The translations under genes and the position numbers were made by a program. This document shows, piece by piece, positions 1-64,000 of a stretch of DNA of 64,000 nucleotides. Every line of letters begins with the position of its first letter. Position 1 is the first letter of the stretch. Below the pieces are notes generated by a model, which did no database searches, was not told the origin of the DNA, and was given only the letters and a program-made list of their open reading frames with translations. The stretch is taken from the NCBI GenBank assembly GCA_015075445.1, contig JABTUJ010000042.1, positions 3,732-67,731 on the forward strand, in the 5' to 3' direction. Source of the stretch: Verrucomicrobiales bacterium. Its GTDB lineage: Bacteria > Verrucomicrobiota > Verrucomicrobiia > Limisphaerales > J093.

Positions 1-1
1 G

Positions 2-2190
2 CGGGTCAACTTCTCGGCCGCGGAGGGTTACGTGGATGGGCCGTTATGGGGCCAGCCGGCAGGAAGGGGCACGCCCACCTGGACCTCGGTGAGTGAGAAC
101 ACCGGTGACACCTATGTCCCCGAGGACGGCATCCGTCACATTTGTCAGTCGATCACGAACGGGGCGCTGTGCATTCGCCCAGACCAGAATCTGGGCACGT
201 TGACATCGGTGATGTATTGGACGTTTCCCTTTCCTGTCCAGCGCAAGGGGCCCATCACCGTCACCTGGGACTGGCAGTTCTTCCCGACGAATGAAATCCC
301 CACCGATTACGACCCGACGAACAACAACTACCAGGCGACCCTGCAAGGCACGGACGTCGGCTTCACCCTGAGCGACTCCGCGAATCGCACCTTGGGCGAC
401 AGCGCCGTCTGGGCCGTGTTCAACGAGCTGAGCACCCCGACGCGTCTGGGGGGCCTTTGCGATTCACGGTACAATGGGAGTGGTGAGTACGGCACCTGCG
501 GCGGCGGCGGGAACTGGAATGACAAGGGGCCCCAATACAAGGACGGCAAGAAGCTGCAGATGAAGATGGTGGCCTACTTCGGCAACCCGGACGATCCAGC
601 CAACGACAGTTACGACGTCTGGGCCCAGCGGGAAGGGGAGGAGCTCTGGCACACGACCGTCAACGATTTCTATCCCGACGGCAAGTTCCCCATGCGACGC
701 TGCCCCGGAGAGGCGGACGGAGACCCCAAGCTGGACTGCATCACGATGTGGCTGAATACCGGTGTGTACGGCACCTACCTCCTGATTGACAACATCCAGG
801 TCACGGGTCCGGACCCGATCGAAACGTACAGCATCGGTCTGAACTTTGGCGCCGACGAAGCCGATGGCAGCAAGTCGGGCACGCTGGCCGCCACCGACAA
901 GGCGGGTATGCCGGCGGTGGCGCAGGTCAACTGGAACAACCTGAAGCTTGCTCAACGGGGCCAGCGCAACCCCATCCTCGCCGACGTCGCGGCACGGCCG
1001 AACCCACCACCGTCTCCGTCGTGTGGAGCTCGGCCAACACGTGGTCCTCCACCGGTCGCGGCGAGGAGAACAATGCGTTCAGCGGCGCGGACAAGGCGCT
1101 GCTGACCGGTTATTTGGACACCGGAAATGCGTCGACCTCAACGGTGCAGATCGCAAGCATCCCCGCCGAACTCACGGAGGCGGGCTATGACGTTTACATC
1201 TATGCCCTGGGCGGGGTGGGCGGTCGCGGCGGCAGCTACCGGATTCTCGACACCGCGACCGGCAAGGTGCTGCGCGATTCCATTCGGGCGCAATCCCCCA
1301 CCAACCTAACCTCGTATGTCGAGGTGCCGGCGAACCTGGGCGCGACGGCCAACGGGGCCGCGAACCTGGTGTTTGGGGCGGGCAACTACCTGGTCTTCCG
1401 CGGTCTGACCGCCGCAGGAATCACCGTGGAGGCCCGCACGGCCGCGGCGGGCGGGGGCGTGGGCTTCAGCGCAACGCCGCGCGCGCCGATCAATGCGATT
1501 CAGTTGGTAAGTCCGGCCGCGGAGGCGGTGTGGGAGGACGTCACGATGCCCGGGGATTGGATTGTGACCAGCAATTCGGACGACCGCTCACCGGCGTCGG
1601 AGCGGGTGCCCAACGCGATCGACAACAGCGTGCTCACGAAGTACCTCAACTTCGGCAACGACACGGACCAGGCGGCCCCGTTCGTCGGTCCGGTGGGCCT
1701 GACCGTGAAGCCCAGTGCCGGCGCGTCGGTGGTGACCGGCTTGGCGTTCACGTCGGCCAATGATGCGCCCGAACGGGATCCGGCGGCCTACAAGCTGGAA
1801 GGGTCCAATGACGGCGCCACGTTCACCCTGATCTCCGAAGGGCCGGTGGGGGCGTTCAGCGCCCGGTTCATCCGGCAGGAGATCCCCTTCGCGAACACGG
1901 CCGCCTACACAACGTACCGGCTGTCGATTCCCAATGTCGCCAATAACGCGACCGCTAACAGCATGCAGTTCGCCGAAGTGGAGTTGCTGGGGATCGTGGT
2001 GGCGCCGAAGTTCACGGCCATCACCCACAACGCGGACGGTTCGGTGACCGTCCAGTGGAAGAGCGGCGGAACCCTGCAGGCGGCTCCCAGTCTGGCCGGC
2101 CCGTGGCAGGATGTGCCCGAGGCCACCAGCCCTTACACGTTCAAACCGGCGGAGACCGGACCAGTGCTGTTCGGCCGGATCAAGAAGTAA
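2..2190 (+). CDS. Large secreted concanavalin/LamG-like plus F5/8 type C (discoidin) domain protein; 5' partial at window edge; frame change near 985-1000
   Basis: ORF 32..1105 (frame 2, open back to nt 2) and ORF 1021..2190 (frame 1) read as one protein: ...VAQVNWNNLKLA...ILADV then GTAEPTTVSVVWSSANTWSSTGRGEENNAF. The C-terminal half has a discoidin-like block (NAIDNSVLTKYLNFG...YKLEGSNDGATFTLI...MQFAEVELLG) and a W..G..L..AP.L.GPW tail. Confidence 0.6.
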
Positions 2191-2220
2191 GCGGCTGCCT
2201 GCACCTCCAGTTCAGCCAGA

Positions 2221-2248
2221 CAGAGACCGGGCTTCGGCCCGGTCTCTG
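2221..2248 (+). terminator. Stem-loop 30 nt after the stop of the first gene
   Basis: cagagaccgggc ttcg gcccggtctctg: perfect 12-bp stem with a UUCG loop. There is no U tract, so intrinsic terminator function is uncertain. Confidence 0.4.
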
Positions 2249-2408
2249 CTATCGAAGATCATGGTCTAGGAGTTCAGATCGACAGCCTGGCCAACCGCAT
2301 GCGGCCGGAACGGAGCGACAAGCTCACAGCCTCCCCGGCGGCCACTGCTCGAACTGATTAGGCGACTTGCCGTGCTTGATGATCTCAAGACCGAACGGTA
2401 TCGGCTTC

Positions 2409-2735
2409 TCAGGTGCAGTGCGCGCACGGGTCAGTTCGGCCCTCGCGCAAATCGTCCACCTCGTAGCCGGCGCGCAGGGCGCGGCCCGGGACGGGTTCCC
2501 ATCCGAACCAGAACCGGAAAGTGTGATAGGCCGCGGAGTGGGACAACGGGAAGCGATCGAAGACCTCCCGCCATCGCGCCAGTAATCGGAAGGTAGCGGG
2601 TTCGGGGACAATCCCGTAATCCCACTGGGCACAAATACGCTGCAGGTAGTCGGCCCGGTCCTCCACGGTTGCGAGATCGGCCGGTTCCAGTGGAGGCTGG
2701 TCGAGATCGGGATAGACGCTCTGGTCCAGTTTCAT
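2409..2735 (-). CDS. Hypothetical 108-aa protein, translationally coupled to the upstream AbiEii-like gene
   Basis: ATG 2735-2733 overlaps the TGA 2734-2732 of the upstream gene (ATGA). Begins MKLDQSVYPDLDQPPLEPADL and contains ...FRFWFGWEPVPG. No family recognised. Confidence 0.5.
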   Translation of the reverse strand: MKLDQSVYPDLDQPPLEPADLATVEDRADYLQRICAQWDYGIVPEPATFRLLARWREVFDRFPLSHSAAYHTFRFWFGWEPVPGRALRAGYEVDDLREGRTDPCAHCT

Positions 2736-3436
2736 GGCCGGAACGGCTGCAAGAACACGGCCCGGAACCAAACGCGGGTTTGTCGTGCCTGTTCGCGCTG
2801 CACCGGGTCGGTCAGGGTGTCCAGGGGTCGGCGCAATTCGATCTCGTGCAGGCGCCGCCCGACTTCTGCGTGGGCATCGTCAGAACTCAGATCGGGGTTC
2901 TTTCGTTTCCAGAGGTCCCAGCATTGCGTCGGGGTGAGGTGGCCGGTAGTGACCAACTGCCGGATGTCCGTGAAATCCCGGGGTGCACCTCGCTGAACGA
3001 GGGCATTCATCTTCGAGGCGACGTTGTCGGCGAAGGTTTCGATGAGCAACGGGGGCCAGGGGCTCGGTAAGGACGGCTCCAACCGCAGCGTCCGGCTGGC
3101 GACTTGAAAGGAAAAAACCTTGCTCCCCGCCTGCCGCAACTCCCACGACTCGGTGTCGCCGAACCGGCGCCGGTTGACGGTCAATCCCTGTTTGCCGGCG
3201 AGGGATTCGAGCACGGTATTCAATGCCGCCCGCGCTTGCTCCCGATCCGACTCGCGGCTCTCCTCGGCCCACCAGGCATCGACGTCATGGGTGATGCGGT
3301 AATCATGGTAGTGCTTCAGGGCAAAGTAGCCCCCCAACACGAGATGCCGCGCTGCGGGAAAGGACTGGAGCCCGGTCAACGAGGCCTCGGCCAGCGGGTC
3401 GATCTCGCTCGGTCGCTGTGGCGCCGGTTGCTGCAT
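2732..3436 (-). CDS. Nucleotidyltransferase, AbiEii/AbiGii toxin-like (DUF1814-like)
   Basis: From MQQPAPQRPSEIDPL. Motifs HLVLGGYFALKHYHDYRITHDVDAWW and FADNVASKMNALVQRGAPRDFTDI resemble the AbiEii NTase core. The ORF track start at 3547 is probably too long. Confidence 0.65.
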   Translation of the reverse strand: MQQPAPQRPSEIDPLAEASLTGLQSFPAARHLVLGGYFALKHYHDYRITHDVDAWWAEESRESDREQARAALNTVLESLAGKQGLTVNRRRFGDTESWELRQAGSKVFSFQVASRTLRLEPSLPSPWPPLLIETFADNVASKMNALVQRGAPRDFTDIRQLVTTGHLTPTQCWDLWKRKNPDLSSDDAHAEVGRRLHEIELRRPLDTLTDPVQREQARQTRVWFRAVFLQPFRP

Positions 3437-3562
3437 AGTGCGGCGCCCAGTCAACCACCCGAGCCGCAGGGTGACAATCGCCGAAACACCTCCCGGGCCC
3501 GGGTCAAGGGTCGGCGGCGACTGCGCCCCACGGGGCCGCCACTCCAAGGGAGGCGGACTCGG

Positions 3563-5002
3563 TCAGGAACACTCGCCACCGGTGGAGTTGAACACCCGCA
3601 CCCAACCGCCGCTGCCCGGGACCTCGCGCTGGCTCCTGCCCTCCCGGGCAAAGCCAATGACCGGTTCCTGCCACTCCGGTTGCCCAGACCCAACCCGGCT
3701 CCAGCAACGCGCGGGCGAGGTCCGCCGTCCCACCAACCACCACGTGGCGGTCGGCCCGCGCCCCTTCACGTCGATTGCCCCCCGGCACTCGAATTCGTAG
3801 GCGTGTTCCACGCGCCGCCGGAAGGCATCGGTCACCTGGATCCGCCCCGGTAACCCGTGCACCTGCATCCGGCTCGCCATCGTGACCGGTTCGCCCCAGA
3901 GATCGTAGGTCAGCTTGGACCGGCCAATGACGCCCGCCACCGCCGGACCGCACGCGATGCCGATCCGCACCCGGTTGGGCAACGGCCCGTGCGGTGAGCG
4001 CCGCGCGAAGTGGTCGCGGCAAGCCAGCGCCATCGCGGCCATGCGTTCAGCATGGTCAGGTTGGGCCACGGGCAAGCCCGCCACCGCCAGGTAGGCGTCG
4101 CCCATGGTCTTGATCTTCTCGACCCCGTGCGCCCGGGCGATCTCGTCCAGTTCACTGAAGAGCGTGTTCAACTCAGCCACCAGCGTCTCGGGAGCCACCG
4201 CCGCCGAGTGGGCGCTGAAGTTCACCAGGTCGAGGAAGAGCACCGAGACCTCCTCGAACCGCTCCGCCACCGGTCCCGGCTGTTGTTTCAGCCGCTGCGC
4301 CACCGGCTCGGGCAGAATGTTCCGCAGCAACGCCTCGTTCCGCGCCCGCTCGTCCTCGGCCCGCAGGGCGTGGAGAAAACTCATCCGGGCACTCCGCTCG
4401 CTGCTATAGCTCGCCACCGCCCCCAGGAGCAGCGCGGAGAGGAAGAAGAAGTGGTTGTTTAGGACCACCGGCGGTTCCACGCCGCCCTGGAGGACCAGTT
4501 GGACGTCGTAACCCACGACCACGGCCAGGGAGGTCACCAGCGCCAGCGGAAAGGGCAGCCAGCGGAAGGCGTGCGTCGCCATCAGCACCAGGATGAGCCC
4601 GACGTAGTAGAGCGACTGGACCCCGCCGGACGTCAAGGCCAGCATCCCCACAATGCCCCCGCCGGTGGCCAGGATCGTCAGCGACAGCAAGGCCGACCGC
4701 CAGCGCCCAAACCCCGCCTGTCGCGTGGCCACCAGCACGCCCGTGATCCACGTACACACCACGACCCGGATCCACCCGATCTCGCGAGCCACCTCGGGAG
4801 CAATCGCCAGATCCAGCCAGGCAAACACGGCGTACAACGCCAGCGCCAGACCCAGCGTCAGCCGAATGCGACCCAGCGACGCCTGGTCGTCATACCGGCG
4901 CCAGGCCCGCTCGGTCGCCTCAGTCCCGAAGCGCAACGAAAACGGGCGGAGCCGCTCCTCCCCCAGGCACACAGGCTCCCGGGGACTATCGGGCGGGGCC
5001 AT
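3563..5002 (-). CDS. Membrane-anchored class III adenylate/guanylate cyclase
   Basis: About 6 predicted TM helices, then the cyclase core FEEVSVLFLDLVNFS...KIKTMGDAYLAVAGLP...RIGIACGPAVAGVIG...YDLWGEPVTMASRM. Start taken at ATG 5002 (MAPPDSPREP). About 55 aa of non-conserved C-terminal tail. Confidence 0.85.
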   Translation of the reverse strand: MAPPDSPREPVCLGEERLRPFSLRFGTEATERAWRRYDDQASLGRIRLTLGLALALYAVFAWLDLAIAPEVAREIGWIRVVVCTWITGVLVATRQAGFGRWRSALLSLTILATGGGIVGMLALTSGGVQSLYYVGLILVLMATHAFRWLPFPLALVTSLAVVVGYDVQLVLQGGVEPPVVLNNHFFFLSALLLGAVASYSSERSARMSFLHALRAEDERARNEALLRNILPEPVAQRLKQQPGPVAERFEEVSVLFLDLVNFSAHSAAVAPETLVAELNTLFSELDEIARAHGVEKIKTMGDAYLAVAGLPVAQPDHAERMAAMALACRDHFARRSPHGPLPNRVRIGIACGPAVAGVIGRSKLTYDLWGEPVTMASRMQVHGLPGRIQVTDAFRRRVEHAYEFECRGAIDVKGRGPTATWWLVGRRTSPARCWSRVGSGQPEWQEPVIGFAREGRSQREVPGSGGWVRVFNSTGGECS

Positions 5003-5209
5003 CGGCCGCGAATCATCTCGCGACACCAGCAACGGGACGGCGAAGGGTCGGCTCGAGGTCACGCCCCGAGCATCAGGGCGTCCCAACTATTCCGTAAATG
5101 GTCCGAAAGGTGTACTTCCCGCCCACCGGTCCAAGTCTTCATCCTCCGCACGTCGGCGCCTACCGTCGGTATGAATACAGCCGGCAAGAAACACGCGCGC
5201 GCCCCGCGG

Positions 5210-6703
5210 TCATTCCTGGACCGGTTCGAGATAGAGCCCGAACCCGGACAGGGCGGGACAGGCGGCGGCCTGGGTGATGCGCAGGCGCACGCGCTCGGTC
5301 TGGATGGGCGTGCCCAACCGCAGCAAACGCCGGTTCCCCACGCTTGTTCCCCGGGCACACTCGACCCAGTCCCCATCCTGCCACCGGTCCACCGCGAAGG
5401 CCTCGAGGCGCTGCCCCAGCGGCAGGTACTCGCGCAGTTCCACCACGTTGAACGTCACCGGTTGCCGGAATTGGAGCGTCACCGAGGGCGTGAGCACGTC
5501 GTCGGGCGTCGCCCAGTACGTCTCCGCCTTCCCATCGAGCAAACCCGCCGGACCATAGGCCCGTCCGGGTCCCCGCGTGTGGCTCGCCGTCAACACCGCT
5601 CCCTGGGCAAGGTTCCGGGAGAACGTCGCGTCCAGGATGCGCCGGAACTCCCGCAGGGACCGGATGTCGTTGTCATGGATGCGGCCGCGCCGGTCGGGCG
5701 GCAGGTTGAGGTTCAGACAACAGCCACGACCCACCGAGGCGTAGTAAATCTCCAGCAACTGCGCGGGTGTTTTGACCTTTTCGTCCTCGCCCGGATGGTA
5801 GAACCACCCCGGCCGGATGCTGACATCGCACTCGCCCGGGAGCCACGCCGTGCCGGGCCGTTCCCCCTGGGTCAGACCCTCGCTGCTGCCCCCCGGGTAG
5901 CGGCCGGGCCGGGTCATGTCGAGCGTCGCCCAGCACGGGTCGCCGGCAAAGCCGCGCTCGTTGCCGATCCAACGAAAGTCCGGGCCGGCATCGCTGAACA
6001 TGCAGGCGAAGGGTTGGAGTTCACGCACCAGCGCCCACGTCGTCGGCCAGTCGTAATAGGTGCGATTGTCGATGCGCCGTCGTTCGCGCGCGCCGCCGTA
6101 GTAGCCGTCGCCTCCGTTGGCGCCGTCGAACCAGACCGTGAACAGCTCGCCGTACCCCGTCAGCAGTTCCCGCAACTGGTTCCGGTAATAGGTCAGGTAC
6201 TCCGGCCGGGCGTAATCCCGATGGTTGCGGTCCCACGGCGACAGGTACACGCCGAACTTGAGGCCATGCCGACGACAGGCATCACTGATCTCGCGGACCA
6301 CATCGCCCTGCCCGTTCTTCCAGGGCGAACGCTTCACCGAGTGTTCGGTGTACCGGCTGGGCCAGAGGCAGAAGCCATCGTGGTGTTTGGCGGTCAGGAT
6401 CAACCCCGTCATCCCGGCCTCCCGGGCGGTCCGGACAATCTGGTCGGCATCGAAATCGGTCGGGTTGAATACCTCGGGGCTTTCATCGCCGTACCCCCAT
6501 TCCTTGTCCGTGAAGGTGTTCACGGTGAAGTGGAGGAACCCGTAGAACTCGAGGGCGTGCCAGCGCAACTGACGTTCCGTCGGCACGGGCCCATAGGGTG
6601 TCGGCGGCGCGCCGGCCTCGGCACCGTTGAGGGAAATGCAGCCGCTGAGCGTGGCGATCAGGCCGGCCCCGATGAGGCCGGAGAGCAACAAGCGATTGGA
6701 CAT
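5210..6703 (-). CDS. Alpha-L-fucosidase (GH29) lipoprotein with C-terminal discoidin-like domain
   Basis: Lipobox LSGC. FGFLHFTVNTFTDKEWGYG...GLILTAKHHDGFCLWPS...GVYLSPWDRNH is typical of GH29. Confidence 0.9.
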   Translation of the reverse strand: MSNRLLLSGLIGAGLIATLSGCISLNGAEAGAPPTPYGPVPTERQLRWHALEFYGFLHFTVNTFTDKEWGYGDESPEVFNPTDFDADQIVRTAREAGMTGLILTAKHHDGFCLWPSRYTEHSVKRSPWKNGQGDVVREISDACRRHGLKFGVYLSPWDRNHRDYARPEYLTYYRNQLRELLTGYGELFTVWFDGANGGDGYYGGARERRRIDNRTYYDWPTTWALVRELQPFACMFSDAGPDFRWIGNERGFAGDPCWATLDMTRPGRYPGGSSEGLTQGERPGTAWLPGECDVSIRPGWFYHPGEDEKVKTPAQLLEIYYASVGRGCCLNLNLPPDRRGRIHDNDIRSLREFRRILDATFSRNLAQGAVLTASHTRGPGRAYGPAGLLDGKAETYWATPDDVLTPSVTLQFRQPVTFNVVELREYLPLGQRLEAFAVDRWQDGDWVECARGTSVGNRRLLRLGTPIQTERVRLRITQAAACPALSGFGLYLEPVQE

Positions 6704-6743
6704 GCGGCGAGCCTACCCAGCTTCGCCCGCACGTTCAACCCCT

Positions 6744-7631
6744 TCACTGGGACGCCACCGTGGCGTTTTCCGCCATCCACCGCGCGTCCACCCAGGCCCC
6801 GACGGCCGCGAAGTTGAGGGTCAGGTTGCGGGCACCCGTGAAGTAGACCGGCATGTTGCGCAGGCCCGCCCGGGTTTCGGACTGCCCCGAGGAGGTGCTC
6901 ACCCACTTCTTGATTTCGGAGTGGCCATCCGCGAATGAGAATCCGCAGGCACCGTTGTGGTAGTTGGCGGGGATGTCGATGATCCGGGCCGTCGATTCCG
7001 CCCAGGCGCCCGTGTTCTGGTTGGCGAAGGCGGCGTCGTTGATGCTGTTTGGGTGCTCGTCCACGAAGACGTAGGTCTTGGTGGGCGAGACAATGTCCGA
7101 GGCCTTCCCGTAAATCCGCCACCGCGTCTGGTTCCGGCCCGAACCTGACCCGTCCAGCCAGTCGCCGAAGGCAAACACCTGGCTCATGGAGTTGCTGCGG
7201 ATCCGCGGGGTCTGGCGACCCGAGATCATCACCACCGCCTTGTCGGCCGGGCAGCGGAAGATGTCCCGGCTCTGGCCCACGTAATTGAACAGGGGGCTGT
7301 TGGTGATGTACCGCATATTGGCCGCATCGGCGTCCCAGCCGGCCAGCCCTCCCTGGATCCAGTTCACCCGGCGGTTGGGAAGTCCGTCCAGACACCCCAG
7401 CAGCAGGTCGTTGTAGTCGTCCGCATACACCAGCCAGCCCAGCGTCAGTTGCTTGGTGTTGTTCATGCAGAAGATGCCCTGCGACTTCGCCTTGGCCTTG
7501 GCCAAGGCCGGCAGGAGCATGCCGGCGAGAATGGCAATGATGGCAATCACCACGAGCAACTCGATCAAGGTGAAGCCGGCCCGCGTGGTTGCCGGACCGC
7601 GTTCGCGGAGGGTTGGGGCAGATGCGTTCAT
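6744..7631 (-). CDS. Prepilin-type N-terminal cleavage/methylation domain protein (H-X9-DG / DUF1559-like)
   Basis: [47 protein letters not shown] ... [20 protein letters not shown] at 7631. Confidence 0.85.
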
Positions 7632-7762
7632 AGGATTCACCCCCCGGCATCGTTGATGCGCCACCGACCCGGGGGACACCAACGACTCTATCCCCCCGGC
7701 CGGCGCTGACAAGTGTGCTTGCGACCGCGCACCCGTTCCCTTACCAAGGACCCGTGACACCT

Positions 7763-8546
7763 ATGAATCGCACGCCCCCCTTCCCCGCCCTCCTCCTCGC
7801 CCTCAGCCTGGGCTCCACCCCCCTCGCCGCCGCCGACCTCGTCTATGCCCGCGACGGCTCGGGCACCTTCGGCTACAAGGACACCCCCAAGCTCCCCTGG
7901 TGCGAGTGGCTGGTGCACGACCCGGACCGTCCGGCCCCGCCGCGCCTGGATCCCGGTCGCAACCCAGCCCTGCCCCGCCGACGCCACCGTGCTCTTCGAC
8001 GGCCGCAACCTCGACGCCTTCCAGGCCCACCGCTGGTCGGTCGAACGCGGCGAGATCGTCTCCGGCGCCGGCAACCTCGCTTCGAAGGCCGTTTTCGGCG
8101 ACTGCCAGATCCATCTGGAATGGCTCGCGCCGCTCGGCTTCAAAGGACCGTGGTACGACCAGGGCAACAACGGCGTCCTCCTCATGGGCCTCTACGAGAT
8201 CCAGATCTTCGACTCCTACAACGAGCGGCTCTACCCCGATGGCCAGGCCGCGGCTATCTACGGCCAGACCCCGCCCCGCGTGAATGTCACCCGCCCCCCC
8301 GGCCAGTGGCAGACCTTCGACATCGTTTTCACCGCCCCCGTCTTTGCCGACGGCCAACTCAAGCGCCCCGCCCGCGTCACGATGTTCCACAACGGCGTGC
8401 TGGTGCACCTCGAGGAGACCGTCCACGGCGAGACCGGCCACCGGATCGTGCCCGCGTACAAACAAGGCGTCAGCCAGGGCCCGCTGGTCCTCAGCGGTCA
8501 TGGGTGCCCCGTTCGGTTCCGCAATATCTGGGTGCGGCCGCTCTGA
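7763..8546 (+). CDS. DUF1080 (3-keto-disaccharide hydrolase-like) secreted protein, frameshifted near 7950-7980
   Basis: The signal peptide and N-terminus (MNRTPPFPALLLALSLG...GYKDTPKLPWCEWLVHDPDRPAPPRLDPG) are in frame 2. The rest (PADATVLFDGRNLDAF...VRFRNIWVRPL) is in frame 0 (ORF 7845..8546). Length is not a multiple of 3. Confidence 0.7.
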
Positions 8547-8725
8547 CCCCTCCGTGGGCGGGTCCGGAGCTTTCCCTGCCCTGCCCCTCCCGCGGGCGGC
8601 TTGCCTCGGACCTGTGGTGCGGGCTTCCAGCCTGCACCTCCGGCAGTTTATGGCCCCTGCGCAGGTTTGAATGGAACCAGCCGCTTTCGGTGAACGACGC
8701 GCCTCGACCGGCCAGGCCCGACCGC

Positions 8726-9169
8726 TCAGAGCTTCCCGGGCAGCAACGTCATCCCGGCGGCCGCAGCGAGGCTCCGGCTCTCGGGTTGGAAGCTCAGGAA
8801 ATGCGTGCAACCGCAAGACGCCGCGATGGCGGGATGCAAGAGGAAGCTGCTCGTCGGAGGTTCCTGGGGCGTACGCTCGTTCCAGGACCGAGCCAGGGCC
8901 AGGGCCGCGTCCCATGGCACGGGTTCCAGCGTGAACACCAACTCCCGCTGGTAGAACTGCCACAGCCCCCACGCCCGCGCCGCCACCGCCTGGAGTTTCG
9001 GCTCCGGACCGAGCATGCGTTTGCGCAGGCCGTTTTCCACCTGCAAGGCCTGGAGGGCGTTGATCGGGATGGGCTGGGGCAGCTTCCGCACGTGTTCCCA
9101 AGCCGTCGCTGTGCCTGGCGCCTTGGCAACCAGACACAACAAGAAGCCCAGGTCCAGATAGTGGGTCAT
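8726..9169 (-). CDS. PIN-like (VapC-like) protein with degenerate acidic residues
   Basis: MTHYLDLGFLL (PIN-type N-terminal Asp) ... FLLHPAIAASCGCTHFLSFQ where DalHlA..A....TFD is expected. 4-bp ATGA overlap with the upstream antitoxin-like gene. Confidence 0.5.
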   Translation of the reverse strand: MTHYLDLGFLLCLVAKAPGTATAWEHVRKLPQPIPINALQALQVENGLRKRMLGPEPKLQAVAARAWGLWQFYQRELVFTLEPVPWDAALALARSWNERTPQEPPTSSFLLHPAIAASCGCTHFLSFQPESRSLAAAAGMTLLPGKL

Positions 9170-9402
9170 GCCTCCGCGAGGAGGCTGTCGATCAGTCGCC
9201 CCCCCACCTCAGGGTCGTATTCCTCCTGCGCCAGCCGTTTGCCGAGGTCCAACCTCGGTCGCCGCGCCGGGGCACCCTCCCGCACGTACCGCCCGTGAAC
9301 CCTCCCGTAACTGGTGACCAGCACGGACCCCCCGGCCGGAAGGTCGTTGGTGATCGGCCCGAACTGCTTGGTGAACTCCGCCACCGACACCGTCTTCTTC
9401 AT
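9166..9402 (-). CDS. Phd/YefM-like antitoxin
   Basis: 78 aa. MKKTVSVAEFTKQFGPITNDLPAGGSVLVTSYGRVHGRYV fits the Phd/YefM N-terminal pattern. Overlaps the downstream PIN-like gene. Confidence 0.55.
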   Translation of the reverse strand: MKKTVSVAEFTKQFGPITNDLPAGGSVLVTSYGRVHGRYVREGAPARRPRLDLGKRLAQEEYDPEVGGRLIDSLLAEA

Positions 9403-9545
9403 GTCGGATAGGTTATCGGATTTCTCGCCACCGTCAACCGGAACTCAACCCCGGCAGCACGCCCGGTGACCCGCCCTCCGCGCCGCCGCAGCAGATGCAT
9501 CAGCAGGTTTGCGTTTCCGCCCGCGCCCCGGCAGACTCGCCGCGA

Positions 9546-11156
9546 ATGAGCAAGCGGTTCTACATCACCACCGCGATCGACTATGTCAACGGCCAACCGC
9601 ACCTCGGCCACGCGTACGAGAAAGTCATCACCGACGTCATCGCGCGCGCGCGTCGCAGCCTCGGCGAGCCGGTCTTCTTCCTGACCGGCACCGACGAGCA
9701 CGGCCAGAAGGTACAGCAGGCCGCCCAGGCGGTGGGCAAGACCGCCCAGGCCTATTGCGACGAGCTCGCCGCCCAGTTCCAGGCCCTGACCGTCGCCCTC
9801 AACCTCTCCAACGACGACTTCATCCGCACCACCGAACCCCGCCACAAAGCCGTCGTCTCCGCCCTCCTCACCAAGCTCCATGACCAGGGCGACCTCTACA
9901 AGGCCCCCTACCGCGGCTGGTATTCCTGGAAGGAAGAGACCTTTCTCACCGACAAAGACCGTGGACCCGACGGCACCTTCGCCCCCACCTGGGGTGAGGT
10001 GACGGAGCTCGTCGAGGAGAACTGGTACTTCCGCATGAGCCGCCACCAGGGCTGGCTGCTCGATCACCTCGAAGCCCATCCCGACTTCGTCCAGCCCGAC
10101 TACCGCCGCAACGAGATCCTCGGCTTCCTGCGCTCGGTCGCGCTCGATGACCTCTGCATCAGCCGCCCCCGCGCCCGCCTCAGTTGGGGCATCCCCCTGC
10201 CCTTCGATCCGGACTACGTGAACTACGTCTGGTTCGACGCCCTCACCAATTACTTCAGCGTGCCGGCCGCCCTGGGCGATCCGGGCGCCCTCGAGCCGCT
10301 CGGTGCGTATGCACCCAAGGCCGAAGGCCGAAGGCCGAAGGTCGAAGGGCGAAGTGCGGGGGACGAAGTTCGAAGTCCGGAAGCCGAAGTCCGGCTGTGG
10401 CCGGCGGACGTGCACGTCATCGGCAAGGACATCGTCCGGTTCCATGCGGTTTATTGGCCGATCATGCTCCATGCGGCCGGCGTCCCCCTGCCCCACCAGG
10501 TGCTCGTCCACGGCTGGTGGCAGAAGGACGGCGAGAAGATGAGCAAGACCACCGGCAACGTCGTGGACCCCCTCGCCGTCGTCCGTGACTGGGGCGTCGA
10601 TGCCTTTCGCTATTACGTCGTGCGCGAACTCGATATCGGGCCCGACGGCAATTGGACCGATGCCGGGTTTCGCGCCCGTTATACGGCCGAGCTCGCCAAC
10701 GGCCTGGGCAACCTCGTCAACCGCTCGCTCGCCATGCTCCAGCGCTATCGTGGCGGGATCGTGCCCGCGCGCTCGGACGAGCTGGCCACCGAGGTCCTGC
10801 AGACCGCCAGCCGGCTCACCGCCCAGCTCCGCGCCCACCAGCTCCAGGCCGGCCTCATCACCATCTGGGGCCTCGTCAACCGCGCCAACCAGTACGTGGA
10901 CCAAACCGCACCGTTCAAGCTCGCCAAGGACCCCGCCCAGGCCAGCCGCCTCGACGCCGTTCTCTACAACCTCGTCGAGACGTCCCGCATCCTCGCCGTC
11001 CTGCTCTGGCCGTTCCTCCCCACCACCGCGGCGCGAATCACGCAGCAACTCGGCCTGAACGAGACCCCCGATCACCTCAGCGCCGCGGATTGGGGCGGCC
11101 TCGCCCCCGGCCATCGGATCGGCCAGCCCGAACCCTTGTTCCCGCGCAAAGAATGA
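9546..11156 (+). CDS. metG: Methionine--tRNA ligase (with ~27-aa low-complexity insertion)
   Basis: MSKRFYITTAIDYVNGQPHLGHAYE (HIGH-type motif), GEKMSKTTGNVVDP (KMSKS). The insertion PKAEGRRPKVEGRSAGDEVRSPEAEVR precedes WPADVHVIGKDIVRFHAVYWP. Confidence 0.95.
   Translation: MSKRFYITTAIDYVNGQPHLGHAYEKVITDVIARARRSLGEPVFFLTGTDEHGQKVQQAAQAVGKTAQAYCDELAAQFQALTVALNLSNDDFIRTTEPRHKAVVSALLTKLHDQGDLYKAPYRGWYSWKEETFLTDKDRGPDGTFAPTWGEVTELVEENWYFRMSRHQGWLLDHLEAHPDFVQPDYRRNEILGFLRSVALDDLCISRPRARLSWGIPLPFDPDYVNYVWFDALTNYFSVPAALGDPGALEPLGAYAPKAEGRRPKVEGRSAGDEVRSPEAEVRLWPADVHVIGKDIVRFHAVYWPIMLHAAGVPLPHQVLVHGWWQKDGEKMSKTTGNVVDPLAVVRDWGVDAFRYYVVRELDIGPDGNWTDAGFRARYTAELANGLGNLVNRSLAMLQRYRGGIVPARSDELATEVLQTASRLTAQLRAHQLQAGLITIWGLVNRANQYVDQTAPFKLAKDPAQASRLDAVLYNLVETSRILAVLLWPFLPTTAARITQQLGLNETPDHLSAADWGGLAPGHRIGQPEPLFPRKE
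10316..10394 (+). repeat. Heptanucleotide array (GAAGGCC-like x ~11) inside metG
   Basis: aaggccg aaggccg aaggccg aaggtcg aagggcg aagtgcg ggggacg aagttcg aagtccgg aagccg aagtccgg. The array lies in frame within the coding sequence. Confidence 0.85.
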
Positions 11157-11157
11157 C

Positions 11158-11246
11158 GAAGGACCACGGACCACGGACCACGGACCGCGGGCTAAGGACC
11201 AACGACCATCAACAACGCATCACGGGTCACGCATCACGCATCACGG
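11158..11246. repeat. Heptanucleotide array (GGACCAC x4, then ACGCATC-like)
   Basis: ggaccac ggaccac ggaccac ggaccgc ... acgcatc acgggtc acgcatc acgcatc. It spans the gap between the metG stop and the 3' end of the epimerase gene, and encodes the last codons of the epimerase. Confidence 0.85.
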
Positions 11247-12129
11247 AAATATGTCCTTCCTCAAACAACTGCTCCAACATCTGCAAAAGCCCCTGCCCCA
11301 TGTCCACATAATAATTGGTGGTCAGTTTGCGCCCCACGCGGGGATGGAAGGCGTAAGGCGTCATCTGGTAATGGCTGTTTTCCGGGCCGGTGGCGGGTTG
11401 GTATTGGATGTGCAACGGCCGTCCCAACATCTCGCCGAACATCGTAAACAAATCCCGCAGCCGGATAGGGTGATGGCCGGTCAACACCACATGTTGATTG
11501 GCAAACTCCTCCGCCAGCGCGTCCACGCTCAACCGGGCGGCGTCTTCCACATGAATATACTCGCGGCTGTCTTCCGGCGTGCCCACATGCTCAATTTGCC
11601 CCGTCACCGCGGCCTGCCGCAGCAGCCGGTAGACGCCATTGCTGGCATCCGCGCGCGGGCCATACAAACTGCCATAACGCAAAATGGTGTACTCCAGCCC
11701 AAACTGCTGCTGATACTCCTCAATAAACGCCTCACACGCCTGTTTGCTGCACCGGTAGAATCCCCCGGCACGGCTGTACACATAGACCGTGCTGGCAAAC
11801 ACAAACCGGCTGACCCCATTGGCCCGCGCCGCCTCTAAAAAGTTGAGCGTACCCATGATGTTCAGTTCGGCGGTAGTGATGGGCTGGCTCTTGGCGGCGT
11901 TCAAGTCGGCCAGGGCGGCCAGGTGAAAAATGGCATCCTGCCCGGCTACGGCTTCGGCTACGGCCGTGCCATCGCGCATATCCGCCACCACCATCCGCTG
12001 CCTGGCTTGCAGGTAAGGCGACGGCCGTACATCAAACACCGTCACCCCATACCCCCGCGCCGTCAGCACATCAGCAATATGGCTACCCAAAAAACCGGCC
12101 CCGCCCGTCACCAACACTCGTTGTATCAT
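11227..12129 (-). CDS. NAD-dependent epimerase/dehydratase family protein (lower G+C than its surroundings)
   Basis: MIQRVLVTGGAGFLGSHIADVL (Rossmann GxxGxxG) ... YCRSKQACE (YxxxK). Sampled 60-nt lines give about 50-60% G+C, against about 70% in neighbouring genes. Confidence 0.85.
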   Translation of the reverse strand: MIQRVLVTGGAGFLGSHIADVLTARGYGVTVFDVRPSPYLQARQRMVVADMRDGTAVAEAVAGQDAIFHLAALADLNAAKSQPITTAELNIMGTLNFLEAARANGVSRFVFASTVYVYSRAGGFYRCSKQACEAFIEEYQQQFGLEYTILRYGSLYGPRADASNGVYRLLRQAAVTGQIEHVGTPEDSREYIHVEDAARLSVDALAEEFANQHVVLTGHHPIRLRDLFTMFGEMLGRPLHIQYQPATGPENSHYQMTPYAFHPRVGRKLTTNYYVDMGQGLLQMLEQLFEEGHISVMRDA

Positions 12130-12139
12130 CGCCATCAAG

Positions 12140-12212
12140 AGTGGGGTGAGCAGGAGAAGGGGTGAGGGGGTGAAAATCACCTGCTCACCCCCTCACCTGC
12201 TCACCTGCTCAC
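12140..12212. repeat. Imperfect palindrome built from GGTGAGC/GCTCACC words
   Basis: ggggtgagcaggagaaggggtgagggggtgaaaatcacctgctcaccccctcacctgctcacctgctcaccc, immediately upstream of the epimerase start. Confidence 0.75.
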
Positions 12213-12213
12213 C

Positions 12214-12345
12214 CGTCGACTCCTCCGCGACGTGGGTTACGCGGGCTGGGTCGCCCTCGAAATGGAGGGCAAGGAAGGCCGACCTCGCCGTCCCCCAAGG
12301 CATCGCCACCTGCGCCGAGCCGTTCGGACCCGTTTGGTGCTCCTG
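12214..12345 (+). pseudogene. 3' remnant of a xylose-isomerase-like TIM-barrel (sugar phosphate isomerase/epimerase) gene
   Basis: LLRDVGYAGWVALEMEGKE followed in another frame by ADLAVPQGIA. This matches the usual C-terminus (GY.GwvslE.Eg.e....vp.si) of that family. No N-terminal part is present upstream. Confidence 0.4.
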
Positions 12346-12365
12346 CCCGTCCCCCCTTTCCCGCA

Positions 12366-14229
12366 ATGGCCGAACCAGCCCGCCCCACCCGTCCCCGAAC
12401 GACAACGCCTGGACGTGGACGTAATACCGTCGGGTTCGGCCCCGCCACGCGGGATTCCTCACGACGTTGTCGCGCCAGCGCTGCTCCATCGGACGGCGCG
12501 CCGCCGCGGGTCGAGAGCGCGGTCGTACCCGGCCTGCCGCCCGGGTGGTGTGTTACGGGGCGCGCCCGATGACCTCAGCTGGTGTCGGGCGTCGTTACCC
12601 GCCCGCGCCTTGCGGGAAGTTGGCCGACCTCGACACCGCTGGCATCCCCATGGCCGTGCCGTGGGCGAGGAGAAAGGTCCACATGCCTGCTCGATCCGCA
12701 CAACGCCAGCCGGCGGTCGGCCGCGCTCGCAGCCGACGATTCGTTGATCCGCGCCGCGAAGGCGTGCGCCCGGCGACCACCACGCCCTCGACCTGCGCGG
12801 ACACCCGGTTCCTGCACAAGAAGGCGGGATGATCTTCTCCATGGGCCAGTTCGGCGCTTCGGTGGAGTCCAGCGCCCGGGTGCAGGCTCCGGCACGGTCA
12901 GATCTGGCGGGCACACCCGCCGCTGAAGCCCTCCTGGATGGCCAGCGCGTCACCGGCATCCGGCTCCTGGACCAGGGCGTGGACAAGCAAGGACGCCCTG
13001 TGGACGGGTTCGCCCCCGGCATGGACATCCACGCCGCCCTCACCGTAGTCGGCGATGGCCCCGTCGGCCCGATCGGCCGGCAACTCGACGCGCACTTCGG
13101 CCTCCCGCAAGGCCACCACACCCGCGACTGGGCAGTCGGCATGAAGTTCGTTGTGGACCTTCCCGAGAACACCCCGCTCCAGCCCGGCACCGTATGGCAC
13201 ACGTTCGGCTACCCCGAACCGGAGATCTTCGGCTTCCTCTACGTCCATCCCGACCGCGTGGCGTCGCTCGGGATCTTCGTGCCGTCATGGTTCGACAGCC
13301 CGATGCGGACGGCCTACCGCTACCTCCAGCATTGGATGCTCCATCCCTATCTCTGGCGGCACCTCGAAGGCGGTCGCCTCCGTTCCTGGGGCGCCAAGAC
13401 CTTGGGCGAATCCGGGCGCCGCGGCGAACCCCATCTGGTCGGCGACGGCTATGCACGCATCGGCGAGGGCAGCGGCACGACCAATGTCCTCACCGGGTCG
13501 GGTGTGGATGAGGCCTGGGCCAGCGGGGTCCAGCTCGCCGAGGCCGTCCTCGAGCTGCTCGAGGCCGGGAAACCCTTCACCCGCGCCAACCTCGAAGCCA
13601 CCTACGTGCGCCGCCGCCGCGCCAGTTGGCTCGAGACGGAAGCTCGCGTGGCCGAGAAGTCCCGCGACGGGTTCCAGTCCGGCGTCGTGCGCGGGCTGAT
13701 CGGGATGGCCGTGGCGGGTCTGACCGACGGCCGGCTGGCGTTGGGTGGTGAGCCGCAGCCACCGTGGCAACGCCTGCCCAGCATCGAGGAGTACTATCGC
13801 GGACGCGTGGCTCCCGAGGAGATCGTCCGGCTTCGCGAGCAGTGCCGCGCGCAGGGCGTTTCCCTGCACAACGCCCTGATGGACGCGGCGGGTTGGCCGC
13901 CCATCCCCTACGACGGCCGGTTGCTGGTATCGCACCAGGACGCGCTGCTCCTCGGCGGCAAGGTGCAGGCCCCGCCGGGTTACGCCGACCACGTGGTATT
14001 CCTCTATCCCGAGCTGTGCGAGCGGTGCGGAACCAAGATCTGCATCGAAGCCTGCAGCGGTCAGGCCATCACGCCGGGCGAAGCCGGCACGCCGGCCTTT
14101 GACCGTGAGAAATGCGTTCACTGTGGCGCGTGCCTCTGGAACTGCGCGCAACCCGTTCCGGGCCATCCCGACCAGATGAACATCGCGTTCCGCGCCGGCA
14201 CCGGCGGCCTCCACTCCGCCGAAAACTGA
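12366..14229 (+). CDS. Electron-transfer flavoprotein:quinone oxidoreductase (FixC/FixX-type fusion); first ~470 nt carries multiple frame changes
   Basis: An intact ORF 12829..14229 carries GDGPVGPIGRQL, HTFGYPEPEIFGFLYVHPD, and the ferredoxin end CERCGTKICIEACSG...CVHCGACLWNC...GGLHSAEN. Upstream pieces ERQRLDVDVI / VGFGPA / ASLPARALRE / DLDTAGIPMAVP / EEKVHM lie in different frames. Confidence 0.75.
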
Positions 14230-14243
14230 GCCCCTCCCCGCTT

Positions 14244-14328
14244 TTGGGGTCGCATCTTAACATTTAACATTCGCGAGTCCCGCCCCCCCTCCGCGCGGGA
14301 ATTGTTAAATGTTAAGATGCGACCCCAA
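14244..14328. repeat. AT-rich palindromic element, copy 1 (24-nt arms GGGGTCGCATCTTAACATTTAACA)
   Basis: ttggggtcgcatcttaacatttaaca - 33 nt - tgttaaatgttaagatgcgaccccaa, located between the convergent ETF-QO and small prepilin-like genes. Confidence 0.9.
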
Positions 14329-14350
14329 GGAGAGATTCCGGAGCGGACGA

Positions 14351-14726
14351 TCACTCGTTCTTGCCGGGGACGAAGGGGAACAGCCAGCGGTGTTCCAGAC
14401 CGGAGGCGATGATCTGCTTGCGGATCACCGGCACCGCCCGGTCCGGGTTGGACCCACTCCTGCACGCCACCCGCATTCGTGCTCAGGCGCTGAGGGAACC
14501 GGTCACCGTGGTCGGTGGCAAAGACGCGGAACGACAGGCCGATCTGCTTGAGTTGGTTGACGCACAGCATCCGGCGAGACCCAGTGCGCGGTGCCTTGTG
14601 GGGCAGCAGTACCGCCGCCAGGAGGGCCAGCACGGACACGACGACCAGCAATTCCACCAACGTCAGCGCACGCCCGCCTCGCCCTCGGCGCGGTCCGTCG
14701 CCCGGCTCCAGAGCATGATCCTTCAT
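14351..14726 (-). CDS. Small prepilin-type N-terminal domain protein, single frameshift near 14446-14462
   Basis: MKDHALEPGDGPRRGRGGRALTLVELLVVVSVLALLAAVLLP...CVNQLKQIGLSFRVFATDHGDRFPQRLSTNAGGVQEWV. It continues in another frame as GSNPDRAVPVIRKQIIASGLEHRWLFPFVPGKNE, with the stop at 14351-14353. Confidence 0.65.
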
Positions 14727-14845
14727 TCTCAAGGCCTGGTGGTAGGCCGGCAGAATCGGAGCACGATTCGTTCCGGGTCCGCCAACCGCCGTGAGGAGTG
14801 GATCCTGACGCACACCGAGTCTTCTGGACGTCGTGTGAGCATGCC

Positions 14846-14929
14846 TGGGGTCGCATCTTAACATTTAACAATTGCCCCGCAGAAGGCGGGCGGAAGTCGC
14901 CAATGTTAAATGTTAAGATGCGACCCCAA
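14846..14929. repeat. AT-rich palindromic element, copy 2
   Basis: It has the same 24-nt arms as copy 1 (14847-14870 and 14904-14927), but an unrelated 33-nt centre. Confidence 0.9.
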
Positions 14930-14997
14930 AATGACGGAGTCCCCTGCCTTCCCGGTTTGGGGTTGACCCGAGAGTCTTCAGTTTTACCCTGTCGCGT

Positions 14998-15990
14998 ATG
15001 AGCCACCGTACGATGGATGGGATGTCGCGCTGCGCTGCTTTGGTGCTCGCCGCCGCCTGGGTCTCGGGTTCGCTCCACGCGGCGACGGAGGGCGTGACGG
15101 TCCGCGAAGTCGACGGCAAGGTCCGGGTCGAGGTCAACGGCAACCTCTTCACGGAGTATCATTACCAGAACGTCTCGCGCCCCTTCCTCTACCCGATTCT
15201 GGGGCCCGGCGACCTCCCCATGACACGCAACTGGCCCATGAAGGAAGCCCCCGGCGAGGATCGGGATCATCCGCATCACCGCTCGCTGTGGTGGACCCAC
15301 GGTGCCGTCAACGGGGTGGATTTCTGGTCCGAGGGCGCGAACGCCGGCCGGACGGTGCACGACCGGTTCCTCAGCCTGCAGTCGGGACCCGACACGGGCG
15401 TCATTCACTCGCGCAACGTCCTCGTCGCCAAAGATGGGCGCCGGGTGGGCACCGTCGAGTTCATCCTCACCTTCCATCGCCGGACCGAGGATCGGGTGCT
15501 TGATTGGGAGACGAAGGTCACCGCCAGCGAAGGGGACCTGACGTTCGGCGATACGAAGGAAGGCACGATGGCGATCCGGCTGAACGAGACCATGCGCCTC
15601 AAGCCCAACAAGGAAAACGCCGGGCAACCGAAGGGGCGCATCGTGACCAGCGAAGGCGTCCGGGACGACGCCACCTGGGGCAAGCGGGCGGCCTGGGTGG
15701 ACTACCAGGGCCTGGTGCAGGGCGAGCTCCTGGGCGTGGCCATCTTCGATCATCCCAGCAACCCGCGTCATCCCACCTGGTGGCACGTGCGGGACTACGG
15801 GCTCTTCGCCGCCAACCCTTTCGGTATCCACGATTTCGAAAGGAAACCGGCGGGCACCGGGGATTTGGTGGTCGCCCGCGGGGAGAACCTCCGTTTCCGG
15901 TACCGCTTCGTTCTCCATCGCGGCGATGAACAGGCCGCCCGGGTGGCTGCCCTGTTCGAGGAATACGCCAAAGCAACCCCTTCGCGTTGA
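14998..15990 (+). CDS. PmoA-family (DUF6807-like) secreted protein
   Basis: YHYQNVSRPFLYPILGPGDLPMTRNWPM...DHPHHRSLWWTHG...FGDTKEGTMAIRL...WVDYQG...HPTWWHVRDYGLFAANPFG. This family is commonly paired with Gfo/Idh/MocA oxidoreductases. Confidence 0.75.
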   Translation: MSHRTMDGMSRCAALVLAAAWVSGSLHAATEGVTVREVDGKVRVEVNGNLFTEYHYQNVSRPFLYPILGPGDLPMTRNWPMKEAPGEDRDHPHHRSLWWTHGAVNGVDFWSEGANAGRTVHDRFLSLQSGPDTGVIHSRNVLVAKDGRRVGTVEFILTFHRRTEDRVLDWETKVTASEGDLTFGDTKEGTMAIRLNETMRLKPNKENAGQPKGRIVTSEGVRDDATWGKRAAWVDYQGLVQGELLGVAIFDHPSNPRHPTWWHVRDYGLFAANPFGIHDFERKPAGTGDLVVARGENLRFRYRFVLHRGDEQAARVAALFEEYAKATPSR

Positions 15991-16030
15991 ATCTTCCCCG
16001 CCGGAATCCGTCGAAACTCGCATACAAATC

Positions 16031-17506
16031 ATGAAGCAAACCACACTCACCCGTCGCGACTTCCTGCGTCACACCAGCCTGGCGATTGCCGGGGTGGGCA
16101 TGGCGCCGGCCTTCGCCGCGCAGACCACCGGCCGGGTTGTCGGCCCCAACGAAGAGATCCGCTTTGCCGTCGTTGGCTTTCGAGGCCAGGGAGGCAGCCA
16201 CATCAAGAGCATCCAGAGCTTGCGGGAGCAGGGCGTGAAGGTCCGCATCACCGCGCTTTGCGACGCGGACCGCGAGGTGCTCGAAGGTGGCGTGAAGGTC
16301 TTCAAGGACAAGGGTGAAGAGGTCAAGGGGTACACGGACATCCGCGAGTTGCTGCAGGATTCCAACGTGGACGCCCTCTCGATCGCCACGCCCAACCACT
16401 GGCATTCGTTGGGCACGATCTGGGCCGTGCAGGCGGGCAAGGATGTGTACGTCGAGAAACCCGTCTCGCACAACGTCTGGGAAGGTCGCCAGATGGTGAA
16501 GGCCGCGCGTCAGCATGGCCGCATCGTGCAGACCGGCACGCAATGCCGCTCCAGCCGGGAAGGCATCGCCACCGCCGTCGAGTGGGTCCGGGCCGGCAAC
16601 CTGGGCAAGATCCTCGCGGCGCGCGGGCTCTGCTACAAGCGGCGCGACACCATCGGCAAGGTCGACGGCCCGCAGCCCATCCCGCCGGGCATCGACTACG
16701 ACCTCTGGTGCGGACCGGCGCCGAAGGACCCCCTGACGCGCAAGCGGCTTCACTACGATTGGCACTGGGTGTGGCCGACCGGCAACGGGGACCTCGGCAA
16801 CCAGGGCATCCATCAGATGGACATCGCCCGCTGGTTCCTGGGCGAAGCGGAGTTGTCGCCGGCGGTGATCAGCATCGGCGGACGCTTTGGCTACGTGGAC
16901 GACGGCACCACCCCGAACACCCAGGTGATCGTGCACGGCTACCCGAAGGCGCCCCTTATCTTCGAGGTCCGCGGCCTGCCCGAGACGCGGGGCTCGAACA
17001 AGATGGACCGGTACATGGGCGGCAGCATCGCGGTCGTGGTGCATTGCGAGGGCGGCTACGTGCTCGTCCCGGACTACAACACCGCCATTGCCTTCGACAA
17101 ACAGGGCCAGGAAATCAAGAAGTTCGTGGGTGCCGAAAGCCACCACGCCAACTTCGTGAAGGCCGTCCGCAGCCGGAAACCCGAGGACCTGCACGCCGAT
17201 ATCCTGGAGGGCCATATCTCGAGCGCGCTCTGCCACACCGGCAACATCTCCTACCGTCTCGGCCGACTGCTCGACCCCGAGGAAATCCGGGATCGCCTCG
17301 CGACCAACTCTTTTGCCCTCGAGGCCTCCGAGCGGGCCTACGAGCATCTCCAGGCCAACCAGATCGACCTGCTCCTCACGCGCGCCACGCTGGGCGTGGC
17401 CCTCAAGATGGACCCGAAGACCGAGCGGTTCCTCGACCACCCCGCCGCGAACGAGATGCTCACGCGGGCGTATCGCGAACCTTTCGTGGTGCCGGCGCGG
17501 GTCTAA
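16031..17506 (+). CDS. Gfo/Idh/MocA family oxidoreductase with twin-arginine signal
   Basis: MKQTTLTRRDFLRHTSLAIAGVGMAPAFAAQ, then IRFAVVGFRGQGGSH...VYVEKPVSHN. Confidence 0.85.
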   Translation: MKQTTLTRRDFLRHTSLAIAGVGMAPAFAAQTTGRVVGPNEEIRFAVVGFRGQGGSHIKSIQSLREQGVKVRITALCDADREVLEGGVKVFKDKGEEVKGYTDIRELLQDSNVDALSIATPNHWHSLGTIWAVQAGKDVYVEKPVSHNVWEGRQMVKAARQHGRIVQTGTQCRSSREGIATAVEWVRAGNLGKILAARGLCYKRRDTIGKVDGPQPIPPGIDYDLWCGPAPKDPLTRKRLHYDWHWVWPTGNGDLGNQGIHQMDIARWFLGEAELSPAVISIGGRFGYVDDGTTPNTQVIVHGYPKAPLIFEVRGLPETRGSNKMDRYMGGSIAVVVHCEGGYVLVPDYNTAIAFDKQGQEIKKFVGAESHHANFVKAVRSRKPEDLHADILEGHISSALCHTGNISYRLGRLLDPEEIRDRLATNSFALEASERAYEHLQANQIDLLLTRATLGVALKMDPKTERFLDHPAANEMLTRAYREPFVVPARV

Positions 17507-18277
17507 ATGGGAATCGAGGCCCCCCGCCCGCCCATCCTCCTCCGCATGCACTTGCGTTGGATCAGGCAGTTTGCCGGCTGGACGATCAGCCTCGCCTGCG
17601 CGGGCCTTCCCTTGGCCGGCGCCGCAGCCAAACCGGTTCTCCCCTCCGGCTACCGGCTGTTGTACGAGCAGACCTTCGCGGACGCGACGGCCCTCCGCGA
17701 CTTCCAATTCAGCGATCCCCTGGCCTGGCGCCACTCGACGGCGCTGGGCCGGGGAGCCCTGGAACTGCATCGCCAGAGCCAGTACACCCCGCGTGTGCGT
17801 TCCCCGGTCAACCTGGCCCTGATCGCGGACCGCTGGTTTGGCGATTTCATCCTCGAAGTGGACCTGGTCCAAACCGGACGCGAGTACGGCCACCGTGACA
17901 TGTGCGTGTTTTTCGGGGCCAAGGACCCGGCCAACTTCTACTACGTGCACCTCGCCACCAAGGCGGACGATCACGCCCATAACGTCTTCCTCGTGAACGA
18001 CGCGCCCCGGGTGAAGATCGCCCAGCGAACCACCGACGGCGTCCAGTGGGGACTCGAGGTCTGGCATCGGGTCCGTCTTGAACGCACCCTGGCGGATGGC
18101 TCGATCAAGGTCTTCTTCAACGACCTCACCGAACCGATCATGGTCGCCACGGACCAGCACTTCGACTATGGCCTGATCGGCTTCGGATCGTTCGACGACA
18201 CCGGCATGGTCGCGAACGTTCGCGTCTGGGGCCCGGACTTCGCGCCCGTTCGTACCGGGTTCTTTCTTTCCCCGTAG
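17507..18277 (+). CDS. LamG/DUF1080-like secreted protein
   Basis: The ATG abuts the upstream stop. FGDFILEVDLVQTGREYGHRDMCVFFGAKD...HRVRLERTLADGSIKVFFND...GFGSFDDTGMVANVRVWG. The start could alternatively be 17546. Confidence 0.6.
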   Translation: MGIEAPRPPILLRMHLRWIRQFAGWTISLACAGLPLAGAAAKPVLPSGYRLLYEQTFADATALRDFQFSDPLAWRHSTALGRGALELHRQSQYTPRVRSPVNLALIADRWFGDFILEVDLVQTGREYGHRDMCVFFGAKDPANFYYVHLATKADDHAHNVFLVNDAPRVKIAQRTTDGVQWGLEVWHRVRLERTLADGSIKVFFNDLTEPIMVATDQHFDYGLIGFGSFDDTGMVANVRVWGPDFAPVRTGFFLSP

Positions 18278-18378
18278 GAGCCGACGTCAGGAGGCTCTGG
18301 CTGCCGGGCTGAGTCTCGTCACCTCGCCTCCTACCGGGGGCCGCCTGCCGGGCTGAGTCTCGTCACCTCGACTCCTAC
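18274..18378. repeat. Composite REP-like element (GTAGGAGCCGACGTCAGGAGG plus 2 x CTGCCGGGCTGAGTCTCGTCACCTCGMCTCCTAC)
   Basis: Direct duplication at 18301-18334 and 18346-18378. The GTAGGAG ... CTCCTAC ends are complementary. The element overlaps the TAG stop of the upstream gene. Confidence 0.85.
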
Positions 18379-18451
18379 GTTGCGCGAGGGAGCGGAAGCC
18401 GAGCCAGGAAAAAGCGTGCAGCCGTCCGGAGCCGGGCTACACTTTCTGCCG

Positions 18452-19303
18452 ATGTTTCCGTCCGTTAACACGAACGACGTCGGGGAAGTGCAGCGGGAGG
18501 TCGTTCGCCTTTTCCAGGAGATGTTCCCGGGCGAGGATCCGCATCTGATCGAGTGCGCCTTTGAGCACCTCGCCACGTGCTTCTCGGGCGGCAACCCGAA
18601 GTATCAGCGGATCGATGTTCACTACCACGACCTCGAGCACACGCTGCAGGGCACGCTCTGTCTGGCGCGCCTGCTCCACGGTCGCCATCGCGCCGGCGCC
18701 CAACCACCGGTTGATCTGGCCCTCTTCCGGCTGGGAATCCTTGCCGTCCTCCTCCACGACACCGGCTATCTGAAACGCCCCGGCGACCACGAGGGCACGG
18801 GCGCCAAGTACACCGCGGTGCACGTGACCCGCAGCGCGGAGTTCGCCGCCGAGTGCCTGGGCATGAAGAACTTCACCGGGCCGGAGATCCGCGCCGTCCA
18901 GAACATGATCCGCTGCACCGGGGTTGGCGTGGACCTGAACTCGATCTGCTTCCAGAGCCAGGCCGAACGGCTGGTCGGTTACGCCCTCGCCACCGCGGAT
19001 CTGCTCGGCCAGATGGCCGCCGAGGACTACGTAGACAAGCTGCCCGTGCTCTACGACGAATTCCGCGAAGCCGCCGCCTACAGCCCGGAACTTCACGGGG
19101 ACTTCACGCACTTCACCAACGCCGACGAACTGCGGCGTAACACGCCCCGGTTCTGGTCCCACTACGTCCGGCCGCGGCTGGAGCACGAATTCGGCGGGCT
19201 CTACCACTTTCTGGAGGATCCTTACCCCGGCGGCCCGAACTGGTACCTCGAACGCATCGAGGCCAACCTGGCCCGGATCGAGAAGTTGCTCGCTCCGGCC
19301 TGA
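18452..19303 (+). CDS. HD-domain protein
   Basis: YHDLEHTLQ ... AVLLHDTGY ... LATADLLGQMAAEDY. Start taken at MFPSVNTNDV. Confidence 0.7.
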   Translation: MFPSVNTNDVGEVQREVVRLFQEMFPGEDPHLIECAFEHLATCFSGGNPKYQRIDVHYHDLEHTLQGTLCLARLLHGRHRAGAQPPVDLALFRLGILAVLLHDTGYLKRPGDHEGTGAKYTAVHVTRSAEFAAECLGMKNFTGPEIRAVQNMIRCTGVGVDLNSICFQSQAERLVGYALATADLLGQMAAEDYVDKLPVLYDEFREAAAYSPELHGDFTHFTNADELRRNTPRFWSHYVRPRLEHEFGGLYHFLEDPYPGGPNWYLERIEANLARIEKLLAPA

Positions 19304-19364
19304 ACCCGGGCTCCGCCGCTTTTGCTCTTGGCGGGCCGTCCGCCTTGCCCGTTAATTCCGCGCC

Positions 19365-20622
19365 ATGAAAATCGTGCTCGCTTATTCCGGTGGTCTGGAC
19401 ACCTCCGTCCTCTTGTCCTGGATCAAGGAGACCTATCAGGCGGAGATGATCGCGTTCTGCGCCAACATCGGCCAGGAGGAGGAGCTCAAGGGCCTGGACA
19501 AGAAAGCCCGGAAGACCGGCGCCTCCAAGTGTTACATCGACGATCTCCAGGAGGAGTTTGCCACCGACTTTATCTTCCCCCTGTTCCGCGCCGCCGCCCT
19601 CTACGAAAGCCAGTACTACCTCGGCACCTCGATTGCCCGCCCCCTGATCGCCAAGCGCATGATCGAGATCGCCCAAGCCGAGAAAGCGGATGCCATCGCC
19701 CACGGCGCCACTGGCAAAGGCAACGACCAGGTCCGCTTCGAACTGACCGCGGCCGCCCTCGCCCCCACGCTCGAAACCGTCGTGCCCTGGCGGGACGAAC
19801 GCTTTCGCGCCCAGTTCCCCGGCCGCGCCGAGATGATCGCCTACTGCGAGGCCAAGGGCATCCCGGTCCAGGCCAGCGTCCGGAAGCCGTTCTCGATGGA
19901 CCGCAACCTGCTCCACATCTCCTACGAGGCCGGCATCCTTGAGGATCCCTGGTTCGACGCCAGCCACGCGAAGAACCGCGACTTCTTCAACACCCTCTCG
20001 GTCTTTCCGGAAGACGCCCCGGACCGCCCCGAATATGTCACGCTCGACTTCGAAGCCGGCAACTGCATCGCCGTCAACGGCAAGTCCCTTTCGCCCTTGG
20101 GTGTCATGAAGACCCTCAACAAGCTCGGCGGCAAACACGGCGTCGGCCGCGTCGACATGGTGGAGAACCGTTACGTGGGCATGAAGAGCCGGGGCGTGTA
20201 CGAGACGCCCGGCGGCGCGATCCTGCACTTCGCCCATCGCCAGATGGAGAGCCTCACCATGGACCGCGAGGTCATGCACCTGCGCGATTCCCTCATCCCG
20301 CGCTACGCCGAGCTCGTGTACTACGGCTATTGGTTCAGCCCGGAACGGCTCGCCCTGCAGGCGCTCGTCGAGGAGAGCCAGCAGAACGTCACCGGCACCG
20401 TGCGCGTCAAGCTCTACAAGGGCAACCTCATCGCCGCGGGCCGCAAGTCTCCCGTGAGCCTCTACCACCCACAGATCGCCACCATGGAGGCCGACCCCAC
20501 CAAGGCGTACAATCAGAGCGACGCCACCGGCTTCATCCGCCTCAACGGCCTGCGCCTCCCGTGTCCGTTCGACCGTCCATGGGCCGAAGCGTCTGGCGGA
20601 CGCGGCGGAACCACCGCCCTGA
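19365..20622 (+). CDS. argG: Argininosuccinate synthase, +1 frame change about 60 nt before the inferred stop
   Basis: [15 protein letters not shown]...[15 protein letters not shown]...[19 protein letters not shown]...[10 protein letters not shown]. Dropping one C near 20558-20560 gives [23 protein letters not shown] with the stop at 20620-20622. The ORF as listed instead reads through to 21293. Confidence 0.85.
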
Positions 20623-20644
20623 CTGATTCTGTCCCGCTGCCGGC

Positions 20645-21400
20645 GTGCCGACCGTTCTGCCTCATTACTACAGCTCGCTCGGCCCGTTCCGCGCCGCCTT
20701 CGCCGCAGGCCTGCCCATCCTCACGTATCACAAGCTGGGCCCGCGCCCGAGGGGCGTGCGGCTGCCGGGACTCTATCTCAGCGCCGCGCGCTTCGACCAT
20801 TTCTTTCGAGGGGGTTGCGCCCAGGCTGGATTCACGAGCGTCCCGCTCGCGCCCGCGCTCCAACCGCCCGGCTCGTGCCCGCCCATCGTCCTCACCTTCG
20901 ACGATGGCATTGGCAATAACTCGTACGGCTCCGATTCTGCAGCGACACGGCTGTCAGACGATCAGTTCCTCGTCAGTGAGCGCCTGGGGCGAACAACACC
21001 TGGGAACAAGCCGAGGGCGAGGGCACCGGCGCGGCTCATGGACGATGTCGAGGTGCGCGGTGGCTCAGTGCCGGCCAATGGATCGGATCCACACCCGCAC
21101 CCGTCGTGGCTCACCCGCCTGCCCCTCGCCGCCGCCCGGGAGCAGATCGCGTCGAGCAGGAAGGACCTGGAAGACCGGTTCGGCGTGGCGGTCGAGCACT
21201 TCTGCTATCCGTACGGCGACTGGAACGAACGCGTGCGCGACGCCGTGGCGGAAGCGGGCTATACCACCGCGTGCACCGTCGAGCCCGGGGTGAACCGGCC
21301 GGACACGTCTCCCTGGAGCCTCAAGCGATTCACAGCCCGTTACCCCTCGCGCAGCCTGCGCACACTCCGGGAGTGGTGGCGCTCGTTGCGCGCCTCTTGA
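20645..21400 (+). pseudogene. Polysaccharide deacetylase family gene with several internal frame changes
   Basis: [10 protein letters not shown]...IVLTFDDG (frame A), APILQRHG (frame B), FLVSERLG (A), [11 protein letters not shown] (C), RLMDDVEVR (A), [13 protein letters not shown] (C), [14 protein letters not shown]...FCYPYGDWN...LKRF (A). Confidence 0.6.
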
Positions 21401-21450
21401 AGCCTCCGAATCCGGGCCACCCGGCCAACCCTGCATCCCCCCCTCTCAAA

Positions 21451-21550
21451 GTAGGCGCCGACGTCAGGAGGCGTTGTGTGCGGACGTCAGGAGGCGTTGT
21501 GCGCGGACGTAAGGAGGCGTTGTGTGCGGACGTCAGGAGGCGTTGTGCGC
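21451..21550. repeat. Tandem array, 4 x 23 bp (CGGACGTCAGGAGGCGTTGTGYG) derived from the GTAGGCGCCGACGTSAGGAGG element
   Basis: gtaggcgccgacgtcaggaggcgttgtgtg cggacgtcaggaggcgttgtgcg cggacgtaaggaggcgttgtgtg cggacgtcaggaggcgttgtgcg. Confidence 0.85.
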
Positions 21551-21591
21551 CGAGCGAAACGACGTCGTTCCGTCTCCTCTTCCTCCGCAGG

Positions 21592-22599
21592 CTACTCGGT
21601 CACGGTGTCGTAGAACCGCAGGATGTCGCCCTTCTCGCCCGTCAGTTCGGCTTCCTTGAACTTGATGGCCGTGCGCGGGTGCTGGTTCAGATAACCGGTG
21701 AGCAGGTAGGGCAGGTCGAATCCCCAGAGCAGCTTGGCGCGCATGGGTTCGATGTGGTTCTGGACACAGCCCAGCACCGGGCGCAGGTCGTACTTCGGGT
21801 TGTGCAGGAAAGCCAGGAGCAGTTCCATCGGGCAATTGCCGGCGCCCCGCCCCAGACCCGCCAGGGTGGCATCGAGGAAATTCGCGCCGCGCACGATACC
21901 CTCGACCGTGTTGGCAAAGGCCAGTTGAAGGTTGTTGTGCATGTGGACCCCCACCTCCTTGCCGGCCGGCTTGCAGTGGCTGAGGTACTTCTTCACCAGG
22001 TAATCCACCTGCTCGCTGTAGAGGGAGCCGAAGCTGTCCACCACGTAAATGGCCTTCGCCTCGGATCCGGCCATCAGTTCCAGCCCCTCCGCCAGTTCGC
22101 GGTCCGGCACCGTCGATACGGCCATGAGGTTCAACGTGGTTTCGTAGCCCTTGTCGTGGGCGTCCTTGACCATGTCCAGGGCCGTGGGGATCTGGCTGAT
22201 GTAGGTCGCCACCCGCACCATGTCCACGACGCTCTCGGCCTTGGGCGGGATGTCCTCGCGGTAATCGCACTTCTCCGCATCCGCCATCACGGTGAGCTTC
22301 AGCGCCGTGGGATTGTCGCCCACGATCCGCCGGATGTCCTCCTCGCGGCAGTACTTCCAGCCGCCGTACTCGCCCAGCTTGATCCCCTTGCGCGACGCCT
22401 TGTACCCGATCTCCATGTAGTCCACTCCCGCGGCCACGCAGGTCTCATAGACCGCCTTCACCACCCCGTCGTCGAACTGATGGTTGTTCATCAACCCGCC
22501 GTCGCGGATCGTGCAGTCAAGCACCTTGATTTCGGGTCGGTAGGAGATCCACCGGCCGGCCGGGGATTCCTTCGGCTTGGACGCTTTCGAGTTTGCCAT
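21592..22599 (-). CDS. HMGL-like aldolase / pyruvate carboxyltransferase-domain protein
   Basis: KVLDCTIRDGG...GVDYMEIGY...VDSFGSLY...VGVHMHNNLQLAFANT...LDATLAGLGRGAGNCPMELL. Confidence 0.75.
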   Translation of the reverse strand: MANSKASKPKESPAGRWISYRPEIKVLDCTIRDGGLMNNHQFDDGVVKAVYETCVAAGVDYMEIGYKASRKGIKLGEYGGWKYCREEDIRRIVGDNPTALKLTVMADAEKCDYREDIPPKAESVVDMVRVATYISQIPTALDMVKDAHDKGYETTLNLMAVSTVPDRELAEGLELMAGSEAKAIYVVDSFGSLYSEQVDYLVKKYLSHCKPAGKEVGVHMHNNLQLAFANTVEGIVRGANFLDATLAGLGRGAGNCPMELLLAFLHNPKYDLRPVLGCVQNHIEPMRAKLLWGFDLPYLLTGYLNQHPRTAIKFKEAELTGEKGDILRFYDTVTE

Positions 22600-22741
22600 A
22601 AGGGTCGCCGCACACAGTGCTGGCCGGCACCACTATCCGTCGACCCCACACCGGCGAACAGCAGAAAAACCGTCAGCCTCCCGCGCGCGCGCTCGCGCCT
22701 TGGCAACCCGCGTGAGATGGACCAGGCTCCCGGCGGACGAC

Positions 22742-23152
22742 ATGACCCCGAAGATGAACGAACGGGAACTGGAACTCACGCGGCGGCTGCTGGCGCTGGG
22801 CGTGCGGGAGGAGGACCTCGAGGAGACGTTCGTCCGGTCAGGCGGCCCTGGCGGACAGAACGTCAACAAGACCGCGACGTGCGTAGTGCTGCGCCATCGC
22901 CCCACCGGCACGCTGGTGAAATGCCAGACCACCCGTCACCAGGGCGCCAACCGCTGGCGCGCGCGCGAGCTGCTGGTCGCCAGGCTCGAGGACCGCGCCC
23001 GCGCCCGCGCCGCCGCCGAACAGGCGCGCCGCGAGAAGCTCCGCCGACAGAAGCGCCCGCGGAGCCGGGCAGCCAAGCAACGCATCCTGGCCGACAAAGC
23101 GCATCGGGCCCAGGTCAAGGCGGTGCGACGCCGGGTCGAAAACGAAGGGTAG
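22742..23152 (+). CDS. arfB: Alternative ribosome-rescue factor ArfB-like (GGQ peptidyl-tRNA hydrolase with basic tail)
   Basis: 136 aa. VRSGGPGGQNVNKTATCVVLRH plus the basic C-terminal tail RRQKRPRSRAAKQRILADKAHRAQVKAVRRRV, the same architecture as ArfB/YaeJ. Confidence 0.75.
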   Translation: MTPKMNERELELTRRLLALGVREEDLEETFVRSGGPGGQNVNKTATCVVLRHRPTGTLVKCQTTRHQGANRWRARELLVARLEDRARARAAAEQARREKLRRQKRPRSRAAKQRILADKAHRAQVKAVRRRVENEG

Positions 23153-23156
23153 CAAC

Positions 23157-24575
23157 GTGGAGCCTTCCCCTCCCCACATCGTCGTGCTCGGTGCCGGTTT
23201 TGGCGGGCTGACCTTCTGCAAGGCCTTCCGCCATCCACGCGCCCGCGTGACGCTCGTCGACCGCCAGAACCATCATCTCTTCCAGCCCCTTCTCTACCAG
23301 GTGGCCACGGCGGGGCTGTCGGCGCCGGACATCGCGGAGCCGGTGCGCTCGATCCTCTCCCGGCGCCGGAACGTGACCGTGCTGCTGGATGAGGTGCAAA
23401 GCCTGGACCTGGCCGCACGCCGGGTCCGCTGCGCACAGAACACCCTCGACTACGACTACCTCGTCCTCGCGCTCGGGGGCACCACCAGCTACTTCGGTCA
23501 CCCGGAATGGGAACGCTTTGCGCCCGGCCTCAAGTCGCTCGACGACGCGTTGCGGATCCGCCACGACGTGCTGCTGGCCTTCGAGCGCGCCGAGAACGAG
23601 CCGGACCCGCGAGAGCAGCAGCGTCTGATGACCGTGGCCGTGGTGGGCGGCGGACCCACCGGTGTCGAGCTGGCGGGAGCGTTCGCCGAACTGGCGCGCC
23701 ACGTGTTGCATCGCGACTTCCGTCGGGTCGACCCCTCGCGTGCCCGGGTGATCCTGATCGAAGGGGGGCCCCGCATCTTGGGGCACCTCTCCGCCCGGCT
23801 GTCCGCCAGCGCGGAGCGTCAACTCGAGCGTCTGGGCGTCGAGGTCCGTCGGCAAACCATGGTCCGCGACATCGGCGACGGCTACCTCGACCTGGCCGAC
23901 GGCCATCGGCTCGAAGCGGGCAACATCATCTGGGCCGCCGGGGTGGGTGGCAACCCGCTGACCCGCCAGCTCGGCGTCGAACTCGACCGGGCGGGGCGCG
24001 TCAAGGTTGAGCCCGACCTGAGCCTGCCGGGGCATCCCGAGGTGTTCGCCATCGGCGACCTCGCCCTGGTGCCGCGCGAAGATGGTTCGCCCGTGCCGGG
24101 GGTCTCGCCCGCGGCGATGCAGATGGCCCGGCACGTGGCGCGCCTGCTCGAGCGGGCACCGGAACCCGCCCCACCTCGACCCGCCTTCCGCTACCGGGAC
24201 AGAGGAACGATGGCCACCATCGGGCGGTCCGCGGCGGTGGCTCAACTAGGGCGGCTCGAGTTCAACGGTTTCGTGGCCTGGCTCGCCTGGCTGCTGGTGC
24301 ACCTGATCTTTCTCATCGGCTTCGACAACAAGCTGGGAGTGCTCCTGCAGTGGATGTACTCCTACTGCACCTACCGGCGCGGCGCGCGGATCATCACGGG
24401 ACTCGAAACGCGCCCGAACCCGCCCCCGTTCACCAGTGCCCGAACCGGTTCGGAGGCCGCGACAGATCCGTCGGGTACACGAGATACACCGTGTTCTCCG
24501 ACACCGCCCAGGCCTGCACCAGGTTCGCCCGCGGAAACTCCCGCCGGATCTCGCGACGCGTCCCGGGATCATTGA
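23157..24575 (+). CDS. ndh: Type II NADH:quinone oxidoreductase (NDH-2); 3' end uncertain
   Basis: HIVVLGAGFGGL...HHLFQPLLYQVATAGL...VAVVGGGPTGVELAG...AIGDLA. After YRRGARIITG, the ORF runs about 59 further aa into the convergent gene. Confidence 0.85.
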   Translation: MEPSPPHIVVLGAGFGGLTFCKAFRHPRARVTLVDRQNHHLFQPLLYQVATAGLSAPDIAEPVRSILSRRRNVTVLLDEVQSLDLAARRVRCAQNTLDYDYLVLALGGTTSYFGHPEWERFAPGLKSLDDALRIRHDVLLAFERAENEPDPREQQRLMTVAVVGGGPTGVELAGAFAELARHVLHRDFRRVDPSRARVILIEGGPRILGHLSARLSASAERQLERLGVEVRRQTMVRDIGDGYLDLADGHRLEAGNIIWAAGVGGNPLTRQLGVELDRAGRVKVEPDLSLPGHPEVFAIGDLALVPREDGSPVPGVSPAAMQMARHVARLLERAPEPAPPRPAFRYRDRGTMATIGRSAAVAQLGRLEFNGFVAWLAWLLVHLIFLIGFDNKLGVLLQWMYSYCTYRRGARIITGLETRPNPPPFTSARTGSEAATDPSGTRDTPCSPTPPRPAPGSPAETPAGSRDASRDH

Positions 24576-25521
24576 CGATCACATCGCCCCGGTCGGTGAA
24601 TCCGCGCACCACCACAAGATGACCGTCCGAGCGGTCCCGCGGCTGGCCGCGCAGCAGGTTGTACGACACCGACACCGCCACGGGCACCCCCGCTGCCACC
24701 CAATCCTCGAGCTCCGCCACGTCGCTCAGCCGCGTCACGTACGCGCGCAACCCGGGGAAACTGCCGGCGAAGGCGGTATTGAAGGGCCAGTTGCCTGTGC
24801 CCGGCCACTGCGGATCGTGCACCGCCCGGGCCACCTCCGGCACGTCCACGGCAAGTTCCGGACGACCAAGCCGTTCGGACCAGTAGGCGAGCAACATGGC
24901 GAGACTCGTCGGGCTGCACCAAGCCGACACGCCCTCTGGATAGATCACCTGGCTCCGTTCCGGCACCGGCAACTCGCGCCCCCAAGCGGCCTGGTTCGGC
25001 GGCAGCGCCTCCCATGACTCCCGGCGCTTCAGCAGGCTCAGGCCGAGAAACACCAGCCGCGGTCGGATCTCGGCCGACGCCGCCGACAGCGTGACACGGA
25101 GCTGCACCGTGCGCGCCGGTTCACGCAGCACCAGGGTATCCGTCTGCACCTCGCCATGTTCGTCCTTCTGGCCGGGGACGCTTTCACGGGGATGCCCGGC
25201 CGGATCGCTGGCCCACAGACCCAGCACGTAGAAGCGCGTGGGCGGCGACGGGTCGAGCCGGCGCACCTCGAACTTCAGCCCCGTCCCGGACGGGGTCGTG
25301 GCATTCCACGAAAGCACCGCTTCGTCCCAGGCAATCGCCGGTTGAATGGGCGGCGAAACGAGCACCTGCTGGTCGGCTTTCTCCCCCGCCTGACTCTCCC
25401 AATCTGCGAACCGATCCCAACTCAAGAACTGTCGCCCCCTGTGTTCCGCGGCTTGGGCGGCCACCCCCCCGTTCAGACCGACGCACAGCGCCAGTCCCGA
25501 CAAGCACCAGGTAAGCTTCAT
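24430..25521 (-). CDS. Secreted peptidase C39-like (C39_2-type) protein
   Basis: Signal peptide MKLTWCLSGLALCVGL. Candidate catalytic Cys in VSAWCSPTSLAMLLAYW and candidate His in DGHLVVVRGF. The ATG overlaps the rhomboid stop (ATGA at 25518-25521). Confidence 0.65.
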   Translation of the reverse strand: MKLTWCLSGLALCVGLNGGVAAQAAEHRGRQFLSWDRFADWESQAGEKADQQVLVSPPIQPAIAWDEAVLSWNATTPSGTGLKFEVRRLDPSPPTRFYVLGLWASDPAGHPRESVPGQKDEHGEVQTDTLVLREPARTVQLRVTLSAASAEIRPRLVFLGLSLLKRRESWEALPPNQAAWGRELPVPERSQVIYPEGVSAWCSPTSLAMLLAYWSERLGRPELAVDVPEVARAVHDPQWPGTGNWPFNTAFAGSFPGLRAYVTRLSDVAELEDWVAAGVPVAVSVSYNLLRGQPRDRSDGHLVVVRGFTDRGDVIVNDPGTRREIRREFPRANLVQAWAVSENTVYLVYPTDLSRPPNRFGHW

Positions 25522-26423
25522 GCACTTCCTCGGCTCAAGGCGAGCGCCCAGCATATCGCTACCAACACGATGGCGGTGGCGCCGGCCAGGCGATCGGCCC
25601 GGGTGCCCCCGCCGTAGCGCTCCGGCAGCAGGTTTAACAGCACACCGAGCCCCAAGCCCCCGAAGAATCCTCCCGTGTGCGCCACCACATCACTTCGTGG
25701 GCTCAGCCCCAGGAGCACGAACAGGAGGCCGCCCGCGAGCACCCCGGTCAACCACGAGCGACGTGCTGCCAACGGATGCCGCCACAGCGCCAGCGATTGC
25801 ACGGCGAGCAACCCCAGCGCGCCCATCACCACACCCGACGCCCCCAGGCCCCGGTACGGCGCCGCGTGAAACCCCAGGCCGGCCAGATTCCCGATCCCGC
25901 CCGCCAGGAGCGTGGTCAACAGCGCCCAGCCCGCTCCATACCGGCCCATGGCCAGGCCCAGCACCACGATGCCGGTGGACACGTTCGCCGCCAGGTGCCC
26001 CACATCCGCATGCAGCATCGTGGCCGTAAACAGCCGCCACCATTCGCCGGTCGCCGGCACCGTGTGGCTCATGGCCCCGACCGCCTCGAGGTTCCCCCCG
26101 CCGGCCTCCGCCAGCCAATGCATCGCGATCATCACCCAGCACCACGCCAGCACCCCCCAGTGAAAGGTCACCCCCCACTCACGCCACTGCTGGCGCAAGG
26201 CCCAGCGCCGATTCTCCAGCCGGTACTGCCGGATGGTGGCAACCGCCGCCGCTTGCTGCTCCGTGCTCACCAGCAATACCCAGCCCAGCCCGCTTTCCTG
26301 GAAATCAATCGTGACCTCGATGCCCTGGCTCGCCAGCGCCAGACTCCAGTCCATCGCCTGCCGACGCGATCGCGTCGGAATCGCCACCCACGGCAGCGGG
26401 GCAGTTGGCAGGTCAGCGGACAC
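25518..26423 (-). CDS. Rhomboid-family intramembrane serine protease with N-terminal cytoplasmic domain
   Basis: MLHADVGHLAANV (HxxxN) and GLGASGVVMGALG (GxSG). GTG start at 26423. Confidence 0.85.
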   Translation of the reverse strand: MSADLPTAPLPWVAIPTRSRRQAMDWSLALASQGIEVTIDFQESGLGWVLLVSTEQQAAAVATIRQYRLENRRWALRQQWREWGVTFHWGVLAWCWVMIAMHWLAEAGGGNLEAVGAMSHTVPATGEWWRLFTATMLHADVGHLAANVSTGIVVLGLAMGRYGAGWALLTTLLAGGIGNLAGLGFHAAPYRGLGASGVVMGALGLLAVQSLALWRHPLAARRSWLTGVLAGGLLFVLLGLSPRSDVVAHTGGFFGGLGLGVLLNLLPERYGGGTRADRLAGATAIVLVAICWALALSRGSA

Positions 26424-27860
26424 CGAAGGGAAGTTCCAAGGTCAAAGCGCAAAGCTCAAGGGAAGATCCAGGGCCCGAGACCGCAGGTGCCATCTGGACG
26501 GAACGCAGCGGCTGGAAGCTCCAAGGACAAAGTTCAAAGCTCAAGGGAAGGGCCAAGCTCAAGGGGACAAGCGCCCAGTGCGCGGCGACCAGGGTTGGGC
26601 TCGGCACCCTGGCACTTGGAGGTTGAAGCTTTCCTTGAGCTTTGAGCTTTGACCTTGGAGCTTCCGTCCTTCCCTTGAGCCTTGAGCTTTGACCTTGGAG
26701 CTTCCGTCCTTCCCTTGAGCTTTGAGCTTTGACCTTGGAGCTTCCGTCCTTTCCTTGAGCTTTGAGCTTTGACCTTGGAGCTTCCGTCCTTTCCTTGAGC
26801 TTTGAGCTTTGACCTTGGAGCTTCCGTCCTTTCCTTGAGCTTTGAGCTTTGACCTTGGAGCTTCAGTCCTTTCGCCCAGGCTTTGAGTTGACCTTGGAGC
26901 TTCCGTCTTTCAGGCCTTGAGCTTTGACGCGGAGCTTCCGTCCTTTCTTTGCCAGGCTTTGAGCTTTGAGCTTCCGTCCTTTCATGAGCTTTGAGCTTTG
27001 ACGGAGCTTTCGTCCTTTCGCCAGGCTTTTGAGCTTTGGACTTGAGCTTCGTCCTTTTGAGCCATGAGCTTTGACGGAGCTTCAGTCCTTTCGCCAGGGC
27101 GCTGACGCTTGGAGCTTCCGTCCTTTCCTTCAGGCCTTGAGCTTTGACCTTGGAGCTTCCGTCCTTTCCGCCGAGGCTTGAGCTGACTTTGAGCTTCGTC
27201 CTTTCGCTGAGTTGAGTTTTGGACCTTGGAGTTTGTCCTTTCATGAGCAGCAGGCTTTGACCTTGGGCTTCCGTCCTTTCCTTGAGCTTTGAGCTTTGAC
27301 GCGGAGCTTCCGTTCTTTACAGCGGGCTTTGAGCTTGACGGGCTTCGTCCTTTCGCGGGCTTTGAGCTTTTGACGCGGAGCTTCCGTCCTTTCCTTGAGC
27401 CAGCAGCTTTGACGGGCTTCCGTCCTTTCGCAGGCAGCGAGCTTTGACTTTGGAGCTTCCGTCCTTCCCATTGAGCTTTGAGCTTTGACGCGGGCTTCCG
27501 TCCTTCCTTGAGCTTTGAGCTTTGACCGCCGGAGCTTCGTCCTTTCAGCCAGGCTTTGAGGCTTTGACCCGGGCTCTGTCCTTTTCAGAGCCTTGAGCTT
27601 TGACCTTGGAGCTCCGTCCTTTCCTTGAGCCTTGAGCTTGACCTTGAGCTTCCGTCCTTTCGCCAGGCTTTGAGCTTTGTGACCTTGAGCTTCCGTCCTT
27701 TCGCCAGGCTTGAGCTTTGACCTTGGAGCTTCCGTCCTTTCCTTGAGCCTTGAGCTTTGACCTTGGAGCTTCCGTCCTTTCCTTGAGCCTTGAGCTTTGA
27801 CCTTGGAGCTTCCGTCCTTTCCTTGAGCTTTGAGCTTTGACCTTGGAGCTTCCGTCCTTC
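26424..27860. repeat. Satellite-like tandem array of a 40-bp unit (about 31 forward copies plus about 2 inverted copies)
   Basis: Unit CTTCCGTCCTTTCCTTGAGCTTTGAGCTTTGACCTTGGAG. There is exact 40-nt phasing at 26661-26861 and at 27729-27849. The central copies are degenerate. Inverted copies lie at 26427-26565. Confidence 0.95.
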
Positions 27861-28466
27861 AGACGGCCCCCACTTGCTGCAGCGCCGCCCGCGACTGCAC
27901 GGGGTCTTCGTGCACCACGCCCTGCCAGCCGCGGCGCCAGCTAACCTCGACGTTCGCCGCCGGTCGTCGGTGGAACAGGTCCGCGCCGCGCCAGCCGCTG
28001 GAGTCGGCTCCGCCAGCTCGACCATCGGCGGCGCCGGCTTCATCGAGTGCACCTCGTAGGAAAGGATGTAGCCATCGAATGCGGCGAAGAACGGAAACTG
28101 TGCCCGGACGAACTCGACCGCCATCTCGTTCGTGTTCGAGAACAGGTAGGTCGACAGGCCACGCGCCCGCAGCTCCGCGTGCAGCGCCACCATCGGCTCG
28201 ATCGGGGTGAAGATGTCGCCAAACACGCTCCGGAACTCGGCCAGCGTGCCGTCGTAGCCGGTTACCGCCTGGAGGCGTTCGAAGAACTCGGCGGTGGTTC
28301 GCTGTCCGCTTTCATATTCAAGCAGCAACGGCTCGAGCGTGAGCAGCCGCCGCAGGTCATCGAAACCCACGCGGCAGCGCGGCAGGAGGCGCCGCAGCGC
28401 GATCCCGTAATCGAAATCCAGGAGCACCTTGCCCAGGTCAAAGATGATCGCCTTGGGAACAGACAT
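27859..28466 (-). CDS. HAD-superfamily hydrolase, frame changes in the last ~200 nt
   Basis: MSVPKAIIFDLGKVLLDFDY (DxD motif)...YLFSNTNE...ILSYEVHSMKP. The C-terminus is recoverable in other frames: STDDR / AANVEVSWRRGWQGVVHEDPVQSRAALQQVGAV, with the stop at 27859-27861. The listed ORF instead runs into the satellite. Confidence 0.7.
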
Positions 28467-28491
28467 GAACGTGGGAATCTTCGGGACGATG

Positions 28492-29094
28492 TCAGCTTGC
28501 CGGCTGTCGGCCTTCAAGGGCCCGGCTGAGCGTCAGTTCATCGGCAAACTCGAGCCCGCTGCCCGCTGGCAGACCGTGCGCCAGGCGCGTCACCTTCAGC
28601 GCCCGCGTTCCCAGGCGTTCGGCGAGATAATGACAGGTGGAATCGCCCTCGACGTCCGTCGGCAGCGCCAGGATGACCTCGCGGATCGGCTCGCGCCCCA
28701 GCCGGACCTCCAGCTCGGCAATCCGCAGGTCTTCGGGCTCGACGCCGTTGAGCGGCGACAGCCGGCCGCCCAGGACGTGGTACCGACCCCGGTAACTGCC
28801 GGCCTTTTCCACAAGAAGCACGTCCACGGCGCGCTCCACGACACAGACCAGCGACGCGTCCCGGCGCTCATCGGCGCACAGCGGGCAGGGCTGGGTCTCC
28901 GTCAAGGCGCCACAAACCGAGCAGGACTGCACCCGCTCGCGCGCGGTCAGCAACGCGGCGGACAACTTGCGCACCTCCTCCGGGTTGGCCTGGACCAGAT
29001 GCAGCGCCAGGCGCTCGGCGGTACGGGGGCCAATGCCCGGCAGCTTGCCCAAGGCCGCCACCAGTTCCGTGACAGCCGGCGGCAACGTCGTCAT
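28492..29094 (-). CDS. recR: Recombination protein RecR
   Basis: LPGIGPRTAERLALHL, zinc finger CSVCGALTETQPCPLC, and Toprim VCVVERAVDVLLVEK. Confidence 0.9.
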   Translation of the reverse strand: MTTLPPAVTELVAALGKLPGIGPRTAERLALHLVQANPEEVRKLSAALLTARERVQSCSVCGALTETQPCPLCADERRDASLVCVVERAVDVLLVEKAGSYRGRYHVLGGRLSPLNGVEPEDLRIAELEVRLGREPIREVILALPTDVEGDSTCHYLAERLGTRALKVTRLAHGLPAGSGLEFADELTLSRALEGRQPAS

Positions 29095-29099
29095 GGTCC

Positions 29100-29411
29100 C
29101 TACATGATGCCCGGCATGCCCAGGCCACCCGTCAGTTTCCCCATCTCGGCCGTCGAGACCTCGCGGGCCTTGGCGAGGGCGCTGTTGACCGCCACCAGCA
29201 CGAGATCCTCGAGCATCGCGGCGTCGCTCGGGTTGATGGCCTGCGGGTTGATCGTGATGGCGGCGAGGGTGCCGTCGCACTTGGCGACGGCTTTGACCAT
29301 GCCGCCGCCGCTGGTGGCGTCCACGGTCTGCTGGGCCAACTGCGCCTGTACCTGTTCCATCTGCTGCTGCATGCGCGCAGCCTGCTTCATGAGTTTGCCG
29401 ATGCTCGACAT
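29100..29411 (-). CDS. ybaB: YbaB/EbfC nucleoid-associated protein
   Basis: MSSIGKLMKQAARMQQQMEQVQAQLAQQTVDATSGGGMVKAV...GLGMPGIM. Sits in the conserved dnaX-ybaB-recR order. Confidence 0.9.
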   Translation of the reverse strand: MSSIGKLMKQAARMQQQMEQVQAQLAQQTVDATSGGGMVKAVAKCDGTLAAITINPQAINPSDAAMLEDLVLVAVNSALAKAREVSTAEMGKLTGGLGMPGIM

Positions 29412-29421
29412 GGCCGGGAGA

Positions 29422-31317
29422 CTACGACCCTCCGCTGGCGGGGGCAACCACTTGCACGATCCGTCCCCGAAACGCGGCCAGGGCCGCGGCGATTTCCGGG
29501 TCATCCTTGAAGCTGGCCGGGTCGAGCTTGGTCAACCGGGCCGGCGTGGCCTTGGCGGGCCCCGCTGGCGCGGCCGACGCACTGGCAGCATCCGCCGGGA
29601 CCTTGGCGGGTGGCGGCGACCCCGCCGCGGCGTCCGAGGAAGCGGTTGCTGACGTGGGAGCCGCCGGAGCACTGACCGCGGCCGGAGCCGCGGCCGGGGG
29701 CGTATCGGTGGCCGCCGGAGGGTCGCGCTTCACGAACTTCACCTGGGGATCCGTGATGCCGGCCTGTTTCATCACTTCGACGATGAGGGCGCGGTTGCGC
29801 GCGTTGTCCACCAGGGAGAGTGGCGTCTCGGAGGCCCGCGGGAAACCGATGGTCAACAGGCTGCGCTCGAGCGAAACCGGAAAGGCCTTGCGCAGGTAGT
29901 TTCGCAGGAATGGACTGGCCGCCACCCCTTCGACCAGAGCCGACCAAAGCGCTGTGAGCTCGGAGGGCACGACCGGTGGCGCTGCACCCTCCCCGCAAGA
30001 GTCGAGGTCACGAGACTCCACCTTCCCACCCGCCCCACCTCCCCCGTAGGAGTCGAGGTCACGAGACTCCACCGCGCCACCAACCCTCCCCGGAGGAACC
30101 GCCCCGGCGGCTCGACCGTGTCCAGCACTACCGGCAGCGGTTTCAGCCACGGTTTCCACCCCCGGCGCGGGACCGGCTTCGTCACGGAGCGCCTTCAGCC
30201 GTGTCAGCACCGCGTCAAGACTGACCGCCTGGCGCATCTGAAGGGCGCGCAACAGAGCGACCTCGAGCGCGATCTTCTTCGAGACGGCATCGCGCCAGCC
30301 CGACTCGGTCTCGGTGAGCACCTCCATGATGCGGGTGACAGCGTCGGTCGGAAGCAGACCGGCCTGCTGTGCCAACGCCTCGGCCTCGGCCTCGGAAACC
30401 TCGATCAATTGGCGGTCCCCGCGCGTCACCTGCCAGATCAGCAGGTTGCGGAAATGGTTCAGGAGATCGGACAAAAGGCGGCCGAGGTCCTTGCCGTTGC
30501 GGGCCAGTTCATCGAGTTCGGCCAGGACCCGCTCGGGCACGCCGGCGAGCAGGGCGTCGGCCAGGGCGAGGATCTGGGCGCGGGCGGCCAACCCGAACAT
30601 CGAGAGCACATCGGCCTCGGTGATCTCGCGGCCACAGAAGCTGATCAGTTGGTCGAGCGTCGATTCGGCGTCGCGCATCCCGCCGTCGGCGCCACGGGCG
30701 ATGGCGTGGAGGGCGGCGTCGTCCACGGTCACGCCCTCCTGTTGGGCGATGCCGGTGAGGTGCTGGACGATCAGCGCGGCCGGGATGCGGCGGAGATCGA
30801 AGCGCTGACAGCGGGAGAGGATGGTGGGCAGGACCTTCTCGGGGTCGGTGGTGGCGAACATGAACTTCACGTGCGCCGGCGGTTCCTCGAGGGTCTTGAG
30901 CAGCGCGTTGAACGCCGCCGCCGTCAACATGTGCACCTCGTCGATGATGTAGATCTTGAACCGGGAAGAGGCGGGTGCGAACCGGCACGTCTCGCGCAGT
31001 TCGCGGACCTGCTCGACACCGTTGTTGCTGGCCCCGTCGATCTCGAGCACATCCAGCGACCGGCCCTCGGCGATCTCGACACAGCGCGGGTCAGCGACGT
31101 CGAAGTCGGCCTGGGGCCCGCCGGTGCAGTTCAGGGCCTTGGCGAAGATGCGCGCGATGGTGGTCTTGCCGGTGCCCCGCGGCCCACAGAACAGGTAGGC
31201 GTGGGCGATGCGGTTCTGGTCGATGGCATTGGCCAGCGTGCGGGTCACATGCTCCTGACCCACCACCTCCGCGAAGCGTTGCGGGCGATACTTGCGCGCG
31301 ATGACCTGGTAGCTCAT
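29422..31317 (-). CDS. dnaX: DNA polymerase III subunit gamma/tau
   Basis: MSYQVIARKYRPQRFAEVVGQEHV...FCGPRGTGKTT...KIYIIDEVHMLT...SRCQRFDL. ATG at 31317. The 1131-aa ORF in the track is an artefactual upstream extension. Confidence 0.9.
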   Translation of the reverse strand: MSYQVIARKYRPQRFAEVVGQEHVTRTLANAIDQNRIAHAYLFCGPRGTGKTTIARIFAKALNCTGGPQADFDVADPRCVEIAEGRSLDVLEIDGASNNGVEQVRELRETCRFAPASSRFKIYIIDEVHMLTAAAFNALLKTLEEPPAHVKFMFATTDPEKVLPTILSRCQRFDLRRIPAALIVQHLTGIAQQEGVTVDDAALHAIARGADGGMRDAESTLDQLISFCGREITEADVLSMFGLAARAQILALADALLAGVPERVLAELDELARNGKDLGRLLSDLLNHFRNLLIWQVTRGDRQLIEVSEAEAEALAQQAGLLPTDAVTRIMEVLTETESGWRDAVSKKIALEVALLRALQMRQAVSLDAVLTRLKALRDEAGPAPGVETVAETAAGSAGHGRAAGAVPPGRVGGAVESRDLDSYGGGGAGGKVESRDLDSCGEGAAPPVVPSELTALWSALVEGVAASPFLRNYLRKAFPVSLERSLLTIGFPRASETPLSLVDNARNRALIVEVMKQAGITDPQVKFVKRDPPAATDTPPAAAPAAVSAPAAPTSATASSDAAAGSPPPAKVPADAASASAAPAGPAKATPARLTKLDPASFKDDPEIAAALAAFRGRIVQVVAPASGGS

Positions 31318-31327
31318 GCCCGGGAAA

Positions 31328-31428
31328 GGAAAGCCAGGGTGACCGCGGCAGATGAGGAGCAAACTACCGTTGCTGCCTTCCGGCCCTGGCGGGGTTCGTA
31401 AGTCCGCATTCCGCGGGCCCTGGCAAAA
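31328..31428 (-). ncRNA. ffs: Signal recognition particle RNA (4.5S-type), boundaries approximate
   Basis: The minus strand reads GCCAGGGCCCGCGG...CCAGGGCCGGAAGGCAGCAACGGUAG...CAUCUGCCGCGGUCACCCUGGC. The conserved AGGxCCGGAAGGxAGCA domain IV motif is present, the ends GCCAGGG/CCCUGGC and CCGCGG/CCGCGG pair, and it sits in the classical position upstream of dnaX. Confidence 0.7.
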
Positions 31429-31530
31429 ATTGCGGTCGGCATTTAGACCCAGGCCCCGGTGGCCAGCAAGGAGATTCGCCCCCCGGCTTTGCGCTTCCTT
31501 CCCCCCTCCCCTTCCGGCACCCTCCCCGCC

Positions 31531-33163
31531 GTGTCGGGAATCGTCGCCATCGTCGGCCGGCCTAACGTCGGCAAGTCCGCCCTGTTCAATCGCCTCGTCG
31601 GGCGGCGCATCGCCATTGTGCACGACCTCCCCGGCGTGACCCGCGACCGCATCAGCGCCGAGGCGGAATGGCGGGGTCGGCCGTTCAGCGTCCTGGACAC
31701 CGGCGGCATCGGCCTGCTCCGGGGGGAGCGCGAGGAAGACGTCATCCTGCGCGCCGCGTTGGACCAGGTCCAACTGGCCATCGAGTCCGCGGACGTGCTC
31801 GTGCTCGTGGTCAACGTCCAGGAAGGCGTGGTCCCCCTCGACCGCGAGGTCGCCCAACGGCTTCGCTGCGCCGGCAAACCGGTCCTCGTAGCCGTCAACA
31901 AGGCCGACAACGCCCGAGCCGAGGAGGGCCTGACCGAGTTCGCCGAACTGGGCTTCGAAAAGCTCCTCCCCGTCTCCGCCATCCACGGCCGCGGCATGTC
32001 CGACCTCCTGGACGCCGTGCTCGCCCATCTGCCGCCCATACCGCCGGGTGGTGCAGGCGTCCCGCCTGCTTCCAAGGGATCCATGCCCCCTGGGCATGAC
32101 CGTGAAGACGACCGCCCTTCCGCGGATCCTGCCCAGACCACCCCGAACGAAGGGCCCCCCGACGAAACCCCGGACGCCGCGTCCGCCCTCGACGCCCCCG
32201 GCCCGCGCGGTCCTCTGAAGCTCGCCGTGGTCGGCCGTCCCAACGTCGGCAAATCCTCCCTCATCAACGCCCTCATCCACGCCGAGCGCGTCATCGTCAG
32301 CCCCGTCCCCGGCACCACCCGCGACTCCGTGGACGTGCCCTTCACGGTCGCCACCGACGGCCGGATCGAGCCCTACGTCCTCATCGACACCGCCGGCATG
32401 CGCAAGGCCCGGCGCGTCAACGACTCGATCGAGTTCTTCAGCGTCAAGCGGGCCGAAGACTCCATCGCCCGCTGCGACATCGTCCTGTTCATCCTCGACG
32501 CCGAAAGCGGCATCCTCGAGCAGGACAAGAAGATCGCGGACAAGATCGTGGCGGCCCGCAAGGGCTGCCTGGTCATTCTCAACAAGTGGGATCTGTTCGC
32601 CGACGCCGTCCGCACCGCGCGCCCGGCCGAGGTCAAGCGCCCGCGCGGGCGGGGACGCCACGGTGCCGCTGCCCCCATGACCACCCTGGCGGAATTCGGC
32701 CGCTGGGTGCAGGAGAAGCTCTTTTTCCTCGATTACGCCCCCGTCATCTTCACGTCGGCCACCGCCGGCACGAACCTCGATCGCCTGCTCGAAGCCGTCC
32801 GCTACGTCGCGGCGCAACTGCAGCAGACCATCCCCACCGCCGTGCTCAGCGGACGCTGCGCGACGCGTAGGCGCCGCACCAGCCGGTCAGCTCGAGCGGC
32901 AAGCGGCTCAAGTTTTTCCGCCACCCAGACCCGCCGCGCCGCCCACGTTCCCTGCTGTTCGTGAACGACCGGCGCTGTTTCCGACACCTACGCCAAGTAC
33001 CTCAGCGACCAACCGCCCAGGCGTTTGGCTTTGAGGGGGCTGCCCCTCGTCTAACCCCCGCGGTCGTCCCCAGGACGAATCGCCCCGCGCGAAAGTGGGG
33101 CGCCGTCCGCGATCCTCGGCCCGGCCCCGGCCCTCCCCGAAGCGCCGACCCCGAGCGGCCTGA
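31531..33163 (+). CDS. der: Ribosome-associated GTPase Der/EngA; 3' ~320 nt carries many frame changes and one in-frame TAG
   Basis: Two G domains (IVAIVGRPNVGKSALFN, LKLAVVGRPNVGKSSLIN, NKAD, NKWD). The C-terminal KH-like domain is readable only by switching frames (see finding). Inferred stop at 33161-33163. Confidence 0.8.
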
Positions 33164-33172
33164 CCCTTTCCC

Positions 33173-33969
33173 ATGCGCACGCCTCCCGACTACCACCTCC
33201 ACACCCCGCTCTGCCGGCACGCCACCAGCACGCCCACCGAATACGCCGCCCGCGCCGTCGCCCTCGGCTTCGACGAGATCGGTTTCTCCGACCACAACCC
33301 CATGGCGCGCGACGACTTTGACGACTGGCGGATGCGGCTGGATCAACTCGACCACTACGTCGAACTCGTCGCCCAGGCCGCAGAACACCCCACCCTCCGG
33401 ATCAAGCTCGCCCTCGAGGTCGACTACACTCCCCGGCTGCGAGTTGGATCCGCGACCTCGCCGCCCGCCATCCCTGGGATTACTTCATCGGCTCGGTTCA
33501 CTATGTCTCCGACGACTGGGACATCGACAACCCCAAGAAGCTGGCCGAGTGGCGGAACCGTGATGCCTTCGAAGTCTGGCGGCTCTACCTGGAACGACTC
33601 ACCCAGGCGGCGGCCTCCGGGCTCTTCGAGATCATCGGCCACGCGGACCTGGCCAAGAAATTCCGGTTCTATCCGCAGCAGGATGTGCAGCCCCTGTTCC
33701 GGCGGTTCCTCGAAGCCGCCCGAAAAAGCGGCACAGCCATCGAGCTCAACACCGCCGGTCTGCGCAAGGATTGCCGCGAGATCTACCCGGCCCGGCCCAT
33801 CCTGGCGCTCGCCTCGGAACTGGGCGTGCCGATCACGTTCGGTTCGGACGCCCATGCCCCGGAGGAACTGGGCGCGGACTTCGAGACCGCCCGGGCCCTG
33901 GCCCGCAGCGTCGGGTATGGTCATTGCCTGCGCTTTACCCGGCGCGAGCGTGAACTGCAGGTGTTTTGA
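33173..33969 (+). CDS. PHP-family histidinol-phosphatase-like protein, two frame changes at about 33431-33445
   Basis: MRTPPDYHLHTPLCRHA...GFSDHNP...LALEVDYT (frame 2), PGCE (frame 0), WIRDLAARHPWDYFIGSVHYVSDDWDIDNP...IIGHADL...ITFGSDAHAPEEL...ELQVF (frame 1, includes ORF 33685..33969). Confidence 0.75.
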
Positions 33970-34613
33970 ACACGGCCGCCCTCCGTGCCGGGAGCGACAC
34001 CTCACTCCTTGAGGACTTCGCCGGCCCCGGTCTCAACCCTCGGCTCCGCTGGCATGCCGAGCCGGGCCGCTGGCGAATCGACGCGGCCGCCCGTTGCCTC
34101 CGTGTGCAGCCGGACGCGGGCACCGATTTCTGGCAGCGCACGCACTACGGATTCGAAGCCGACAACGGCCACTTCCTCCACCTCGAAGCCACCGGTGACT
34201 TCGTCCTCACGACCCGGGTCACCTCCCACCCGGTGCACCAGTACGACCAGGCGGGCCTCATGGTCAGGATCTCGCCGGCCTGCTGGCTGAAAGCCTCCGT
34301 CGAGTTCGAACGGGGCCCGAATCGCCTCGGCGCCGTCGTCACCAACGCCCAGTACTCGGATTGGTCCACACAGCCGCTGGCCCGCGAGCTCAACACCGTG
34401 TGGTTCCGGATTCGCGCCGAAGCCGCGGATTGCCTCGTCGAAACCGCGCTCGACGGCGAACACTGGGAACAGATCCGCGTGACTCGACTCCTCGACCAAC
34501 CTGCACCCGCGCGCGTGCAGTACAGTCTCTACGCCTGCAGCCCGAAAGGTGCTGGTTTCGAAGCGGCTTTCTCCTTCTTGCACTTCCACCCCGGCCGACT
34601 GGCCTCCGCCTGA
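33966..34613 (+). CDS. DUF1349-family (concanavalin A-like) protein
   Basis: LRWHAEPGRWRID...GTDFWQRTHYGFEADNGHFL...YDQAGLMVRISPACWLKASVEFE. The TTG start at 33966 overlaps the upstream stop, and the start is uncertain. Confidence 0.7.
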   Translation: MNTAALRAGSDTSLLEDFAGPGLNPRLRWHAEPGRWRIDAAARCLRVQPDAGTDFWQRTHYGFEADNGHFLHLEATGDFVLTTRVTSHPVHQYDQAGLMVRISPACWLKASVEFERGPNRLGAVVTNAQYSDWSTQPLARELNTVWFRIRAEAADCLVETALDGEHWEQIRVTRLLDQPAPARVQYSLYACSPKGAGFEAAFSFLHFHPGRLASA

Positions 34614-34640
34614 CCACCCCGCCGCCCGCGTCCTCCCGCC

Positions 34641-34743
34641 AAAGCGGTGCTGGAAGCCGCCGCACACCAAACGCTGCCGCGCAGTCCCCACGGTTCGGCG
34701 GGCGCGAAGCGTTTGGAGTGCGGCGGCTTCCAGCGACGCTTTG
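34641..34743. repeat. Long REP-like hairpin (35-nt arms, 32/35 complementary)
   Basis: aaagcggtgctggaagccgccgcacaccaaacgct - 32 nt - agcgtttggagtgcggcggcttccagcgacgcttt. Confidence 0.85.
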
Positions 34744-34947
34744 CGTAGGTCGGTGCCGTGGAGCGGACCGGGCGCAGGCGAAATGGGAATGCCGAAGGGA
34801 GAATGAAGACTGCAGGAGGGGCATCCATCCAGCTCGGTACATGACCCCTGAGCACCTCCAAGCAGACCCCATCACTTCCCCAATCCCCTCTGTTCGGTAC
34901 CAAAACCGACATTGCGTCGGCGGCCGGCCGAGGCAGACTCCCGGCCC

Positions 34948-36999
34948 ATGCAACTCCCTCGCTTTCGACGACCTCTCCTCCGGTTCCTCCTGTCCGTCAG
35001 TCTGAGCCTGGTGGCGGCGCAAACCTGGGCCGGCGACGCCCCCTCCAGCGAGCCCCACCGGCTCAAACGCTCCGACGCCTTTCTCGGCATCCACTTCGAC
35101 TTCCACGCGGGCCCCGACTGCACCGAGGTGGGCAGGAACACCACGCGCGCCATGATCGAGGCGATCCTCGACCAAGTGAAGCCGGACTATCTGCAGATCG
35201 ACTGCAAAGGCCACCCCGGGTTCTCCAGTTACCCCACTAAGGTAGGCCATCCGGCGCCCGGCTTCGTGGGAGATCCCCTCCGGCTTTGGCGCCAAGTCAC
35301 CGCCGAACGCGGCGTCGCCCTCTACCTCCATTACTCGGGCGTGTGGGATGGCGAAGCCGTGCGGCGGCATCCCGACTGGGCCGTGGTCAAGGCGGACGGA
35401 CAACGGGACGACCGCATGACCTCCGTGTTCGGACCCTACGTCGATCAACTCCTGATCCCCCAACTGCGCGAACTGGCCGGGGACTACCGCGCGGACGGCG
35501 TCTGGGTCGATGGCGAGTGCTGGGCCACCGTGCCGGACTACGGGGCCGCCGCCACCGCCGCCTTCCGGGCCGCCACGGGCATCGACGTGATTCCCAAGAA
35601 GCCCGGCGAAGCGCACTGGATCGAGTGGATGGACTTCCATCGCGAGGCCTTCCGCAAGTACCTGCGCCATTACCTCGCGGCGTTGAAGGAGTCGCATCCG
35701 GACTTCGAGGTGGCCAGCAACTGGGCCTTCAGCGATCACATGCCCGAGCCGGTCAGCGCCGACGTGGCGTTTCTCTCGGGCGATTTCTCGCCGCAAAACA
35801 GCCTCAACTCGGCCCGCTTCTCGGCGCGTTGCCTGCAGAACCAGGGAAAACCCTGGGACCTCATGTCGTGGTCCTTCAGCGCGCCCCAGGGCCACCCGGT
35901 GCGACCGCTCAAGTCCGTCAAGCAACTCGAACAGGAAGCCGCCATCGTGCTGGCCCAGGGCGGCGGTTACCAGGCGTACTTCCGGCAGAAGCGGGACGGC
36001 TCGATCTATGACTGGCACATGAAACTCATGGCCGAAGTGGCCCAATTCTGCCGCGAACGCCAGGCGCTCTGTCATCGGGCCGAGGCCCTGCCGCAGGTGG
36101 CGCTGCTCTACTCGCGGGCGGCCCACTACCGGCAGAGTCCGGCGTTGTTTGCGCCGTGGGGCAGCGACGGCATCCACGCCCTGCGCGGGGTCCTGCAGGC
36201 CCTGCTCGAGTCGCAGAACTCGGTGCAGATCGTGAGCGAACACCATTTGACCGGCCGCATGGCGGACTGGCCGTTGATCGTCCTGCCGGAGTGGAGCTAC
36301 CTCGAACCGGCGTTCCGCGACGAGCTCGCGGCCTACGCCCGCAACGGCGGAGGCCTGCTCCTGGTGGGACCGAAAGCCGGCGCCTTGTTCGCCCGGGAAC
36401 TCGGCGTCGAATTGGACGGTGAAACGGCGACCGCGGCGCGCTACCTCGAACACGACGGCTGGCTGGCCGGGCTCAACACGCCCGTGCAACGCGTTCGCCT
36501 GGGCGGCAGCGCCCAGCCCTTCGGCAAACTGCATCACCAGGACGACCCGCGGAGCGCCTTCGACGTGGCCGCGTCGATCGCCCCGCTTGGCCGAGGCAAG
36601 ATCGCGGCGATCTGGTTCAACTTCGGCGACCGCTACCTAAACGCGCGTGTCCCCACGGCCCGGCATTTCCTCGAAGCCCTGGTCCGCCAGCTCTTCCCAC
36701 ACCCGATCGTGGAGGTGACCGGTTCCAGCTCCATCGACGTCTCGGTGGCGCGCAACCACGGAAGGCTGCTCGTCCATTTCGTCAACACGGCCGGTCCCCA
36801 CGAACAGGAGAAGCAGTACGTGTTCGACGACTTCCCCGCCGCCGGCCCGCTGCAGGTGGCGGTGCGCATCCCGGCCAAGCCCGAATCCGTGTACCTCGAG
36901 CCGGGCCATCGCCGGCAGCGGTTTGGCTACCGCGACGGCCAAGTTCTCGTGACGCTGCCACCGGTCGAAATCCACGACGTCCTGGTCATCACCCCCTAA
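34948..36999 (+). CDS. Putative glycoside hydrolase (GHL6-like TIM barrel plus GH42M-like middle domain)
   Basis: Signal peptide, then LGIHFDFHAG...VKPDYLQIDCKGHPGFSSYPTKVG...GVWVDGECW. A later stretch, VALLYS...YDWPLIVLPEWSYLEP...NGGGLLLVG, resembles the GH42 trimerisation-type domain. Confidence 0.55.
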   Translation: MQLPRFRRPLLRFLLSVSLSLVAAQTWAGDAPSSEPHRLKRSDAFLGIHFDFHAGPDCTEVGRNTTRAMIEAILDQVKPDYLQIDCKGHPGFSSYPTKVGHPAPGFVGDPLRLWRQVTAERGVALYLHYSGVWDGEAVRRHPDWAVVKADGQRDDRMTSVFGPYVDQLLIPQLRELAGDYRADGVWVDGECWATVPDYGAAATAAFRAATGIDVIPKKPGEAHWIEWMDFHREAFRKYLRHYLAALKESHPDFEVASNWAFSDHMPEPVSADVAFLSGDFSPQNSLNSARFSARCLQNQGKPWDLMSWSFSAPQGHPVRPLKSVKQLEQEAAIVLAQGGGYQAYFRQKRDGSIYDWHMKLMAEVAQFCRERQALCHRAEALPQVALLYSRAAHYRQSPALFAPWGSDGIHALRGVLQALLESQNSVQIVSEHHLTGRMADWPLIVLPEWSYLEPAFRDELAAYARNGGGLLLVGPKAGALFARELGVELDGETATAARYLEHDGWLAGLNTPVQRVRLGGSAQPFGKLHHQDDPRSAFDVAASIAPLGRGKIAAIWFNFGDRYLNARVPTARHFLEALVRQLFPHPIVEVTGSSSIDVSVARNHGRLLVHFVNTAGPHEQEKQYVFDDFPAAGPLQVAVRIPAKPESVYLEPGHRRQRFGYRDGQVLVTLPPVEIHDVLVITP

Positions 37000-37020
37000 C
37001 CCGGGTACTCCCCAGGCACT

Positions 37021-37092
37021 GTAGGCGCCGACGTGAGGAGGCGTTGTGGGTGAGCGGCCGAGCGACTTCGCCTCCTCACGTCGGCGCCTACC
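37021..37092. repeat. REP-like hairpin, GTAGGCGCCGACGTGAGGAGGCG family
   Basis: Perfect 23-nt arms (37021-37043 and 37070-37092) around a 26-nt loop. Confidence 0.9.
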
Positions 37093-37211
37093 GTCGATCG
37101 CGGTTTCTTGCGGAGGATTTCCGCTTCGGGCCAAGGGCCCCCAGCGGCTGGCCGGGAGCTTGCCTTCGGTCAAGGCGGCGAGGCCAGGAGCCCGGAAATG
37201 CTCGCGCCCCG

Positions 37212-38594
37212 ATGCACACGGCTTCCCCTCCCTCGTCGGTGTCCCCGACGCTGCTGCTGGTCACGCTGGTGGCGGTGACCGGCGGCTTTCTTTTCGGCTA
37301 CGACACCGCGGTGATCAATGGGGCCAATCAGTACCTCAAGGCCCACTTCGAGCTGAGCCCGGCCCAGGAAGGGTTCGCCGGCGCGAGCGCCATTCTGGGG
37401 TGCATTCCCGGCGCGATGTTCGCCGGGTTCCTGAGCGACCGCTTCGGGCGGCGCAAAGTCCTGTTCCTCTGTGCCGTGCTGTACGCGGTGTCGGGGGTGT
37501 TGTCGGCCATCCCCCGCACCTTCGGCGAGTTCCTGACGGCCCGGTTCATCAGCGGCCTCGGCATCGGGGCCTCCTCGATGATCTGTCCGATCTACATCGC
37601 CGAGCTCGCACCCGCCGCCAAACGCGGGCGCCTCGGCTCCCTCTTCCAGCTCGGCATCGTGGTGGGCATCTTCCTCACCCTCTTCGTCAACGCCTGGGTG
37701 CAGGGGATGGGCGACGAGACGTGGAACCGGACCTGGGGCTGGCGCTGGATGCTCGGCGCCGAAGTCGTGCCCGCCGTAGGCTTGCTCGCGCTCCTGTTCT
37801 TCGTGCCGGAAAGCCCGCGTTGGCTGTTGCAGGCCGGCAACGAAACCGAAGCCCGACGCATCCTTGCCGGGGTCGTCGGACCGGCCCAGGCCGAGACGGA
37901 ACTGACCGCGGTGCGCGCGGTGCTGGGGACCGAGGAAGGCCGGCTGAGCGAGCTGTTCCACGCCCGGTTCCGCGCGCCGCTGCTGATCGCGGTAGCCCTG
38001 ATGGCGTTCTCCCAGTTCAGCGGGATCAACGCGATCATGTATTACTCGACCAAGATCTTCACCACCGCCGGCGTGGGGGTGAAGGACGCGTTCATGGCCT
38101 CGGCCATCGTGGGGTTGGTCAACGTCATCTTCACCTTCGTGGCCATCGCCTTCGTGGACCGGGCGGGCCGGCGCCCGTTGCTGTTGATCGGGCTGGCCGT
38201 CCAGGTGCTGGCCTTGGGCGCCGTCGGCGGGATGTTCGTGGCCGGAGTGGGCGGGATCTGGCTGCTGGCCGGGATCCTCGGCTTCATTGCGGCGTTCGCG
38301 ATGGCCCTCGGCCCCATCCCCTGGATCCTGTGCTCCGAGATCTTCCCCACCAAGATCCGCGGGCGCGCCATGTCCGTGGCAACGTTCGTGATCTGGACTT
38401 CGTGCTACGTGGTGGCGCAGACGTTTCCCATGTTGAACGACCACCCGGCCATCGGTCCGGCCAAGACCTTCTTCGTGTACGGGGCGTTCAGCCTGGCGGG
38501 CCTGCTGTTTGTGTGGGCCAAGGTGCCCGAGACCAAGGGCCGCACGCTCGAAGCCATCGAGGCCTCCTGGCCCGCTCCCACACCGCGGTCGTAG
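37212..38594 (+). CDS. MFS sugar porter (xylose/galactose:H+ symporter-like)
   Basis: FLFGYDTAVINGA...GFLSDRFGRRK...PIYIAELAPAAKRGRLGSLFQL...PESPRWL...VDRAGRRPLL...PETKGRTLE. Confidence 0.9.
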   Translation: MHTASPPSSVSPTLLLVTLVAVTGGFLFGYDTAVINGANQYLKAHFELSPAQEGFAGASAILGCIPGAMFAGFLSDRFGRRKVLFLCAVLYAVSGVLSAIPRTFGEFLTARFISGLGIGASSMICPIYIAELAPAAKRGRLGSLFQLGIVVGIFLTLFVNAWVQGMGDETWNRTWGWRWMLGAEVVPAVGLLALLFFVPESPRWLLQAGNETEARRILAGVVGPAQAETELTAVRAVLGTEEGRLSELFHARFRAPLLIAVALMAFSQFSGINAIMYYSTKIFTTAGVGVKDAFMASAIVGLVNVIFTFVAIAFVDRAGRRPLLLIGLAVQVLALGAVGGMFVAGVGGIWLLAGILGFIAAFAMALGPIPWILCSEIFPTKIRGRAMSVATFVIWTSCYVVAQTFPMLNDHPAIGPAKTFFVYGAFSLAGLLFVWAKVPETKGRTLEAIEASWPAPTPRS

Positions 38595-38693
38595 GTCCCG
38601 GTCCAGCCGAAGTACGGCGACGCCACACAGCAGCCGTTCTCGCTTTGACCATGCCCCCCAAGCCGGGTGTGGGCACCCAGGCGAACGCCTTGC

Positions 38694-38788
38694 CAATCCG
38701 CACCCTTGTAGGCCGGGTGCCCTCACCCGGCGATCCCCTCCCCAATCCGCGCCCTTGTAGGCCGGGTGCCCGCACCCGGCGATCCCCC
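38694..38788. repeat. Two tandem copies (period 48) of the GTAGGCCGGGTGCCCTCACCCGGC hairpin element
   Basis: caatccgcacccttgtaggccgggtgccctcacccggcgatcccc followed by caatccgcgcccttgtaggccgggtgcccgcacccggcgatcccc. Confidence 0.85.
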
Positions 38789-38951
38789 GGGCCAAAACGA
38801 GAACGGCCGCCGAACGGGACGAAACATTGACGCCGGGCGGCGCGGGGATAACGTGGCGTGACGCGGGTGGCTCGCAGCGGGCGCGTTGGGTTCGCGCCTC
38901 TCCCCCCGCCAGGCCAGGCAACATGCCGGCCGGGAAACACGGAGTCTGTTT

Positions 38952-41900
38952 ATGCCAGAAGTATCGCCCAGCCAACGGTCACCGGGAATGATCCGGCGTT
39001 CCCGGCGGTTCAAACGGCGCATCGGATATGCGGTCGGGTTGGTGACCCTGCTGTTGCTTTCGTATTTCGTCCTGAGCAATAGCTGGTTTTTGAAGACCTT
39101 CGTGCTCCCGCGGGTCGCCGCCGCCACCGGCACCCAGCTCAGCGTGGCGCACATCTCCCTCCAGCCTTTCTCGCGGCTCCAGCTCAAGCAGGTCCGCGTC
39201 GAGACCACCGGGGAACAACCGCTGCTGCGCGCCGACGAGATCACCGTCCGCTACCATCTCCTCCGCCTGCTGCGCGGCCAGGTCGCCGTGCCCGAAATCT
39301 CGCTCGTCCGTCCCGAACTCCACGTCGTGGTGACCGCGGACGGCAAGAGCAACCTCGACCCCTGGCTCACCGGCGAAACTTCGCCCCAGAAACCCGGTGA
39401 GGAGCCCCTGATCATCGATCTCGGCGCCTTCACCATCCGGTCCGGCGCCCTCACCTACTGTCAGTGGGCCAGCGACGGCTCCCGACAATGCTCCTCCCTC
39501 ACCAACCTCAACGTCGACCTCACCAACCTGCGCAGCGGCGCGAAGGAAGCCCCGGCCGAGCCCGCGAAAGCCAATCTCAAACTCAGTGCCGCGGTCCTCC
39601 AAACGATGGCCGCCGCCGGTGGTCCGCCTGAATCCGCCCAGGGGAACCTGACCGGCGCCCTCGAGTTCAGCCTTCTCCCCAGCCTGTTGCCAGGCGAGGC
39701 CCGCGGCGATGTCCGCCTGGACTTCACCACGGCGGACGGTGCCCTCAGCGACCTCGCCGGATGGTCCGGCCTGATCGACCTGGACCTCACCAAAGACGAG
39801 TTGCGACGCCTTTCCCTCAAATTCCTGCGCCAGAACCAGGAACTCGGCGAGGCCCGGCTCTTCGGTCCGTTCAGCCTCTCCCAGAAGGTGGGCCGCCTCA
39901 ACTTCCGGCTCAGCTCCATCGGACACACCGCTCTCAACCTCCTCGGCGCCCCGCTGGGCCTCAACTTCGGCGAAACCGCCATCGACGGTTCCGGCTTCTG
40001 CGACGTCGCCGCCGGCGGCCGAACCTACACGGCCAACCTGGCCCTGAGCGCCCAGCGCTTCTCGGTCCGCCAGGGAACTCTCGCCACCCCCCCCCTCGAA
40101 CTGGCCTTCGAGTTGCGCGGGAACGCCGACTTGAGTGAGAGCCGGGCCCACATCGAACGTCTGTCTCTTTCCGGCAAGCACCAGGATCGCGACTTCCTCA
40201 GTATCTCCGCCCAGAATGCCCTGAACCTCAATTGGGCCAAGATCGACACCCGCTCTGCAGCCCCGGCACCCACTATCATCGGCCTGACCGTCAAGGACCT
40301 GCGCCTCTCCGACTGGCGGGCGCTGGTCAGCACCAACGTCAACGACGGCCTCGTCAACCTCCACGCCAACATCGTCAGCGCCGACAACGGCCGCCGCCTC
40401 ACCGCCGACCTGTCCAACGTCGTCGAACGCCTCGAACTGACCATCGGGGACACCCTCTGGAAAGACCTGGGCGCCGTCTTCACCGGCCGCCTCACCCTCT
40501 CCGACTACCGCAACGTCAGATTCGAAGCAGGCCAGTTCAATTACCTCGAGGGCAACGCCGAGCTCCTCAGGTCCCGCATCTCGGCCAGCTACGACCTCAC
40601 CTCCAACGCCGGCAACATCGAGATCGCTTCCAGCGGCGATCTGCCCATCCTCTTGTCACGCCACCCGGTTCCCGAACTCCACTTCGATCAGGGAACGCTG
40701 GGCACCAGCCTCCTCCTCAACTGGGGCCAGGACCGATACTCCGGCAGCGTCACGCTCCAGATCGGCAACGCCGAGGGCACCGTGGGCGGCTACCGCGTGG
40801 ACGGCTACAGCGCGCAGTTTGACGCCAACGGCGACCTCCACCGCGACAAATTCGCCATCCGCCGCCTCGGCCTCAGCGCTCGCGAAGGAACCCGTAACGG
40901 CGGCACTATCGAGCTGGTCGGACAACTCGACGGCGCCACCCAGACCGCCCAGCTCAACCTCAACGTCAGCGACCTCAACCAGGCCGGCTTGCGCCCCTTC
41001 CTCGCCCCCACCTGGACCACCCACGACCTCACCTCCGCCACCATCAAGGCCACCGGCGAACTCCGCTACGACGCCGGCGCCATGCCCCCCATCAGCCTCG
41101 ACGATACCGCCCGCCTCCAGCGGCTCGTCGACCAACTCGCCACCGGCATCGGCACCACCACCCTCCACCTCAACGCCGAGGCCACCAACCTCGTCGTCCA
41201 AAGCCGGGCCAACGGCCAGTCCAGCCCCCCCTTCGGCTTTGCCCTGCTCCTCGCCGGCTCGCGCCAGGGCGAACTCTTCAAACTGAATACCAATCGCATC
41301 CAGCTTCCCCCCACCGCATCCCCCACCTTCCGCGCGCAGAACGAGCTGCTCCTGAGCGGTCAGTTTGACCTGGCGCCCGTCAACCCCACACCCAGCACGC
41401 TCACCGTCCGCGCCGAGTCGCTCGACCTGACCACCTTCAGCGACCTGGTCACCGTTCTCACCACCACCCCCACAAACACCACCGCCACGGCCGCCGCCGC
41501 AACCCCGGCGCCCGAGGTCGAACCGCCCGCTCTCTCGCTGCCGCTCCGCCAACTGGACGCCTCCCTGGACGTCGCCGCCCTCTACCTCCGCGAGATCGAG
41601 GTGCGAAACTGGAAGGCCAAGGCTCAGCTCCGAGACGACCGCCTCACCATCGCCCCCTTCGGCCTCCAACTGAATGGCGGCGACGTCACCGCCACCGCGG
41701 CCCTGGACCTCACCCGCCCGGGTTACACGTACCAGTTCACCGCCACCGCGAACCAGGTGCCCCTCGCGCCCCTCGTCAATTCCAGCGCCCCGGACTACCG
41801 CGATTCCGTCCAGGGCCAGTTCCTCGGCCAACTCGCCATCGGCGGCGCCGGCATCACCGGTCCCAGCCTCCAGCAACACCTCAACGGAACCGCCCAGGTG

Positions 41901-42629
41901 AGCTCGACCAACCTCTCCTTCCAGATCGTCACCCCCCGCACCAAGAAGCTCCTCACCACCCTCGCCACCGCCCTCCGCCTCCAGGACCTCGCCCAGTCTC
42001 CCCTCACCCTCCTGGCCGCGAACGTCCTCATCACCAACGGCGCTGTGAACGTTCGCCCCTTCACCGCCGCCAGCGACGCTTTCTTTGCCACTTCCGAGGG
42101 CGTCATCCGACTCGATCCCGTGCTCACCAACTCCAGCGTCCAGCTCCCGATTCAGCTCGCCTTGCGTGAAGACCTCGCCCGCCAAATCAAGTTGGTCAAC
42201 CTCACGCCCTCCTCCCGCACCAACTACCTCGCCTTGCCACCGCTGGTCCGCCTGGCCGGCACCCTCGGCGCCCCCGAGACCGAGATCGACAAGGTCCGCC
42301 TGGCCGCCCTCCTCGCCGGCAGCGTCGGCGGCGCCCTCGGAGGCCAGACCGGCACCGCCCTCCAGGGCGTCGGTAGCCTCCTCCAGGGCGATGCCAAGGA
42401 GGCCATCGGCAGCCTGAACACTCTCATCCCCGGCCAGCGCCCCGCCGCCCTCAGCAACGTCCTCTCCCTGACCAATCTGCTGAGTCCCGCCAAGGCCCCG
42501 ACCAACGCCCCGACGCCGCCCAGCACCAACGCCCCAGCCACCAACGCCGCGCCCGCTACACCCCCCACCAACACCACCTCCCAACCCACCCTCCGAAACG
42601 TCCTCGACGCCTTGCGCAAACGCGACTAA
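38952..42629 (+). CDS. AsmA-family outer-membrane biogenesis protein (1225 aa)
   Basis: N-terminal anchor RRIGYAVGLVTLLLLSYFVL, then FLKTFVLPRVAAATGTQLSVAHISLQPFSRLQLKQVRV...VPEISLVRPELHVV, typical of the AsmA N-terminus. The remainder is a long beta-rich body. Confidence 0.7.
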   Translation: MPEVSPSQRSPGMIRRSRRFKRRIGYAVGLVTLLLLSYFVLSNSWFLKTFVLPRVAAATGTQLSVAHISLQPFSRLQLKQVRVETTGEQPLLRADEITVRYHLLRLLRGQVAVPEISLVRPELHVVVTADGKSNLDPWLTGETSPQKPGEEPLIIDLGAFTIRSGALTYCQWASDGSRQCSSLTNLNVDLTNLRSGAKEAPAEPAKANLKLSAAVLQTMAAAGGPPESAQGNLTGALEFSLLPSLLPGEARGDVRLDFTTADGALSDLAGWSGLIDLDLTKDELRRLSLKFLRQNQELGEARLFGPFSLSQKVGRLNFRLSSIGHTALNLLGAPLGLNFGETAIDGSGFCDVAAGGRTYTANLALSAQRFSVRQGTLATPPLELAFELRGNADLSESRAHIERLSLSGKHQDRDFLSISAQNALNLNWAKIDTRSAAPAPTIIGLTVKDLRLSDWRALVSTNVNDGLVNLHANIVSADNGRRLTADLSNVVERLELTIGDTLWKDLGAVFTGRLTLSDYRNVRFEAGQFNYLEGNAELLRSRISASYDLTSNAGNIEIASSGDLPILLSRHPVPELHFDQGTLGTSLLLNWGQDRYSGSVTLQIGNAEGTVGGYRVDGYSAQFDANGDLHRDKFAIRRLGLSAREGTRNGGTIELVGQLDGATQTAQLNLNVSDLNQAGLRPFLAPTWTTHDLTSATIKATGELRYDAGAMPPISLDDTARLQRLVDQLATGIGTTTLHLNAEATNLVVQSRANGQSSPPFGFALLLAGSRQGELFKLNTNRIQLPPTASPTFRAQNELLLSGQFDLAPVNPTPSTLTVRAESLDLTTFSDLVTVLTTTPTNTTATAAAATPAPEVEPPALSLPLRQLDASLDVAALYLREIEVRNWKAKAQLRDDRLTIAPFGLQLNGGDVTATAALDLTRPGYTYQFTATANQVPLAPLVNSSAPDYRDSVQGQFLGQLAIGGAGITGPSLQQHLNGTAQVSSTNLSFQIVTPRTKKLLTTLATALRLQDLAQSPLTLLAANVLITNGAVNVRPFTAASDAFFATSEGVIRLDPVLTNSSVQLPIQLALREDLARQIKLVNLTPSSRTNYLALPPLVRLAGTLGAPETEIDKVRLAALLAGSVGGALGGQTGTALQGVGSLLQGDAKEAIGSLNTLIPGQRPAALSNVLSLTNLLSPAKAPTNAPTPPSTNAPATNAAPATPPTNTTSQPTLRNVLDALRKRD

Positions 42630-42649
42630 ACCGGCGCCCCCACCCCTAG

Positions 42650-44023
42650 ATGAACCCTGTCCTCGAGTACCTCGCCCAACACCACGAACGCTTCGTGCGT
42701 GACTTGGGCGATTACGTCCGGTTCCCCAGCATCTCCGCCCAGCCCCAGCACAAGCCCGATCTCCAGGCCTGCGCCACGTGGCTCGCCGAACGCTGTCGCC
42801 AGCTCGGCCTCGACACCGAGCTCTGCCCCACCCCCGGCCATCCCGTCGTCCTCGCCCGCACCCCCCGGCAGCCCGGCTCCCAGCGCCCCCACTTCGTCGT
42901 CTACGGCCACTACGACGTCCAGCCCCCCGAACCCTTCGAGCTCTGGACTTCCCCCCCGTTCGAGCCGCGCCTCTCGGGCTCCTCCCTCTTTGCCCGCGGC
43001 GCCAGCGACAACAAGGGCCAGCATCTCGCCCACCTCAACGCCGTCGAAGCTTATCTCCACACCGGCACCGAGCTTCCCTGCGACCTCACCTTCGTCATCG
43101 AAGGTGAGGAAGAAGTCGGCAGCCCCAACCTCGCCGGCTTCCTCGAAGCCCGCCGCACCGAACTGCGCTGCCATCACGTCGTCATCTCCGACACCGGCAT
43201 GCCCGCCCGTGACCTGCCCGCCTTGACCTACGGCCTCCGGGGCATCGTCGCCGTCGAACTCAAACTCACCGGCCCCAGCCGCGACCTCCACTCCGGCATC
43301 TTCGGCGGCACCGTCGACAACCCCGCGCTCGCCCTCTGCCAGGTCCTCGCCCAACTCCGCGACCGCCGCGGCCGCGTCAACATCCCGGGCTTCTACGACG
43401 ATGTCGTCTCGCTCTCCCCGTACGAGCGCCGACAACTCGCCCGCCTGCCCTACCAGGAACGGGCTTACACCAAGTTCCTCGGCGTCCCCCAGCTCGCGGG
43501 CGAAGCCGGCTACACCGCCTGGGAACAACGCAGCGCCCGACCCACCGTCGAGATCAACGGCCTCACCAGCGGCTACCAGGGCGAAGGCAGCAAAACCATC
43601 ATCCCCGCCTGGGCCAGCGCCAAGCTCACCTTCCGGCTCGTCCCCAACCAGAAACCCCGCCCCATCGCCCGCTGCGTTCAACGCCACCTCCGTAAACTCT
43701 GCCCCCCCACCGTCCGCGCCGACATCCACATCGGCCACGGCGGCGAACCCTACCTCCTCGACCCCCGCAGCCCCGCCGCCCGCGCCGCCTTGCGCGCCCT
43801 CGCCAAAGCCTTCGACCGCGAACCCGTCCTGCTCCGCGAAGGCGGTTCCATCCCCATCGTCACCGAGTTCCAACGCATCCTCGGTGCCGAAACCCTCCTC
43901 CTCGGCCTGGCATTGCCCGACGACAACGCCCACTCGCCCAACGAGAAGTTCGACCTCGACAACTACGCCGCCGGCATGCGCCTCGGCGCGGCGCTCTGGC
44001 CTGAGCTGGCGGCCATCGCCTGA
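42650..44023 (+). CDS. M20-family dipeptidase
   Basis: VVYGHYDVQPPEPFELWTSPPFEP...LFARGASDNKGQ...FVIEGEEEVGSP...HSPNEKF. Confidence 0.85.
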   Translation: MNPVLEYLAQHHERFVRDLGDYVRFPSISAQPQHKPDLQACATWLAERCRQLGLDTELCPTPGHPVVLARTPRQPGSQRPHFVVYGHYDVQPPEPFELWTSPPFEPRLSGSSLFARGASDNKGQHLAHLNAVEAYLHTGTELPCDLTFVIEGEEEVGSPNLAGFLEARRTELRCHHVVISDTGMPARDLPALTYGLRGIVAVELKLTGPSRDLHSGIFGGTVDNPALALCQVLAQLRDRRGRVNIPGFYDDVVSLSPYERRQLARLPYQERAYTKFLGVPQLAGEAGYTAWEQRSARPTVEINGLTSGYQGEGSKTIIPAWASAKLTFRLVPNQKPRPIARCVQRHLRKLCPPTVRADIHIGHGGEPYLLDPRSPAARAALRALAKAFDREPVLLREGGSIPIVTEFQRILGAETLLLGLALPDDNAHSPNEKFDLDNYAAGMRLGAALWPELAAIA

Positions 44024-44032
44024 CCCCTCACC

Positions 44033-44986
44033 GTGGACCAAATCGCCTTTCGGATCGGCAGCTTCGCCATCCACTGGTACGGCATCCTCGCCGCCGCCGG
44101 TTTCCTCGCCGGGCTGTGGACCGCCAGCCGCCGCGCCGCGCGCTCGCCCCTGCCCCGGCAGGCCATCGCGGACCTGGGTCCCTGGTTGATCCTCGGCACC
44201 CTCGCCGGGGCCCGCGTGTGGTTCGTCGTCGCCTACTGGCGCGAGGAGTTCTCCGGCCAGCCCCTCTGGCAGATCTTCAACGTCCGCGCCGGCGGCCTCG
44301 TGTTCTATGGCGGACTGGCCGGAGCCGCCCTCACCACCCTCGCCTTCGCGCGCCTCCGCCGGCTGCCCCTCTGGGAACTGGCCGACGCCCTGGCGCCCAG
44401 CATCGCCCTCGGCCACGCCTTCGGCCGCGTCGGCTGCTTCATCCACGGCTGCTGCTACGGAACGCCCACCACCCTCCCGTGGGCCGTTCACTACCACGAC
44501 GCCCTCAACGGCGCCGGCGTCGGCCTGCACCCCACGCAGCTCTACGAAGCCATCCTCCTCCTCGCCCTCTACGCCGCCCTCGCCTGGCAGTACCCCCAGA
44601 AACGCTTCGCCGGCCAGACCTTCTCCTTCTATCTCCTCGGCTACGCCACCCTTCGCTTCGCCGTCGAGATCTTCCGCGGCGACTACGGCGCCCAGCATTT
44701 CGGCGGTCTCAAACCCGGCCAGGCCTTCAGCGTGGTCGCCTTCGCCGCCGGCCTCTGGCTCTTCGCCGCCCGCAGCCGCGCCGCCACCGCCCCTCCCCCC
44801 CCCCGGGCCAGACCGAATCGACACCCTGCACATCGAGGTGTCGCAACCACGCACGCGGCTCGACGCCTTCCTGCGCGAGCGCTTCCCCGGCGTGTCGCGC
44901 GTCCATCTCCAACGCCTCATCCGCGACGGCGCGGTGCGCGTGGACGGCGCCGCCGTCAAACCCACCCACACGCCCCTCGCCGGTGA
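44033..44986 (+). CDS. lgt: Prolipoprotein diacylglyceryl transferase; true 3' end uncertain (a C10 tract lies at 44795-44804)
   Basis: IHWYGILAAAGFLAG...GGLVFYGGLAG...GHAFGRVGCFIHGCCYG...HPTQLYEA...LRFAVEIFRGD. After the C10 tract the ORF becomes an Arg/Pro-rich tail that overlaps rluD. Confidence 0.85.
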   Translation: MDQIAFRIGSFAIHWYGILAAAGFLAGLWTASRRAARSPLPRQAIADLGPWLILGTLAGARVWFVVAYWREEFSGQPLWQIFNVRAGGLVFYGGLAGAALTTLAFARLRRLPLWELADALAPSIALGHAFGRVGCFIHGCCYGTPTTLPWAVHYHDALNGAGVGLHPTQLYEAILLLALYAALAWQYPQKRFAGQTFSFYLLGYATLRFAVEIFRGDYGAQHFGGLKPGQAFSVVAFAAGLWLFAARSRAATAPPPPRARPNRHPAHRGVATTHAARRLPARALPRRVARPSPTPHPRRRGARGRRRRQTHPHAPRR

Positions 44987-45785
44987 AACCATCACCGTCG
45001 CGTGGCCCGAGGCCCGCCCCTCCACCCTCACCCCGCGCGCCCTCCCGCTGCAGGTCGTGTTCGAGGATGACCAGTTGGTCGTGCTCGACAAGGCCCCGGG
45101 CATGGTCGTGCATCCGGCCGGCGGGCATGAGGACAACACCCTCGTCCACGCGCTCCTCCACCATTGCCAGGGTCGGCTCAGCGGCATCGGCGGCGTCGCC
45201 CGCCCCGGCCTCGTCCATCGCCTCGACCAGTTCACCAGCGGCCTCCTGGTCGTGGCCAAGGACGACGCCACCCACCTCGAACTCGCCCGCCAGTTCGCCG
45301 AACGGGATGTCGTCAAGCTCTACGACGCCCTCCTCTGCGGCGAACTCGCCCGCGCGTCCGGCGAGATCCAGGCGGCCATCGCCCGGCATCCCAGCCATCG
45401 CAAGGTCATGACCGTCCGCGAAGGCGGCCGGGCCGCCCGCACCGGTTACCGCGTGCTCGAACGCCTGCACGGCGCAACGCTCGTCGAGGCCCGCCTCTAC
45501 ACCGGCCGCACCCACCAGATCCGCGTCCACTTCCAGCACCTCGGCTATCCGCTCGTCGGCGACCTCACCTACGGCAAGCGGCCCAACGCCCGCCTCACCG
45601 AGCTCACCGGGATGCAGGCCCCGCGCCAGATGTTGCACGCGCGGTTCCTGGCCTTCCGCCATCCGGTCGGCGGCCGTTCGATCGAGTTCACTTCCCCCTG
45701 GCCCGCCGATTTCGCCGCCACCGTTCAGGCGCTGCGGCGCAACACCGTGTCGCGCTGCGCCCAGGCCGGATCCGCGTCCGGATAG
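44838..45785 (+). CDS. rluD: RluA-family 23S rRNA pseudouridine synthase (RluD-like); start uncertain
   Basis: S4 domain [31 protein letters not shown]. Catalytic motif [19 protein letters not shown], then [11 protein letters not shown]. The first in-frame start after the C10 tract is GTG 44838. Confidence 0.8.
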
Positions 45786-47335
45786 TCCAGATTGAAGTGC
45801 AGCCCGCGGCTCTCCGGCCGCGCCATCGCGCTGCGCACAATCAGCTCCGCCACCAGCGCGATGTTGCGCAGCTCAAGCAGGTCCGCCGTCACCTGGAAGT
45901 CCCAGTAGAACTCCGTGATCTCCGCCTGCAGATTCGCAATCCGGTTCGCCGCGCGCTGCAGCCGCTTGTTCGTCCGCACGATGGCCACATAGTCCCACAT
46001 CAACCGCCGGATCTCGTCCCAGAGATGCGCCACCACCACCAGTTCGTCCGGGTTCTGCGCCTCCCCGGATTGCCAGGGCGGAATCGACGCCGCGAGCGGT
46101 GCCGCCGCTTCCCGCAGCGCCCGGCGGGACGCCCGGTGCGCCCCCACCAGCGCCTCGAGCAGTGAGTTGCTCGCCAGCCGGTTGGCCCCGTGCAGCCCCG
46201 TGCACGCCACCTCGCCAATCGCGTACAAGCCCGCTATCTCCGTCGCCCCGTCAAGATCCGTCACCACCCCGCCGCACTGGTAATGCGCCGCCGGCACCAC
46301 CGGGATCGGTTCTTTGGTGATGTCGATCCCCGCGTCCAGACAGGTGCGGTAGATGTTCGGGAAGCGCTGAATGATGAACGGCGCCGGCTTGTGCGTGATG
46401 TCCAGGTACACATGGTCCGCCCCCGTCCGCTTCATCTCGCTGTCAATCGCCCGCGCCACAATGTCCCGCGGCGCCAGCTCCTTGCGCGCATCGTACCGCG
46501 CCATGAATTCCGCCCCCGCCAAATCCCGCAGCACCGCCCCCTCCCCCCGCACCGCCTCGCTGATCAGACACGACTTCACCTACGGATGATATAGACACGT
46601 CGGGTGGAACTGCATGAACTCCAGATTCGCCACCGCCGCCCCCGCCCGGTACGCCATCGCCACCCCGTCCCCCGTCGCAATGTCCGGGTTCGTCGTGTAC
46701 AGGTACACCTTCCCGCACCCCCCCGTCGCCAACACCACCGTCGGCGCCGAAAACGCCGTCACCTCGCCCGCCACCTTCGATAGCACATACGCGCCCACGC
46801 AACGGTTCGGACCCGACACGCCCAGCTTCTGCGTCGTGATCAGGTCCACCGCAATGTGGTTCTCGAAGATCGCGATGCGCGGATGCCGCTCAGCCGCATC
46901 CACCAGCGCCCGCTCGATCTCCCGGCCGGTCATGTCCTTCGCGTGGACAATGCGCCGCTTCGAATGGCCCCCTTCCCGCCCCAGGTCCAGCTCGTGACGC
47001 CCCGGTTGCCCCGGCACCTCCCGCTCCGTAAAGCGCAGCCCCAACTCGATCAGCTCCCGAATCCGGGCCGGCCCCTCCTCCACCACCGTCCGCACCGCCT
47101 CCTCCCGACACAGCCCGGCCCCCGCCACCAGCGTGTCCCGCACGTGCAACTCGAACGAGTCCTCCGGGCTGATCACCGACGCGATGCCGCCCTGCGCATA
47201 GTTCGTGTTGGATTCCGCGCTGCCCTTCTTGGTCACCAGCGCCACCGAGCCCTGCTCGGCGGCGCGCAACGCGTAAAAGAGACCCGCGATGCCGCTGCCA
47301 ATGACGAGGTGGTCAAACTGCCTTTGAGGGTTCAT
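45725..47335 (-). pseudogene. nadB: L-aspartate oxidase interrupted by one in-frame TAG (46580-46582)
   Basis: ORFs 46580..47335 (MNPQRQFDHLVIGSGIAGL...FMQFHPTCLYHP) and 45725..46579 ([17 protein letters not shown]...[15 protein letters not shown]) share one frame and are separated only by TAG. Confidence 0.8.
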
Positions 47336-47346
47336 GTCGCCGCAGC

Positions 47347-48216
47347 CTATTCCATCCGCGCGTTGTCAATCAACCGCGTCCTGCCCACGAACACGGCCAG
47401 CGCCATCTGCGTCCCCCGCTTCACCACCTTCACCGGCGCCAGCGTCTCCGGATCGAACCACGCCACATAGTCCAGCCGCCCCGCCGGGACCTGCCCCACC
47501 CGCCGCTTGATCGCCGCGCGAAGCACCGACACCGGAATGCCGTGCGGATGAGCCCGAACCTGTTCCCGCGCCCATTGCAGACAGCGCCACAACACGGTCG
47601 CCTGCCGGCGTTCCTCGGGCTCCAGGTACTGGTTGCGCGAGCTCAACGCCAGCCCGTCCGGTTCCCGCACCGTCGGCGCCACCACCACTTCGACCGGGAA
47701 CGCCAGGTCCCGCACCATCCGCTGCACCACCGCCGCCTGCTGGTAGTCCTTCGCCCCAAACACCGCCACCGCCGGTAGCACCAGGTGGAACAGCTTCGCC
47801 ACCACCGTCGTCACCCCCCGAAAATGGCGGGGCCGCGCCGCCCCTTCCAGGCCCTGCGACACCCCCTCTTCCACCACATACGTGCTGAACGCCGCCCCGT
47901 CCGGACGCGGATACATCTCGGCATCGCCCGGCACGAACAACACATCCACCCCCGCCGCCCGGCATTGGCGCCGGTCCTCGGCCAGCGTGCGCGGGTACTT
48001 CGCCAGATCCTCGTGCGGCGCAAACTGGGTCGGATTCACGTACACGCTGACCACCACGACGCCGCGGGCCCCCACCCGCCGACGTGCCTCCGCCACCAGA
48101 CTGAGGTGGCCGGCGTGAAGACAGCCCATCGTGGGAACCAACCCGACCCGAACCCCCTGGCGTTGCCACCGCTGGGCGAGCCGCTGCATGCCCGCCACGG
48201 ATGTCACCATGCGCAT
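47347..48216 (-). CDS. panC: Pantoate--beta-alanine ligase
   Basis: VGLVPTMGCLHAGHLSL...VSVYVNPTQF...FGAKDYQQ...SSRN. Confidence 0.9.
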   Translation of the reverse strand: MRMVTSVAGMQRLAQRWQRQGVRVGLVPTMGCLHAGHLSLVAEARRRVGARGVVVVSVYVNPTQFAPHEDLAKYPRTLAEDRRQCRAAGVDVLFVPGDAEMYPRPDGAAFSTYVVEEGVSQGLEGAARPRHFRGVTTVVAKLFHLVLPAVAVFGAKDYQQAAVVQRMVRDLAFPVEVVVAPTVREPDGLALSSRNQYLEPEERRQATVLWRCLQWAREQVRAHPHGIPVSVLRAAIKRRVGQVPAGRLDYVAWFDPETLAPVKVVKRGTQMALAVFVGRTRLIDNARME

Positions 48217-48317
48217 CGCGAAAGCATGCCGAACGCCCGCCTTCGCCAGCAACCGGATTCCAGCACCCGCCAGCCGCCCCAACCGCTCTCACTCGGGCCG
48301 AGCCCCCACGCGCCCCG

Positions 48318-48463
48318 GTAGGCCGGGTGCCCTCACCCGACGCAGGCCCTTTCGCTGTAGGCCGGGTGCCCTCACCCGGCGCAGGTCCTTTCGCTGCAGG
48401 CCGGGTGCCCTCACCCGGCGCGGGTCCTCTCGCTGTAGGCCGGGTGCCCTCACCCGGCGCGCG
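48318..48463. repeat. Tandem array of 4 hairpins, 39-bp period (GTAGGCCGGGTGCCCTCACCCGGCGCAGGTCCTTTCGCT)
   Basis: Copies start at 48318, 48357, 48396 and 48435. Each contains an 8-bp stem GCCGGGTG/CACCCGGC with a 4-nt loop. Confidence 0.9.
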
Positions 48464-48530
48464 TGGCTTCTCCAGGCACGCCCCTCCGGACCAACCGCCG
48501 ATTCGCCCTAAACCCGTCGGCTCTCAGCTT

Positions 48531-49103
48531 TCAGGGACTGACCCCATCGGCGAGGTCAACGTCCGGCACCTCGCGCACCGCCGGCGGTACGCTGAAGAAG
48601 CTGGCCGGCGGAAACCCGAACAACCCCGCCACCACGCTGCTCGGGAACGTCTCACACTTGTTGCGATAGTCCCGCACATTGCCGTTGTAGAACCGCCGCG
48701 CCGCCTGCAGCCGGTCCTCCGTGTTCACCAGCTCCCGCTGCAGCTCGAGAAAATGCTGATCGGCCTTGAGTTCCGGATAAGCCTCCACCCGGACCAGCAA
48801 TTGCTTGAGGGCATCCACCAACTGGAGCTCGTCCCGCGCTTGGTCCGGCACCGGTCCCTGGTTGCCAAGACAACGGTTGCGCAGCTCGGTCACGCGTTCG
48901 AGCAGCGCCCGCTCATGCGCCGCGTAACCCTGCACCGTCGCCACCAGATTCGGGATCAGGTCATACCGGCGCTTGAGTTCCGTATCGACGTTGCTCCACG
49001 CCTCGGCAATGTGGTTCCGCAGGCCCACCAGGCCGTTGTATTGCACGATCACGTAAACCGCCGGCACCAGCAGCACCGCGCCGAGTACGAGGAGGATTTC
49101 CAT
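48531..49103 (-). CDS. lemA: LemA family protein
   Basis: An N-terminal TM helix, then YNGLVGLRNHIAEAWSNVDTELKRRYDLIPNLV...ARRFYNGNVRDYN. Confidence 0.9.
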   Translation of the reverse strand: MEILLVLGAVLLVPAVYVIVQYNGLVGLRNHIAEAWSNVDTELKRRYDLIPNLVATVQGYAAHERALLERVTELRNRCLGNQGPVPDQARDELQLVDALKQLLVRVEAYPELKADQHFLELQRELVNTEDRLQAARRFYNGNVRDYRNKCETFPSSVVAGLFGFPPASFFSVPPAVREVPDVDLADGVSP

Positions 49104-49105
49104 GG

Positions 49106-49786
49106 TCAGGTCGGGTTGAGGAGGTAGGCCGGGAAGAGCTCCCGGAGCGCCACGAGCCGGCGCAGGTTGAATTCAATCTGATCGGGCGCCAGCCGCCCGC
49201 TGAACGCCAGCGCCAGAACCTCGCCGTCGATCTCGAGCGTCAGGTCCCGATTCGCCAGCAGATACTCCATGAAGCGCGGATGACAGATGTCGTACGCCAC
49301 GCGCTTGTCCTTCGAACGGACACAGAAAGTGCGGGAAAACTCGGCCGACTCGAAGTCGATGTCGTCATAGCCCAGCGCCTGCGCCAGCTTCGAGAAGAAC
49401 CCCTCGCGCACGATCGTCAACTCGGGAAACGCGCGCGGCAGGAAGAGCATGAAAAACGAGAAATGGTGGTGGTGCGTCTGCCGGCGCCCTTTCGAGTCCG
49501 TCGAGTAGGTCTCGTAGTGGTAGTCGAAGGCCAGCACCTCGTGCCCCTCGAAACGGCCGCGCAGCACGTTGAACGCATAGCGGTTGCTCCCCTGCGCCAG
49601 CTTGTCCAGAAACGCGTAACGCCGTGCTAGTTCACGATCCTTGTCCGGCAGGAAGCTCAGCCCCAGCCGCGCCGCCAACTGCTCCAGGGCCTCCCGCCGC
49701 TTCCGCGCCGCCCGCGCCGCGAGATACACCCCCACCGCCACCAGGGCGATGAAGATCACAATCACGAGGATGGGGAGCGCTTCCAT
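49106..49786 (-). CDS. Membrane protein, DUF3137-like, upstream partner of LemA
   Basis: An N-terminal TM helix (MEALPILVIVIFIALVAVGVYL), then ...FNVLRGRFEGHEVLAFDYHYETYS...FFMLFLP...FESAEFSRTFCVRSKD. Confidence 0.55.
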   Translation of the reverse strand: MEALPILVIVIFIALVAVGVYLAARAARKRREALEQLAARLGLSFLPDKDRELARRYAFLDKLAQGSNRYAFNVLRGRFEGHEVLAFDYHYETYSTDSKGRRQTHHHHFSFFMLFLPRAFPELTIVREGFFSKLAQALGYDDIDFESAEFSRTFCVRSKDKRVAYDICHPRFMEYLLANRDLTLEIDGEVLALAFSGRLAPDQIEFNLRRLVALRELFPAYLLNPT

Positions 49787-49829
49787 GGCGGTTGGTTCTT
49801 CGAAGGCCGCTCCGGCGCTCGGTTCCCGC

Positions 49830-50537
49830 TCAATCCACCGTCAGGGATTTCCCGTTGGCCGCGGGACCGAGTCCGAGCAGAAACGGCACCGCCCGCTCCG
49901 CCCACGCCGCCGGGGACGGATACGACTCCGCCGCCCCCCCGAAACAGCTTCGCAACATGTCCGTGTCGATGATCCCCGGATTGAGCGGCACCGCCGCCAT
50001 CCCGGCCGGCAATTCCTGGGCCAGCGCCTGCGTCAACCCCTCGATCCCCCACTTGGTCGCGCAGTAAGGCGCCACTTCCGCGTCGGTCGAACGCCCCCAG
50101 CCCGAGCTCACATTCACAATCACACCGCGGCGCCGGGCCACCATCGCCGGAACGAAATGCCGGATCACATTCGCCACCCCTTTCAGATTCACGTCCATGA
50201 CCCGGTCAAACTCGGCCGCCGGCACTTCCCACAGCGGTGCGTTCCGATTGATCAACGCCGCGTTGTTGATCAGCAGATCCGGCGCTTCATGCGCCGCCAG
50301 AAATCGCTCCGCCCAGGCTGCCACCGCCGCCGCCTCCGCCACATCCACTACCGCGAAGTCCTGCGGCGGCCCGTGCCGCGCGACCAACTCCACCACGGCC
50401 GCGGCCGACCGCGCACAACCCCAGACGACGTGCCCGCCCGCGACGAAACCCTCAGCCAACGCCCGCCCCAACCCGCGGCTCACGCCGGTCAACACAATGC
50501 GGCGCACCTTCCGGTCCGAACCTTCGCTCCTGCGCAT
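49830..50537 (-). CDS. Short-chain dehydrogenase/reductase
   Basis: VLTGVSRGLGRALA, NNAAL, YCATKWGIEGL. ATG at 50537. The 658-aa ORF in the track is an artefactual extension through the 22-bp array. Confidence 0.85.
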   Translation of the reverse strand: MRRSEGSDRKVRRIVLTGVSRGLGRALAEGFVAGGHVVWGCARSAAAVVELVARHGPPQDFAVVDVAEAAAVAAWAERFLAAHEAPDLLINNAALINRNAPLWEVPAAEFDRVMDVNLKGVANVIRHFVPAMVARRRGVIVNVSSGWGRSTDAEVAPYCATKWGIEGLTQALAQELPAGMAAVPLNPGIIDTDMLRSCFGGAAESYPSPAAWAERAVPFLLGLGPAANGKSLTVD

Positions 50538-50599
50538 GCGGAGGGAGCCTACGCCCACCCCCCCGCCACGACAATAGCGCCGCCACCCACCCCTCCACC

Positions 50600-50962
50600 C
50601 TCCGTCCAACGCCGCAACCCGTCCCGTCAACGCCGCAACCCGTCCCATCCAACGCCTGGCCAAACCCATCCAACGCCGCAACCACGTCCCGTCCAACGCC
50701 CGCAACCCGTCCCATCCAACGCCAGGCCCGTCCCGTCCAACGCCGCAGCCGTCCCATCCAACGCCACCAGCCGTCCATCCAACGCCGCAACCCGTCCCAT
50801 CCAACGCCGCAACCCGTCCCATCCAACGCCGCAACCCGTCCCATCCAACGCCGCAACCCGTCCCATCCAACGCCGCAACCCGTCCCGTCCAACGCCGGAG
50901 CCCGTCCCATCCAACGCCGGAGCCCGTCCCATCCAACGCCGGAGCCCGTCCCATCCAACGCC
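50600..50962. repeat. Tandem array of a 22-bp unit (about 16 copies)
   Basis: The unit CCGCAACCCGTCCCATCCAACG is near-perfect from about 50770. A CCGGAGCCCGTCCCATCCAACG subtype makes up the last 3 copies. Copies are degenerate toward 50600. Confidence 0.9.
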
Positions 50963-50982
50963 GGAGGCGTTCCAGACGGTAG

Positions 50983-51013
50983 CCGGAGGTCGCCGCGCGG
51001 CGGCGACCTCCGG
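50983..51013. other. Perfect 14-bp-stem palindrome
   Basis: ccggaggtcgccgc gcg gcggcgacctccgg, located between the 22-bp array and the TetR promoter region. Confidence 0.8.
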
Positions 51014-51162
51014 TCCCGCGGCCCGAATCGTGGGCACCCCGGAGGCGGTGCCAGCGAGCTGGAGTCCCTCCGTCCGGCGCAACCCTCCCGTCCAGGCCCT
51101 GGTCACGTTGGACCTGCCGCAGACTAAGATGCCCCCGATCTTCGCCGGCCCATGAATTCCCC

Positions 51163-51191
51163 TTGACCCTCTCCATACTCGCCAGTATTTT
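51163..51191 (+). promoter_or_regulatory. Candidate sigma70-type promoter of the TetR operon
   Basis: TTGACC, a 17-nt spacer, then TATTTT. The -10 element ends 21 nt upstream of the TetR ATG (51213). Confidence 0.4.
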
Positions 51192-51212
51192 CCGCCTCAT
51201 CTCAGCACTGCC

Positions 51213-51875
51213 ATGCGCCGCACGACCCCCAGCATGCCGGCCCGGTTGTCCGCCAGTGCCTTCGCCCTCTTCGCCCAGCAGGGCATCGACGGCGTCAACC
51301 TGGATCAAATCGCCGCCCACGCCGGGGTCACCAAAGGCAGCCTCTACTGGCACTTCCGCTCCAAGCATGACCTGGTGAAGGCGGCCTGCGCGCACTACTA
51401 CCGGACCTACCAGCGCCGCATCAACGAGGAGATCACCCACCTCACCGACCCCGCCGAACGCCTCGAACACACCCTCGAGGTCGCCGTCCGCACCTGCCTG
51501 CTCGACGAGGCAAATCGAGTGTTCACAATGGAGATCTTCACCCTCTCCGTGCACGACGCCGAGATCCGCCGCGGCTGGCAGCAGTTCTACGACAGCGTCC
51601 GCGCCTTCTACATCGGCCTCGTCAAAGCCGCCACCCTCGCGGGCGCCCTCCGCGTCGGCGACCCCGAGCAGGCCGTCAACCTCATGCTCGCCGCCATGGA
51701 AGGCATCAAGTTGCGCGCCCTCTTCGAACCGGACATCTGCTCGCCCGCCGAGGAAGCGCGCGTCCGGGAGGGCCTCCGCGACATCCTCGGCCTGCCCCCG
51801 CACCATCCCGCCCCCCTCCGCGCGCGACGCCCCTCCCGAAAGTCCGCCATACCCATACCGGCGGGTATGGCTTAG
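51213..51875 (+). CDS. TetR/AcrR family transcriptional regulator
   Basis: [39 protein letters not shown] (HTH). Confidence 0.85.
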
Positions 51876-51892
51876 CGAAACAAACGACTGTT

Positions 51893-52657
51893 ATGAACCA
51901 TCGGAAATCGTTTTCCATCGAATCGCCCATGCGCCGCCGGCACCCGGCGCCTCACCCCCCCGGCTTCACCCTCATCGAGTTGCTCGTCGTCATCGCCATT
52001 ATCGCGATCCTCGCCGGCATGCTCCTGCCCGCCCTGAGCAAAGCCAAGGCCAAGGCCAGCCAGACGTACTGTCTCAACAGCCAGAAACAGATCGGTCTGG
52101 CCGTGAACATGTACGTCCCCGACTACCGCGACCGCATCCCGCTCTGCAAGAACTGGGGCAAGGCCTGGAAAGGCGACCATGACCTCCGCCCCGAGGACCT
52201 CTGGATGCCGGAACTGCTCCAGCCCTACATCGGCACCAACACGGTCAAACCCAAGACCACCAAGCGCAGCGAACACAAGCCCACCAGCGGCATCTTCGCC
52301 TGCCCTTCTGGCCTCAAGGCCCGCATCCCCTCGGGCGAACCCGGCTCGTCCTTCACCCGCGAGTTCTTCTTCGACAACGACGGCGTCACCTACGTCTGGA
52401 ATCATATCTACCTCACCAAGGACCGGTCCTCCTACGAGGTGAAAAAGCCCGTCAGCGGCCGTTCCGCCAACGACATCCCCATCCCCACCAAGGCTTGCCT
52501 GGTCTGGGAAATCCCCTACTGGAACTACCGCTACATGCCCCACAGCCAGGGCATCAACATCGTCTGTGCCGACGGCCACGCCGAGCGCGTCAAGGGCAGT
52601 CCCAACGAGTACGACTGGTGGGCCTACCACAGCCGCGATGGCTGGGAGCTGGACTGA
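51893..52657 (+). CDS. Prepilin-type N-terminal cleavage/methylation domain protein (H-X9-DG)
   Basis: [33 protein letters not shown] ... [17 protein letters not shown]. Confidence 0.85.
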
Positions 52658-52708
52658 TCCTCGCCCCCCGCCCCCCCCACTCTCCCAAACCTGCCGATAC
52701 CCTAACGA

Positions 52709-55165
52709 ATGCCGAACGAACCACAGCACATGAACACCCCTGTCGCATCCCGCCCCACCGCGCGTGCCCACCGTCACCGACCGGCCCCGCCTGGACGAAT
52801 CGCCCTGCTCGCCGCGCTCGTCCTCGGCGCCGCCCCGCTGGCCCAGGCGCAGGAAACGGTCATCGCCTACGCCGTTCCCGCCGGCACTGCCGGCAACCAG
52901 AACTTCGGCGGCACCCTGGGCATGGACTTCGACGTCAACAACCCGATCATCGTCAAGCGCATCGGTGTGTTCGATGATAACTCGGACGGCCTCTTCCTCA
53001 CTATCACCGCCAAGCTCTGGGACCGCTCCGACCCCTTCAATCCGATCGAGTTGATCTCCATCGACTTCTCGCCCGATGACCCCGGTGAACTGGTCGGCGG
53101 CAGCCGCTTCAAACCGCTCACCGAACCCCTCCGCCTCGAAGTCGGGTTCCAGGGGACCATCCACGCCGAGGGCTACGGCGCGGAGGAACGGCTGCGCAAT
53201 GTGCTCAGCGACCCCGCCAACATCGTGTGGACCACCCATGACGGAAATGGCTCCATCGCGTTCGTCGGCGGCAGCCGGTACGGAACCACCGCCCAATGGT
53301 ACCCGGGGACCGTCGACCAAGGTCCTGCCGCCCGGTACGCCGCCGGCACTTTCGAATACGAAACCACCCCGCCACTCGCCCCCGGACGCCCGGTCGTGAC
53401 CCTGCAACCCGGCAACCAGCAAATCAGCGTGACCTGGGCTGCCATCACCCAACCCGCCCCCGCGGCCACCTACCGTGTCCTCCGGGCCGCCGCCGCCGAA
53501 GGTCCCTTCACCCAGGTCGCCGAGGTGACCGAGACGAGCTACGTCAACACCGGCCTCGTCAACGGCACCGTTTACTTCTATGTCGTGCGCGGTGTCACCG
53601 CCGGCGGGAGCGCGGGTCCCGACTCGGCCGTCATGAGCGCCGCCCCCTATGCCCCGTTGCCCGACAGCCAGGCGATTGCCTACCTCACCCCGGCAGGGAC
53701 GGCTGGCGTCCAGAACTTCGGCGGTGCCTTCGGTCTGGATTTCGATGTCTACAACGCCATTGTCGTCCAGCAACTGGGCGTCTTCGACGATGACTCGGAT
53801 GGCCTGAAGCTGCCGCTCACCGCGCGCATCTACAACCGCGAGACTTGGGAGGTCCTCGCCGAACTCTACTTCCTCCCGGAAGACCCCGGCGTCCTCATCG
53901 AAGGCATGCGCTTCAAAGCCCTCACCCCGCCCCTCCGCCTCGAGCCGGGCTTCCAGGGTGTGATCGAAGCCGACGGCTACGGTGCCGAGGAACTCGTGTT
54001 CAACACCGGCGGCCGCCCGGACGACGTGGCTCGAGTCGTCACGAATGACGGCAACGGCTCGCTCCTCTTCGTCGGCACCGGCCGCTATTCCGTCGACCCC
54101 TTGTTGTTCCCCAACTCGCCTGACGGTGGCCCCGCCAACCGCTACGGTGCCGGGACCTTCCTCTACGAAACCACGGCGCCCACCCGCCCCGGCCTGCCCG
54201 TCCTGCAGGTCCTCCTCCCCGCCGAGGATGCCCGCGCTTCCCTCTCCTGGAACGAAGTCACCAAGCCCCTCGCCGCCGCCCAGTACCGGCTGTTCCGTGC
54301 CACGAGCGCCGACGGTCCCTGGACCCAGGTCACCGAAACCCCGGCCCTGTCCTATCAGGACACCGGCCTGGCCAATGGCACCCAGGTCTTCTACAAGGTC
54401 GTCGCCGTCGGAGCCGGCGGACAGACCAGCGCCGACTCGAACCTCGTCACCGTGACCCCCAACCCGCGCGCCGCCGGCATTGCCTATATCAATCCCGAAC
54501 TGAAGGAGGGCAACCAGGCGTTCGGCGGTTCGCTCGGCATGCACTTCAACGTCGCGCGGTCCATCCAGATCACCAGACTCGGAGTCTACGACGAATACGG
54601 CGACGGCGTCTTGAACCTCACTCTGCGCGCCTCCGTCTGGAACCGCCAAACCCGGGAGAAGTTGGCCGAACTCGAGTTCACCCCGGAGAGCCCGGGCGAA
54701 CCCACGGGCGGCAGCCTCTTCAAGACCCTCCCGTCGCCTCTGGTCCTCTCCGCCGGCTTCCAGGGCACCATCGTCGCCTACGGCTACGGCGCCGGAGAAC
54801 GCCTGTTCAACACCGGCAACCGCCCCGACGACGTAGCCCTCCTGGCCACCTTCGACGGCGGCTCGCTCATGTTTGTCGGCGCTAGTGCCTACTCGGCCAC
54901 GCCAGGTGACTTCCCCGGCGTCGCGGACGGCGGCCCCGCCAACCGCTATGCCGCCGGCACCTTCTACTTCGAACCCCGGACCGATGAACCGCCCACGATC
55001 ACCATCGGTCGCAGCGCCGACAAGGTCAGGATCACCTGGACCGGCAGTGGCGCCCTCGAAGGTGCCCCCGCCGTCACCGGGCCCTGGACCCCTGTCGCGG
55101 GCGCGACCTCCGGCATCGAACTCGCGCCCGTTGGCGCCGGCCAGTTCTTCCGCGTCAAGCAGTAG
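52709..55165 (+). CDS. Secreted protein with a threefold internal repeat (unknown ~190-aa module, each followed by an Fn3-like segment)
   Basis: Modules begin IAYAVPAGTAGNQNFGGTLGMDFDV / IAYLTPAGTAGVQNFGGAFGLDFDV / IAYINPELKEGNQAFGGSLGMHFNV. Each continues LGVFDD.SDGL ... GFQG.I.A.GYGAEE ... GPANRYAAGTF. Confidence 0.8.
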   Translation: MPNEPQHMNTPVASRPTARAHRHRPAPPGRIALLAALVLGAAPLAQAQETVIAYAVPAGTAGNQNFGGTLGMDFDVNNPIIVKRIGVFDDNSDGLFLTITAKLWDRSDPFNPIELISIDFSPDDPGELVGGSRFKPLTEPLRLEVGFQGTIHAEGYGAEERLRNVLSDPANIVWTTHDGNGSIAFVGGSRYGTTAQWYPGTVDQGPAARYAAGTFEYETTPPLAPGRPVVTLQPGNQQISVTWAAITQPAPAATYRVLRAAAAEGPFTQVAEVTETSYVNTGLVNGTVYFYVVRGVTAGGSAGPDSAVMSAAPYAPLPDSQAIAYLTPAGTAGVQNFGGAFGLDFDVYNAIVVQQLGVFDDDSDGLKLPLTARIYNRETWEVLAELYFLPEDPGVLIEGMRFKALTPPLRLEPGFQGVIEADGYGAEELVFNTGGRPDDVARVVTNDGNGSLLFVGTGRYSVDPLLFPNSPDGGPANRYGAGTFLYETTAPTRPGLPVLQVLLPAEDARASLSWNEVTKPLAAAQYRLFRATSADGPWTQVTETPALSYQDTGLANGTQVFYKVVAVGAGGQTSADSNLVTVTPNPRAAGIAYINPELKEGNQAFGGSLGMHFNVARSIQITRLGVYDEYGDGVLNLTLRASVWNRQTREKLAELEFTPESPGEPTGGSLFKTLPSPLVLSAGFQGTIVAYGYGAGERLFNTGNRPDDVALLATFDGGSLMFVGASAYSATPGDFPGVADGGPANRYAAGTFYFEPRTDEPPTITIGRSADKVRITWTGSGALEGAPAVTGPWTPVAGATSGIELAPVGAGQFFRVKQ

Positions 55166-55179
55166 CGCCCGACACCGCG

Positions 55180-55217
55180 GGCGGGAGGGCCCGATCCCCA
55201 AACGGTGCCCTCCCGCC
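55180..55217 (+). terminator. Stem-loop after the repeat-protein gene
   Basis: ggcgggagggc - 16 nt - gccctcccgcc (11-bp stem), 15 nt after the stop. No U tract. Confidence 0.35.
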
Positions 55218-55268
55218 TCCGTCCTCCAGCCTCCCGATCTGCGGGCCACCCCGAAACCCGCCACGCCC

Positions 55269-56288
55269 ATGTCCCGCCCGCTCCTCACCAACCGCCGTCG
55301 CTTCCTCGAAGCCACCGTCGCGATCGCGGCCGCCCCCGGCCTGACCGGGGGACTCGGCCACACCCGCTCACAACCTCTGCCCTCCACCCCCCAACCCTCG
55401 TCCATCGCTCCCATGAAAATTGGATTCCACACCGACGCCTTCAACTCGGCCTATTGGTCCTTCGAGAAATGCCTGGACTGGGCCAAACGCAACCACGTGT
55501 CCTTCATCGAGTGCGGGCTCATCGACGGCGTAAGCTGGATCCACGGCCTCGGCTATCAGCCCCACGTCGCCCTCTACGAAGATCCCGCCCTCCTCCGCCG
55601 CAAGATGGACAAGTACGGCGTCCGCTTCTCCCAGGTCGACGCCGCGTACCCGCTCTCCCAGGCCGATGGCCCCCTCCGCGGCGTCCCCTACGTCCTCAAG
55701 TCCATTGCCTGGGCGGCGCAGATCGGCTGTCCTTGCGTGGACACTACCGACGGTCTCCATGCCCCCGAAGGCCTCGCGGACAAGGAAGCCATGGCCATGA
55801 TGAAGCGAAGCTACCACCAGATCCTCGAAGTCGCCGAAGCCCACCAGGTCATCGTCAACATCGAGCCTCACGGCTACTTCACCACCCGACCCGAGTTCAT
55901 GGCCGAGATGCTCGCCTTCTCCGACAGCCCCTTCCTCCGCATGAACATGGACACCGGCAACACCTACATCGCCGGCCAGGACCCCGTCGCCTTCCTCAAG
56001 CGCTTCCTCAAACGCGTCAGCCACGTTCACATCAAAGATGTCTCCGAGTCCCTCGCCAAAGCCCTCCGCGGCGGCATGACCGGCATCGCAGTCAGCCATT
56101 GCGCCCTCGGCGACGGCGTCAACAAGGACAACATCCGCCAGTGCCTCGCCCTCCTGCGCGACGCCGGGTATTCCGGCGTGCTCAGCATGGAATGCGAAGG
56201 CGCCAGCGGCCCCATGATCGAACAATCCCTCGCCTGGCTCCGAAGCACCCTCCAGGACCTCGGCATCCCCGAAGCCCACGCCAGCTAA
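55269..56288 (+). CDS. Xylose-isomerase-like TIM-barrel protein (sugar phosphate isomerase/epimerase) with TAT-type signal
   Basis: MSRPLLTNRRRFLEATVAIAAAPG...KIGFHTDAFN...VNIEPHGYF...HVHIKD...GYSGVLSMECEG. Confidence 0.8.
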   Translation: MSRPLLTNRRRFLEATVAIAAAPGLTGGLGHTRSQPLPSTPQPSSIAPMKIGFHTDAFNSAYWSFEKCLDWAKRNHVSFIECGLIDGVSWIHGLGYQPHVALYEDPALLRRKMDKYGVRFSQVDAAYPLSQADGPLRGVPYVLKSIAWAAQIGCPCVDTTDGLHAPEGLADKEAMAMMKRSYHQILEVAEAHQVIVNIEPHGYFTTRPEFMAEMLAFSDSPFLRMNMDTGNTYIAGQDPVAFLKRFLKRVSHVHIKDVSESLAKALRGGMTGIAVSHCALGDGVNKDNIRQCLALLRDAGYSGVLSMECEGASGPMIEQSLAWLRSTLQDLGIPEAHAS

Positions 56289-56326
56289 CTTGGGAGTCTC
56301 CTACTCCAGATGGAACCGCGACAAGA

Positions 56327-56401
56327 CTGTAGGCGCCGACGTGAGGAGGCGAAGTCGCGTTGCCCCGGACGCACGACGCCTCCTCACGTCGGCGCCTACA
56401 G
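56327..56401. repeat. REP-like hairpin, GTAGGCGCCGACGTGAGGAGGCG family
   Basis: Perfect 25-nt arms ctgtaggcgccgacgtgaggaggcg / cgcctcctcacgtcggcgcctacag around a 25-nt loop. Confidence 0.9.
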
Positions 56402-56636
56402 CGGGTAGGGAACACCCAGATTCGGCCGCCCACCCCCAACCCACCACCGCTTCATGAAACCGAAGGCAGAAGGAAGACTGCAGAATGAAGAAGATGTAGC
56501 CGTCCTGGCCGGTCCACGGCCGATGAGCACCGCCGAAGTAAACCGACCGCTTCCCACGGCATCGCTTCATGCGCCCTGTGGTTCAGGTTTCCAGCCTGCG
56601 CGTTGTGGTGCGGGCTTCCAGCCTGCACCGCGGTGG

Positions 56637-57503
56637 ATGGTTCTCCTTCTCCTTCTTCTCCTCCTGGGGACCACCCTCGCTCAGGCTGCGCCCTCCCCAC
56701 CCCCTCCCAAGTTCTACGCGTACTGCGTCGAAGTCGGCGTCCCCGGCGTGACCCCCCGCCCGTGGCCCGACCAGGCCACCCTCCTCCGCCAACTCGGCTA
56801 CGACGGCGGCGGCTTCGAACTCCCGCTCGACACCACCCTCGCCACCCACCTGCGCGCGTTCGACGACGCCGGCCTCGACGTCTACCTCGTCTGGACGACC
56901 CTCAACGTCAACCCGGCGTCCCCCGCCTACGATCCCCGCCTGCCCGACGCCCTCCGCCAGCTCAAGGGCCGCCCCACCACCGTCAGTCTCATCCTCCGCG
57001 GACTGCCCCCGGCCGACCCCAAGGGCCGCGCACCCGCTCTCCGCGCCCTTCGCGAACTCGGCGACGTTGCGGCTCAAGCCGGCCTGCGACTCTCCATCTA
57101 CAATCATGTCAGCGATTGGACCGAAAGCCTCCCCTTCATCGTGGAGCTCGTCCGCGAGCTGAACCACCCCCAGGTCGGCTTCAACTTCAACCTCTGCCAC
57201 TGGCTCAAGGTCGACGCGGCCCACGACTGGCGGCCGCTGCTGCGTGAACACGCCGCGAAACTCTTCTGCGTCACGATCAACGGCGCCACCGTTGGCGCCC
57301 AGACCTGGACGCACGGCCTCATCCGGCCCCTCGACGAAGGCGACTTCGACAACGCCCCTTTGCTCGCCGCGCTCAACGCCATCGGCTACCGCGGCCCCGT
57401 CGGTCTCATGTGCTACGGCGTCCCCGGCGATCCCCGCGACCATCTCGCCCGCTCGATGGCTGTCTGGCGCCGACTTCACTCTCCCCAACCGTCGCAACCC
57501 TAA
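56637..57503 (+). CDS. Xylose-isomerase-like TIM-barrel protein, secreted
   Basis: MVLLLLLLLLGTTLAQA...LGYDGGGFEL...LSIYNHVSDW...GFNFNLCHWL...GYRGPVGLMCYG. The start is placed after the hairpin repeats at 56578-56629. Confidence 0.7.
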   Translation: MVLLLLLLLLGTTLAQAAPSPPPPKFYAYCVEVGVPGVTPRPWPDQATLLRQLGYDGGGFELPLDTTLATHLRAFDDAGLDVYLVWTTLNVNPASPAYDPRLPDALRQLKGRPTTVSLILRGLPPADPKGRAPALRALRELGDVAAQAGLRLSIYNHVSDWTESLPFIVELVRELNHPQVGFNFNLCHWLKVDAAHDWRPLLREHAAKLFCVTINGATVGAQTWTHGLIRPLDEGDFDNAPLLAALNAIGYRGPVGLMCYGVPGDPRDHLARSMAVWRRLHSPQPSQP

Positions 57504-57514
57504 AGCCCTCGCTC

Positions 57515-58843
57515 ATGTCCACACCCGCTCCTGTCCCTCCGTCGCCTTCCCCGCTCACCCGCCGCGGTTTCCTCCGGACCACCGCCACCGCCACCGGCGC
57601 CACCCTGGCCCTGGGCACGCTTGATGTCGCTCGCTTCGCTCATGCCGCCGGCAGCGGCGTCATCAAGATCGGCATGCTCGGTTGCGGCGGCCGCTGCTCC
57701 GGCGCCGGCGCCCAGGCCCTCTCCCTCGGGAAGGACGTCCAACTCGCCGGCATGACCGACGTATTCGCCAGCCGCATGCAGACCAAACGCGCCTACTTCC
57801 GCGAGCACCATCCCGACCAGTTCATCGCCACCGCAGACACCTGCACCTCCGGCCTCGATGGCTACCAGGCGGTCATCGCCGCCAGCGACGCGGTGCTCAT
57901 CGCCTGCGCCTCGAAGTATCACCCGTTCTATGCCGAGAAAGCGCTCGAGGCGGGCAAGCACGTCTTCATCGAGAAACCCCACGCCATCGACCCCGCCGGC
58001 TGTCTCCGCCTCAAACGCTGCGCCGCCCTCGCGCGGGAGAAGAACCTCTCCTTCGTCTCCGGCCACGAGAGCCGTTACCACTTCCCTTACCAGGAAATGG
58101 TCAAGCGCATCCATGACGGCGCCATCGGTCAGATCGTCGCCATCCAGTCCATGTTCCTCCGCGCCCCCTACCAGACCGTCGCCCGCGAGCCCGGCCTGAA
58201 CGAGATCGAGTACCAGTTCGCCAACTGGTACCACTTCCGCTGGCTCTCCGGCGACGACGTCACCCAGTCGCTCGTCCACAACTTCGATCGCATGCGCTGG
58301 GTCTTGCGCGAGGAGAACCCCAAGTGGTGCTTCGGATTGGGCGGCCGATCGAGCGCCTTCGGCGAGGTCTACGGCGACATGTTCGACCACGCCAGTGTCA
58401 CCTACGAATTCGGCAGCGGCACCCGCCTCTACGGTCTCTGCCAGACCCGCACCGGCTGCTACGCGAACTGGGACGACATCGTCATGGGCACCAAGGGCGT
58501 CTGCTACTGGAATGCCTGCCGCTTCGAAGGCGAAACCAAGTGGCGTTACCAGGGCCCCTCCAACGACCAGCACACCGAGGAGCAGAAGATCCTCATCGGC
58601 TCGATCCGCGACGGCCGCCCCGTCAACCACAGCGACACCATGATCGACAGCACCTACACGGCGATCATGGGCCAGATCGCGACCTACACCGGCAAGCCCG
58701 TGACCTGGGAGGAGATGATGGCCGCCACCTTCGAGTTCGAGCCCAAGATCGCCGACGTCCGGCTCAACATGCCTTCGCCCATCCATCCCGATGCCCAGGG
58801 CAACTACCCGCTGCCCGTCCCCGGCCACACCAACTACTTCTAA
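57515..58843 (+). CDS. Gfo/Idh/MocA family oxidoreductase with twin-arginine signal
   Basis: LTRRGFLRTTATATGATLALG...IKIGMLGCGGRCSG...HVFIEKPHA. Confidence 0.85.
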   Translation: MSTPAPVPPSPSPLTRRGFLRTTATATGATLALGTLDVARFAHAAGSGVIKIGMLGCGGRCSGAGAQALSLGKDVQLAGMTDVFASRMQTKRAYFREHHPDQFIATADTCTSGLDGYQAVIAASDAVLIACASKYHPFYAEKALEAGKHVFIEKPHAIDPAGCLRLKRCAALAREKNLSFVSGHESRYHFPYQEMVKRIHDGAIGQIVAIQSMFLRAPYQTVAREPGLNEIEYQFANWYHFRWLSGDDVTQSLVHNFDRMRWVLREENPKWCFGLGGRSSAFGEVYGDMFDHASVTYEFGSGTRLYGLCQTRTGCYANWDDIVMGTKGVCYWNACRFEGETKWRYQGPSNDQHTEEQKILIGSIRDGRPVNHSDTMIDSTYTAIMGQIATYTGKPVTWEEMMAATFEFEPKIADVRLNMPSPIHPDAQGNYPLPVPGHTNYF

Positions 58844-58853
58844 CCGGGCCCGC

Positions 58854-60299
58854 ATGCCTGCCGCCCTCACCGCCGCGGCGCGTTACCCGCAGCGCCTCGC
58901 CCGCTACACCACCGCCCTGCGGAACGAGCAGCCCGACCGGGTCCCCCTCCGCCCGTTCGTCGCGGAATTCACCGGGGTCCACGCCGGGTACACCTGCCAG
59001 CAGATGGCGCACCAGTACCCCCTCGCCTTCGAAGCCGCCTGCCGTTGCGCCGCCGACTTCGACTGGGACGCCGTCGTGCCCAACATGATCGCCACCTGGA
59101 CGGGAATGACCCAAGCCATGGGCCTCAAGTACTACCTGACCCCGGGCATCGATCTGCCCCCGAATGTCGGCCATCAGTACCTCGAACCCCCCGCCGACAC
59201 CGCCTTCATGCAGGCCGACGAGTACGACGCCCTCATCGACGACCCGACCAGCTTCCTCTACACCACCTGGCTCCCCCGCGTCACCGCCGCCATCCGCGCC
59301 CCCGGCTTGCCGGACGCCGTCGCTCGCGACCTCTCGCTCGTCAAGGGCGCCATGGCCATGAGCCAGTTCTTCAGCGACTGGACCCGCCAGGAACAGCGCC
59401 TGCGCGAGGAATGCGGCACCGTCGCCGCCATCGCCGGCATGCTCAAAGCCCCCCTCGACCTCCTCGCCGACAAACTCCGCGGTTACGTCGGCCTCGCCGA
59501 AGACCTCCTGGTCCGACCCGCCCAAGTGCGGGCGGCCTGTGAAGCCCTCATGCCGCACCTCGAGTACTTCGCGCGCGTCACGGCCGACCCGCAGCGCAAC
59601 GTGCCGATCGGCTTCTGGATGCACCGCAGTTGCGTCCCGCTCATCTCCTTCAAGCATTTCAACGAGATCGGCTGGCCGACCCTCAAACCCATCATCCAGG
59701 AACTCTGGGCCCACGGCCACCAGACCCTCTTCTACGCCGAGGGCAACTGGGACCATCACCTCGACGCCTTCGCCGAACTCCCCGACCGCAGCATCGTCTA
59801 CCACGTGGACCGCGGCGACCTCGCCAAGGCACACCGCGTGTTCGGGCACAAGTTCTGTCTCAGCGGCGGCATCCCCAACACCCTCCTCAGCTTCGGCTCT
59901 CCCGCCGAGGTGCGCGCCGCCTGCCGGCAGGCCATCGCCACCGCCGCCCACGACGGCGGCTACATCATGGACGCCAGCGCCATCATCCAGAACGATGCCC
60001 GCGTCGAGAACCTCCGCGCCCTGACCGAAGCCACCCTCGAGTTCGGGGGCTACTCCCGCGGACACAGCACCCCGCTCCCGGCTGGCGGGCCTCGACCTCT
60101 GGAAACCGACGCCCGCCCCGGCACATTTTTCACCCCGCGCCCCGACGATCGCCGCCCGCCCGGCGCCTGTATTCCCTGGCGCGATGTCCTTCCCCAACTG
60201 CCGCCGATCACCGGCGACCCACGCCTGTGCCAGCAGGTGTGGGAATCTGTCGACGCCCTCGGGTACTTCTATGTCTGGTGGATCCTGCTCGCCTTCTGA
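58854..60299 (+). CDS. Uroporphyrinogen decarboxylase (URO-D)-like family protein
   Basis: DRVPLRPFVAEFTG...FYAEGNWDHHLDAF...GGIPNTLLSFGSPAEVRAACRQAI...GGYIMDASA. The family assignment is by pattern only. Confidence 0.5.
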   Translation: MPAALTAAARYPQRLARYTTALRNEQPDRVPLRPFVAEFTGVHAGYTCQQMAHQYPLAFEAACRCAADFDWDAVVPNMIATWTGMTQAMGLKYYLTPGIDLPPNVGHQYLEPPADTAFMQADEYDALIDDPTSFLYTTWLPRVTAAIRAPGLPDAVARDLSLVKGAMAMSQFFSDWTRQEQRLREECGTVAAIAGMLKAPLDLLADKLRGYVGLAEDLLVRPAQVRAACEALMPHLEYFARVTADPQRNVPIGFWMHRSCVPLISFKHFNEIGWPTLKPIIQELWAHGHQTLFYAEGNWDHHLDAFAELPDRSIVYHVDRGDLAKAHRVFGHKFCLSGGIPNTLLSFGSPAEVRAACRQAIATAAHDGGYIMDASAIIQNDARVENLRALTEATLEFGGYSRGHSTPLPAGGPRPLETDARPGTFFTPRPDDRRPPGACIPWRDVLPQLPPITGDPRLCQQVWESVDALGYFYVWWILLAF

Positions 60300-60419
60300 G
60301 CCGGACGGTCCGCCTGGGTCCGGCCCGGCGTCCAATGCTGGAACCACCGGCTGGATCTCACCATCCCGAACCCGAGGCCGTGGGCCGGTTCAGTTCTTCC
60401 TTGGGGGTGACGATGGCCC

Positions 60420-61073
60420 TCATCGGTCTCCCGGGCGGAGACGCCCCTGGCGCCGCAACTCGAGGGCGACAAAGGGAGCACGACGCTCGAGATAGGGCAA
60501 ATCAATGTGCCCTGACTCGTAACTCGATACATACTCCTCACGCGCTCTGCAGAACTCGATGCCGTTGAGGAGTTCAAGCGTCGCATTGACTGCGGCCGCA
60601 TTTGCCGAGGGACTACGCGGACCTTGAATCACCTGAAATCCCACCAGTTCCAGAGAGAACCAGCCGGGCTTGCAGGTGAAGGGATCAATCAGGCTCGTCA
60701 GGTCCTTCTTCCGGGCGTTGATACCTGCGGCACACAGCCGGTAGTTGAGCCACTCGTAGATGGCGTCCCACCGTTTCGACTTCGGGAGCATGTGGTCCAC
60801 GCTGGGATTGCCAGTGCCGTGTTCGAGATAGAGCGCAAGGAAGGCGCAACGGCGGTCGTATGACTGAAGGAGGTCGTCCAGGGCGTCCCGCCAATACGGA
60901 GGGAAGCTGCCCGCAGGGATGTCCTGCTCACGGGTCGCAACCCGCCGGCGCCTGCGACCCCGGCGGGGCACCCGCGCACCATGGCCCGTCAACTCGGCAA
61001 TGGCCGAGAGCCCTTTCTGCCGCACCTTGGCATCGAAACCCGGGGGCTCGGGTGCAGGTGTGACGGGAATCAT
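60420..61073 (-). CDS. HNH-like nuclease, TIGR02646/PtuB-like (217 aa)
   Basis: CAFLALYLEHGTGNPSVDHMLPKSKRWDAIYEWLNYRLCAAGINARKKD fits the C.YCE...DH..PKs....eW.NL..aC..CN..K pattern, but only 2 of the 4 Cys are present. The ATG overlaps the ATPase stop (ATGA at 61070-61073). Confidence 0.6.
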   Translation of the reverse strand: MIPVTPAPEPPGFDAKVRQKGLSAIAELTGHGARVPRRGRRRRRVATREQDIPAGSFPPYWRDALDDLLQSYDRRCAFLALYLEHGTGNPSVDHMLPKSKRWDAIYEWLNYRLCAAGINARKKDLTSLIDPFTCKPGWFSLELVGFQVIQGPRSPSANAAAVNATLELLNGIEFCRAREEYVSSYESGHIDLPYLERRAPFVALELRRQGRLRPGDR

Positions 61074-62386
61074 CGATCCCCTCCGCCTCGCTGTCGGCGA
61101 TCTTGACGATGCCTCTCCAGGAACTTGCCCCACCGGACCCAGAAGGGATCGATGTCTGGCAGACCTGCCTTCCGCAGCCCCGCGTCTGCGTCGTCGATCG
61201 CTTTGCGTGTCGGGGCGGCCTCCCGCAAGACGGCCCGTGCCTGCTCGATGGCCCTTTCCGCTTCCAGGGATCGTGCGCACTTGAGGTCGAATGCCTCGCT
61301 CGTCAGCCAATTGGACACGTCCCCGCGGGGTACAAAATCCCGCCGCCGCAACACGACGTTCTTCCATTCCAAGTCCAAGTCAAACCAGGCATCGCGTGTG
61401 CTATCGAAGAACGGTTCGGCCGACGCGAGGATCAGTGGCGAGTGAGTGGCCGCGATGAGTTGGATGGCCGCCTGATCGTGAAGCGATGTCGCAATGCTCA
61501 ACAGCGAACTGAGGATCGTCCGCTGCCAACGCGGGTGCAGATGGCTCTCCAACTCATCGAACAGCAACACAACCTGGCGGGTCGGTTCCTCGCCCAACAA
61601 CTCCGAGGCTCGCACATGCTCACTCCAGGACCACAGGAGCATATAGGCGAGGCCGACGACGCGACGAACACCCGAGGACGCGTGCAGGATGGGCACAGTC
61701 TCGGCATATGGCATGCGGACGGAGGGAATGTCGCGCACGTCGTCAACCGAGATGCGGACCAGCGCCCCCACCTCAAACCGCTCCCCCGGAGGGGCCAAAC
61801 GCTCAACCACGGCCTCCATTCGCTTGGCGGTGTCCCCTCGCTCTCGAATCCAGCCCGCCCAGTCGGTTAGCAGACCGTTACAGACCCGCGTGGTCTTGCC
61901 CCCCACCTCGACTTCGAGGCCGTCCCACACGTCCTTGGGAGCAAACACATAGCCCGCCAGACGATCTTGGACATCGATGCCCCCCTTGGACCTCCAGTAG
62001 TTCCTTGCGGGATCCCAGACAGAGAAACCGCCGTCAGCATGAGCATACACAACCAGCCCGGGGTTCCAGGGCCGACCGGCCCGGCCAACCCACGACTGCT
62101 CGCGGGCATCGTAGGCGCTCTCGTAATCCACTGACCGAGCCTTTCCCGTTAGCTTGAACGCAACGGTAGCTTTCTGCTTCGGGTCTGCCGGCCGTGCCGG
62201 ATAACCTGATGTCAATCGTCCATTCAGGTCATGCGGCCATTTCCGCGTGAGCACCCACCACGCCACGTCGAGCAAGAAGGACTTGCCGAGACCGTTGTCA
62301 CCGGTGAAGAGATTCAGGCGGTCAGCAAACTCCAAATCGAGTTTGGCGACAGGACCAATGTTTCTAAGATTCAGTGCTTTAAGCAT
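61070..62386 (-). CDS. AAA_15/21-type ABC-like ATPase, PtuA-like (438 aa)
   Basis: MLKALNLRNIGPVAKLDLEFADRLNLFTGDNGLGKSFLL (Walker A), VVLLFDELESHLHP (Walker B), IAATHSPLI. GGAGAAG lies 7 nt upstream of ATG 62386. A/T-ending codons are common and G+C is lower. Confidence 0.75.
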   Translation of the reverse strand: MLKALNLRNIGPVAKLDLEFADRLNLFTGDNGLGKSFLLDVAWWVLTRKWPHDLNGRLTSGYPARPADPKQKATVAFKLTGKARSVDYESAYDAREQSWVGRAGRPWNPGLVVYAHADGGFSVWDPARNYWRSKGGIDVQDRLAGYVFAPKDVWDGLEVEVGGKTTRVCNGLLTDWAGWIRERGDTAKRMEAVVERLAPPGERFEVGALVRISVDDVRDIPSVRMPYAETVPILHASSGVRRVVGLAYMLLWSWSEHVRASELLGEEPTRQVVLLFDELESHLHPRWQRTILSSLLSIATSLHDQAAIQLIAATHSPLILASAEPFFDSTRDAWFDLDLEWKNVVLRRRDFVPRGDVSNWLTSEAFDLKCARSLEAERAIEQARAVLREAAPTRKAIDDADAGLRKAGLPDIDPFWVRWGKFLERHRQDRRQRGGGDR

Positions 62387-62956
62387 AATCAGCTTCTCCG
62401 CTCGTTGCCCATCCGGATGCAGCCACTGGCGCAACGGGTCCCCGGTCTTGACCGGTTGCACACCGGGATCTTCGCCCCGCACCTCGGTATCGCACTGTGT
62501 TGCGCGCGTTCGGGGGACGGCCTCCCCGAGTTCACAACCGAGCCCGCGTTGGCCATGACCCCGGCCGCGGCACCCGAAGCGACGGCCACGACGAGCGTGG
62601 TAGCCAAAGGTCGCCGAAGGGACCATCGTAAACCCTACGCACGGCAGACGGCGTTGATCATGCCCGCATCAGCCCGAAACTGCAGCAGAAAACGCGACCC
62701 ACAACACGGCGAAACCCATGCCGCTAATGTCAGAGGGAGTTCCCCGCCGAACCATCAGGTACGTGCGTGTCCTCCGGCCAGGTCTCCACCATGAATCGCC
62801 CTGACGTAGACGAGGTCGACCGGTGTTCCGGAACCACTCGAAACCAAGTGCCCTGCGCCTTGGCGAACAGGCCGGGAAGTTCAATGACCTCCGGATCCGT
62901 CTGCGACCGCCAGATCCTCCTGGCCTTCCGAGCCCTGCTGGCTACCCTCCCTCCCC

Positions 62957-63742
62957 ATGAACTCGTCACGCTTTCAACGGCTGAGCAGCCTCTTCCTGCT
63001 CCTGACAGTCTCCCCACTCCTTTGCCCCGGCGCGGTGTCACCCGCCGACCTCACCCCGCCCGCCGAGGGAACGCGCGTTCTGCTCGTCACTGGCATCGAC
63101 TACCCCGGTCATCCCTGGCAGGAGACCGCGCCGGCGCTCAAGGCCATCCTCGACCAGGACCCGCGCTTCAAGACCCGCATCGTCGAAGATCCGAACGCCC
63201 TGGCTTCCCCGAAACTCCAGGACTGGGACGTCGTCATCGTCCACTTCATGGACTGGGAAATCCCCGGGCCAGGCCCCGAGGCCCGCGAGAACCTCCGTCG
63301 CTTCGTCGCCGGTGGAAAGGGACTGATGCTCACCCACTTTGCCTGTGGCGCCTGGGACGGCAACGAATGGCCCGAATTCGCACGGTTAGCCGGTCGGGTC
63401 TGGGATCCCAAACTACGCGGGCACGATCCTCACGGGACCTTCCGCGTGGAGATGGCTGATCCCGACCACCCCATCACGCGGGGCCTGGAGCCGTTCGACA
63501 CGCTCGACGAACTCTATACGTGCCTCACGGGCGACACCCCCATCCACATCGTAGCCAAGGCCCGTTCGAAGGTTGACGGTCTGGACTACCCGATGGCCTT
63601 CGTCCTCGACTACGGCCAGGGCCGCGTCTTCCACACCGTGCTCGGTCACGACGCCCGCGCCTATGCCGCCCCCGGTGTCGGCGAACTCATGCGTCGTGGT
63701 TGTGCCTGGACCGCCCGCCTCTCCTCAGGGGTCAGTCAATAG
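62957..63742 (+). CDS. ThuA-domain (trehalose-utilisation-like) secreted protein
   Basis: RVLLVTGIDYPGHPWQET...DVVIVHF...GKGLMLTHFACGAW...HDPHGTFRVEM...DELYTCL...GRVFHTVLGHD. Confidence 0.8.
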   Translation: MNSSRFQRLSSLFLLLTVSPLLCPGAVSPADLTPPAEGTRVLLVTGIDYPGHPWQETAPALKAILDQDPRFKTRIVEDPNALASPKLQDWDVVIVHFMDWEIPGPGPEARENLRRFVAGGKGLMLTHFACGAWDGNEWPEFARLAGRVWDPKLRGHDPHGTFRVEMADPDHPITRGLEPFDTLDELYTCLTGDTPIHIVAKARSKVDGLDYPMAFVLDYGQGRVFHTVLGHDARAYAAPGVGELMRRGCAWTARLSSGVSQ

Positions 63743-63790
63743 TATTGTGCTTTTTCCGGTCTGGCTTTCAGGTTTCAGGGACTGTCCCCA
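63727..63790. repeat. AT-rich 62-64 bp hairpin element, copy 1
   Basis: ggggtcagtcaatagtattgtgctttttccggtctggctttcaggtttcagggactgtcccc. It supplies the last codons and the TAG stop of the ThuA-like gene. Confidence 0.9.
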
Positions 63791-63795
63791 GGGGT

Positions 63796-64000
63796 CTACC
63801 CGCGGACCCGCCGCCACAACACCGCCAGGCCACCGAGGCCAAGCAGGAGCCATGCCCCGTTCGGCTCGGGAATCGCGATGAAAGACTCCACTCCCGCTTC
63901 GAACTCTCCTAAGGGGTCAGTCAATAGTATTGTGCTTTTTCCGGTCTGGCTTTCAGGTTTCAGGGACTGACCCCACCGGGGAGAGTTGACATCGGTGGGG
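63796..64000 (-). CDS. PEP-CTERM sorting-signal tail (3' end of a gene or a gene fragment; open to the window edge)
   Basis: The minus strand reads ...GEFEAGVESFIAIPEPNGAWLLLGLGGLAVLWRRVRG, with the stop at 63796-63798. This is the classical PEP motif, TM helix and basic cluster. Upstream, the frame runs through repeat copy 2, so the gene's integrity is doubtful. Confidence 0.4.
   Translation of the reverse strand, partial: PTDVNSPRWGQSLKPESQTGKSTILLTDPLGEFEAGVESFIAIPEPNGAWLLLGLGGLAVLWRRVRG
63913..63974. repeat. AT-rich 62 bp hairpin element, copy 2
   Basis: It has the same sequence as copy 1, with a perfect 10-bp terminal stem ggggtcagtc / gactgacccc. Confidence 0.9.

Follow-up and report, generated by a model that had tools for sequence, protein, structure and literature searches.

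The 64,000 nucleotides of DNA from a soil verrucomicrobium analysed here (termed "the window") contain, between the genes for a HAD-family hydrolase and a rhomboid protease, a tandem array that represents a genuine non-coding minisatellite, probably generated by lineage-specific tandem amplification of one arm of a palindromic, MITE/REPIN-like intergenic element. The new aspect is the origin of the array from one arm of a dispersed hairpin repeat. The locus thereby offers a sequence-level view of the birth of a satellite, in which a repeat arm bounded by 3-4 nt of homology would have expanded to 32 copies, whereas the contig of a syntenic relative at 93% identity shows a single one. The array is an unusually large, yet explainable bacterial minisatellite and not a new kind of system; it probably lacks a dedicated function and most likely is a neutral or mildly harmful by-product.

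All genes of the region are encoded on the minus strand, in the order dnaX, ybaB, recR, HAD hydrolase, array, rhomboid protease and C39-like peptidase, and an SRP RNA gene is located upstream of dnaX. No promoter or terminator signal stands out at the locus. The two genes adjoining the array are the following:

25518-26423, minus strand: rhomboid protease gene (Pfam PF01694, E = 1.2e-15), transcriptionally downstream of the array, with a GTG start at 26423

27859-28466, minus strand: HAD-family hydrolase gene (Pfam PF00702), upstream of the array, with a frameshift in the window that stems from clustered differences at 27943-28022

A syntenic contig from a close relative, L003 (ERZ24907708), carries an ATG at the position of the rhomboid GTG start, and rhomboid homologues comprise approximately 300 aa. 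The HAD gene is intact at 202 aa in L003 as well as in the contigs L114 to L117. Since these intact genes end at 27859-27861, this triplet is the correct HAD stop codon, in agreement with the corrected stop proposed in the initial annotation. The last, partial unit of the array overlaps it.

TRF delimits a period-40 tandem array at 26629-27859 with 32.1 copies, 78% matches, 11% indels and a score of 1182, the consensus of which is a rotated form of the 40-nt unit recognized initially. According to TRF and a unit-by-unit alignment, the array spans about 1.23 kb and comprises about 32 units of 40 nt, which abut head-to-tail without spacers, as is characteristic of minisatellites or VNTRs with abutting units of 10-100 nt. 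A CRISPR array was rejected, since the units adjoin directly and unique spacers are absent. A 23-mer spanning a unit junction finds 14 matches at up to three mismatches, compared to none in 100 shuffled sequences; the array is real and far beyond chance. By wrap-around alignment it is divided into three parts:

26622-26860, no strand assigned: rhomboid-side block of six near-perfect units (2-7), of which units 3-7 measure 40 nt and unit 2 measures 39 nt

26861-27728, no strand assigned: core of about 23 diverged units of 33-41 nt, with a GC content slightly above that of the edges

27729-27861, no strand assigned: HAD-side block of three near-perfect units (31-33, 27729-27848) and a partial unit over the HAD stop codon

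The initial annotation had described this architecture from the letters, and most of its description holds: the sequence CTTCCGTCC is present at every position listed for it, the alignment reproduces the clean edges and the diverged core of about 23 units, and the build of the unit from heptamers is visible as period-7 rows in the TRF output. The proposal that copies of the unit occupy the whole intergenic gap applies to 26629-27859, but not to some 200 nt at the rhomboid end, which consist of two inverted arms and about 115 nt of unique sequence.

Edge units 2-7 and 31-33 measure 39-40 nt and carry zero to two substitutions, except for the degenerate start of unit 2; these clean edges may reflect either homogenisation or recent local duplication. 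The core features recurrent multi-base variants, such as CGCCAGG replacing CCTTGAG, and GACGCGGAG or GACGGAG replacing GACCTTGGAG. Its substitutions are biased approximately 3:1 from AT to GC (49 AT->GC versus 16 GC->AT, on equal numbers of AT and GC sites), an excess expected for decay towards a 68%-GC genome. Variation is uneven among the core units, the blocks GGAGCTTCCGTCCTTT and GAGCTTTGA being nearly invariant, and no higher-order period was found in the core. The GC content of the array amounts to 0.51-0.58, compared to 0.65-0.74 in the flanks, and the array is strongly T-skewed on the plus strand.

Independent assemblies bear on the existence of the array. Short-read contigs of the same strain are 100% identical to the window over their overlaps, outside the HAD patch at 27943-28022. 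Contig L114, from a k=141 assembly, extends 50 nt into the array and includes the unit-to-unit junction between GGAAAG and GACGGAAG, a junction that L003 lacks. Three Logan k=31 contigs, each from a separate sequencing run, terminate at 27830 (L115 and L117) or at 27831 (L116), exactly where the 30-mer AAGGACGGAAGCTCCAAGGTCAAAGCTCAA, which occurs 10 times in the window array, gains two different successors and a k=31 graph is predicted to branch. Taken together, the junction in L114 and the stops of L115 to L117 indicate that independent samples likewise contain a tandem array built with the two unit variants seen here, which hence exists outside this assembly. For its total length and for the diverged core, the window assembly is the only source; the breakpoints of L001, L002 and L004, which the window sequence does not explain, were left out of the evidence.

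In a rival reading, the array exists, but its length and decayed core would largely be artefacts of assembly or polishing, the true array being more uniform and its copy number uncertain. Tandem arrays are hard to polish, and the clean blocks of about 240 and 130 nt approximate the reach of reads anchored in the unique flanks. Furthermore, the HAD patch, at a distance of 80-160 nt from the array, comprises 12 differing positions, including indels, and is absent in four independent short-read contigs, which makes local consensus problems near the array possible; a second frameshift relative to L003 affects a PHP gene, and the ORFs of the core have no match among the called proteins of other assemblies. 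We nevertheless regard a largely artefactual core as unlikely, given that outside the HAD patch the window agrees perfectly with the overlapping short-read contigs, that the core variants are recurrent multi-base substitutions with a directional bias rather than homopolymer noise, and that a truly diverged core is mappable and hence correctable by short reads. Moreover, a 22-nt array elsewhere in the window (50605-50963) is likewise diverged, and its units abut unique sequence. Based on the recurrent multi-base variants, the AT->GC bias and the otherwise exact assembly, there is a good chance that the core is largely real.

The array is non-coding. The GC contents at the three codon positions of its ORFs are flat (GC1/GC2/GC3 of 0.54/0.54/0.54), while GC3 of the neighbouring genes reaches 0.82-0.85. 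Each minus-strand frame of the array contains two to four stops, unit lengths vary between 33 and 41 nt without a 3-nt periodicity, and the indels are not multiples of three. The minus strand might nonetheless be imagined to code for a basic repeat protein rich in Lys, Ser and Gln, which would either stand by itself or extend the frameshifted HAD protein at its C terminus, because all three minus-strand frames of the consensus unit are open (the three plus-strand frames are closed), because the array holds ORFs of 236 and 76 aa, and because the frameshifted HAD ORF extends about 275 nt into it. However, neither a conserved frame nor a coding-type codon bias nor homologues, as expected of a repeat-protein gene, were found: the 236-aa ORF has no Pfam match and no homologue among 5.8 billion proteins, the one-unit relative L003 lacks any such ORF, and in five other assemblies the HAD gene is intact and stops at the edge of the array. 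The repeat-protein reading is thus largely refuted and, in our judgement, hardly credible. The same observations uphold the initial call of a non-coding array, against which conserved Lys/Ser/Gln-rich homologues would have spoken.

The segment between the array and the rhomboid start codon harbours two inverted arms, one of which completes a hairpin element together with the last array unit:

26428-26468, minus strand: R2, a solo arm of the 3' type (CTTCCCTTGAGCTTTGCGCTTTGACCTTGGAACTTCC), whose end closely precedes the start codon of the rhomboid gene (E = 8e-12 with the nhmmer arm profile)

26469-26513, minus strand: unique spacer between R2 and R1, alignable to L003

26514-26551, minus strand: R1, which forms the 3' arm of the complete element (nhmmer, E = 1.6e-11) and is base-paired to the last array unit in the MFE structure

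26552-26621, minus strand: inner segment of the hairpin element, mostly unique, which folds into a small hairpin of its own and is homologous to L003 9721-9800

26513-26663, minus strand: complete family element, consisting of the last array unit as 5' arm, the inner segment and R1 as 3' arm, which aligns with 12 other elements

R2, R1 and the unique sequence up to about 26621 correspond to the two copies in opposite orientation and the adjoining unique segment noticed initially. The long hairpin suspected just upstream of the rhomboid start is borne out by the predicted MFE fold of the sense RNA (26410-26700; -162 kcal/mol, z = -11). In silico, at least two units allow a nested duplex, where the last unit pairs with R1 and the preceding unit pairs completely with R2; in the fold of the one-unit relative L003, R1 is paired and R2 is free.

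In the 40-nt unit, a 30-nt arm (AAGCTCCAAGGTCAAAGCTCAAAGCTCAAG) is extended by 5 nt on each side, namely GAAAG from the inner sequence and GACGG from the HAD-side flank. The arm belongs to a palindromic hairpin element of 130-210 nt, which reads 5' AAGCTCCAAGTTCAAAGCTCAAAGCTCAAG, variable inner hairpin, CTTGAGCTTTGAGCTTTGAACTTGGAGCTT 3'. This membership escaped the initial annotation, as did the syntenic relative at 93% identity with its single copy. A degenerate pattern from inside the unit matched 28 JGI soil-metagenome contigs with GC contents of 0.46-0.73, including a few duplicate loci and others with differing flanks, and about 15 of the family loci are complete hairpins with the same 30-nt arms. 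An exact 23-mer across the unit junction yielded no match in GTDB species genomes or JGI metagenomes; this probe included the HAD-derived CGTCC and was too specific. The outer 30-bp helix, compared over 13 copies, shows 91% pairing, versus at most 57% in shifted register, and it contains two compensatory pairs. One family contig falls in a protein cluster named Verrucomicrobia by NCBI, and the family is at least partly verrucomicrobial. A search of the 64-kb window and of 80 verrucomicrobial loci detected no further copies; on this basis, the copy number per genome appears low.

Family elements are located between tandem, divergent and convergent genes. The seven downstream genes typed by Pfam (NIF3, Cmk, ABC ATPase, FAD-binding protein, TauE, ADH and MoxR) are unrelated, on which ground a regulon-type leader was rejected. 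An oriented structured RNA was rejected as well, since sense and antisense strands fold about equally well, and so was an intrinsic terminator, since the 3' arm is not followed by a U-tract and the element also occurs between divergent genes. An integron attC site was dropped upon inspection in view of the absence of GTTRRRY core sites and the housekeeping-gene context. At gathering score no Rfam family matches, and the only sub-threshold matches are to generic microRNA-precursor hairpins; viral, plasmid and phage collections gave no family match. Like MITEs, the elements are non-coding, shorter than 300 nt, bounded by terminal inverted repeats and dispersed over unrelated loci, but no target-site duplication was seen by inspection in the flanks of the approximately 12 cleanest elements. 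Like REPs and REPINs, they form a hairpin from an inverted pair, but their ends (AAGCTCC...GGAGCTT) do not carry the GTAG or CGTC tag. Overall, the family matches a palindromic, MITE/REPIN-like repeat at the DNA level rather than an oriented regulatory RNA.

A mobilising enzyme or parent element was not found, and an unsystematic look revealed no transposase adjoining the copies. The Y1_Tnp gene in L005 has no arms nearby, and L096 was discarded as a parent element, since the entire contig forms a palindrome, with a duplication of 622-631 nt and without a transposase ORF. Partial or whole-element tandem duplications are present in L103 and L096.

The closest public relatives are named Pedosphaerales, namely L003 (genus label DSVZ01) and L006 (the FR_27 MAG). 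L003 is approximately 93% identical to the window and fully syntenic. Downstream of its HAD stop follow AGGACGGAAG, exactly one unit, the inner segment, R1, R2 and the rhomboid start. The count of 32 units in the window versus one at about 93% identity is to be read with the reservation that the L003 contig could be collapsed: the single copy might result from a small-k assembly, and L004, of the same strain, breaks at the arm. L006 encodes a rhomboid protease of 95% identity behind other upstream genes and keeps R2 only, immediately upstream of the GTG. R2 is therefore conserved before the rhomboid start in three genomes (the window, L003 and L006), and relatives at 65-73% identity harbour no unit, inner segment, R1 or R2. 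With one unit in L003, only R2 in L006 and none of these pieces in the distant relatives, the array is, as far as this comparison reaches, lineage-specific; R2, as the most widely shared piece, is suggested to be the oldest.

A plausible course of the amplification can be outlined from these sequences. Both borders of the unit share (G)AAG, and the first duplication might have occurred through this short microhomology. Slipped-strand mispairing or unequal recombination would then have expanded the array, a process that the heptamer substructure and the neighbouring hairpin would favour. Older units would have drifted towards the high GC content of the genome, and the blocks at both ends may have been duplicated recently. 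If HAD transcription reads through, the base-pairing of R2 at the rhomboid start, which is free in the one-unit relative, would be a side effect of this expansion.

The same pairing is the starting point for a functional interpretation, according to which the array is a cis-regulatory RNA device. Co-transcribed with HAD, its 5'-type arms would pair with R1 and R2 and thus mask the sequence just upstream of the rhomboid start or give rise to substrates of RNase III, and the copy number would tune or silence the rhomboid/C39 pair in the manner of a contingency locus. The modelled fold is in line with this proposal, as at least two units pair R2 completely (-162 kcal/mol, z = -11), while R2 of L003 is free; so are the conservation of R2 directly before the start codon in three genomes and the orientation of all genes of the region on one strand. 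Moreover, the 3' arm ending in GGAG is positioned 7-16 nt before a start codon in about 7 of about 24 family loci, which hints at a role in translation initiation. However, the family shows no folding advantage of the sense strand and also resides between divergent and convergent genes, the adjacent Pfam-tested genes are functionally unrelated, and no promoter or terminator signal is prominent. Furthermore, two units suffice for the pairing and 32 are not needed, and a 1.2-kb untranslated stretch would more probably cause polarity. We therefore consider a regulatory device of this kind distinctly unlikely.

Similarly improbable is a combined scenario, in which the hairpin family constitutes an undescribed, non-autonomous mobile-element class of soil Verrucomicrobiota that inserts without target-site duplication tight against start and stop codons, and in which, at the same time, the array of arms functions as a copy-number-tunable switch, its surplus 5' arms capturing the solo arm, which would carry the ribosome-binding region of the rhomboid/C39 operon.

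Alternatively, the array might act as a protein binding-site array or sponge, either for a nucleoid- or iteron-like protein that binds TTGAGCT heptamers at the DNA level, or for a factor that recognizes GGA motifs at the RNA level (the sense unit contains AAGGAAAGGACGGAAG). Two blocks of the unit, GGAGCTTCCGTCCTTT and GAGCTTTGA, stay nearly invariant even in diverged units, and the arm sequence persists in contigs whose GC contents range from 0.46 to 0.73. On the other hand, no candidate binding protein and no Rfam match were found, the closest relative manages without the array, and uneven conservation can come from the spread of a few variant units. A binding array thus has very little probability, even if the uneven variation in the core could reflect selection rather than such a spread. 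Together with the GGAG arms before start codons, the invariant blocks keep a functional reading alive at low probability. The preferred reading accordingly remains a minisatellite amplified from one arm of the hairpin element, most likely as a by-product.

Arrays and hairpin elements with partly similar properties are found in several bacteria. Correia elements and ERIC are hairpin-forming MITEs of 100-200 nt with long terminal inverted repeats, which are located tight against gene ends and form long duplexes when co-transcribed. The hairpin family resembles them in length, inverted repeats, tight gene-end positions and duplex formation if co-transcribed, but differs by the absence of a target-site duplication and of a detectable parent insertion sequence; to our knowledge, amplification of an arm into a satellite is not a described feature of Correia elements or ERIC. 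The MIRU VNTRs of mycobacteria are tandem units of 40-100 nt between co-oriented operon genes, with a copy number that varies among strains. The present array likewise consists of tandem units of this size class between co-oriented genes, whereas MIRUs usually comprise few copies at many loci and often contain small ORFs extending over the stop and start codons on either side; the present array shows none of these features.

REP/BIME clusters and REPINs are dispersed intergenic palindromes, which are found singly or in inverted pairs that fold into a long hairpin, and which lack target-site duplications (PMC3733652, PMC3116915). REPs carry a conserved GTAG or CGTC tetranucleotide at one end, and their tandem reiteration together with flanking DNA has been described (PMC3733652). 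The verrucomicrobial elements share the occurrence as singletons or inverted pairs, the absence of target-site duplications and the tandem reiteration with flank. In contrast, they lack the GTAG/CGTC tag and end in AAGCT...AGCTT, and each arm is a direct run of heptamers rather than a palindrome in itself. No RAYT gene was found nearby, within the 64 kb of this genome.

A further parallel is BrickBuilt of Porphyromonas gingivalis, a MITE that harbours an internal 23-nt minisatellite of 1 to 22.8 copies at all of its 19 loci, and for which promoter activity has been demonstrated (PMC4596501). Common to both are an intergenic location, non-coding and spacerless imperfect units in which some positions are conserved and others variable, embedding in a dispersed element that ends in inverted repeats, and a copy number that varies greatly between loci. 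The repeat of BrickBuilt, however, is an internal module, whereas here a terminal arm plus flank is amplified; moreover, a single expanded locus is known here, the array is longer (32 x 40 nt) and there is no sequence similarity.

Among bacterial satellites in general, 2.7% exceed 1.5 kb, most are short or have a unit divisible by three, which suggests coding, the majority of those with long units look coding, and the median density is 0-3 per Mb (PMC6749651). The present array is a head-to-tail chromosomal satellite like these, but with a non-coding unit of 40 nt and a length of 1.23 kb it belongs to the upper tail. Its initial characterization as unusual for a bacterial chromosome is therefore fair, although precedents exist in the form of longer satellites (PMC6749651) and of a minisatellite within a MITE (PMC4596501).

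The hairpin family of soil Verrucomicrobiota corresponds to no Rfam family, and a non-exhaustive search of the literature revealed no matching element. If transcribed, the array would alter the leader of the rhomboid/C39 protease pair. Every examined short-read assembly that reaches either edge of the locus ended there, which implies that metagenome-assembled genomes systematically lack arrays of this kind.

Small non-coding arrays appear to be unusually frequent in the host genome. The same 64 kb contain a non-coding 22-nt array of 16.5 copies (50605-50963), with diverged units abutting unique sequence, and a 23-nt repeat of 3.8 copies, that is, several arrays where the median for bacterial satellites is 0-3 per Mb. 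They also contain REP palindromes of the GTAG type in 3.7 tandem copies, and a related palindrome in 2.6 copies. The other small arrays and tandem REP clusters within one such stretch point to a genome-wide tendency to form them and thereby lend support to amplification of the arm without a dedicated function. The GTAG-tagged sequences at 48318-48460 of the window are genuine palindromes.

The satellite density of the 64-kb window is far above the median of 0-3 per Mb reported for bacteria (PMC6749651), counting clusters of REP-like palindromes and arrays at 21455-21553 and 10317-10393. Apart from the main 40-nt array between the HAD and rhomboid genes, the following tandem repeats are found:

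10317-10393: further array
21455-21553: further array
38662-38787: tandem palindrome related to the GTAG-tagged REP-like ones, 2.6 copies
48318-48460: GTAG-tagged REP-like palindromes (GTAGGCCGGGTGCCCTCACCCGGCG...), in tandem, 3.7 copies
50605-50963: second satellite, unit TCCAACGCCGCAACCCGTCCCA, 22 nt x 16.5 copies

Small tandem palindrome clusters also occur at 521-584 and 8299-8365 of L006, the FR_27 MAG of a relative.

The 22-nt array apparently lacks a coding function. Its right half consists of perfect units, while its left half is diverged despite adjoining unique sequence, and a perfect palindrome, CCGGAGGTCGCCGCGCGGCGGCGACCTCCGG, follows at most about 25 nt past the array. The array lies upstream of a minus-strand ORF that resembles short-chain dehydrogenases, as judged from its translation alone.

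Tandem growth is also seen among contigs carrying the hairpin family, i.e., the palindromic intergenic element whose 30-nt arm and flanks correspond to the main array's unit. The metagenome contig L096 (1-4568) is palindromic over its whole length, with mutually complementary ends, and is probably a chimeric assembly. It harbours a tandem duplication of 622-631 nt with longer versions of the hairpin element, whose arms are about 300 nt apart, and shows all the same that whole hairpin elements can be duplicated in tandem. Two further contigs show a slippage tendency like that of the main array, on a smaller scale: L103 contains a small arm expansion (1308-1395, 32-nt unit x 2.7), and L107 carries runs of the heptamers AAACACC and TTTGGTT adjoining a hairpin-family arm (1728-1888).

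Upstream of the rhomboid gene, some 60-100 nt from its start, more distant relatives (L010-L013) have a different conserved motif in common, GGCATTGGCAG ... CGTATCTTCG. This motif possibly represents the ancestral promoter region; hairpin-family arms stand in its place in the clade to which the window belongs.

The region 24100-30086 matches contigs L001, L114-L118 and L120-L122 at 100% identity over 0.8-2.4 kb each. These contigs stem from at least 8 different sequencing runs or assemblies; repeated sampling has hit one and the same clone, or else a population with very little variation. Three of them are identical except for a patch in the HAD gene. In the window, this gene is frameshifted by 12 differing positions clustered within 80 nt (27943-28022; 8 substitutions and 5 gap columns). 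It is intact in the syntenic relative L003 and in all four independent short-read contigs of the otherwise identical strain (L114-L117). The cluster is either an array-adjacent local consensus error or a strain-specific mutation cluster. Among 18 genes compared, the only other clear frameshift affects a PHP-domain gene, which is broken into two frames at about 33433-33445 and has an intact orthologue in L003.

Follow-up and report, generated by a model that had tools for sequence, protein, structure and literature searches.

The GTAG- and CGTC-tagged superfamilies of REPs were defined by Di Nocera, De Gregorio and Rocco (2013, BMC Genomics 14:522; PMC3733652), who also reported REPs lying wholly inside open reading frames (ORFs); over half of these were dimers or grouped units, which encode 20–30 aa. 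Many of these intragenic REPs lie in DNA synthesis and repair genes, the largest number was found in the verrucomicrobium Opitutus terrae, and the list includes the ASPIC/UnbV protein Oter_0490; the inserts were proposed to be neutral because of their location in flexible linkers (PMC3733652). Neither the text of that paper nor its Additional file 3 names dnaX. Two further systems invite comparison: the Rickettsia palindromic elements, one of which lies in the essential dnaE gene of R. conorii (refs 13, 14 of PMC3733652), and the REPIN/RAYT system (Bertels and Rainey, 2011; PMC3116915).

Here we describe a pair of REP units translated within dnaX of a soil Verrucomicrobium, in whose genome the same repeat is present hundreds of times between genes. 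The case is a new example, in a new gene and a new lineage, of the phenomenon known from PMC3733652; through it dnaX joins the genes with translated REPs, in a Verrucomicrobiota lineage new to the list, and it opens no new mechanism. The window (the whole stretch of DNA that was analysed, 64,000 nt) belongs to a genome of 8.2 Mb with 67% G+C, assembled in 100 contigs at 87% completeness. The features discussed below, in window coordinates, are:

29422–31317, minus strand: dnaX, encoding the DNA polymerase III tau/gamma subunit, an ORF of 631 aa with start MSYQVIARKYRPQRF
30046–30069, minus strand: REP unit 1 (in gene order), reading on the plus strand as GTAG plus GAGTCGAGGTCACGAGACTC and encoding ESRDLDSY, aa 417–424
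29995–30018, minus strand: REP unit 2 (in gene order), with an identical core, encoding ESRDLDSC, aa 434–441
29980–30081, minus strand: insert-like segment of 34 codons, made up of two tandem 51-nt units, in a predicted disordered linker
18274–18297, plus strand: intergenic partner arm B, GTAGGAGCCGACGTCAGGAGGCTC
18311–18334, plus strand: intergenic A arm, GAGTCTCGTCACCTCGCCTCCTAC
18355–18378, plus strand: second intergenic A arm, GAGTCTCGTCACCTCGACTCCTAC, an extra 44-nt unit missing at the orthologous site of the sister species (G007)

The first-pass annotation of this DNA had reported a 24-mer occurring twice in dnaX, 51 nt apart. We found exact matches to GAGTCGAGGTCACGAGACTCCACC on the plus strand at 29999–30022 and 30050–30073, 51 nt from start to start, where none are expected by chance (0 in 100 shuffles); the pair and its spacing therefore held, while the coordinates originally given had been off by 1–3 nt. 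Repeat finding in the window delimited two tandem units, 29980–30030 and 30031–30081, that share 82% identity overall and 100% identity in the core, each unit consisting of the core and a spacer whose coding strand is rich in G. Read in the dnaX frame on the minus strand, the 24-mer pair encodes VESRDLDSYGGGGAGGKVESRDLDSC (aa 416–441), and the peptide VESRDLDSYGGGGAGGKVESRDLDSCG is the in-frame product of the repeat; ESRDLDSYGGGGAGGK is likewise a peptide stretch of DnaX, and aa 416–443 read GAV-ESRDLDSY-GGGGAGGKV-ESRDLDSC-GEG. Translation of this frame thus agreed with the duplicated VESRDLDS(Y/C)G that had been described in the linker. The intergenic element that had been placed at 18310–18378 also exists, as copies at 18311–18334 and 18355–18378, and unit 1, whose minus-strand reading is GAGTCTCGTGACCTCGACTCCTAC, agrees with the copy at 18355–18378 at 23 of 24 positions, as had been claimed. 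A search of the genome for further copies returned a single full-length dnaX, which is the sole copy in the assembly. Its ORF is unbroken across the insert and is flanked on both sides, in the same frame, by conserved DnaX domains, which bears out the proposal that the repeat had entered coding sequence without breaking the frame.

Across the whole genome, the 20-nt core has 235 matches with at most 3 mismatches, and 187 of these are exact to one of two variants: GAGTCTCGTCACCTCGACTC accounts for 140 and the GTGACC variant, the one in dnaX, for 47. REP unit 1 of dnaX is identical to this genomic variant including the CTAC/GTAG tag; in unit 2 the tag has decayed from GTAG to GCAA (plus strand). 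A partner arm, B, lies about 10 nt upstream of the A arm in inverted orientation, and many short arrays occur as well. With B arms counted at ≤4 mismatches, the genome holds approximately 233 A and 493 B arms (726 in total) in 315 clusters. An arm consists of GTAG, a further G, and a 5–6-bp stem (GAG[T/C]C/G[A/G]CTC) enclosing a 10-nt loop, and the complementary stem combinations are the frequent ones, with 206 T/A and 74 C/G pairs versus 4–26 for each other combination. The tag, present as CTAC after the A arm and as GTAG heading the B arm, was seen in nearly all listed copies. A single arm folds weakly (−9.4 kcal/mol, z = −0.41), and the B+A composite at 18274–18334 of the window forms a long imperfect hairpin (−40.4 kcal/mol, z = −3.46). 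Neighbouring arms keep preferred distances: the 59 B+A+ pairs are mostly 28–40 nt apart (preferably about 34–36 nt) and the 86 B+B− inverted pairs mostly 44–49 nt apart (preferably 46–47 nt).

With its short stem-loop, its GTAG end, its high copy number and mainly extragenic location, and its frequent inverted dimers, the family has the hallmarks of REPs, and the dnaX unit is a member of a GTAG-tagged REP family with BIME/REPIN-like dimers. These results support the first-pass interpretation of the dnaX repeats, with two refinements: the element is a GTAG-tagged REP unit that is usually paired with a second arm, and events of this kind had been documented before (PMC3733652). A large composite palindrome of the same subtype as the dnaX insert lies in a non-coding region, C14:109573–109916, where four A units face three on the other strand, with periods of 45–51 nt and G-rich spacers.

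We scored the position of each cluster relative to genes using a codon log-odds model trained on 869 long, high-GC3 ORFs of the same genome. A cluster was taken as coding if a stop-free frame spanned it and the sequence on both sides was coding-like, and scoring covered the clusters lying about 40 codons or more from a gene end. Three clusters scored above 0.1, namely dnaX, C57:23747–23861 and one on C17, and seven further ones scored above −0.1. We rejected the C17 cluster as an in-gene REP, since it is a 3-mismatch match without the tag and can be put down to chance; candidates on C12, C2, C24, C28, C29 and C31 and at C57:180199 proved to be antisense shadow ORFs or to lie upstream of the real start. 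By the codon model and manual inspection together, 2 of the 315 clusters are clearly gene-internal. The genome search is thus in keeping with the earlier description of a repeat family that otherwise lies between genes, as only dnaX and one other gene are clearly spanned.

That other gene encodes a 903-aa FG-GAP protein, in which the array at C57:23747–23861, with three units of 45 nt that each combine GTAGGAGCCGAGGTCACGAGGCTC with a C-rich spacer, is translated in frame as VGAEVTRLTLPPPPP three times over, between the UnbV_ASPIC domain (aa 551–611) and the TPR region (from aa 697). Its unit has the same loop as the dnaX unit, differs from it in the stem, where a compensatory change turns T-A into C-G, and is read from the opposite strand. 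The case parallels Oter_0490 (PMC3733652). FG-GAP/ASPIC-TPR orthologues in three other genomes (G002, G003 and G006) showed no REP array in the linker; in G005, which is of the same genus, the same linker carries an inverted pair of B-type REPs in frame in two gene copies (positions 1585–1697 of loci L120 and L124). The periods of both coding arrays are divisible by three (51 nt in dnaX and 45 nt in the FG-GAP gene), whereas in intergenic arrays the periods of all 57 direct A-A neighbour pairs are distributed without bias (20/14/23 for period mod 3), and this is the pattern that selection against frame-breaking alleles would leave. Some intergenic arrays of the same subtype also have periods of 45, 48 or 51 nt, and the unbiased survey led us to reject a hidden coding constraint in them.

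Compared with the intragenic GTAG REPs of PMC3733652, the family described here is alike in consisting of high-copy, GTAG-tagged stem-loops that lie mainly outside genes and frequently form inverted dimers, and differs in its sequence, GTAGGAG[T/C]CGA.., and in that we found no REPtron/RAYT for it. The likeness to REPIN/RAYT (PMC3116915) lies in the inverted two-arm hairpins elsewhere in the genome, in the homogeneity of the sequence (187 of 235 cores exact) and in its conservation at orthologous sites between species. The dnaX insert itself, unlike a REPIN, comprises two direct copies of one arm and thus forms no inverted pair, and no cognate RAYT flanked by the arms was found. As with the Rickettsia palindromic elements (refs 13, 14 of PMC3733652), the insertion is in frame, the host ORF keeps its conserved domains, the gene stays functional and the peptide falls outside the folded core. 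The rickettsial elements come from an alphaproteobacterial endosymbiont, are of CGTC or other types, and are intragenic in a large share of cases, whereas here the unit measures 24 nt, the phylum is another one, and 2 of 315 clusters are intragenic. RPE-1 elements are also much longer than the unit found here.

In DnaX, Pfam places DNA_pol3_delta2 at aa 20–177, the ATPase lid at aa 183–229 and DNA_pol3_gamma3 at aa 232–364, so that domain III ends at aa 364. In an AlphaFold model built on a 14-sequence alignment, aa 383–449 have pLDDT <50 and no secondary structure, and this stretch is preceded by confident domain III helices and followed by a confident C-terminal fold (aa 452–530). The model thereby predicts that the insert sits in a disordered linker. 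The GTGACC variant is open in 4 of 6 frames, the frame used by dnaX is free of stops, and the period there is 17 codons. We suggest that the insert persists because the linker is without constraint on length or sequence, the period is a multiple of three, and no stop is introduced.

Each of the 40 relatives searched has a DnaX. We aligned 13 of these orthologues, which represent the genus, family and order of this species, with the DnaX of the window: domains I–III and the C-terminal domain are conserved, and the region around aa 380–450 is a hypervariable Pro/Ala-rich linker, too variable for a precise empty site to be reconstructed from this alignment. ESRDLDS occurs in none of these 13 orthologues, which is the outcome that the first-pass annotation had looked for in such a comparison. 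The sister species G007, of the same genus, is close to the window's genome (G000), with 96% identity over DnaX aa 1–311 and approximately 90% DNA identity over 3.9 kb, and both cores occur at the corresponding place in its dnaX, between flanks that are homologous too. The cores are 44 nt apart there versus 51 nt in the window, and the second unit is followed by an additional 22 nt. This dnaX, the only one in G007 (C34:199273–201180), is spread over three frames: the frame changes close to aa 311 and within G-runs of the linker, and there is one TGA. These frame changes are probably assembly indels, and the insert may be in frame there too.

Counted at ≤1 mismatch, A-arm copies number 216 in the window's genome and 166 in G007, against 0 in 8 other genomes of the same genus and 4–5 in two other genera. 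The presence of both units in G007, the only other family-rich genome, argues that the insertion predates the split of the two species, and we would date it to their common ancestor, alongside the expansion of the family. An essential replication protein would then have tolerated 34 repeat-derived codons in a disordered linker since before the species split. Between the two species, the dnaX cores are identical at 40 of 40 positions, versus 82/120 in the upstream flank, 19/31 in the spacer and 62/100 in the downstream flank (61–68%). A purely neutral passenger would not leave this pattern, and homogenisation or selection across the family is needed to account for it. The orthologous intergenic arms are equally conserved (24/24 for B and 23/24 for A), and we therefore take the conservation of the core to be a property of the family, arising from homogenisation or selection, and not specific to dnaX. 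The loop centre differs between orthologous intergenic copies (window 18301–18378 compared with G007), being GTCAC in one and GTGAC in the other, and both variants are common genome-wide.

The dnaX insert is very probably an ancestral REP-arm pair that is translated and tolerated in a disordered linker. We propose that one unit, together with a G/C-rich spacer, entered the linker DNA between the clamp-loader module (domains I–III) and the C-terminal domain, in the common ancestor of this species and one sister species, and that a 51-nt tandem duplication following this one insertion produced the two 17-codon units, whose translation is ESRDLDS(Y/C) and a Gly-rich spacer. We favour a single insertion with tandem duplication because a like gain is seen at the orthologous intergenic site: at window 18250–18378 the counterpart in G007 has B+A only, and the window has one extra 44-nt A unit, indicating that arrays grow by tandem duplication. 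The two units could alternatively stem from independent insertions or from recurrent re-insertion into a preferred slot. The dnaX spacers are approximately 60–80% alike while the cores are identical, as separate arrivals might leave them, and the FG-GAP/ASPIC-TPR linker, with three direct units in the window's genome versus a B-type inverted pair in G005, suggests that a linker can be used repeatedly. However, intergenic arrays of the same subtype likewise combine identical cores with variable spacers, and tandem gain of a 44-nt unit is seen directly at window 18301–18378, so we consider separate insertions unlikely. A repeat-induced chimera or mis-join is conceivable in a metagenome-assembled genome of 100 contigs and 87% completeness, but the frame is continuous, conserved DnaX sequence continues in that frame on both sides, and the two cores recur, in the same place and with homologous flanks, in the independently assembled genome of the sister species; that the dnaX repeats are an assembly artefact is extremely improbable.

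The insert is probably without a function of its own. E. coli gamma is made by frameshifting at the domain III/C-terminal junction of dnaX. The insert lies exactly at this junction, the −1 frame meets a TGA inside each unit, and the identity of the cores (40/40) stands out against flanking linker DNA at 61–68%, all of which could speak for exaptation, with the cores kept for a DNA or RNA role, for example in protein binding, in pausing or processing, or in yielding a shorter, gamma-like product. We nevertheless regard exaptation as very unlikely, given that core conservation is just as strong at the orthologous intergenic site, that the sole X_XXY_YYZ heptamer of the coding sequence lies past the insert, at aa 491, and that the 99-nt mRNA segment folds worse than its shuffles (z = +1.86). 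There was no slippery heptamer near aa 360–450, no homopolymer run (≥6 A/T or ≥7 G/C) near the linker, and no terminator-like site. Together with the unstable fold, these results speak against a frameshift or gamma-producing signal and leave a role in making a gamma-like product without support. A broader proposal is that dnaX and a few other interdomain linkers are recurrent, non-random REP slots whose cores are held canonical by family homogenisation, through gene conversion or a trans-acting Y1 enzyme at the replication fork, which would link REP biology with replication genes. Its starting points are the contrast between cores and flanks in dnaX, the differing REP types in the ASPIC-TPR linker and the excess of replication and repair genes among intragenic REPs (PMC3733652), and we see it as a long shot.

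Under the preferred reading, a tolerated insertion followed by tandem duplication, a RAYT-type Y1 transposase working on hairpins of single-stranded DNA presumably mobilised the unit. PF01797 (Y1 transposase) had 15 hits in the window's genome and 14 in G007, in assemblies that are 87% and 80% complete, respectively, so that a cognate gene may be missing from them, and no A or B arm lies within 1.5–3 kb of any of these Y1/RAYT genes. With no PF01797 gene in either genome flanked by A or B arms, we rejected all of them as the cognate RAYT of the A/B family. Most of the PF01797 genes are flanked by their own inverted, GGGGTCA-headed REPs, with 19–75 genomic copies per family, and a different GTAG palindrome flanks the gene at C22:19306–19647. 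About ten RAYT-like genes have REP families of their own (C79:88988, C41:37396, C27:29810, C6:23800, C41:57038, C25:79483, C24:295488, C24:147998 and others), and some ten separate RAYT/REP systems are an unusually large number for one genome.

For annotation, translated REPs carry a warning, as they give false protein similarity between DnaX and intergenic arrays. The intergenic A-arm array at C13:256802–256933 produced a spurious tblastn match to DnaX aa 397–443, with 61% identity and with stops in the matched sequence.

Follow-up and report, generated by a model that had tools for sequence, protein, structure and literature searches.

The gene pair at positions 60420-62386 of the window, as the whole 64,000-nt stretch of Verrucomicrobiales DNA analysed here is called, is very probably a stand-alone Septu type I anti-phage system that acts as the E. 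coli systems do. The analysis established the two genes with their motifs, the fold predicted for the nuclease PtuB, the family membership and the status of the locus as a lineage-specific insert. Homology to the E. coli systems allows the Septu mechanism to be proposed for the locus. As neither a reverse transcriptase nor an ncRNA was found at the locus, it was classified as stand-alone Septu type I. The pair belongs to an already catalogued subfamily (PADLOC PDLC00307/PDLC00348) and is ordinary Septu, and protection against phage is predicted for PtuAB of this subfamily.

Organisation of the ptuAB locus

Two co-directional ORFs on the minus strand make up the locus, with ptuA upstream and ptuB second (Table 1). 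A sequence-only reading of the same DNA had described a 438-aa ATPase coupled by an ATGA overlap to a 217-aa protein, and this was borne out with the overlap at 61073-61070; the strand, unstated in that reading, is minus. From the codon arrangement, the overlap points to translational coupling of ptuA and ptuB. The start of ptuA at 62386 is favoured by three homologues that begin with ML[KE][AS]L, by the PADLOC model beginning at residue 1 and by a GGAG motif 9 nt upstream. A longer 518-aa ptuA ORF, called in one public assembly, was rejected as an over-extension. In the Verrucomicrobiales MAG, the protein from this locus bears the label 'hypothetical protein'.

Table 1. Features of the ptuAB locus, with positions counted in the window
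Feature	Position	Strand	Basis
ptuA, ABC/SMC-type ATPase (Septu PtuA), 438 aa	61070..62386	-	PADLOC, Pfam, homologue alignment
ptuB, HNH nuclease (Septu PtuB), 217 aa	60420..61073	-	PADLOC, AlphaFold, Foldseek
ATGA overlap, ptuB start codon / ptuA stop codon	61070..61073	-	sequence reading
GGAG, likely ribosome-binding site, 9 nt 5' of the ptuA ATG	62396..62399	-	sequence only
Walker A GDNGLGKS, PtuA residues 29-36	62279..62302	-	sequence; invariant in 4-sequence alignment
ABC signature-like HASSGVRR, PtuA residues 235-242	61661..61684	-	sequence reading
Walker B / D-loop LLFDELESHLHP, PtuA residues 274-285	61532..61567	-	sequence; homologue alignment
H-loop ATHSP, PtuA residues 313-317	61436..61450	-	sequence; homologue alignment; solved-chain matches
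PtuB HNH (beta-beta-alpha-metal) core, residues 76-122: C76, D93-H94, N110, C114, N119, K122	60708..60848	-	
PtuB C-terminal domain, residues about 136-217: helices preceded by two short strands	60423..60668	-	AlphaFold model
Lineage-specific segment with ptuAB, absent from close relative L008	60296..63041	.	blastn

The ATPase PtuA

PtuA matches the PADLOC model PDLC00307 over nearly its full length (E=3.5e-170), with residues 1-427 aligned to positions 1-421 of the 424 in the model. Among Pfam families, AAA_21 (1.5e-18), AAA_15 (9.7e-16) and AAA_23 (3.2e-7) were found, of which the first two exceed the Pfam cut-offs. The protein is 52-75% identical to ATPases encoded 5' of PtuB homologues in three other genomes and shares their N-terminus. 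Walker A, signature motif, Walker B and H-loop are all present and conserved among the homologues. In a 4-sequence alignment, H235, A236, G239, R241 and R242 of the signature-like HASSGVRR are invariant, and the C-terminus DIDPFWVRW is highly conserved. HASSGVRR is probably the counterpart of the LSDGQR signature in Ec78 PtuA (PMC12819146). Solved PtuA chains gave weak local sequence matches (E=7e-6), and the stretch of PtuA that aligns with them is the Walker B / D-loop LLFDELESHLHP.

The nuclease PtuB

The small protein matches the PADLOC model PDLC00348 (E=2.7e-59), its residues 1-213 covering positions 1-194 of the 198 in the model. In NCBIfam, no family matched PtuB itself at E up to 1, TIGR02646 and the NCBIfam PtuB family (NF041761) included, and in Pfam it stayed below every HNH threshold. 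TIGR02646 was matched by 107 of 115 PtuB relatives (best 3.4e-12) and NF041761 by 92 of the 115. PtuB of the window thus appears to be linked to TIGR02646 transitively, via its relatives; as it fails this model and most relatives match it, it is taken to be a divergent branch of the same superfamily.

An AlphaFold model built on a diverse alignment of 115 sequences reached pLDDT 98 and pTM 0.91. It replaced a first run on 32 close homologues (55-73% identical), in which the HNH core stayed at pLDDT <50 and the fold matches were non-significant. The beta-beta-alpha core is formed by strands 90-94 and 111-115 and helix 116-122, and it holds D93-H94, N110 and N119. In Foldseek searches of the PDB, PtuB chains of E. 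coli Septu and of type I-A retrons took all ten top places (E 1.5e-4 to 4.6e-3, probability 1.00); Cas9 HNH, Cap5 HNH and McrA came next. TM-scores against the solved PtuB chains were moderate (0.42-0.57), and structural alignment gave no more than 12-17% identity between PtuB of the window and the Septu and retron PtuB proteins characterised so far. At the sequence level, a phmmer search of the PDB sequences with the single PtuB sequence gave no match. A profile of the narrow clade yielded only sub-threshold Cas9 matches, and a broad profile was needed for matches to solved PtuB: Eco7 (4.4e-7), 9n69_F (4.8e-6) and Septu 8ee7_C (1.6e-5).

Among 115 diverse relatives, N110 and N119 are invariant, and conservation reaches 90% or more for C76, D93, H94 and K122. 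The catalytic H and N vary little or not at all in sets of 115-123 relatives with <50% mutual identity. The C-terminal domain contains helices 156-169, 172-186, 192-198 and 200-208 in the model, and the family profile aligns with E. coli Septu PtuB 8ee7_C at 143-188 and with Eco7 PtuB at 125-188. By analogy with published complexes (PMC12819146, PMC12673091), this domain is presumed to dock the C-terminus of PtuA.

These results bear out the proposal of the sequence-only reading that the pair resembles Septu PtuA/PtuB with an HNH nuclease, given the full-length PADLOC matches, the beta-beta-alpha fold and the PDB matches to PtuB chains. The motifs it had named are present, namely GDNGLGKS, LLFDELESHLHP and ATHSP in the ATPase and VDHMLPKS...EWLNYRLCAAGINARKKD in PtuB. 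It had suggested structure prediction as a check of the small protein, and the core, its pLDDT and the ten PtuB matches all came out in its favour. Its fit to the TIGR02646/PtuB HNH pattern held for the relatives, but the protein of the window itself falls below the TIGR02646 and Pfam HNH thresholds.

Zinc-site cysteines

In retron-Eco7 PtuB, a Cys4 zinc finger (C43/C46/C78/C90) is essential for defence, and the finger is reported to be absent from E. coli Septu PtuB and Cas9 HNH (PMC12673091). PtuB of the window retains only C76 and C114 at the ligand positions. Its CAFLA aligns with CAYC of the Eco7 protein, with C76 opposite C43 and L79 opposite C46, and C114 is the counterpart of C78 by spacing. 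In the 115 relatives, the patterns were C--- (37), C-C- (44), CCC- (26) and CC-- (7), and four cysteines occurred in none; C76 is near-universal, the second and third cysteine vary and the fourth is never present. The two-Cys state is a trait of the clade, and neither local degeneration nor a marker of a new subtype. The clade comprises >1,000 clusters at 50% identity and is already modelled by PADLOC. The earlier description of a degenerate zinc site was therefore correct as an observation, but the state characterises the whole clade and is no local decay, and the proposal of a divergent subtype was not upheld.

PtuB lacks the Eco7 finger and may therefore differ in the detail of how it folds or selects its substrate. 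It is conceivable, though unlikely, that the zinc-less PtuB clade replaced the finger essential in Eco7 by another structural solution and is a functionally distinct Septu subtype, not a sequence variant. If so, the substrate, or the gating by PtuA, might differ from the E. coli models. The finger is absent from a very large PtuB branch in which the catalytic residues are fully conserved, and conclusions drawn from retron structures should therefore not be extended to all Septu nucleases.

Genomic context and horizontal acquisition

By blastn, window positions 52001-60295 correspond to 1124-9425 of the close relative L008 (90% identity) and positions 63042-63876 to 12612-13430 (87%). L008 is thus collinear on both sides, and its slot of 3.2 kb is dissimilar to the segment of the window, carries other, host-like genes and has about 70% G+C. 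The junctions of the window were reproduced by four independent assemblies from four samples at 99.9-100% identity. The upstream (62387-63041) and downstream (60296-60419) parts of the segment were compared at the DNA level with the other ptuAB loci, L008 and the remainder of the window, and no similarity emerged. A search of the flanks for repeats in direct or inverted orientation, as an insertion signature, gave only short matches at chance level, and the window contains no tRNA genes.

The ATPase-nuclease pair recurs in the same order and with a 4-nt overlap in Melittangium, Burkholderia and Prosthecobacter, where the neighbours are unrelated; with these three loci inspected beyond the window, it occurs across Myxococcota, Betaproteobacteria and Verrucomicrobia. 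In all four genomes examined, the ptuAB module lies 4-9 G+C points under its host.

Base composition carries less weight. The module has 62.2% G+C, with 50 to 73% (mean 63%) in its 60-nt lines, as compared with 66-69% in the four nearest genes and 66.8% in the whole window, and it is among the lowest 3% of 2-kb windows by G+C. The values of 43-55% for the module given by the sequence-only reading were wrong. Its frequent A/T-ending codons are relatively enriched (GC3 of 72% in the module vs 80-90% in the nearest genes), but far less than it had implied. Low G+C alone was rejected as a marker of an insert, as the lowest G+C in the window (58%) lies at 25.4-28.6 kb, a stretch of housekeeping genes encoding rhomboid, HAD and RecR proteins. 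The horizontal acquisition that this reading had proposed was upheld by the break in synteny against a relative of about 90% identity, and the comparison with relatives that it had suggested identified the pair as an insertion; only its compositional argument was overstated. Horizontal acquisition is better shown by synteny than by composition.

The genes next to ptuAB are URO-D-like and ThuA-like, and the neighbourhood encodes URO-D-family, ThuA-family, Gfo/Idh/MocA oxidoreductase and xylose-isomerase-like TIM-barrel proteins, to which the earlier label of unrelated sugar-metabolism genes applies only loosely. The pair was also held to be the best candidate defence system in the window. This remains true among the screened ORFs, in which the only other defence-related matches were a solitary AbiEii-family gene and a class III cyclase of generic type. 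In the favoured reading, the Verrucomicrobiales genome acquired ptuAB by horizontal transfer, the two translationally coupled genes forming a self-contained cassette. The locus provides a clean example of a defence cassette in a variable slot amid conserved metabolic genes.

Proposed mechanism and alternative explanations

Following the published work on related systems (PMC12819146, PMC12673091, PMC13096335), the ATP-bound complex would remain inactive. Phage infection would then release or activate PtuB; the possible triggers are a phage protein, for which a tail protein may be considered, and depletion of ATP, alone or in combination. The beta-beta-alpha-metal site of PtuB (D93-H94, N110 and N119) would cleave nucleic acid, which may be DNA or, as in EcB88, tRNA-Tyr, and this cleavage would arrest the infected cell and block phage production. 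Like most of its clade, the nuclease would act without a Cys4 zinc finger. For the E. coli Septu system EcB88, protection against phage has been found to depend on both ATPase and HNH activity (PMC13096335).

It seems improbable that the pair does not primarily serve phage defence in its host, whether as a toxin-like cassette that spreads selfishly through addiction or as a remnant that is decaying and inactive. In favour of such a reading, expression of Ec78 PtuAB free of its retron is toxic to E. coli (PMC12819146), the zinc finger that retron-Eco7 PtuB needs for defence is missing, and no promoter-like signal was found: a scan of the operon for promoters and terminators gave nothing exceeding shuffled expectation, although the sigma-70 scan covers Verrucomicrobia promoter types poorly. 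Against it, both ORFs are intact with every catalytic motif present, the clade is strongly conserved, with 55-73% identity across phyla and invariant active-site residues, and four samples yielded the same sequence at 99.9-100% identity. HNH domains lacking zinc work in Cas9 and are reported to do so in E. coli Septu (PMC12673091).

It is very improbable that the pair represents the effector module of a type I-A retron, orphaned or in variant form, with PtuAB restrained by reverse transcriptase and msDNA. Effectors of these retrons are PtuA/PtuB homologues, the best PDB sequence and fold matches include many Ec78/Eco7/Ec83 PtuB chains, and the top NCBIfam match of the ATPase is 'retron Ec78 PtuA'. 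However, this match scored 54.5 bits against a cut-off of 500, and PtuA has 438 aa, about 110 fewer than the 550 aa of retron-type PtuA chains, for which an N-terminal extension, a helical flap and an m loop have been published as retron-specific elements (PMC12819146). Neither flank, of 570 bp upstream and 120 bp downstream, holds an ORF of reverse-transcriptase size, an Rfam search of 59800-63300 gave no match, and in none of the three homologous loci inspected does a reverse transcriptase adjoin the pair. The retron reading is largely refuted by the missing reverse transcriptase.

That the pair is another ABC-ATPase defence system, such as PARIS (AriA/AriB) or a Gabija/OLD-like system, with only a superficial resemblance to Septu is scarcely credible. 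The ATPase does match PADLOC AriA (1.1e-29), GajA (1.9e-12) and other AAA_15/AAA_21 models, but the match to the PtuA model extends over the entire protein and its E-value is lower by about 140 orders of magnitude. The AriA match comes via the shared ATPase domain, and the partner is an HNH protein matching PtuB models only, not a TOPRIM/DUF4435 AriB. The GajA match is only local, Pfam finds no fused TOPRIM in the ATPase and no GajB-type helicase is adjacent.

Comparison with known systems

The HNH domain of Cas9 (Pfam HNH_4) has a likewise zinc-less beta-beta-alpha-metal core with the pattern C.Y...DH.LP.S...N...N..K, and Nme and Ace Cas9 HNH gave weak sequence and fold matches to PtuB below significance (E 0.05-0.5). 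Unlike Cas9 HNH, PtuB forms a protein by itself, in which a helical C-terminal domain is present, and it is paired with an ATPase.

PtuAB of the type I-A retrons (Ec78/Eco7, Ec83) is homologous, and the CAY motif, (D/E)H and WxN of Eco7 PtuB align with the family profile. These retrons possess a reverse transcriptase and ncRNA, whereas the locus of the window has neither, and the Cys4 site of Eco7 PtuB is reduced to C76 and C114.

E. coli Septu likewise combines an ABC ATPase with an HNH nuclease; as cited in PMC13096335, structures of its PtuAB are available from Li et al. 2024 (PDB 8EE4/8EE7/8EEA). Its PtuB (8eea_G) has the same two-domain fold as PtuB of the window (E=3.6e-4, TM 0.48), with about 12% identity in the structural alignment. 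H94 and N110 are 16 residues apart in PtuB, equal to the spacing of H75 and N91 in EcB88 PtuB (PMC13096335). A Cys4 zinc finger is not reported for E. coli Septu PtuB (PMC12673091) and is absent here too.

The PADLOC Septu type I subfamily PDLC00307/PDLC00348 has the same two-gene architecture, with full-length matches and no accessory gene; the ATPase motifs are likewise intact, and the nuclease likewise combines an HNH core with a C-terminal domain of helices. At the family level, no trait distinguishes the copy of the window, which lies in a Verrucomicrobiales MAG. The ptuAB locus leaves the current understanding of Septu action unchanged and adds one unannotated Septu system for a poorly sampled phylum.

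Assignment of the gene pair

The two minus-strand open reading frames at 60420–62386 had been read from sequence alone as a Septu-like pair of an ATPase and an HNH nuclease. This finding is real and its interpretation essentially right, and every motif quoted at the time was found in the two proteins. HMM searches matched both over their whole length to the PADLOC Septu models, ptuA to PtuA (PDLC00307, E=3.5e-170) and ptuB to PtuB (PDLC00348, E=2.7e-59). PADLOC's own models recognise both proteins full-length, and ptuAB is a routine case of the catalogued Septu system; it adds a member to an already known kind, and the Septu type itself is not new.

Features of the ptuAB locus, of other matches to defence models in the window and of homologous loci
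Feature	Location	Strand	Description
ptuA	window 62386-61070	-	438 aa, N-terminus MLKALNLRNIGP
ptuB	window 61073-60420	-	217 aa
ATGA overlap	window 61073-61070	-	ptuB ATG shares bases with ptuA TGA
Class III cyclase	window 3563-5086	-	507 aa; PycC 5.3e-11, Pfam Guanylate_cyc (PF00211) 2.4e-50
AbiEii-family nucleotidyltransferase	window 2732-3547	-	271 aa; Pfam PF08843 E=1.5e-9, 38.6 bits vs cut-off 22.5
Melittangium ptuAB	L018 6748-8654		G+C 66.3% vs host 70.1%
Burkholderia multivorans ptuAB	L019 6703-8666		G+C 56.1% vs host 65.3%
Prosthecobacter ptuAB	L020 6652-8654		G+C 52.6% vs host 61.7%

The PtuA protein belongs to the Pfam families AAA_21, AAA_15 and AAA_23. With the PtuB protein alone, Pfam HNH_4 reached just E=0.053, the NCBIfam search matched no model, TIGR02646 included, and a PDB sequence search gave no match. 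As generic models match this protein poorly, its relation to HNH nucleases and PtuB was traced via its family. A word-indexed search returned 606 relatives, among them an identical "hypothetical protein" of a Verrucomicrobiales MAG and proteins with 55–73% identity from Myxococcales, Archangium, Melittangium, Prosthecobacter and Burkholderia multivorans, and when 1.84 billion cluster representatives were scanned in full with an HMM, 1,293 clusters matched at E<=1e-3, 295 of them also at E<=1e-30. TIGR02646 was matched by 107 of 115 diverse relatives (best 3.4e-12), the NCBIfam PtuB model NF041761 by 92, Pfam HNH by 20 and HNH_4 by six. The family profile also matched the solved PtuB sequences of retron-Eco7 (4.4e-7), 9n69_F (4.8e-6) and E. 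coli Septu (8ee7_C, 1.6e-5). The proposed TIGR02646 assignment therefore holds through the family, as the protein of the window taken alone does not match that model.

One public assembly calls ptuA from 62626, giving 518 aa. The 438-aa form is the correct one, since the N-terminus ML[KE][AS]L is common to all three homologues, the PADLOC PtuA alignment begins at residue 1 and the ATG at 62386 is preceded, at a distance of 9 nt, by a GGAG. The 80-codon extension (62387–62626, minus strand) is Arg/Gly-rich, is not present in homologues and differs from the ptuA body in codon-position G+C (0.78/0.57/0.69 vs 0.66/0.48/0.72), which marks it as an over-extended gene call.

Predicted fold and cysteines of PtuB

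AlphaFold with 32 close homologues gave a pLDDT <50 over core residues 73–121; with the 115-sequence alignment, pLDDT was 98 and pTM 0.91. In this model, a strand at 90–94 holds D93 and H94, a second at 111–115 lies just past N110, and a helix at 116–122 holds N119 and K122; these elements form the predicted beta-beta-alpha-metal core that had been put forward for checking. The C-terminal domain is modelled as two short strands followed by helices. A Foldseek search of the PDB ranked PtuB chains in all ten top places, drawn from E. coli Septu and type I-A retrons (E 1.5e-4 to 4.6e-3, probability 1.00, TM 0.42–0.57); next came NmeCas9 HNH, CBASS Cap5, a phage HNH and McrA.

The sequence-only reading had described a degenerate zinc site and proposed a possible divergent subtype. 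In Eco7 PtuB, C43, C46, C78 and C90 bind zinc and are required for defence, and other HNH domains, Septu PtuB and SpCas9 among them, are stated to be without this zinc finger (PMC12673091). Profile alignment places CAFLA of the window protein (family consensus CAYlal) opposite CAYCE of Eco7, which pairs C76 with C43 and puts L79 at the place of C46. C114 is the likely counterpart of C78, because it lies at a similar distance past the catalytic His (20 and 21 residues, respectively). C76 is conserved in 99% of the 115 relatives, the second Cys (position 79/80) occurs in 33, the third (114/115) in 70 and the fourth in none; by pattern, 37 relatives are C---, 44 C-C-, 26 CCC- and 7 CC--. Unlike the Cys, D93, H94, N110, N119, K122, W108, Y106 and R112 are invariant or almost so. 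By this comparison of relatives, a reduced Cys set is usual throughout a very large PtuB clade. Thus, the Cys observation was correct, but it reflects neither local decay nor a new subtype.

Genomic context and base composition

On one side, ptuAB is flanked by genes for a xylose-isomerase-like TIM-barrel protein, a Gfo/Idh/MocA oxidoreductase and a URO-D-family protein, and on the other by a ThuA-family gene. The proposed synteny comparison bore out a lineage-specific arrangement. A close relative, the Pedosphaerales MAG L008, is collinear on both sides (window 52001–60295 at 90% DNA identity, 63042–63876 at 87%) and does not have ptuAB between the URO-D and ThuA genes. Its slot (9426–12611) holds 3.2 kb of unrelated plus-strand genes of ~70% G+C, with a TAT-signal Gfo/Idh/MocA-like ORF (9314–10090) and two unassigned ORFs at 10933–11388 and 11406–11765. 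In L007, a more distant genome, URO-D is directly followed by a ThuA-like gene, a hint that the junction may be a variable slot. The ThuA 5' ends differ as well (window 62957–63041, L008 12086–12611): the window protein starts with a signal-peptide-like N-terminus (MNSSRFQRLSSLFLLLTVSPLL...) in DNA non-homologous to L008, whereas the longer L008 gene has an N-terminal extension of ~160 aa in its place. The ThuA start was therefore also remodelled by the event bringing ptuAB in or removing other genes. The same junctions in four independent assemblies (99.9–100% identity) show that the arrangement is no chimera. Neither repeats flanking the module nor promoter or terminator signals were found, and searches for tRNA genes and for Rfam RNA families likewise gave nothing.

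Sampled lines had been put at about 43–55% G+C, which proved wrong. The module has 62.2%, the window as a whole 66.8% (sd 2.1 for 2-kb windows), and among 2-kb windows the module ranks in the lowest 3%; its 60-nt lines range from 50 to 73% (mean 63%, elsewhere 67%), and its GC3 is 72% vs 80–90% in the four nearest genes. Composition alone is weak evidence, since the stretch at 25400–28600, the lowest in the window (58% over 2 kb) and below the module, codes for rhomboid, HAD-hydrolase and RecR proteins. Within it, ORF 26534–27244 (minus strand) had no Pfam or PADLOC match.

Other matches to defence models in the window

When 41 further ORFs, chosen for a codon-position composition that looks coding, were compared with the PADLOC models, just two matched. 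The sole PycC match of the pooled scan was ascribed to ORF 3563–5086 by its cyclase motif; the C-terminal part of the protein is a class III adenylate/guanylate cyclase domain, and ~270 N-terminal aa are without assignment. Its host-like composition (GC3 0.86) makes a generic role in signalling probable. The AbiEii-like gene follows it directly on the same strand and has partial PADLOC AbiEii matches (~1e-7), PF08843 being the AbiEii nucleotidyltransferase toxin family; no AbiEi-type antitoxin gene was recognised beside the AbiEii-like gene. Among the screened ORFs, ptuAB alone is complete and strongly supported, in line with its earlier ranking as the best candidate defence system.

Comparison with known Septu systems

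A retron I-A module was rejected, as the locus has no space for a reverse transcriptase, and judged by its gene content ptuAB is a stand-alone Septu system. In Melittangium boletus, Burkholderia multivorans and Prosthecobacter (3/3), an AAA_21/AAA_15 ATPase of 418–450 aa likewise precedes the PtuB homologue with a 4-nt overlap, and the three loci share nothing beyond this pair. There, the pairs lie 4–9 G+C points under their surroundings, a deficit that parallels that of the window. In Burkholderia multivorans, a UvrD-type helicase gene lies ~500 bp downstream.

In E. coli Septu, according to published work, PtuA forms a hexamer holding PtuB, and the E. coli system EcB88 requires the PtuA Walker A/B motifs and PtuB H75/N91 (PMC13096335). 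Every residue needed by the E. coli Septu mechanisms is kept in PtuA and PtuB of the window, and by homology ptuAB may act in a manner like that of E. coli Septu.
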